A model generated the notes under the pieces. It saw only the letters and a program-made list of their open reading frames with translations. It was not told the DNA's origin and did no database searches. Below, in pieces: positions 1 to 64,000 of a DNA stretch of 64,000 nucleotides. Each line of letters opens with the position of its first letter. Within the stretch, counting starts at the first letter, position 1. The DNA is taken from contig NIVC01000807.1 of NCBI GenBank assembly GCA_002269645.1, positions 124,001-188,000 on the forward strand. The letters are read 5' to 3'. Origin of the DNA: Macrostomum lignano (Eukaryota). The translations under genes and the position numbers were made by a program.

Positions 1-505
1 GATGCCAGTACATCAAGCGGAGATGCCGATTCATTAAGCGGAGGATGCCAGTACATCAAGCGGAGATGCCGATTCATTAAGCGGAGATGCCGATTCATTA
101 AGCGGAGATGCAAATTCATTAAGCGGAGGATGCCAGTACATCAAGCGGAGATGCCGATTCATTAAGCGGAGATGCCGATTCATTAAACGGAGATGCAGAT
201 TCAACAAGCAGAGAAACCGATTCAACAAACAGAGATACCGATTCAACAAGCAGAGAAACCGATTCAACAAACAGAGATACCGATTCAACAAGCAGAGAAA
301 CCGATTCAACAAACAGAGATACCGATTCAACAAACAGAGAAACCGATTCAACAAACAGAGATACCGATTCAACAAACAGAGAAACCGATTCAACAAGCAG
401 AGATACCGATTCAACAAACAGAGATACCGATTCAACAAACAGAGATACCGATTCAACAAACAGAGATACCGATTCAACAAGCAGAGATACGGATTTAATA
501 AGCAG
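1..505. repeat. 21-bp intronic minisatellite (GATGCCGATTCATTAAGCGGA drifting to GATACCGATTCAACAAACAGA)
   Basis: Tandem 21-bp units visible directly; lies in the CCP1 intron 3' of the donor at 554. Confidence 0.95.
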
Positions 506-554
506 AGAAGTCAATTAGCAACCTAAGTTTCTACTAAGAAGTTATCAAGCCAAC

Positions 555-3027
555 CTTCTAGCATCGTCAAGCATCAGCTCCATGGCGCATTCGCTTCGCC
601 GAGTGTCGCAAGGCTCCCGATGCGGCGGCGGACTGACGCTGACCAGCTCCGGGCCAGCCGTGATGGCGAACTCCGCTACCGACCGGACGGCGGCTGCAGC
701 TGGTGCAGGCGCTGCTGAAGTCGTCGCTGGCGATGGCTCCGGCCAGCCGCCGATGCTGCGGCTGCGAGCGAACGGTTGAGCAGCGGCCGGAGCCAGCAGA
801 GCCGACGTGGCCGACACAGACAGACGGCCGCCAATCTCAGTGGCCGACGCTGGCTCTGTCGGCTGTCCGAGGGCCAGCCCGTCCAGACTGGGCAGGCTTG
901 GCGACGGCGTCAGTGGCGCAGTCGACGCCGGACAGCAGGTGCAGCAGTCGGACAGCTCGGGCTCCAAGTGGCCGTAGGCGGCGCGAAGCTCCTCGGCTGA
1001 GCGCGGATCCGCGCCTCCGACAGCCGCATCGTCGGCAAATTCGTCAGACGGCTGCTGTTGCTTCTGAACGTCGGCATCGTCCGAACTGTCGTCCTCGTCG
1101 CTGTTGACAGCGGCAGCAGCAGCCCCGGCGGCGGCGTCTGCTGAATCGTCCGACGCAACTGCGACTGCGGCTGCGGCGGAGCTGGTGGAGCTGACCAGCA
1201 GTTGGAGCAGCGCCGGTGTGTAAGGCGACAGCAGGCTGGGCGCCGGCAGGCATGCGCGGGGCGCGCTCTGACGCAGAATTATACAGGCGCCAGCGTTGAG
1301 GAGCTCGCCAGCTGAGGAGGCCGGGCCGGCCAAGCAGTGGCGGTAGAGGCTGGCCGGCCCGCCGGCCGAATGGAATGCAGCCCGGCCAGCCTTGCTGGCA
1401 GTGACATTGCGCAGGGTGTGGACAATCGCTCGCAACAGATAAGTGCGTTGCTGTTGCTGCCGCTGACGTGCGCTGGCAGAAGCGGCCGCCGTTGTAACCA
1501 CAGAGGCATTCAGCAGCTCCACCAGCGTAGCCGCTGCGCCGCCAGTGATGGCGCGACTGGCATTGGCGCGCGCCCGGGTCAACTGGCTGAGCGCCTCCGC
1601 TGCGCGCCGCGCCGGACCGCCAGGCAGAGGCTGGCGCCGACCCGCGGCAGCTGCTGATGCGCCAGTGCTGGCGCCGCCAACACCGCGATGACTCTCGGAC
1701 AGCAGGCGAAGTAGCAGCTGGACGGCGCCGTGTCGGCCAAGGCTGGTCGAGCTCTGCCGGCTGAGGGCGTAGGCGCGCAACAGCCGCAGGAGGCTCTCGG
1801 CGCCCCGAGTGGACAGTCCGTGGCGCAGGAGGCTCAGTACCACCGGGGCGCACTGGCACAGCCTGGCTTTGGTGGCCAGCCGTTTGTCTTTGGGCGCCAG
1901 CTTGGCGAGAACCTGAGAGTTGAGTAGAGTAGACCAGCTTTTGTATATTTGTACTTATATGTGTTAGTCTATATGTTTGTCTATACAACTATTATACCTG
2001 GCATTTTCTTGATACTTTACTTACATAAAAAAATAGCAGACTATTGCGTGCATAAAATCAATCATAAAGAACTTTTATTTGATGCTCTACTAACAGTAGA
2101 AAGATTGGGGAAATACGACAACAATAAAAACAAAGAAAATTTGTTGAATTACTGCCCCAGGTAAAAATATTATATCTTAATTGGTCACAACATCTGAAGG
2201 CTGCGCCCGGCTGCTCAGTCCAGGGGGGGGCTTGCTCAAGGACACAAATTGTGCCAGTGGGATCGGGAATCGAACACCCGACCTTCAAGTCGTGAGTCCG
2301 ACGCTCTAACCACACCGGTTCGCTGACCGTGAGTCAATTTCAATTAAATATAATCTCAATCGTGGTGTTTAAGCCTGAGGAATCGCTTCTCTATTTGCAA
2401 TGCTCACCAGGTGCAACTGCAGCAGCAGAGCCTCATTGGGCGTAGGGGACCGCCACTCCGATGCAATCGCCTGGCACACAGCCTGAGTGCCGCCCAGTTT
2501 AACAAAGATTCGCGCACGTTGGCCACTCTTTGTCTGACCGAGCAGCTCCAGTATGCAACTGACGGTGGCCAGGTGCACCTCCCGGTCTGACACTGTCTGC
2601 AGGGTGAGTACCAGGCTCTGAGCATAGTTCGCCTTCCGTAGCAGTGAATCTCTGTGAAGTTTTTCTAAAATTTAGCGTCGAAAAGCAATACCTTTTAAAA
2701 AATTGCTCTTCCAAATTTCTACATCATCTGTTGGTCCATAGATTGGGGCATTAAATCACTGAGAGCATTCTAATAGACAGAAAAACAAATGATTATAATT
2801 TAACAAACCTCGAGCTTGCAGTGCCTGTTGCAGCTTGGACACTACTCCACGCACATGAGCAACTTCTTCAGCCTTTGTTTTGAACTGGGATGTTGTTTTG
2901 TGAAACTTGACTAGTGCATCAAAGTGTGTTGTGACTTTACCCCTAATATAGAATAGTTGGAAAAAGTATTTTATTGTTAAGTATTTATTCTAAATAAAAA
3001 GTACAAGGAAAAAACTCACAGGTCCAT
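555..3027 (-). CDS. AGTPBP1: Cytosolic carboxypeptidase 1 (Nna1/CCP1), N-terminal ARM-like half; gene continues off the left edge
   Basis: Phase-consistent exons 3020-3027 (ATG GAC CT; or 3020-3040 as a micro-exon), 2809-2942, 2408-2664, 555-1912, all with GT/AG sites. The spliced protein contains ARIFVKLGGTQ, LHLVLAKLAPKDKRLATKAR, LGRHGAVQLL and LRNVTASKAGRAAF, which match CCP1/AGBL1 N-terminal motifs as I recall them (ILAKIGPKDKKFGVKAR, LGKNGVVELM, VTNIKLGRKAF). The catalytic domain is not in the window. Confidence 0.85.
2165..2330 (-). mobile_element. tRNA-derived SINE with CORE-like segment
   Basis: Minus strand reads GGTCAGCGAACCGGTGTGGTTAGAGCGTCGGACTCACGACTTGAAGGTCGGGTGTTCGATTCCCG (degenerate A box, B box), then GTGTCCTTGAGCAAG, resembling the CORE-SINE motif. 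Confidence 0.7.
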
Positions 3028-5136
3028 GGTGAATAGCTTGCTGTTTTTTTAAATCTTTTGCCTATATTTCAAGCTGCAACTAAAGGTTTTCATGAATTCT
3101 TTTATTTAATGAATTAAACATAGCATTAGAAAAACTTTCAAGGTAAAACTCAAATCAAACTTTTGATTCTAAAAAACAATAGTGCTATATTCAGATTGTA
3201 TGTCTAAAAATTGTAATTTGTTGCAATATTCAACTTTGCCAGCACACTTCTATATATTTAAATCATATACTAACTTTGGATATCATGGGATATTATTAAT
3301 TTAGACTCATTTCTCTTATAATACACTATCTACATTTTATATATAGCAGTATGCATACCGAAATATTACTTTGAATTCCATAAATAAAAAGGCATAAAAT
3401 TGTAATTTAAAATGAGAATATTACTTTTATTTACTTTAATCTCCAGTTTACTCTTGCAATTCGACTTACAAGAAGCAACAGATTATGACCTGTAGGGAAA
3501 TAACCTATGGCCCTATTTTTTGTTTTATGTCCTAGCACATAAAGTACTAGAAAGAATTTTTTCGAAAACTAAGCCAAAATAAAACGTCAAAAATTCATAA
3601 AACCAGCTATCTCTCTCTCAGGGTGAAAAATTCTAAAAGATGCTATTAAATATCATAAAATTTTGATAGTCTATCGGTTAAATTTAAACTAAAACTAACA
3701 AGATGATAAATAAAAATTGAAACCACCACGATAACTAACTCATTAACAGACTTGAGGGTTAACTCCTAACTAACTGTACGCCAACTTCGAAGAAATAGCG
3801 TGCAACCAATCCATCTTGAATCCGACACCAACAACTCAGGCACGCTCATTCAAAAACCATTAAAACAAATGTGATAATGCGGTACATTACCTGAAATTTG
3901 CATTAAGGACTGACAATGTAGAAATACAAAAGCATTTTTGTAGCACTAAAATCAGGCTCTGTATTCCCAACATATTTTGTGCTCCTTCTATTTCTGTATT
4001 TGGAGTTAGTCCACGAATTCGAAAGACGTAATCATAGGGCCTTTTCATATTGCTTGCTCTGGTTCCAGAACCAGAACCAATTTGTGAAGTATAACTTTTT
4101 GTCTCCATAACTAGAGGGAAATACGTGCTATAAAGTTTTTATTATTGAATGACAATCGCCAAGAAGAAAGTGAAAAATTGTGCTAAGTTAAGTTGTTAAG
4201 GCAGTCAAATATTAACAGAGTTTAATAGTTATACTGCTGTTTTTCTTGGAATTCCGAACCGATTCTGGTTCTGGAATTGGTAATATGAAAAGCCCCATAG
4301 TCATATACATGTATGTCTTTCGAATGTCATGTGATATGCATGTAGGATTTTGGAAAGGGTGGGTATAACTCCGATTCGGATTTGATAGTAAATAGATTGA
4401 AGTTTAAAAAATAGATTGCTGTTCAAATTTTGCACTATGGCAGCTATTTTGCTCCGCGGACCCGAACACGCGGTGCGCGCTCTATATGGGGTTGCTCGAT
4501 CATTTGCGACAAACATTACTTCAATTGTCCACTATTGTAACGAATGAAGTAATCTGAGTAAAGTGGCTTAAACATAATGTACCATGGAAATATCTAATAT
4601 TATACAGTGTTTCTTCGAAACCTATACTCCCTTAAAAATTGATTCATCATGATGCACTTGAAAGGCCAAAAACTACATGTACAGGTATACATGTATGTTT
4701 CTGTAAATACGATTATGTTGAAAGTAAATATATTAGTAAGTATAGCTTGCATGTACATTCACGTTTGGGATATGTGAATTGTGAATCTATACGTGCGAAG
4801 GCACATCCATGGCTATCATGATGTTATATCATGTGTTTCAAAAGTTCATGCTTTCTTATAGAAAAAAATCTAATTCAGTTTTACATGTAAAAAGTTAATA
4901 ACACCTATACATGTATTGGATAGGACTTATAATTCTTTCTTCCGGTCTATATAAATGTATTTAATTATTTGCTTAAACACTTTCAATCCGCTTCACCAAG
5001 ACAGCTATAGCGATAGGATTTCGCGAATAAACAAGTCGAGAAAACTCGAGTAAAATGTAGGTGCAAGATTTTCTAGGTTCCAATTATAAAAGTGCAGCAA
5101 CTGTCCAATAAGAATTACTACTACCCAGCGGACCAA

Positions 5137-5493
5137 TCAATCAGAGGTTCTCAAGAAGAAGCAGACGGCACAGCAGCAGCCGTCAGCATTGAGGCCGCAG
5201 GCTTCGTAGCACTGCATGGCAGTGGATCGGCAACGAAACACGCAGACACGGTACAGACCTCGCTTGGCCCGCGACATCTGGTGATGGTGCAGATGCGCCT
5301 CCGTAGCGTTGGCAACAATTCGCCGCATCAGGCGCGGGTTGGCCAGCACCTTGGCCGTCTCCTCGTCCTCGAGTTCCAGCGGCAGCACCGTCCGGGTGGC
5401 GGTGGGACCGTCGGAGAGCTGCTGCTGCTGGCTAACGCCGATCAGGCAGGCGGCAGCAGCGCCCAGAAGGAAGAGCAGGCAGAGAGACTTCAT
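5137..5493 (-). CDS. Secreted cysteine-rich prepropeptide (signal peptide, acidic pro-region, RAKR site, 40-aa 8-Cys mature peptide)
   Basis: 118-aa intronless ORF, GC-rich within AT-rich flanks; hydrophobic N-terminus MKSLCLLFLLGAAAACLIG; furin-type RAKR; C-terminal GLYRVCVFRCRSTAMQCYEACGLNADGCCCAVCFFLRTSD. Confidence 0.85.
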   Translation of the reverse strand: MKSLCLLFLLGAAAACLIGVSQQQQLSDGPTATRTVLPLELEDEETAKVLANPRLMRRIVANATEAHLHHHQMSRAKRGLYRVCVFRCRSTAMQCYEACGLNADGCCCAVCFFLRTSD

Positions 5494-6647
5494 GTCAGGT
5501 TTGAGAGCTCAAATTAAGCTTTTCAAGTATAGTTAAATAGAGAAAGAATTAAATCTTCGGATGAAGATTCTTGGAAAAGCTGCAACATGCTTCAAATATA
5601 TAGACAAATTGAGCATGCATGCGGATGTCAACACTTATAGCGGTTTGGATCGTGAAATAATAACAGGCCAAATATGGAAATCGGAAACAAAGTTAATTTA
5701 CACCATGTACACGCGTGCCAGATGTTGTCAGCTTGTTCAAGAATTGAATAAACAAACTTTGTTGTTGATCCGCCATAAAGCCTTCATGGGCGACCAAAAT
5801 TAACAGTCAAGACTGTCAATAATATAGTATCAAAATAGCGCGACTCATATAGTTGTTAAAGGAGATTCTACTTGGAATTATGTAGTATAAATACTTTACA
5901 CACTCGCATGCACGGGCTTAAATTTCTTATTGCGTTGAATATGAATCAATTCTACACGTGGAACACGGATTTTCAAATATTAGAAAATTACAATAAATGG
6001 CTAATTGCAACTCAAGAATTCCAAAATCGTCTTCCTAATAATAGGTACAAAAGCTATTAATAAATGCATCGAAAACATTTTACTCCCGAATGTGATGACT
6101 CTAAAAGACAGAGTCGAACATCCAGTATTCTCTTGATGAACAATTCATACATGCTTAACAATCTCTTTTTGAGAATACTGTTTTGTACTAGCTTTCTCGG
6201 AGGGTACAAACAAAAAAACCTTTTTGTCTTAATTCGTTATTGCTCGTAAATTACTTTTATTCGTATAGTAAAATTCATGGAAGTCGTTACGTTTTGTTAC
6301 GTTTTTTTCCGCAACGTCCGCGAGGGTCTGCGGAGTCGCCGTGGGTGGCCATTCGTTCTATGACGGCAGTGCCTGCAGTCCTAGAGGCCCTTCATTTACC
6401 ACAATGCCGCTAATTTAAAGCACCCTCGCTTTGCTGGGTTGCTAAGGAAGGCGCCACATTCACGTCCACATCCCGATGATTTCCTTGACCTTACGAGTAT
6501 TTTCTCAACCGTTGAAGGCGCTCAGCAACTCAGTAAATAAGCTAGTCGAGAAATACATGTTTATAAGTACGTACGAGTACATGCAAATAGATAGTTGCGT
6601 GTAAATATATGTACAGGTAGTAAGCACATTTGACTGCCAGCAAGTTC

Positions 6648-6703
<56 letters not shown>

Positions 6704-6831
6704 TGATAAATAGATAGATAGATAGATAGATTGATTGATTGATAGATAGATAGATAGATTGATAAATAGATAGATAGATTGATAGATTAATAGATAGACA
6801 GATAGATAGATAGACAGATAGATAGATAGAT

Positions 6832-6878
<47 letters not shown>

Positions 6879-6966
6879 TGATAAATAGATAGATAGATTG
6901 ATAGATTAATAGATAGACAGATAGATAGATAGACAGATAGATAGATAGACAGATAGATAGATAGAT

Positions 6967-7025
<59 letters not shown>

Positions 7026-7057
7026 GATAGATAGATAGATAGATAGATAGATAAATG

Positions 7058-7134
<77 letters not shown>

Positions 7135-7139
7135 CAGAC

Positions 7140-7198
<59 letters not shown>

Positions 7199-7203
7199 CA
7201 GAC

Positions 7204-7275
<72 letters not shown>

Positions 7276-7375
7276 TGATTGATTGATAGATAGATAGATA
7301 GATTGATAAATAGATAGATAGATTGATAGATTAATAGATAGACAGATAGATAGATAGACAGATAGATAGATAGAT

Positions 7376-7422
<47 letters not shown>

Positions 7423-7550
7423 TGATAAATAGATAGATAGATAGATAGATTGATTGATTGATAGATAGATAGATAGATTGATAAATAGATAGATAGATTG
7501 ATAGATTAATAGATAGACAGATAGATAGATAGACAGATAGATAGATAGAT

Positions 7551-7597
<47 letters not shown>

Positions 7598-7685
7598 TGA
7601 TAAATAGATAGATAGATTGATAGATTAATAGATAGACAGATAGATAGATAGACAGATAGATAGATAGACAGATAGATAGATAGAT

Positions 7686-7744
<59 letters not shown>

Positions 7745-7776
7745 GATAGATAGATAGATAGATAGATAGATAAATG

Positions 7777-7857
<81 letters not shown>

Positions 7858-7862
7858 CAGAC

Positions 7863-7921
<59 letters not shown>

Positions 7922-7926
7922 CAGAC

Positions 7927-8005
<79 letters not shown>

Positions 8006-8066
8006 CAGATAGATAGATAGACAGATAGATAGATAGATAAATAGATAAATAGATAGATAGATAATC
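6648..8066. repeat. (GATA)n microsatellite with internal 719-bp duplication
   Basis: GATA/GACA/GATT array; variant landmarks recur at exactly +719 (6787/7506, 6906/7625, 7051/7770). Confidence 0.97.
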
Positions 8067-8679
8067 CATATACTAAAATTAAATTTTAAATCTTTAGTAC
8101 CATAAGCCAAAACTGGTTAATCAATACGACACTGTAAAAGTCATAAGCATTTATTGCCCAGGTAATTCTAAAAAATGGTTCAATTAATTTAGACCGAAAG
8201 TTAAGCTCGGACAGGATTGTTCTGCTTTGAATAATTTGGACGCAAGAAAAAATATTTGCCAGTTTGCCAGTAATGTATTTCACAAATCCAATACGATTCA
8301 AGTCTGCACAAATACAACTACAACTACTAGAGATAAATATTGGTAAGTAGTGTGGCATGCAAATTCTCTACATATTTATGATAAGAAAAACGGATTTACA
8401 CAGCGGATTACACAGAGCAGATGTAGAAGTCTTTAATTTACTCCTAGTCCTTAAGAATCAGTTTTTTTGGCTCTGTTGAAGAAAAAAAATTAGGGGTCAT
8501 TTCAAGTCGACTCTAATTAGAAATGATCACAACAGTGAAAACAAGAGCAAAATAACCTACTCAATGAAAATTCACCTACTCATTTTAGTAGCCAAATAAG
8601 CATTTTTCTGTAATTTTTAATTAAAAAGACCAGAAAGCGACACTGGCCACAAATTTCCTGCTCATTACTTTGGAAACGT

Positions 8680-10798
8680 CTAATCCCCCCGTTTCTGCCG
8701 GACCACAGCAGCCAGATAATACTCGCCAGCTTTGTAAGACGATCGAACCAGGGGACCGGAGGCCACGTACAGAAATCCCATAGCTTTGCCGCGCTCTTCC
8801 CAGCTTTTGAATGCCTCGGGTGTGACGTAATCTCGCACCTTCAGGTGCCGCTTAGTTGGCTGAACGTACTGGCCCAGGGTGAGCGCCTCAACGCCCACGC
8901 TGCGCAGGTCCTCCATCGCCTTGAGAATCTCATCGTCTGTCTCTCCGAGCCCGAGCATCAGGCTGCTCTTGGTCACCACGTCCGGTCGGCAACGTTTCGC
9001 GTGGCTCAGCGCGTCCAACGATTGGCGATAAGTGGCTTTGGGATCGCGGACAAGGCGCTGCAGCGATTCAACTGTCTCCAGGTTGTGGGCCAGCACCTGG
9101 GAGTGTGTTGAGTGAATATCAGAGCAATAGTATACCCTACCATATGCAACTGTTTGCTTTTCAAGAGGGGGTGATGCAAGCAGCCTATTCTGCTGTGTAC
9201 TAACCGCGCAAAACGCTGCTTAACTTCTTACTGAAACAAACCAGTAGCCCCATTTAGTTAAAAAAATAACGTTAAATCTTCCACACTATAACTATAACTA
9301 AATTTGAATCGGTGGGACTACTTTTACTACTTATAGTAGCCTATGACAGATAGTGAGAAAAAAATTGCAAGACGGCTTGTGGGCACCCTGGCGCAATACC
9401 TTTCTGCGACATCGCCCAGCAACCAGCGCATAGACGGCAATTCTGCAAATTCCGCTGACTCCTGAGCACATGCAAGCCGCGCCAATACTGTACACAGGCA
9501 CGCACTCACACAGGGTGTACACCGGCTCTGACTTTGAAATCGTCAGGCAAGTACATTTTCTGTGCCTTTGGGGGTTGGCCTTTGTGAATCACACGACAAC
9601 CTCCAAGTGAATTTTCGTGCTCTATCTTAACTTTGCCTACTATTATGTAATAGGCGAGGTGATGAAGAACACAGCTAATAGGAGGCGAAGTAGCCTAGCA
9701 AATAAGCGGCAAACTCGTCCGAATCTCGTGCCAGGAGCCTTGGATCGATATGGGGCTACCCTTTGCCCCAGTGAGCAGTGTCTTCCGACCAGCGTCCATC
9801 ACCTGGCCGAGTCGCAAAAATGCCCACCAAAAACAGACTGAGTACTAATTAGATGACGAGGCATTTAGCGTTAATAAAACATTAAATTATAGTTACTCCT
9901 GCCGTTTACCCAAAATTGCGTTAATTTTGAGGATATTTTTTACAGGTAAGTCGCACGGCCCAGTGCAAATCAGGGGGTTGCGCATGTATGAATCCATCAA
10001 ATCTCCGCCCTCCGCTCTTCCCTATCCCTCCTCAACCAGCCCAACTCTGCAAGGTGCGTCACACAAAAGTCAATACGTATACGTGCTCAGGTGCCAGCGT
10101 TATTAATGGGAATTAATAATAATCTATTAATAAATTAATGAATGATTCACCTGCGGTCCGCTTAAAACCACCGTCTCCATGCAGTCTGGCCGGCCGCGGA
10201 AATCCGGCACCAGGCATTCGACTAGCATGTCTGGCCTTAGGCGCAGAATCTCGGACACGGTGGCGCCAATGTGTCCGGCGCCGCCGTCAGCTAAGTCGTC
10301 CCGATCAACGGAGGTCAGCACAACGTAGTGACCGGACCAGCCGGCCACAGCCTTGGCGGTGTTGGCAGGCTCCATCGGATCCAGCGGCGGCGGCTTTAGG
10401 CTGGTCTTGACCGAGCAGAACCGACAGGCCCTGGTGCAAGTGTCGCCCATCAGCATGATGGTGGCCGTGGCCGCCTCGCCGCTCCAGCATTCGCCAATAT
10501 TCGGACAGCGGGCCTCCTCGCACACTGTATGCAGCTTCAACTGACGGAGGCTGCGTTGCATCTTGGCGAACTGTCCGCCAGCCGGGATCTCCCGCTTAAG
10601 CCAGTCTGGCAGTCGTAGCCGCGCCGGAGGCCGCTGCGCATTGGGCAGGAAATCCTCCAGGCCCGGCCCGCCGGCCACGCGGTTCTTCTGCGCCTGGCTG
10701 AGGCTGCACAGACTGGCGCGGCGGCTGCGCAGGATGATTGTTGCTGGGCAGCGGATCGCGTCCACTGCTAGAATGCGTTGCTGATTGACTAGAGCCAT
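8680..10798 (-). CDS. LIAS: Lipoyl synthase, mitochondrial (radical SAM)
   Basis: Exons 10151-10798 (ATG GCT CTA) and 8680-9096, phase-0 GT-AG intron; motifs [12 protein letters not shown] (CX4CX5C), CTRACRFC (CX3CX2C), [28 protein letters not shown]; Arg-rich presequence-like N-terminus. Confidence 0.97.
9370..9615 (-). mobile_element. 5'-truncated copy of SINE family A (see 54149-54510) in the LIAS intron
   Basis: Shares body and 3' end (ATTGCGCCAGGGTGCCCACAAGCC) with the full copy. Confidence 0.8.
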
Positions 10799-13397
10799 AA
10801 GGGATAGAGTACACAATTGAAATGCTTACACAGTCAGGAGTCAGCTGTTTTCCCATATCTGTATACAATGCCTATATATCTGGATTATATAAAATTGTAG
10901 TGTTTTTCTCAATGTTTTAAATTTATTTTTTAGTGTTAGGCCTAAGAACTTTTTCAAATATTGATACTTTTTAACTTAATCCATAGTTGTAGCTTACTGA
11001 CTTTAATTTATTTCTATTGTTCTAAACCCTTTCCATGCATTAAATCAAGGGCTTCAATGATCTTTAAAGTATTTTTAAGTCTTAGTTTTGTGTCATCAAT
11101 ATTAATAGATATAGGAGCTTGGTATGGGAAATATGCATTCATATAACCATATCATATATCCATGTACATTTTATCTAATCTATCTTAAACTGCCTATAAT
11201 TTTCTATAGTCATATATATAGCTATGACAGATTTTTTCAATATCTTATAAACTATTACAAGGCTATTAGCCTTTAGACCAGCTATATTGACATAAAAGAA
11301 ATTAAATCAATAAATAACAAGACTGATAATTGCAAGAATAAATATATCTAACAAGAAAATATTTTTAAAGAATATAATTTTTGGTCAATCCAGCCATTGT
11401 AAATTACAGTAGACCAGGGGACCAAGGATGACAAGGCATTTAACCATAAAGACTATTATAGTTACTTTTGCCATTTACCCAAAATTGCAATAATTTTACT
11501 TTAGGGTTTCCTTCATAGGTAAGTCACATTTTCTTGGGCATATAAAATTAAAATTTGGGCATGTATTGGCCTTGCATGCCAAAAGTAGACAGGCACAATT
11601 GGTATGCATCATTCCTAAGAAAATAGTGTGCATGCATACCTGGCATATACTTCATAGAATCACATGGAAGAGTTATTGTAAAATAGAAAAAAAGATAAAA
11701 AGGTTCATTTTCTAAGTGTAAATTTCAAGTTTTCTAGGTTTTTAAAGCTTGTAATAAAGCATTTAAACAAATCTTTGCATATATCGTTTTTTGCATTATG
11801 AAAAGTAACATTATCAATGATTTTCTCATTGACATTAGGAAATTGACATTGATTACATGACTACAATTAACATTGAAAAAGTATAGAAATTAACCAAATG
11901 ATTTGCCAAAAAAGGTCAATTACACAATTCAAAAAGGTCATTTATTGTCACAACAAAAAGGTCCATTATTGTTGCAACATTGTCTTAGTTTTGAAAATGG
12001 GCATGCACTCAATTTTTTGTGTGCATTTATATTTTTATGAAATTTTTTGAATTTTTTTATTGAAAGTTTGGGTAGGTGTACACCCAGCATGATCTGAACT
12101 ATGATATTATATGCCTAAAAATAATATCCAAAAAACTTTCAATCTTAAAAAATAAATATTGTATTATATAAAACTAGGCTTAAAATAAATTAAAATATGT
12201 AGCCTAGGCTAAGTAGATAAGCTTAATTTGCTAAATAATAGCTTATATTTTCATACTATTATTTAAATACTACCATAGCCATAGGCATAGGCCCTAGCTA
12301 AGTACTGCACTAGATGCCCCCTTATTTGAACTTAACATGCTAGGCCTAGCCATCTAGACTACACTTGCACCACTAAGACCTAAGGGCCAATGCCAATATA
12401 TACCAGTACCAGATGCTTCCCATGATAATAGCCATTAGCATTGGTTGCAATAGGGGCCTAGTGGGCATAGGTATTATATAGATGTTTATATTAATGACAT
12501 TTTAATTATATAAAAGATAAAATAGTATTAAAGGCCCAGCAATGTTAAAGATCCTAGCCTAGTCACAAATCATAATGCCATCCCAGTGGTTAGAAAAATT
12601 GGGGCGTACCCTCTAGGCCGGCGCCCCGGCGGCCCTCAAGGGTACGCCCCATCCCGCAAGATAAAAGTTTGTAGGTTTTCTTCTTTGTACGTATGAAATA
12701 TTTTTGTGAGGAAATTATGTAAAGAGCAGAATTTTTAAAGTTGATTTTTTTAGTTTCGGGTGTTTTTGTGCTCGAACCTGACAGTACGCCTTTCAGTACG
12801 TGCAGTGGACAGTGGGGCGAACTATTGATATCCTTATTAATTATTTTCTTGTATAATGAGCTCATTATTTATTTGCATTGACCAATCCTCATACTACAGC
12901 TAACTTGAACTTTTAACCCTTTGAGCAGCCATCTCTTTGAAAAATTGCTGCAAGCTCCAAAGTGGGGTATAGGCGACTCGTGCAAATTTTTCTGAGTTTC
13001 ATACACTTCAGAAATTGGATGTGAACGCAAAAGTGTGCGTTTTAGCCTACCTACTTATAAGTAATACCTTTTGATCTTCGAAATCAACGCAACAAAAAAT
13101 ATATTTTTTAATACTCCACTACTTAAGCACTAGCGCATGTACAATGTTGCTTGTATTCTTAAGTTTTCATTTAGATGAGTCCGATTTGGTGGTCAATTCA
13201 GGATTTTTAAAGTAGTGGGGGCAGATTTGCCCAAATTTTTGTTTTGGTCTAAAAAGCCAAAGTAAGCTCAAAATTTACCCCCCTTATATGCAAGTCCAGC
13301 CATGGCAAAGGGGGCGGCCGCCGGGTCTACTACATCTACGAGTACATTTGACCGCCACAATTTGATCGCCGTTCTATTCAAGGTGAAATAGGGCGGC

Positions 13398-13825
13398 GGG
13401 CAAATTGTCTGGCGGGCAAATTGTCTGGCGGGCAAATTGTCTGGCGGGCAAATTGTCTGGCGGGCAAATTGTCTGGCGGGCAAATTGTCTGGCGGGCAAA
13501 TTGTCTGGCGGGCAAATTGTCTGGCGGGCAAATTGTCTGGCGGGCAAATTGTCTGGCGGGCAAATTGTCTGGCGGGCAAATTGTCTGGCGGGCAAATTGT
13601 CTGGCGGGCAAATTGTCTGGCGGGCAAATTGTCTGGCGGGCAAATTGTCTGGCGGGCAAATTGTCTGGCGGGCAAATTGTCTGGCGGGCAAATTGTCTGG
13701 CGGGCAAATTTTCTGGCGGGCAAATTGTCTGGCGGGCAAATTGTCTGGCGGGCAAATTGTCTGGCGGGCAAATTGTCTGGCGGGCAAATTGTCTGGCGGG
13801 CAAATTGTCTGGCGGGCAAATTGTG
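13398..13825. repeat. 16-bp minisatellite (GGGCAAATTGTCTGGC) x~27
   Basis: Near-perfect tandem units, inside the CMC element's non-coding arm. Confidence 0.97.
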
Positions 13826-14257
13826 GCGGTCTCCGCTGTCGGTCTCCCGCGGCCGCGCCCCCCCCCCTTGGATAGTGGCGTAAATAAATACTCATTTCAA
13901 AGTTTTACATGTAAGTAGGCGGCATACCCTTGCACAAGGTTGCATAATTATTTGAAAGCCGTATGCTTGTATGGGGTGGACAGTTGACAGTCAAAATGCC
14001 TATATCTACATGTACCTCCATACAGTAATAATTTACCTATTAAACAACAGGTAAGGTCAAAGATAACATATGCGTATGCCAGCAAAGGTTTAAAATTTTC
14101 AATAATTAATTGTACGGTACAATGCGATAGCAAAACAAACTAATCTTAGATGCAGCTATTATCTAGAATCTCGATTTATCTTCCAGAATTTTAGAGAAAT
14201 ACAACTAGGACAGGGGAAATCCCGGAAAATCAATCAGGTTTGCCAAGCTGTATTAAA

Positions 14258-14371
14258 GGGGGACCAAGCGCGTTTTTGCCAAAATACAGAGCCACCCCTC
14301 CGCCCCCCTTGGGTCTTTACCCTTCAGAATCCGCCCCCCCCCCCACATAAGAAATTCTGCTTGCGCCACTG
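14258..14371. mobile_element. Truncated copy (one end) of the hAT-like MITE at 14709-14895
   Basis: Diverged inverted match to 14709-14825; ends in TTGCGCCACTG. Confidence 0.65.
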
Positions 14372-14708
14372 CTAACAGTTCAAGTAATTCTGGAGAGCAC
14401 AGAGTGCTGTCTAGAGAAGCTGTTCAGGCTTGGCACAACGCGCCCGCCAAAATTTTGTTAATGTCAACTTTTGCTCATTGTAATGATCGAAATTCCTTGC
14501 GAGGGATTGGCTAACTATTTTACTTTAAGTGCCAGATAGAGAATCTAGCTCAAGACTGCGGGCCAGAAGGAGGAGAGTGGAGGGGAGAGGGGAGAGATGT
14601 GAGATGTGAGAGGAGGGAAGAGAGGAGAGAGGCGAGATGAGAGAAAGAAGGGAGATAAAGGGAGAGAGGAGAGAGGCGAAAGGAGAGATGTCAGAGGAAG
14701 GGAGCAAG

Positions 14709-14895
14709 CAGTAGGGCAACCAGAAATTTTTTGAGGGGGGGGGCGGATTCTGGAAGGTAAAGTCCCGTGAGGGAGGGGGCGGAGGGGAGGCTCTGTTTTT
14801 GGCGAAAATTCGCTTGGTCCCCCCTTCAATTTTTTCTGGGTCTCCGCCTAAGGGGGGGGGACCGCCCCCCCCCGCCCCCCCTGGTTGCGCCACTG
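14709..14895. mobile_element. hAT-type MITE with 8-bp TSD
   Basis: TIRs CAGTAGGGCAACCAG / CTGGTTGCGCCACTG; GGAGCAAG duplicated at 14701-14708 and 14896-14903. Confidence 0.85.
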
Positions 14896-14984
14896 GGAGC
14901 AAGGAAAGAGGGGAAAGGAGGAGAGAGGGGAGATTTTGATGAGAAAAGGAGAAGAAATTAGCAAAAAAGCTGAGAAGAGATGCA

Positions 14985-15097
14985 AACCTTGAGCGGGCTG
15001 GATTGTTATTGGCATGGGAAGTTAGAAAGGACCCGAGGGCTGGATAGAGAGACTGCGGGCCGCATGTGGCCCGTGGGCTGGAGTTTGCTGACCCCTG
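14985..15097. mobile_element. hAT (Charlie/Tip100-like) terminus fragment
   Basis: GCGGGCCGCATGTGGCCCGTGGGCTGGAGTTTGCTGACCCCTG is typical of hAT subterminal GGCCCG motifs plus a CAGGGGTC TIR; the partner end was not found. Confidence 0.6.
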
Positions 15098-16820
15098 CAG
15101 CCTGCAGTAGGCTATGCATGACGGGCCCAGTTAACTGCATAATGGCAAATAAGAGACATGGGAGATTGGAGATAGGAGACTGTCTCCCCTGTCTCCCCTT
15201 CATTTATCTCCCCGATTACGAGTAGGGCACAGTCACTCAGTCACATTTTGATAAGGAGGGATACATAGACATAGATATTTTCTCAGTTTTCATATTCAGA
15301 GGCGGTCAGAGCTCAAATGGGACAGGTCATGAATAAATAACAATCTAACCCCCGCCTTGTCATTTTTCCGGATGAATAAATCCACTGAATCATAAAGGTT
15401 TCAAAGTGCCTTTGCGTTCTCATGACAGTTTTTGCCACTCAATATTCTAGTCTTACTGAATCCCCGAGTTAACAGAAAATTATAGCTCGGCGCACGTCCG
15501 CCAGCTTGAATATTCTCGCTATATTGTTCTCTATTTGCGATCGTCTTTTACAACCCGACATCAATAAAACCCGTGTGGGCTTTATCTCTCATTAACAGAA
15601 ATCTCTCATCAATTATAGCCTGTATAAAGCTTACTCATTTTGAGTTGCTCTTAGAAAAATGTTTTGAATTTCCTGGCCAGTGGCAATAACCCGTAATGAC
15701 AGGGCAATGCAAGGAATTATTTTAACCTAGAGGTGACAGCTAATTTTGGCCAATTCATTTCAGTTGGGTGGGGGGGTTAGAAGAAAGGCTAGAGAAGTGA
15801 TATGGGAATTTCTACGTTGTACCGTTCTTGCCTGCTTAAGCGAACCTATGCGAAACAAACAAACTGTCCTGACTCCTTATCAGTGCAGGTCATCAAGTTT
15901 TTTCTATTCCCATATTGCACCAAAGATAAAGGAAGAACAAAGACGAATTTCGTGCGAGGCTTGACAAGGTCTGAACTATATATATATTAGCTGTACCTAT
16001 ATATATTAGCTGTACCTAATTCTATTATAATATATATATATATTTTATAAGTTACAACCTAGCATAAACACATAAATACTTTGATACGGAAAGTATTGAT
16101 TCGATCTGACCTAAAATAGGTGCCAGCAAAAGAAAGAAAATATTCATAGCATTTTATATGTGCTTAAAAGTAAAACCAGATGGTAACAGATGGAAATTAC
16201 AGTTGTGCAGCTAGTTGATTATTATCAATGGGATAAGTAAAATATTACAAAAATTCTGTTGGCTTGAATTGGAGGTAGGAATACTGTATACAATACCATT
16301 AGTATTTCATACTCGTATACTGGGGTTTAAGAAAATAAATCCCCCATTTCAGCCACATACAGCGGCATCACCTCCCACTAAGTTTCCGGCCCCTCCACCC
16401 CTCCTACACAGTTTTGAGCTAAATTACCCCTCCGGCCTCTATAACACCGAATTTTAAGCTGTACCTAATTCTAGGGTTCAAGAATGTAAACAATAAAGAT
16501 AGAATCAATATAATCAGTCTCTAAAATAACTCCAGTTCATGAATGACCGATCGCCAGGCTTGTAGTAAACTCGTGAAACTGCGGATCCTAAAAGTAAAGA
16601 TAAAATGGCAGTTGCGATCGAGTATGCATCGTAATATACTAATATTTAACTCACAATCTACAATCATGTCTGCGTGTTGAAGCTGAGAACATATACAGGA
16701 AGAAATTGCAGAATTGCAGAATACAGGGAATACGAGAATCGAGATAGAAGGAAATCGGATTGATATAAAAAACCAGAGAAAGATATTTTTAGTACTCACT
16801 TGCGACTCACGCGTCCTACA

Positions 16821-18848
16821 TCAGGCCTCCTCGGAGTCACCTGTCAGAGGAATGACAAAAAAATGGCTTGCTGGATCCCTGTCCGCTCCAGCAAGATTGG
16901 CAAGCAGATTCGCAGGCAAAATCCAGCACTTTCGCTCAGGTGTGCCAGTTAGAACACCAGATGTCATCCTGTACAAGCCGATTCCCAGACGCAAAGATGG
17001 ATATGGGTTGGCGTAGATGTTGTCAACTGGGTGTAAAATCCTGCCAGTGACTTGATTAGCTTCACTTACAGCTTCGATTAGGACGCATACTTTGTCGATT
17101 ATGCAACAATTATCACCTCGCTTTGTGCTGAATTTCAACGGTGGAATTCGCTGCTCATTCAACAGAAGATCGCGAACTCTGAGCACCTGCTTAACTGAAT
17201 GCGCTGCCATGTGCCTTGTCACCTTTACGCGGCGCTTTACAGATCCAAGAAAGTTTTCGAAAGGGAAAGTCGAAAAGTTGTTTAAACTGCCTAGCTTTCG
17301 GACAAACTCATCCAAATGAAGAATAGTGTGAAGATTGAAACTTATAAACTTCTGGCCGTAAAGGTGGGCAGCCCGTTCAACAAAAACTTCAATGCAAGTT
17401 TTTGCCTGCGTCCACCACTTGGAGTACCTTTCGTTGGAGTATGCGTAAATGGCGAAATGGAGGTAAAGAAAGTGGTTATACCTTTCTTCATTTAAAATGC
17501 CTTTGAAGAGGACAGGTCCTAGGTACAGCAAGTACTGTCTGAATTCAGTAGCCTTCATGTGCTTCAGTTCCAAGTCGATTTTCCGGGGTCTTCGTTGAAA
17601 GTTTGAAGGTGTCCAACCGGCAGCCATAGTAATTCGGTCGCCCAATAGGCTCATCGGACCGGGATAGACGAGACACTTCTTGCCATTAGATTTGTCGAAA
17701 AATAGGTAAAATAGCTTCCTTGTGACTCCAAGGCATACGGCATGCTGGTAGTCAGGGGGAAAAGCATCGACAAAACTAATGTTAGGCAAATTTAGAAGGG
17801 GCGATAGAGCGATTTTTTTATTTTCCTGGTTAGACTCCTTTCCCTCTCGGTATTGTTGGCTGCTACGAGACTCCCCGACGCTCGTTGAAAATGTTACTCT
17901 GTTGTCGGTATAAGGTCCAGTAGCCCTGCAGTACATGCAACCGACGTACGACATGTGCCCTTGAGTTACTGAGACCCAGGCTCGAGCAGGCGCATCGCAA
18001 ACAAATCGGATAGTCGAGAAGCTGATGCTTAAATTTTCGATAATTTTTATTGGACCCGTAAGAAAACGTTTAGCCTCGTCGCAAAATTGTCGAAGATAAT
18101 CATTCAGAGGTGGCTTGCCACAACCAGCCCATACGGCTACTGGAAAAGGTCTGCTGAATATGCTGGGAATAGACATAAGTATGGGCCAAAGACCGAAGTG
18201 GCTTGCTCGGTACAAAGGCAAGCCGTCAAAATTAACGATGGCTTCAATTTTGTAAACCTTCTCAGTTTCACTATCGTGTTGTAGATATTCTGGCTTCATG
18301 TGCAGCTGGTTTTTGCGAAACATTAGTTCTAGATTTTTCAGAATCGAAATGTAGCGAAAATGGCCTTTTCCCATGGGCTCCAATTTTTCCGTTGGATCGC
18401 CAGCATTGATGACGGCCTCAATAGAGTTGACAGACTTCGGCGCAGGCAAGCCTATGTCTCTTAGACCATCAACAAGGAATTTTTTAGATCCACGACTTAG
18501 GTTGAAACAAGAAAAGTAGACTACCAGCAAGGCGAATATTTTATCTTCTAAAGAGCGGTCATCCTCTTTCTTGTCAATCTCCTCATCTTCATCGCTGCAA
18601 ACTCGCGCGAACTCGTCAAAATCAGGATAGCTGCCATTGTCGTTGTCAAGATCTGGATCCGTACCTTCATTGACTTCTGCTACAGAGGACTCCGAAGCGA
18701 TGAAACCGGCGACTCTCCCAGAATCATCTGCTTCGAATACTTTTCTTTTTTTCTCTTGCAGTGCGATGTCTTCCAAAGCTTCTTGTTCTCCTTCCATGAA
18801 CAAGCCCAGCAAATCCTTATTTGCTTGTCGCCTCAATTGCCTTGTCAT
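16821..18848 (-). CDS. CMC/EnSpm-type DDE transposase (675 aa, uninterrupted)
   Basis: Motifs NFDGLP, WPIL, FVCDAPARA, GHxxYxGCxYC, DYQHAVCLGV, FQRRPR, KATEFRQYLLY and FPFENFLG, characteristic of animal EnSpm-like transposases. Confidence 0.9.
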   Translation of the reverse strand: MTRQLRRQANKDLLGLFMEGEQEALEDIALQEKKRKVFEADDSGRVAGFIASESSVAEVNEGTDPDLDNDNGSYPDFDEFARVCSDEDEEIDKKEDDRSLEDKIFALLVVYFSCFNLSRGSKKFLVDGLRDIGLPAPKSVNSIEAVINAGDPTEKLEPMGKGHFRYISILKNLELMFRKNQLHMKPEYLQHDSETEKVYKIEAIVNFDGLPLYRASHFGLWPILMSIPSIFSRPFPVAVWAGCGKPPLNDYLRQFCDEAKRFLTGPIKIIENLSISFSTIRFVCDAPARAWVSVTQGHMSYVGCMYCRATGPYTDNRVTFSTSVGESRSSQQYREGKESNQENKKIALSPLLNLPNISFVDAFPPDYQHAVCLGVTRKLFYLFFDKSNGKKCLVYPGPMSLLGDRITMAAGWTPSNFQRRPRKIDLELKHMKATEFRQYLLYLGPVLFKGILNEERYNHFLYLHFAIYAYSNERYSKWWTQAKTCIEVFVERAAHLYGQKFISFNLHTILHLDEFVRKLGSLNNFSTFPFENFLGSVKRRVKVTRHMAAHSVKQVLRVRDLLLNEQRIPPLKFSTKRGDNCCIIDKVCVLIEAVSEANQVTGRILHPVDNIYANPYPSLRLGIGLYRMTSGVLTGTPERKCWILPANLLANLAGADRDPASHFFVIPLTGDSEEA

Positions 18849-19212
18849 TGTTTTCGTCCGAATCAGACTTTGATGATAGTTGACTGTTGTAATAATAATA
18901 AAGTAATTACTACGATTGCTTATTTCGTATTAAAGAAAGGATATGAACAAAAGCTGGGAAGAATTGAAAACTATTCCTTTGGGGGTTTGTGCGCGCTGAT
19001 TGGACAGGTATGGATGCGGGGACGGTAGGGCCAATGAAATTGGAAAAGCCAGGGCGGCCTTTTTCATTCGAAGAACTATAGAAGACAATTGCTTCTAGAA
19101 GCAACCTAAACCACTGAATCATTAAATAAGCATAAACTATAGTGTGAGCTCCAAACTCTTGCTTTATTTGGTACTCAGTTTTGCACTAGCATAGTCTAGT
19201 CTGCATGCTACA
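18849..19212. promoter_or_regulatory. Putative bidirectional promoter between transposase and ORF2
   Basis: 364-bp gap between divergent start codons, with CCAAT/ATTGG boxes near 18999, 19031 and 19039. Confidence 0.35.
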
Positions 19213-22200
19213 ATGAAGTTTTTAGTGATCTTTAAAGACGACCGTCAAATTGTTGAGGTCTCGGAAAGCGAAGTGAAGCTTCCTGAAGGCTTTCAAAACC
19301 TTAAGGAAGAGGAATGGTTAGAAAAGAGGGACTCCACTGAGAAGTGGAAGTGTGAAGCCTTGTATGAAGGCTGTTTTTACTCTGCTCTAATTATTCAGGT
19401 AAGCAACCGATCCCAACGATTGAAATGTTAAAATTCTTGAATCGATCTAATATTTGTACGCTCATATTTTCTCATTAATTTAAAGGTAATACTAAGCAAC
19501 AACCTAGAGCCTGGGAGCTTCCGCTTTGTGCGTGAATTGGTGGCCAAAAAGACCCGACTGAACCGAATTCTCGAGTTGGTTCAACCCAGAGTCTTTCAGG
19601 AGCGTGACATGAAGAAAGCACGAAGGCATTACCAGACTAAGGTAAAATTAAGCACAGCCCATATAATTTTTATCGAGAACTTTGTTTTCTCCGTTTTACC
19701 TTTTAAACTATTTTTTAAGAAAAGGGAAGAAATTAAATGTGAAAATAATCTTTAAAACTGACATTAACTTGATAATTTCTCATGCCGTAACCATCCCAAA
19801 CAGAATCTGTCAGACGGCTCAGCCACCGATTCCGAGGCAATCTTCGAAGATAAGAGCAGCCGCTGTTTGCAACCTCCAGCTTTGCTGCCTAAACAACATC
19901 CGCCTACGATTGCACAGTTAGCGCCAATGCCTCCTATTAGTGATGATGAAGCAGAAGCTGGCGTAGACGCCGATATGGAAGCTGAGGCGGAAGCTGAGGC
20001 GGAAGCTGAAGTGGAAGCTGAGGCGGAAGCTGAAGTGGAAGCTGAGGCGGAAGCTGAAGCGGAAGATGAGGTGGAAGCTGAGATCGGAGCTGAGGTGGAA
20101 GCTGAGATGGGAGCTGAGGCGGAAGCTGAGGCGGAAGCTGAGGTGGAAGCTGAGATGGGAGCTGAGGTGGAAGCTGAGGCGGAAGCTGAAATAGAAGCTG
20201 AGTTCGTAGCAGATGATCGATCGACGATTCCTAAGTCGCCTCCCACCATTTCATCTTTTAATTTTGGTTCTGGCTTTCTTAGAAAACTAGAAGAGCAGAT
20301 CCAAGCCGGTGTTAGCTTTGAGCTGGAAAGTCCAAGAGGCATCAAGTTTCTGTCCTTATATGCCCTACGCGAACTTACTATGCGCAAGAATGAATTGAAA
20401 GCATTAGAAAATAGTTTGACCAAACAAATCACCGCAATGCGCACTGAAGTGCAGAGCGTGCTACGCTTTTTGGAACCTGTTGGCGCTGACATTCCAACTG
20501 ATAATTCTGAGCCTTCATTCTGGCCGATCAACTCCTGGGAAAAATATGTGCAATTCGCTTCCAGTCCAAATGAACATATTTCTACTTTGGTAAGTTCATG
20601 ACAGAGTTTTTTATTTTCTTTTCATTAGAAGAAATGTCTAACTACTACTCAAAGCGCACTAGTACTATCACTGAAATAATAATCTATAAGTATTCTCACC
20701 TGTAAAAATCTAAACAGAAGAGCCTGCTACGTTCATGCAAGCGAGACAAGTGGTCCGATGCTTTAATGGCAATGCTTAACGAGAGCTTGTCGAAAGAGAT
20801 GCAGGCGGTTATTAATTTAATCGGGTCAGACATGCGAAGCCGAGCTGTTGCTGCTGGAGTTGCGACCAACCTTACTGATGCGCAGCTTGGATTTCAGAGC
20901 ACTCTGCTCAGCCATTTCCAAAGTAAGTCTACTTAATCAACGTTCAATGAGACTTTTAGAGCTAAATATCAAGAAATTAGTCGAGCACAGTGCATGCTAT
21001 TCATAGTAACTTTCAACTTTTTTCCTAACAGAAGCAATCACATTCATCTATGGCGCGACCGCTGAAGCCGGCAGGCCCTCTGAACAATCTGTAAGAAATA
21101 CTTGCAGACAGCAGCTAAAGCATGGCGGTGACCGATTAAAGGGGCGGTCGCATCGCACAGGAAGCCAGCTGCTTTCCGGAGTCCAGACTCAAAGCCCCGC
21201 TTCTGACAGCGCCGTACAAAGACAGTCTCTGGTGACAGCGACTCCAAGCCCCGCTTCTGGCAGCGCCGTACAAAGACAGTCTCTGGTGGCAGCGACTCAA
21301 AGTCCCGCTTCTGGCAGCGCCGTACAAAGACAGTCTCTGGTGGCAGCGACTCCAAGCCCCGCTTCTGGCAGCGCCGTACAAAGACAGTCTCTGGTGGCAG
21401 CGACTCCAAGCCCCGCTTCTGGCAGCGCCGTACAAAGACAGTCTCTGGTGGCAGCGACTCCAAGCCCCGCTTCTGGCAGCGCCGTACAAAGACAGTCTCT
21501 GGTGGCAGCGACTCAAAGTCCCGCTTCTGGCAGCGCCGTACAAAGACAGTCTCTGGTGGCAGCGACTCCAAGCCCCGCTTCTGGCAGCGCCGTACAAAGA
21601 CAGTCTCTGGTGGCAGCGACTCCAAGCCCCGCTTCTGGCAGCGCCGTACAAAGACAGTCTCTGGTGGCAGCGACTCCAAGCCCCGCTTCTGGCAGCGCCG
21701 TGCAAAGACGGTCTTTGGTGGCAGCGACTCAAAGTCCCGCTTCTGGCAGCGCTGTGCAAAGACGATCTCTGGTGGCAGCGACTCAAAGTCCCGCTTCTGG
21801 CAGCGCCGTGCAAAGACGGTCTTTGGTGGCAGCGACTCAAAGTCCCGCTTCTGGCAGCGCCGTGCAAAGACACAGCCATTCATCTTCTTTTTCCCTAGTG
21901 AGTAAAAACGTATCTAAACTGAATAATGAACGATGAATACTATGATTGCTAAGCATTAAATACTACTATCAGTAAGATAAAATGTGCATGCAGTAATTTT
22001 TTGTTTTCTTTCCAATGTCACAGACACCATCGCGACTATCAGCGGGAGAAGTGCCGCCAGCGGCGACAGCAAAGCCGAGCTCCCAATCCAGAAAGCGAGC
22101 GAGTATTCAGTTGGATTCTCAGCCTCGAAAGCGGAACAACCATCGCCCCCGTTCAGCAAAGTCAAAAACCAACTACCGCACTGACTGCTCTCTCGAATCT

Positions 22201-22281
22201 GATGACGAAACCGAATCAAGTGGATCAAACTGGTCCGAAGATCAGCGAGAGCTGGATGATGGACAATTTAAAATCTTCTAA
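19213..22281 (+). CDS. Transposon ORF2: 6-exon, ~818-aa protein with DUF4806/BEN-like domain, EA-rich tract and 18-aa repeats
   Basis: Exons 19213-19398, 19486-19641, 19804-20589, 20718-20922, 21032-21897, 22024-22281; all GT-AG, phases 0,0,0,1,0, total 2457 nt. [23 protein letters not shown] resembles the DUF4806/BEN C-terminal motif (inferred). Confidence 0.75.
21187..21870 (+). repeat. 54-bp coding minisatellite x~13 ([18 protein letters not shown])
   Basis: Tandem units in frame within ORF2 exon 5. Confidence 0.95.
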
Positions 22282-23559
22282 TTATGAGAGCACGTATTTT
22301 ACGAGTAAATGCTGTCAAAATGATTTTAAAACTGACATTCTTTCAACACCTTTGTTGCCAAAAACTTAACTATTTTTCGTTCTAATATTGTGTTTTAATA
22401 TCAGTTCCATTTAACTTCGCTAAATAAATTCAAATTTCATTACATTTAAGTTTCTTATTCGATTTCATTCATAGACTCAAACTAATTTTCTAAAGAACTG
22501 CAAAAAAATTTACAAAAGGCAAACTTCGTAAGCAGGTAGCAGCAAGGTTGTTTAAATTTATAATGGAAGAGACAATTGCTTAAAAAAATCAGATAGCTCT
22601 GAAAATTATTTGGAAATAAATTCAATTTTGAAACAACCAGAAAGCTAGGCTGCTGCCAGAGCAAAATATATCAATAAAAGCCCTGCATACTACTGTTAGT
22701 AGAGTAAACCAATTCTTGCCTTAATTTATTGGGCAGTCCACCGGGCGCCGGGTATAAGGCCGGCGCCCCGACTGGACAAAGAGTGCGCCCCGCTACCGGC
22801 CACAGGCCACCGGGCGCCGCGGTCTGCGCACCCTTGGGCGTACCAGAATTTCCCACTGGGATAGTCATTTAAAACCTAGAGTACAATTTTTTGAACAAAA
22901 AAGGAAAAGAAATTATGTAACTTTTAGACTAGGAAACTAATTTTATTTGCCATTAGATATTTTGCAAAAAAGGCCTAGCAAAATTTAGAAATTTCAAAAT
23001 TGCAATTCATTTGCAAATAGATATTTGCCATGATCTATGGGTATAGCCTATTGGCTATAGGAATAGCATCCTACTATATACTAATATAGATTCAATATTT
23101 TTACTTACTATGTCTAGGCCTATATTATTAAGACTATATTACATATTAGGCTATTTATAGCATAGGAAATTGGCAAAAACTAAAAAGAAATTCTGAGTTG
23201 TTTTTTATTAACATTACTCATTAGGTACTCATTAGGGCCTATTGCTTCATAATGTTTGAGCCAAGGCAAACAAAGCGATAATATTAAAAGATATTAGGAT
23301 ACTGTAGTACTCAGAGAATATACTCAGCGGTTTTATGTACAGTAACATCACTAAATTGAACAATCAATTAATCCATGAATGTCGCAAGTAGTATAAAAAT
23401 CAAGTTATTTCTATGAAACGAGACGAACGCTAATTTTGTATTTTGTCAATGATTAAATGTTAAAATCGTTATACGATACGTACTTGTACGAGCGATAGTA
23501 TATAAGTTCATTTTTAGTATATAAGGATTTTAGGAAACAACACAAAACACGCCATCAGC

Positions 23560-24430
23560 ATTTCGAAGGCAGCGTCACTACTGGACGCCCTCTGGGCCAG
23601 GTCGTGAACGAAGGCCTCGCTGCCGACCGAATCCGGGGCGTCAGCGTCAGCCAGCAGGCAGCCGACGATCACGTCGTGTCCCCAACGGTAGGGATGTCTG
23701 CAGCGGCTGTAGGGAGTACGATTCGGAGCGGATGATGTGGCCTGCCAGCTGGGTGTCTCAGACGGCGAAAAGATTGCTTGGACGGCCACCAGCTAGGACG
23801 CCGGCAATACAACTGCCGCGTTGGGGTGACTCCTCGCTCATCACTAATCCAAGGACCTATGTTAGTGGTCCTTGCACTGATCTTGAAGGCAGCGCGCAGC
23901 AGGCCAGCGTACCCCGCGTCTATACTTATTGCTTGAGCGAGTCCGTCAGTATCCAGGTAGTGTCAGCGTTCTACGTACAGCAGACCCTCTGGCGGTCAGG
24001 TAGGGCTCTCGCAGGCGCCAGGAACCAGACAGCCAAGGTAGATGAACTTCTGAAAACGTGCGGAAGATCCGTCGCCTGCCAATCTACGCCTCGGCACAAA
24101 ATTGCAGCTTCGATGTCGTACGTCCGATTCGTACAGCACGACGGTTGTTTGCGTGTTTACTACCATGCAGGCCGATACGCGCCGCAACGCTCACCAGCCG
24201 GTCCAGTTTTTGCTGGGCGTCGTCGGCAGTTGAGGACATCAGGGCGAGCTAAATCATCGGCGTAGACAAGCACGCTGACCTACTGCCTCTCCAGTTGTCG
24301 TCGACCCACGCATCGCCGCAACAGAAAGCCAGGTAAGAGGAGCAATCTGCAGCACCCAGTCGACGAGCAGGAACGACGAGAGCGTTTCTCCCTGAAGCAC
24401 CCCAGATGATGTCTCAAAAAAGTCCAATCT
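23560..24430 (-). mobile_element. Decayed RTE-like non-LTR reverse transcriptase fragment
   Basis: Minus-strand peptides FETSSGVLQGETL, VLVYADDLA, AQQKLDRL, FIYLGC, with frameshifts. Confidence 0.75.
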
Positions 24431-24839
24431 ATAGGTCGTCCGCCCTCCGGTGTTGTATACTGTACTGTATGTACTATTCAGTAATTCAATTTCAATGAAT
24501 TTCCAAGGACCACTATATACGAGCGTATAGCTATAGCTATACAGCTATATATATATACAGCGGTTCTTGTGAATTTCTAGAATGATATACTGTATTCGTT
24601 GCACAGTTTCGACACAGTCTCATAGTTGCAGATCATCCGGTCTTTTGCATGCGTAAATTGCACAGTCTCGTCTAGTCTGTAAAAAAGAAAAAAGTAAAAA
24701 ATTCCACTTGTACTACTGTTAGTAACCCTCGATAGGATTGGCAGCAACATTCTCAGGCAGGTCTCGGTAAAAAATTTAGGCATGGAATTTCATTAGATAT
24801 AATACTTGATGGACAGGTGATAGTAATATTGCAACGGAG

Positions 24840-25110
24840 TCCCTGCATGTACCTGACCGCCAGGTAGCGACGTTGTTCCAGACGTGGTAGTCGAAGCCGT
24901 CCTGCTTTACAACACCGAGAGCCGCTCGAACAGCAAGTTGTTGGCGTGCACGCTAGCCTGCTGCACCGTCAGACCCGTCCACGCGACCTGTATCGCAGTC
25001 GTGGACTCCATCTGGCAATCAATTTTGCTGCTCACAGATGGCGCAAGCCGGGGGAGGGGGGGCTGGGTTGACGCAGCGAGCCACCTGACCGGCGAGCACA
25101 AGCGTAACTC
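24840..25110 (+). mobile_element. Short RTE-like 3' fragment
   Basis: VVEAVLLYNTES resembles the RTE ESVLLYGSETW region. Confidence 0.5.
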
Positions 25111-27801
25111 TTGAAATTAATCCTAAAGTACCGAAGTAATAAAATATTCCCTCATACCCTCATCGTGAAGAAAGCTTCAGGTCAAACAATTGCAGGCATG
25201 GTGGCTCAGACCATCTGGCCCGTCTAAAGAAATCTGCTTAATCCCACAACAATGAACGGCCGCCTTGCTCAGACGGCGATGTTGTGTCCACACTGTAAAA
25301 AATCTGCTTGTTGACTTTGCGAAAAAAAGAGAACTGAGCGGAGGCCAGCAGCATTGTTCCAGCGTACATTGTGTACAGGTGTAAGGTGGCCTGAGAGAAA
25401 GTTGATACAAAGGCAACAAGAGAAAATGACTCCAAGAGAATCCAGATTGTGTGAAGTGATTTAGATGGAGCAATATGCAAGGCCACACTGCGGTTCTCAT
25501 ACTCGCGGTGGGCCTTAATCTGCTGGAGAGCACTTTACAATTGCCAAGAAGTGAGCGCTTGCTCGTCTTGGAGAGGCGGATTAAGGAAAATCAGAATGGG
25601 AAGCAAGTGAGAGAGGAGGAGGAGGCGGTTGAGAAGGGGGCGAGGCGACAGAAATCTCCGGACAAACTGGCCTTCCACCTGGCAATTTTTCTCTCTCCTG
25701 GCCTCAATACCTCTCTGAGTTGCCGCATTCTCCATCCCAGTTTGCGGCAGGCCAGTTTGCAGCCAGGCCAGTCAGCTTGGCGGGCACGGAGGATCGATAT
25801 CCTATTAAAAGTCCGAGCTTTTCACCAGTCGAGGATGTCGGGCGGGCCTACGCCTACGCTTAGGCTGAGCCTACGGGCTTGATGGACAGTTGAACACTGA
25901 CACCCGCTTGCTTGCGGCTGCAAGGCGTTCTATCCTTCATCTATTGAGGAGAGAAGGGGATGGGAATGATTGACAAGAAATTGACAGATGAAAGCTAAAT
26001 CTTCTTCTCTCATTCTCAGCTTGTAGTGCCAAGAGCGTAAACCTAATATGAGCATGCATATTGTCACTGCAAAAGAAAGCATTGACTAGCAAAAAAGATC
26101 TAGACGTATTTAAGGGAAAACATCGTTAAGCCTTATGGCTTACCTATGACTTATCCTTATGGATATTTACCACCAAAAAAGCGAGTTTAGCTTATCATCT
26201 GCTGTCGTTTTTCTCATCGAAATTCCTTTTGGCACCTGTTTAGAATCCCACAGAATGTACTGTTTCGATTGCCGCGAGACTTACAAGCACAGTTACAAAC
26301 TGATATATGAGTGAAAGCGATACACTGACAGTTTGCGCCAAGTCACATCAGCCTTACTAGCTCGTATTTCTAGCTGTTTAATAAATTACTTGCATTCAAA
26401 ATTATGCGCGCCTTATCCTGTGTGAAAGATGGCCAGCTCATCGACGAAATGCTTCGCTCCATTTAGTTAAATACTACTCGTAGTTAACCAGCAATTTGAT
26501 GCAATTACTGTGCTGAATTAAAGGAGTTCACTCGTCGAAAGTTCACGGAGAGAAGTTTTACTCAAACAGATGATAAATAAATAAAAATTCCATTGAAAAA
26601 CTTACTTACTTGATAAGCTAGCTAACGACAATTTATTGTATAATGTACAATTAAGCTTCGATAATATACGAATTACGGAATAGTACTTTATAATTCGTTT
26701 TAGTACAAGGATGAGATCAAATAAGCGTCTATCATGAGATGCTTGAAATGTCAAGCATTGCTTGAAGCGTTCAATAGCCTTATAGCTACTTTAGCAACAA
26801 ATTACGAGACGTAAAGTTTCCACCCAAAAACCAGTAGTCAACTTTTCTCAAGATCTCATCCCCAAGTGACGCAACACCACGCCGGCGGTTCTCGTCTCAA
26901 CTGTGGGTGATGCATGCAGTTGGCGACACAAGGCCAGCTTAGACTAGTAAGGAGAGAGTGGAGAGTTATGGCTATGAGTTGGATTAAAGTTGCCACTTGT
27001 TGGCTACTGGCCACTGTTGTTGAGTGTAGCACTAACGCGTTCATGTCGTTATAGGATAAAAAACGCATATTATCATGCTTGAAGTATCGATATACCTTGA
27101 CTGAATCATTGAGCCCGACTCAAAAGCTTACGAATAGAAGTACCGGAAGTTGTTTATTTATTTATTTAATGCGGGAAAATATTAGTCAGATGCTCTTAAT
27201 CGCTGAGCTACCTTGCTCCTGAAGAAATAAGGTCGTGGACAACTGTCCAGAAATAGAGTACGCAGACACAATGCACAGGCTTCGCTTTATTCGAGTATAA
27301 ACATTATCATCAAAGTAGTGAAGAGTAGCAAAAAGTTTTGCCGAAGTAGATCTATTCAGAGTAAGAAGCCAAAAAGGGCAAGCAAGCGGCATGGCTGCAG
27401 CCCAATTAGGCATGCGGCACAGAGTCAATACTAGCTAAACCATCCTGATGCCTTCCCCTCTCGCCTTCTCCCCGGAGCTACGCGGCGCTTTCTGCACTTG
27501 AGCACGCGCGCCAACAAAAGCAGGACAGCTGCAGCCCACCGGGAAGGCGGATCGGACCACGCAGACCTGGGCTGCGCTATCATTGGCTCAGCTGAGCCTC
27601 CGCCAATCCTCCCGCCGGTTGTCCGAATTGGCGATTCCGACATCAAGCTGATGGAGTCGCGACTATTTGAAGGAAAAAGCTGCCCGAGCTAACTGCTAGA
27701 AACGCAGCTCAATCGCGCAATCAATAATTCCTTTTGCTCAAAACATTGCCCATATTTCTTTGTCGCTTTCGAAGAAGCTGTTCAAGTACAGCTGAACTAT
27801 A

Positions 27802-53503
<25,702 letters not shown>

Positions 53504-53544
53504 AGCTGAGCCATCAGACAGCTCAAGTGTAACAAATCGACTCA

Positions 53545-54885
53545 GTTGCAAAATGCATTGGCGAGATAGAAAGGTCCAGTATTTTTTAAACAGTAAATTA
53601 TTGTTTTATTGTCCGAGGTTAGCGCATTCACCTCTAGGGCTGCTAGTTAAGCAGAGTTGACCATGGTTAGTACTCAAATAATCAGGCCCCCACAGTGCCC
53701 GAACTGTCTCTAGCAAACTTACAGAAAAGTACCTTTTAAGGATTTCTCAAAATGGTATTTTTTTCTCGGTCAAAAGCCAACAAATATCCGTTTTGCGAAA
53801 TCCGATTAGAGAAGAAGCAGGACAGTTCCGTGCAAATTTAGCCCGGCAAAACTGGCATTTTCTCTCCCGCCAATGCAAGCGTAAAGCAGTGATTGAATTT
53901 GATTTCATTTTTGCTACTCATTTCCTGTCCTCATCCAATGGAGGACAAATGCAGAAGGACGCTGCACTCGCAGATTTCGCAGCGAACTGCATTGGTGAGA
54001 TGAGAAGTTTTTTAGTTTCTCAGCACTGAATTCCCAATGCCTCACCTGCTGGATTTCCGAATTGCAGATGCAGCCAGCAGGTGTTTTGTCCGGGCTGCGC
54101 TCACAAGTTCGTCGTGAAAAATTTGAAAACGTATTATTAGAGAGCGGCGGGGGCCGTAGCCCAGTGGTAGCGCAGCTGCTCTGGTGTGCCGCGACCCAGG
54201 CTCGATTCCAAGTGCAGCCACATTAATTTGGGGCTGAATTGGAATCTCGGCTTGGCTCGCTTGTGCAATTAACGGCCTTGAGAGCCAACCCCCCAAGGCG
54301 CAGTGAAGTGTACATGCCTAACAATTGATAAAGTTAGGGCCGCTGTGCACTCCTGTGTGAGTGTGTGCCTGCGTAACGTATCCGCGCGCTTGTATGCCTG
54401 CTCAGGGGAGTCGGCGGAATGGGCAGTAATGCCTCTCGCCGGTTGTGTGCCAATGACGCTTAAATTGCGCCAGGGTGCACACAACCCCCCTGCCTCTAAT
54501 AAAAAAAAAAATTAGAGAGCGGCAAAGATCAAGGACACTTGTGTTTTCTAAAGGGATTTTGCAGTTTTTCTCTGAGTGGGGTTTGGCCAAGGACCACTAG
54601 GAACACTTCGTTATATATTCTAGAAGTCCTGGGGTTTGGCCATAGACAAATCCGTCCAGACAAAACACTGCAGAGACAGGAGCAGCTGCAATTTCGCCGC
54701 AACTTTGCTTGCTTGCCGGTCTCCGGCAGCAGTTCATGAAAAAGCAGCTTGATAAACTTGTGAGCGCAGCTCGGACAAAACACCTGCTGGCTGCATTTGC
54801 AATTCGGGAGTCCAGCAGGTGAGGCATGGGGAATTCAGTGCTGAAAAACGGAAACTTCCCATCTCGCCAGTGCATTTTACTTTGG
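53545..54885. mobile_element. Copy 2 of the inverted-arm element, immediately 3' of the GPCR stop codon, carrying a SINE insertion
   Basis: Near-identical to 45424-46180; ends 53545-53570 and 54855-54880 are inverted relative to each other. Confidence 0.75.
54149..54510 (+). mobile_element. Full-length tRNA-derived SINE (family A), 362 bp, poly(A) tail, 13-bp TSD
   Basis: Head GGGGGCCGTAGCCCAGTGGTAG...GGCTCGATTCCAAGTGCAGCCA (A and B boxes), AATAAA plus A-tail, ATTAGAGAGCGGC at 54136-54148 and 54511-54523; empty site at ~45878-45890. Confidence 0.92.
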
Positions 54886-55679
54886 AAGGCAGAGATGCAT
54901 GCAGATGCGCTTGCAACCTCAATGGTTATTCAATGTCTTCATTAGAGTCACATTGCTTTCAATTATCTATGCTAATAATCGCTTTTCACTGGCTTTAATT
55001 CCAATTGTACTAGGAAGTCATGACACCCCATTTGCCTCATCTCGCCCGCCGCCTCGCACTTCCAGTTATTTGCATGCGCTTGTTTGCAAGCAGCGTGCAT
55101 ATCGTCTGTTTTCATTTTTGTGAGTTTTAGTGCACAGAATTATTTAACATTAAAATTACTTCAAATGAAAATTACGAGCTATAAATAAATAAATATGGAT
55201 GAATCTGCCTGATTCGCGAAATCTACGTAATACTTCAAAATCTTGTGAAAACGTAGTCTAGTGTCGTTAATAAAATAGTTGTTTCACTCCCAGAATACTA
55301 CTGAGCCACTCTTAATAGTAGACATTAGCGAATGTCAAAGCGTATCGCCCTTATAAGGCAGTCAAGCCCCAAATCACACTGAGTGTACACTGCCGGACAA
55401 TAAGAAAGCCAGTCGGTTTTGGTAGGCGTCGCTTAGGATCCGACTTTCCTACACTGGGAGAACAGAGGAAAATAAAATAATAAAATTCTTACAACCATTA
55501 AGCCCAATGTTTTTTGCGCCGCAGGCGATATTTCTGCACCTCGGTACCCGTTTCGGCGACCTTTTCTGAAAATTTCCCCAAGCAAGTTGACGTGGACAAA
55601 GCAATCCAGACTCCCGAATGACTTTAACATGGAAGCTTGTCCTACTTTAAAAATAATTATATGCAATTAATACTCGCAA

Positions 55680-55850
55680 CACGGCTGCGGGCACCCTGAC
55701 ACAACGTCTTCGGGGACATCAGCCCACAAGCAGCGCTGACAGCGATTCTGCCCATTCCGCCTGACTCCTGAGCACCTGCAAGCGCACCAATACTGTACAC
55801 ACGCTCACTCAGGGTGCATGTACAGTGGCCCTGACTTTCTAATCGTTCGT
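55680..55850 (-). mobile_element. SINE family A 3' fragment
   Basis: CTGACTCCTGAGCACCTGCAAGCGCACCAATACTGTACAC is shared with the other copies. Confidence 0.7.
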
Positions 55851-56653
55851 GTGGTTTCTCCTGACAACAAGAAAGTCGGGCTTGAAATGCAATCGGCAGT
55901 GTGGGAAAACAAGAGACAGCAGAGGCTGGGAGAATTACATTGAGTAAGCTGCAAGCAACTGTCTATAGATGCTCTTTCCCATGCATCGGAATGACCGCAA
56001 TATTCGCATTCACAAGAGAGGGTGCAAAAAAGTCTACACGAGAGTTGAATCTGGGTGGGTTCTCCCCCTAGGTCAGGCTCCCTGGTCCTTTTCAGCCGCC
56101 CCCAGATGTTACTAACGGGTCCGATATATTCGAAACACGATCCCCTGTTGTGCCAACAAAGCGAGGGAGGCCCTCCTATATATACAGATATACTTTTTGC
56201 GCCTCTCCTCTGGCGGCTTCAAGTCTTGCTTCCTTTCCATCTTCTTCTCCTAGAAGATAAAGCAGTAAGAGAGAAAAAACTTTCGACAGAAATATGCCAG
56301 CTTCTGCCAGCTTCTGCTCCAGCTTCTGCTGTCTACAGGGAGGGACAGTCGTGCGAAAAGAAAAACAATCAGCCCCCCTCCAGCTTCCTTCATTGATGAA
56401 GAATTGTAAAGAAGCATAGCTGCCAGCCGGGATAAACTGGATGCAGCAATGCGGAGACGCCACCAAAGGTGACAAAAAACATTTGAGGATAGAATGTCAG
56501 CCGCGTAACTTCGTAGAGGGGTAACAGACTTGCGATGTGCATTCAATCTTTGACTGAAGAACTCGAAGTCGCTCAGATTAAATAATGTACGTAGCTAGCA
56601 TTGTTGACAGATCAAACCAATAATGTCAATCTCATTTTTCACTCTGTTTCTAT

Positions 56654-56758
56654 TGTTATGGTGTTATGGTGTTATGGTGTTATGGTGTTATGGTGTTATG
56701 GTGTTATGGTGTTATGGTGTTATGGTGTTATGGTGTTATGGTGTTATGGTGTTATGGT
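56654..56758. repeat. (TGTTATGG)x13 microsatellite at the Gypsy truncation point
   Basis: Direct observation. Confidence 0.95.
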
Positions 56759-58165
56759 CGAAGGGTCGAAATGCACCAGCAGCCGGTCCGATGTCAGAAT
56801 TGACTTCACAGAGTCCAAAGCAGCTTGGCACTGACTGCTCCAGCTGAATGTCACATCGTTTCTCAGGAGTCGGTTGAGTGGCGCCAGAACAGTTGATGAG
56901 TTGGGTATGAATTTCCCATAGTAGTTAATAAGTCCAACCAAGGATCGAACCTCGGACACACTGGTAGGATTCGGTGCGTTTCTCACAGCAATTACCTTGT
57001 CAGGAGATGGGTGCAGTCCGTCATTATTGATAATATGACCCATGAATTCTACTTTTTGCAGCCGAAACTTGCACTTGTCCTTGTTGAGTCTGACACCCCT
57101 GTATTGCAGTGTATTCAACACTTTATGCAGTTTCTGATCGTGTTCCTCGAGTGACCTTCCCGATATTAGAATATCATCGATGTAAGCAACAACTTCCAGT
57201 CCACAGAGAATTTTCTCAATCGCTTCTTGGAACTGAGCAGGAGCAGAAGCCAAGCCCATTGTTAGTCGATTGTACTGATACAATCCCAAGTGTGTATTGA
57301 TGGTCGTAAATTTTCTGCTGCTTTCTTCCAACTCCAGCTGCAGAAAAGCTTGAGAAATGTCCAGCTTGGAAAAGTACTTCCCACCATTCAAAGTAGCAAA
57401 CATTTCCTCCTGTCGAGGCAGTGGATACTTGTCCACTTCCAGCTGTGGATTAATAGTCCTCTTGAAGTCCGCGCAGATCCTGATTGATTTCCCATCTTTC
57501 TTCAGCACTGGCACAATGGGAGAAGCACAATCTGATGAACTCAGCTTTGATATGATCCCTTCGTTGACAAGGTTATTGAGTTCGTCCTCAATAAGCTTCT
57601 TCATTGCAAACGGTACAGGTCTGCTCTTGTGAAACTTCGGACAGTAATCCTCACGAACAATGATCCTTGCTTTCGCGTTGTTGATGAGTCCGAGTCCAGA
57701 CGAAAACACCTCCGGGTAAGCCTCAAAGATGGATTTTGGTGAAAAGGTGCTTCCAATTTCAGCCACGTGGACAACCTTCTGCCAATCCAGCTTAAGGATA
57801 TTCAGCCAGTCCCTTCCTAGCAAATTCGATCCGTTGCCCTTAACCACCAAAACTTTCAGCTTATGCTGCAGTCCTCCAAGAGTGACTTCGACTAGAGCTT
57901 CACCGAGCGTCGGAATTGCATGGTTCGAGTAACTAAACAGTCGCGTTGACGTCTTGCTCAGCTCCAACCCAATATCCTTGTAGCAATGCTCGTTGATTAG
58001 CGTTCTGTCGGCTCCTGTATCGATGTTGAACTCAACATTTGTACCTTGCAGCTTGATCACACACCTGTATGGAGAGCTGACAGTTGAAATGTCGCAGTCG
58101 CACCAACGAACAGTTTGTATTTCGCCACTTGATCCTTCACTATCAGATTCAGAGTCTTCAGCCAT
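56744..58165 (-). CDS. Gypsy pol (aspartic protease + RT), truncated at the start of RNase H
   Basis: IDTGA protease motif, ASPIVPVLKKDG, YIDD, FMGH; ends at LVHFDP and runs into the microsatellite. Confidence 0.88.
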   Translation of the reverse strand: MAEDSESDSEGSSGEIQTVRWCDCDISTVSSPYRCVIKLQGTNVEFNIDTGADRTLINEHCYKDIGLELSKTSTRLFSYSNHAIPTLGEALVEVTLGGLQHKLKVLVVKGNGSNLLGRDWLNILKLDWQKVVHVAEIGSTFSPKSIFEAYPEVFSSGLGLINNAKARIIVREDYCPKFHKSRPVPFAMKKLIEDELNNLVNEGIISKLSSSDCASPIVPVLKKDGKSIRICADFKRTINPQLEVDKYPLPRQEEMFATLNGGKYFSKLDISQAFLQLELEESSRKFTTINTHLGLYQYNRLTMGLASAPAQFQEAIEKILCGLEVVAYIDDILISGRSLEEHDQKLHKVLNTLQYRGVRLNKDKCKFRLQKVEFMGHIINNDGLHPSPDKVIAVRNAPNPTSVSEVRSLVGLINYYGKFIPNSSTVLAPLNRLLRNDVTFSWSSQCQAALDSVKSILTSDRLLVHFDPSTITP

Positions 58166-59151
58166 TACTGCTCTTGTCTTCTTGCAGAATCCAGGTTTAT
58201 TGATCGTATATGCCTATGTCTGCTGGCACTTCCGTTTGAGGTCTTCGTTCGGCATGCGCGTTCGTGATGTCCCTGCTTGGAACACTTTGAGCAAACCTTT
58301 TCTCGAAATGGACAACTCTTGGCCCAATGGTCAGTTCCATGGCAACGATAGCATCCACTCTTGGCACTGCGTCCGGCTTTGTCAAACTTTGTACTTTGAC
58401 TAAGCTTAGGTCGGCTACCTTTGGACAAGTTGATGGTATGTACAGACGACCCAGCTATAGCAGCGACCCCTCGATCAGCAGTCTCCATAGCTGTTGCTAG
58501 AGTCAGAGCTGTATCCAGTGTGAGCTTGTCCTCTTGGAGCAGCCGCTGTTGAATTAGTTTGTTTCGAATGCCGCAGACGAGTCGATCTCTCAATGCATCA
58601 TCTAGGAACTTATCGAATTCGCAGGTTGATGCCAGCTTCCTCAGACCCACTAAGTAATCGCTTACAGTCTCACCTTCATTCTGGTTGCGATGGTAGAAGT
58701 TGTATCTCTCCACAATGAGTTTCTTCTTTGGAGCAAAGTAATCCCGCAGCGCTTTCTGAAGAGTTGCGTACGTTTCGTCCTTGGGCTTCTTAGGAGACAC
58801 CAGATCTCGAAGCAGCGCGTAGCAGTCATCACCGATTGCTGTGATCAGTGTAGCCCGCTTTTTGGCCTCGTCTTCAATCTTCTCCAGGATGAACAACTGC
58901 TCCAGTCGCTCCTCGTAGGCTTCCCATTTGTCTGGCTGGTCTGTGGAGAATTCGCTGATTTTCATCCTCGTCGCCATTGTTACGTCTTTGCACAAATCAC
59001 GTAGTCACTAAGTAAAGCAACTTAGAAGTTTAGTCAGCTCAAGGCTCTGGCTTTTACGCCGTGTGTATTTCTCGCACGTTAGCGTCTAACTTAGCGAACT
59101 GTCTCTCTTTTAATCCAGCTCAACTTCAGCTCGCAGGCTTGCCCATAGACA
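56758..59151 (-). mobile_element. 3'-truncated Ty3/Gypsy LTR retrotransposon (5' LTR, PBS, gag, PR-RT)
   Basis: Putative LTR 58978-59151 (TGT...ACA); PBS TGGCGACGAGGAT at 58964-58976, complementary to the tRNA-Ser(GCU) 3' end; gag and pol ORFs; no RNase H core, integrase or 3' LTR. Confidence 0.88.
58165..58977 (-). CDS. Gypsy gag with two CCHC zinc knuckles
   Basis: WEAYEERL, LRDRLVCGI, CYRCHGTDHWAKSC, CSKCSKQGHHERAC; ATG (MATRM) overlaps the PBS. Confidence 0.88.
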   Translation of the reverse strand: MATRMKISEFSTDQPDKWEAYEERLEQLFILEKIEDEAKKRATLITAIGDDCYALLRDLVSPKKPKDETYATLQKALRDYFAPKKKLIVERYNFYHRNQNEGETVSDYLVGLRKLASTCEFDKFLDDALRDRLVCGIRNKLIQQRLLQEDKLTLDTALTLATAMETADRGVAAIAGSSVHTINLSKGSRPKLSQSTKFDKAGRSAKSGCYRCHGTDHWAKSCPFREKVCSKCSKQGHHERACRTKTSNGSASRHRHIRSINLDSARRQEQ

Positions 59152-59944
59152 TAGTTCGTACTAAAAGGCATACATATCAATCTCATTGAAATTAAAGTGT
59201 CTCCCTGAGGTGACCGCACTAAGGGGCAAGTCATGGGACTGTTTTGAATTCCTAGACTCGATTGGAACTATACTTTAAATAATTTAAACTCAATTAAAAA
59301 ATTCAAATTAAAAAATTGATTTAGCAACTACTGACTCAACTCGTTGCTACGGTAATGTAATTTGAATTATGAGCAAGTCGAGATAGCATCTTGAGTCGGA
59401 TGCATCGGTGCAGCTTGCTGTTGGAGCACAGGGCCAGCTGGGACCCCGTAACTCTTGCCAACCTCATCCCACTCAGGCCCAGGCCGTATGAAATATGCCT
59501 CATTAATTATGAATACCTGTCATGAATTATTGCAACCCCCCGGTCCCCTGGCAGTGCTGCCGGACTGAAGCTTATTTTCAATTACTCTAACGAAAGTCGT
59601 CAAAAATATTCCCTCCCAGTCCAGTGCTGCTCCCACTGGTCAGTTCGGCCAGTTCAGGTGATTTACGATCGCACCTATACCACCCCGCCAGAGCCGGCGG
59701 CAGTTGCCGCAAGGCATAGCCACCCCCATGGGATATCTGCCCCGCCCAAGCAGCCGGTGGCCGGAGGGACCGCCATGGACGTCTCTTAGTCAAATATCTG
59801 GACGGGAGGCTAAAGATGGAAATTTGAAAAAGAAACAAACCTCGAAGGTTAATTCGCAGGAAATGCTACCGAACAAGTAACTTTTCTGTCGTTCCTCTCT
59901 CTTCACTGTGGAGCGGAGTTTACTGGCTCTGGCTCCACGGGTCA

Positions 59945-60300
59945 CCATCATAAACCCGAAAACTCACAACTCCGAAAACACTTCCCATCATAAACCCAAA
60001 ATATCATAAACCCGAAATATCATAACTCCGAAAAACAAAATAGCTACGCCCATCCTAAACCCGAAATATCATAAACCCGAAATATCATAAACCCGAAATA
60101 TCATAAACCCGAAATATCATAAACCCGAAATATCATAAACCCGAAATATCACAAACCCGAAATATCATAAACCAGAAAAATCACAACTCCGAAATTAATA
60201 GCAACGCCCATCATAAACCCGAAATACTCCGAAAACCAAAATAGTGTTGGACATTGCTAGAACTTTCGGAGTTATGATATTTCGGGTTTGTGATCACAAC
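59945..60300. repeat. 16-bp minisatellite (CATAAACCCGAAATAT) with an inverted copy at 60265-60300
   Basis: Tandem units plus TTCGGAGTTATGATATTTCGGGTTTGTGAT in the opposite orientation; likely a small non-autonomous DNA element. Confidence 0.85.
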
Positions 60301-60745
60301 TCCGGTTGTGGGATGATGTTGCCGAAGGCGTTGAGTCATGGCGCCCGCATCCTTTTCTCAAATTGAGTTTTTTATGACTCTCTACAAGCTCCATTTGTTT
60401 TCCCCAAGTTTTGCTCCGTTTCCAGTCCAGATGTTGTCTGACCAGAGGTGTCCATGACAAGCTCGCTTGCCAGCCGCATTCCGAGAAATTGTTTGTTTCG
60501 CCCCCCCCCCTGAACCTGTGAAAAAACCTGACGCAAGAAAAAACACATTGGCGTGAAGATCGTTATCCCTTGGCCTCAAGTTTGTTCCCAGGTGGCCCTG
60601 CATGGTTTGGAACTAAACAAGCCGACGTGCATCGCTAAACATCCGCTGCAAAATCAGCTCGATCTACGAGCTGCCACATGGGAGGCCTTGAACCAGCAGC
60701 TGGAGTCACCGAAGTCATTTCAATTTCTGTTAGTTTGAACCAGAC

Positions 60746-61032
60746 TCAAGGACTACTCAAGTAGAAGGATGGGAAACTACGTTTCTTAGAAAATGTTTAT
60801 GAGGCCGATGATGAAATACAATCGATATGAATATCGATAGAGCTATAAGAAAGGCACAAAATATCAAAAGATTAACATTGGATCTGCCTCCTATCGAAAG
60901 CAATAAAAATTCTTGTGCTGAAAAAGATGAAAGCTTCCTATCTCAGCGGTGTATTTTTCGTCGAAAACCAGCCTCATAAACATTTTCTTAGAAATGTAGT
61001 TTCTCGTCCTGATCTACTTGAGTAGTCCTTGA
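60746..61032. mobile_element. MITE-like element with ~60-bp TIRs
   Basis: TCAAGGACTACTCAAGTAG...AAAATGTTTATGAGGC is inverted at 60978-61032. Confidence 0.75.
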
Positions 61033-61129
61033 TCAGATTTTATAAACTTCGTTTTAAAAGCTCAATAAAATCTCTGTATCTCAATTGAAAATCGTGGGTT
61101 GTCGTGCAATTCAAACCCATGATAGCCGA

Positions 61130-61195
61130 CCTCCAATCACAGAGTGTACATGCCTTACGATTAGAAAGTCAAAGGTCCGCTGTACACCTTGAAGT
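61130..61195 (+). mobile_element. SINE family A internal fragment
   Basis: GTGTACATGCCTTACGATTAGAAAGTCAAAGGTCCGCTGTACACC matches the family body. Confidence 0.6.
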
Positions 61196-61849
61196 TGTCA
61201 ATCGAGTACCGTCAAAATCGACAATTAATATGAGATTGAAAATGCGGGCTGGCATCATTGTCTGTCAAGCTGAAGTTGTCAAGGATGCTGGGGACAGAGT
61301 GATAATAGACCTAGCATAGAATTCTACATCGTTCCTCTAAGCATTGCAAAGCCTCTTCAAGTATCCCCAGCTATGACCTCATCTCTTCCCACATGTTGGG
61401 ATAATTCTGTCTGCGTCGCAGCTCCTCTCCCACAACCCGCAGTAGTGGGGCTTGCTAATCCTATTTGCGAACACCCACCCGGACCAAAGGATTGCGTAAT
61501 CCTTGCAGAACTGCAGCCGCGGATTGACCAGCGCACCTGATGCTGGTTCTTGCAGTTTTTCAACACGCACAATCGCACAGATGCGAGCATGAAGTCATCT
61601 TTTTTAAACATAATCATCAAGAGCGTTGCCAAATGATTAAGTGTATATCCATCAGTTCGGTGCTAGTTGGTAATTTTCTAGCTTGTTAGAATTTTCTATG
61701 GATCATATGGAAACAATTTCAATAGAACATGAGTCATGGAAAACTTCACGCTTTTTGTGATTCATTCAGTCTGTCCGTTTGATGAACTGCAGTTTTGTTA
61801 TTGAGGTGCATTTGGGTTTAGGTTGTTTGGGTTTGACTGCTTTATCTAT

Positions 61850-62430
61850 GGCTAACTGCTAGCTAATTGCGTAGATGTCTAATGGGCTAATTGCCTATGA
61901 TTTGTAATGAGCTAATTGCCTATTATTTGTCTAATGAGCTAATTGCCTATGATGTCTAATCGGCTAATTGCCTATAATATGTCTAATGAGCTAATTGTCT
62001 ATGATGTCTAATCAGCTAATTGCCTATAGTTTCTAATGGACTAATTGCCTATGATGTGTCTAATGGGCTAATTACCTATGATTTGTCTAATGGGCTAATT
62101 GCCTATGATTTCTAATGGGCTAATTGATTATGATACGTCCAATGGGTAATTAGCTAATGGGCTAATTGTCTATGATCTGTCTAATGGGCTAATTGTCTAT
62201 GATCTGTCTAATGGGCTAATTGTCTATGATCTGTCTAATGGGCTAATTGTCTATGATCTGTCTAATGGGCTAATTGTCTATGATCTGTCTAATGGGCTAA
62301 TTGTCTATGATCTGTCTAATGGGCTAATTGTCTATGATCTGTCTAATGGGCTAATTGTCTATGATCTGTCTAATGGGCTAATTGTCTATGATCTGTCTAA
62401 TGGGCTAATTGTCTATGATCTGTCTAATGG
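61850..62430. repeat. 27-bp minisatellite (GCTAATTGTCTATGATCTGTCTAATGG)
   Basis: Degenerate on the left, perfect on the right. Confidence 0.95.
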
Positions 62431-63484
62431 CCTAATAGCCGATAAATATTTATGGCTAACTGACTACTTTTCAGTGCTACGTCTGTATCTGCCTGTTTAA
62501 CTGAAACTCTAACCAATAAAACAAACTTCTCAATCGTGAGTAGCAGTTGATGTCGCCCGCTTCCCTGCGGTCCACTTGCTACTATTTCATTGTGCATAAT
62601 TTAACGTGTGAATTTCGTGTTCCTCTTGTCCCCAAAATGATCTTTAGTAAAAAACTGAGAAAGACTAATGGAGTCCACAGGCAACTTTGCTATCATAAAT
62701 AATTTACAGGCTCCAGACACTGAAACTGACATTCTGACTTTGTCATTATCGCATCTTTTGTCAACTTAATGCTGTTTCTTGATGAAGTACTTCCTAAGCA
62801 TTTCCGAGAATACAACTGAGCATTCTCTTTCTTTTATTCTCTGCCTACAAGCTACGAGCGTAGTTTTACGTCAGCAACTTTGGCTGACCAGCAAGAGCAG
62901 TCTTGTCTGGGGTTCCTTCTGTTCTGACTCAAGTCCTGACCCAGAAACTGCATCCTGTTCTCAGTATGGATGGCCAACCCCCCCAGAGCTCGCTCCACCC
63001 GAGCTTATGAAATTATCCCCAAGTCCCAAGTCCAATCGCCTTTTTCAGTTGAGAGAATTTTAGCCTCGATAAAACCTAATTATGCTTGCGAGCTGGCTTG
63101 GTCCTGTCGGCTAATTAGAGAGAGAGGAGAGAGAGTTGTGCAGGACAGTCGCGGGCTCGAATCCTGAGTCCCTTTGGGATGGCCCATTGTCGTTCAATTT
63201 TAAAGCGACCTCCGTATGAGCGTACTGTGATGTGTCAAGCAAGGGGTTGCCAGCCATGCTGAATATTTTCTTGTCATTATCTCGATGGCTAATTTTCTTG
63301 GGACACGCCCTTCCGCATGCGAAAGTCAATCAACACTCTCGGGGAGGTTAATTGCTGATCGCTAATTGGTTCGACTGTCTCGGGTCATGTGGGCGGCGCG
63401 TTTGTTTCAGGGTTGACCAAATAATCGATTCTCGAAGTTTTTCTTGTGAGTTAGCTAATGTTCTGCTGATTAAGAATATGAGCT

Positions 63485-64000
63485 CAATGGGAATTGCTCA
63501 GATGGCCGATGACTCAAGAGAGGAATTGCTCAGATGGCCGATGACTCAAGAGAGGAATTGCTCAGATGGCCGATGACTCAAGAGAGGAATTGCTCAGATG
63601 GCCGATGACTCAAGAGAGGAATTGCTCAGATGGCCGATGACTCAGGAGGGAATTGCTCAGATGGCCGATGACTCAGGAGAGGAATTGCTCAGATGGCCGA
63701 TGAATCAGGAGGGGAATTGCTCAGATGGCCGATGACTCAAGAGAGGAATTGCTCAGATGGCCGATGAATCAGGAGGGGAATTGCTCAGATGACCTATGAC
63801 TCAAGAGGGGAATTGCTCAGATGGCTGATGACTCAAGAGGGGAATTGCTCAGATAACTTGATGACTCAGGAAGGGAATTGCTCAGATGACCTATGACTCA
63901 AGAGGGGAATTGCTCAGATGACCTATGGCTCAAGAGGGGAATTGCTCAAATGGCCAATGACTCAAAAGGGGAATTACTCAGATGACCAATGACTGAAGAA
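63485..64000. repeat. 32-bp minisatellite (GAGGAATTGCTCAGATGGCCGATGACTCAAGA), runs off the window
   Basis: Tandem units visible. Confidence 0.95.

Follow-up and report, generated by a model that had tools for sequence, protein, structure and literature searches.

The question raised by this locus is whether a short minus-strand open reading frame in the window (the whole stretch of 64,000 nucleotides of Macrostomum lignano DNA analysed here) encodes a genuine secreted peptide and, if so, of which kind and for which role. An earlier note, made from the sequence alone, had described a signal peptide, an HLHHH tract, a RAKR motif and a 40-aa cysteine-rich peptide on the minus strand of 5137-5493; all four were found where it had placed them (Table 1). 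The frame is uninterrupted over 118 codons, from 5493 to 5137, and reads MKSLCLLFLLGAAAACLIGVS / QQQQLSDGPTATRTVLPLELEDEETAKVLANPRLMRRIVANATEAHLHHHQMSRAKR / GLYRVCVFRCRSTAMQCYEACGLNADGCCCAVCFFLRTSD. We consider it very probable that the gene product is a secreted, processed prepropeptide.

Table 1. Features of the peptide gene, its neighbours and the satellite arrays (window coordinates).
Feature	Position	Strand	Details
Complete single-exon CDS of the prepropeptide	5137..5493	minus	118 aa + stop
Predicted signal peptide	5431..5493	minus	residues 1-21, MKSLCLLFLLGAAAACLIGVS; hydropathy and SignalP 4.1 on the twin copy
Pro-region	5260..5430	minus	residues 22-78, QQQQLSDGPTATRTVLPLELEDEETAKVLANPRLMRRIVANATEAHLHHHQMSRAKR; net charge +1
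LELEDEE cluster	5359-5379	minus	sole acidic part of the pro-region
RR dibasic pair	5320-5325	minus	in the pro-region
N-A-T sequon (N-glycosylation)	5302-5310	minus	in the pro-region
HLHHH tract	5281-5295	minus	in the pro-region
RAKR, R-X-K/R-R furin / proprotein-convertase motif	5260..5271	minus	residues 75-78
Predicted mature peptide	5140..5259	minus	GLYRVCVFRCRSTAMQCYEACGLNADGCCCAVCFFLRTSD, 40 aa, 8 Cys
Candidate TATA box	5594..5602	minus	TATATATTT; 101-109 nt 5' of the ATG
Candidate poly(A) signal ATTAAA	4960..4965	minus	~175 nt past the stop codon
Lipoyl synthase (LIAS) exons	10127-10816, 8680-9096		upstream of the peptide gene
CCP1-type M14 carboxypeptidase exons	2369-2593, 545-1843		downstream of the peptide gene
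Satellite arrays	13395-13824, 21186-21872, 28370-29816, 37000-37631, 38501-39071		
Satellite arrays, continued	39565-40596, 41184-41840, 42111-43606, 44084-44613, 63489-63999		

The precursor and its second genomic copy

The hydrophobic core of the signal peptide spans residues 5-20 (Kyte-Doolittle 2.0-2.6), and cleavage would occur at about residues 19-21. The pro-region that follows had been called acidic, a description that did not hold: with a net charge of +1 and a pI of 8.6, it is acidic in the LELEDEE cluster only. Four histidines raise its charge to about +4.5 at pH 5.5, and the HLHHH tract sits seven residues upstream of the predicted cut. The RAKR motif predicts convertase cleavage after R78. 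The mature peptide would then carry its cysteines in the spacing C-X3-C-X6-C-X3-C-X6-CCC-X2-C, exactly the framework read by the earlier note. Its charge is +0.7 at pH 7, hydrophobic or cysteine residues make up 60% of it (cysteine itself 20%), and its mass is 4437 Da reduced or about 4429 Da with four disulfides.

The window protein has a twin, the hypothetical protein BOX15_Mlig027746g1 (118 aa, 98% identical), located on contig NIVC01002410.1 of assembly GCA_002269645.1. Aligned to the window, this contig is collinear and shows 91-97% nucleotide identity, and in both copies the genes follow one another in the same order and on the same strand: lipoyl synthase, then the peptide gene, then a CCP1-type M14 carboxypeptidase. 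The M. lignano genome is neopolyploid (PMC5730564, PMC10733133), and the divergence between the two copies would fit homeologous or haplotypic copies. No paralogue was detected within the window by tblastn. The candidate TATA box TATATATTT is identical in the second copy and is a plausible promoter element, whereas ATTAAA is split there by a 2-nt insertion, so that we call it a poly(A) signal only tentatively.

Comparing the two copies, we found seven differing positions over the 357-nt CDS: five synonymous and two non-synonymous, the latter both conservative (L41V in the pro-region, S117T in the tail). The corresponding pN/pS is 0.13 (Fisher p = 0.012), a value that stands on seven substitutions only. 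Read in the overlapping antisense ORF (5092-5517, plus strand), the differences amount to zero synonymous and seven non-synonymous changes; the constrained frame is therefore that of the minus strand. The CDS is free of indels between the copies, whereas both 400-bp flanks contain some. Moreover, the CDS has a GC content of 0.63 and a GC3 of 0.76, against a GC3 of 0.63-0.73 for neighbouring exons and a GC content of 0.33-0.35 for the 500-bp flanks.

These data bear on a sceptical reading of the locus, namely a transcribed but inert young ORF or an annotation by-product, whose cysteine pattern has no role. Such an ORF could well have homologues amounting to two near-identical copies in one neopolyploid genome, and the flanks are themselves 96-98% identical between the copies, which makes conservation of the CDS alone a weak argument. 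The 5:2 synonymous bias, the absence of CDS indels between indel-bearing flanks and the 0:7 antisense pattern all speak against inertness, as does a GC3 like that of bona fide exons. The architecture is also singular: among the window's 94 ATG-initiated ORFs of 60 aa or more, this one alone has a signal-like N-terminus together with an internal R-X-K/R-R and a tail rich in cysteine, and no other ORF of the window unites a signal peptide with an optimal furin motif and an even cysteine count. An inert ORF is thus very unlikely in our view. Given the twin copy, the synonymous bias and the GC content of the CDS relative to its flanks, we conclude that the locus is, as far as the comparison of two copies can tell, a genuine single-exon M. 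lignano gene under purifying selection.

Transcription is implied by the gene model of the twin. The Mlig_3_7 models were made from RNA-seq alone, with StringTie/TACO and the TBONE boundary pipeline (PMC5730564), and therefore the existence of a model for the twin implies that the locus is transcribed. A full-text literature search for the twin's identifier, Mlig027746, found nothing, and the identifier did not appear in the supplements, possibly incomplete, of PMC5816591, PMC12896417, PMC12732829, PMC7336406 and PMC5946080.

Homology searches and a previous listing as AMP-like

In a word-indexed search of 5.8 billion proteins, the precursor matched only its twin copy, and the mature 40-mer yielded no candidates. 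An exhaustive phmmer search of 1.84 billion cluster representatives recovered the twin and one further protein, P0002 (608 aa, E 3e-5), which we rejected as a homologue: it is an ORF read across a 177-bp DNA unit that recurs in tandem (9.8 copies) on a metagenome contig, and its score was inflated nine-fold because CREKCGSKQVGCSCRAMC recurs along it. At its source (794-2541 of ERZ25071726:ctg208644_4x_l), translation of the DNA repeat mimics a Cys-rich peptide repeat; P0002 shows that satellite repeats can generate false Cys-peptide homologues.

Known families were equally silent. Pfam hmmscan at E<=10 gave only a spurious glycosyltransferase match (E = 0.09), with no profile match to hepcidin, macin, knottin, ShK, insulin or other Cys-rich Pfam families at that threshold, and PDB sequences returned nothing for the precursor or for the mature peptide. 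The planarian toxin preprint contained nothing relevant to the peptide. We also searched with the cysteine framework alone, using 40 sequences in which the eight cysteines were kept and all other positions randomised. As a profile against the PDB, the framework found only the TACI CRD2 (E 0.09, four of the eight cysteines). Against Pfam, none of the 40 sequences matched any Cys-rich family, a result that is weakly to moderately informative because in a control built on the plant-defensin framework two of ten sequences recovered defensin-type families (a sensitivity of about 20%). No listed conotoxin framework is known to have the order C-C-C-C-CCC-C. Readings of the protein as a metallothionein or as a palmitoylated cysteine-string protein were rejected on account of the signal peptide, the even cysteine count, the aromatic residues and a cysteine content of 20%.

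How far does the word orphan reach? When the searches were calibrated with the neighbouring LIAS exon, the best match was 66% identical and M. lignano LIAS itself was unlisted; the collections therefore show no sign of containing Macrostomum congeners. Orphan here means that the peptide has no relative in annotated proteomes, including those of about 30 other flatworms, with congeners outside this scope. As a predicted convertase product, secreted and rich in disulfides, the molecule is of a familiar kind; its cysteine framework appears unmatched among known families, in agreement with the negative Pfam, PDB-sequence, Foldseek (see below) and exhaustive HMMER results and with what the earlier note had supposed. 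The new family that it had also envisaged is not borne out: the searches point to a single species with two almost identical copies, which do not amount to a demonstrated family.

Nor was the peptide entirely unrecognised. It belongs to no known family, as had been claimed, but its twin is already listed in a 2023 PLoS Pathogens screen for helminth antimicrobial peptides (AMPs), where BOX15_Mlig027746g1 appears in S5 File as fAMP-LP 521 (PMC10414684). The entry records SignalP 4.1 = Y, one ProP 1.0 site and the predicted peptide GLYRVCVFRCRSTAMQCYEACGLNADGCCCAVCFFLRTTD, 40 aa long and starting GLYRV, with a prediction score of 90.9%, that is 10 of 11 AMP predictors positive (PMC10414684). The N-terminus of the twin is identical to that of the window protein, and these published results carry over because residues 41 and 117 are the sole differences between the two proteins. 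The SignalP and ProP checks suggested for the window protein are thereby answered in the positive, by runs on a 98% identical twin that delimit the same 40-mer.

The screen's pipeline left fAMP-LP 521 'Ungrouped' and dropped it, for want of a 'sequelog' and because peptides rich in cysteine were left aside; being Cys-rich, it was never synthesised or tested there (PMC10414684). The 'Ungrouped' label is little informative, because peptides were grouped from a BLASTP score of 100 bits upwards, a mark that this 40-mer misses even when aligned with itself (94 bits). The predictor consensus must be read with the bias of AMP predictors toward Cys-rich peptides, which the screen concedes (PMC10414684). 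The fAMP-LPs are a computational category and not a homology family (PMC10414684). All together, the peptide is already catalogued as "antimicrobial-peptide-like".

Predicted fold and likeness to known peptides

The AlphaFold model of the mature 40-mer (single-sequence, pLDDT 75.3) has strands at residues 2-6 and 33-37 and a short helix at 14-16. The model of the whole precursor has a pLDDT of 45 and is unusable as such; in mature numbering, this poor model shows a strand at 2-10, a helix at 15-20 and a strand at 28-37. In both models the first CxxxC motif falls on a beta-strand and the short helix holds the second alone, and the strand extents of both fit an antiparallel register of i + j = 39. 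Intrinsic propensities agree with this layout: YRVCVFRC and CAVCFFL favour strands, TAMQCYEAC favours a helix and GLNADG a loop. A Foldseek search of the mature model against the PDB gave no match at E<=10, small peptides being hard for Foldseek.

If the register is right, C6 would lie opposite C33 and C10 opposite C29, while Y3, V5, V7, V32, F34 and L36 would share the other face of the sheet with C28 and C30. The helix bearing C17-X3-C21 could then pack on the face of C28 and C30. From this geometry we infer the disulfide pairing C6-C33, C10-C29, C17-C28 and C21-C30, which would combine a staple between a CXXXC helix and a CXC strand, of the kind seen in CS-alpha/beta defensins, with a two-rung ladder across the strands. 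The result would be a very compact four-disulfide mini-protein of strand-helix-strand layout.

This strand-helix-strand prediction departs from what had been expected of the two CxxxC motifs, namely that they staple two antiparallel helices into a hairpin; structure prediction, one of the checks that had been proposed, did not return a hairpin. A hairpin to which the CCC-X2-C tail is a mere appendage does have a basis in the sequence, since CX3C-Xn-CX3C is the defining motif of alpha-hairpinins and Cs-alpha/alpha toxins of the kappa-hefutoxin type and the peptide contains it as C6-X3-C10-X6-C17-X3-C21. Those peptides, however, have four cysteines and two helices, whereas the flatworm peptide has eight cysteines and a six-residue linker, and its first motif is beta-prone and modelled, with moderate confidence, as a strand. 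Moreover, a hairpin would force the four cysteines of the tail into vicinal or CXC ring pairs, which would be strained. The spacing C-X3-C-X6-C-X3-C also occurs in the helix-loop-helix part of TACI, but that match (E 0.09) is not significant and covers four of the eight cysteines. We therefore regard the helical hairpin as improbable. As to a relationship with the TACI/BCMA TNF-receptor domains, these are domains of membrane receptors that share the identical sub-spacing, and we rejected it as a coincidence of spacing, there being no significant whole-domain match and no Pfam match.

Returning to the strand-helix-strand layout, the closest resemblance is to the defensins. The sequence signature of CXXXC plus CXC is present (C6-VFR-C10, C17-YEA-C21, C28-C-C30), as a pattern that is no proof of fold. 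The mussel defensin MGD-1 (PDB 1FJN) is likewise about 40 aa long, with eight cysteines in four disulfides, a CXXXC motif and a CXC-X2-C tail; its spacing is C-X5-C-X3-C-X6-C-X3-C-X7-C-X-C-X2-C. BLASTP aligned the CX3C-X6-CX3C-G blocks of the two peptides in register, with a pairwise E of 0.065 that is not significant. The flatworm peptide differs by its CCC triplet and by lacking the N-terminal cysteine of MGD-1. Compared with CS-alpha/beta defensins in general, its predicted helix-to-strand staple is of the same type, but AlphaFold places the helix on the second CXXXC and not on the first, predicts two strands and not three, and the GXC element is missing; defensins are also cationic, whereas this peptide is near-neutral. 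With no defensin match among Pfam families or PDB sequences, the resemblance is a lead and not a membership.

Hepcidin, a vertebrate beta-hairpin hormone, and other furin-processed host-defence peptides with eight cysteines come from precursors laid out like this one, in which a signal peptide and a pro-piece (about 35-57 aa across the precursors compared) precede an R-X-K/R-R site and the short eight-cysteine peptide forms the C-terminus. Their cysteine framework is another one, and the flatworm peptide does not match the Pfam Hepcidin profile. It is tempting to see in the peptide a new fold for a disulfide-rich mini-protein, in which four disulfides crowd into 28 residues of strand-helix-strand layout around the CCC, restricted to macrostomids and either a stand-in for the CS-alpha/beta defensins, reportedly missing from flatworms, or an extremely reduced, cryptic relative of them; we think this unlikely, if somewhat less so than the hairpin.

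Possible roles and genomic neighbourhood

According to the mechanism that we favour, the predicted signal peptide (SignalP, published for the twin) would direct the precursor into the ER, where the peptide would fold oxidatively. A furin-type convertase would then cut after RAKR, as ProP and the motif predict, and release the C-terminal 40-mer, which would act outside the cell as a compact, protease-resistant molecule; in it, the C17-X3-C21 helix would be stapled to C28-X-C30 of the last strand, and two rungs, C6-C33 and C10-C29, would tie the first strand to that last one. Speculatively, the HLHHH tract next to the cut may act as a pH switch for folding or cleavage late in the secretory pathway.

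What would such a molecule do? Our leading guess, held with less than even confidence, is a secreted, antimicrobial-like effector of host defence. It ranks first because of the AMP-predictor consensus, the defensin-like staple, a phylum without classical AMPs and a microbe-rich habitat. It remains a guess because the peptide, at +0.7, is close to neutral, because its pro-region, with no net negative charge, is not the anionic counter-piece that most defensin-type precursors have, and because of the known bias of AMP predictors. The account as a whole, a processed four-disulfide secreted peptide that is most likely an extracellular host-defence effector, seems to us about evenly poised between right and wrong.

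The same near-neutral, hydrophobic character would suit a ligand better than a cationic, membrane-active AMP, and this brings in a second reading, a signalling peptide acting like a hormone, neuropeptide or pheromone on a receptor or ion channel. The order of signal peptide, pro-region, dibasic site and C-terminal peptide, the second (RR) site and the N-glycosylation sequon are compatible with it, as is the presence of one highly constrained copy per subgenome in place of an expanded, fast-evolving gene cluster. The peptide resembles no known peptide-hormone family, however, and lacks an amidation signal, and RAKR is not a PC1/2 site alone: as an optimal furin motif, it is characteristic of the constitutive pathway. 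We rate a signalling role as possible but rather doubtful, behind host defence.

Purifying selection also weighs on a third reading, that of a gland product peculiar to this lineage which serves reproduction, adhesion or structure; the glands concerned could be the prostate (seminal fluid) or the adhesive, pharyngeal, rhabdite or shell glands. Macrostomum glands express many taxon-restricted secreted proteins (PMC5977470, PMC6410801), and gland genes are often orphans, as this peptide is. A pN/pS of 0.13 is unlike the rapid evolution typical of reproductive proteins, though, and the sequence has neither repeats nor an adhesive-type composition; moreover, Mlig027746 is absent from the reproduction-gene supplements of PMC7336406, which may be incomplete. 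A gland secretion appears improbable to us, more so than a signalling peptide.

Should host defence be the role, the peptide would bear on how free-living flatworms of microbe-rich sediment defend themselves, since classical invertebrate antimicrobial peptide families are reported missing from flatworms (PMC10414684). Constrained, with a predicted convertase site, probably four disulfides and an unmatched framework, the peptide offers a concrete candidate within reach of synthesis, and M. lignano is a flatworm with working RNAi and transgenesis, in which function is directly testable. If its fold proved new, a compact scaffold would be added to the disulfide-rich peptide repertoire; if the peptide proved inactive or private to the species, it would be one more orphan secreted ORF. 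Its significance is modest for now, a single species with two almost identical copies standing behind it.

In both copies, LIAS, the peptide gene and CCP1 share one strand over about 12 kb (1-12600 of the window). M. lignano has polycistronic, trans-spliced transcription units (PMC5730564), and co-transcription of the three genes is conceivable. Most of the gap between LIAS and the peptide gene is filled by an (AGAT)n microsatellite of 1.4 kb (about 356 copies, 6648-8063), whose length differs in the second genomic copy. Beside or within the CCP1-like gene lies a 21/42/63-bp tandem repeat with ORFs in several phases (11-508), which is much longer in the second copy (14667-15751 of its contig).

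Elsewhere, mini- and microsatellite arrays are very dense in the window, with periods of 4-54 bp and lengths of up to 1.5 kb each. They show a strong strand skew between 36 and 44 kb, and several create long spurious ORFs, such as the Cys-rich 'VCLS' repeats at 38.5-39.1 kb. An uninterrupted 675-aa ORF on the minus strand (16821-18848), with no Pfam match at E<=0.001, may be a lineage-specific gene or the ORF of a mobile element. LTR-retrotransposon ORFs occupy 56744-58995 on the minus strand: first gag (Retrotrans_gag/DUF7041), then aspartyl protease and reverse transcriptase. Finally, two exons on the plus strand (50592-51464 and 52253-53149) encode a class C GPCR, its NCD3G nine-cysteine and 7tm_3 domains being split across both.
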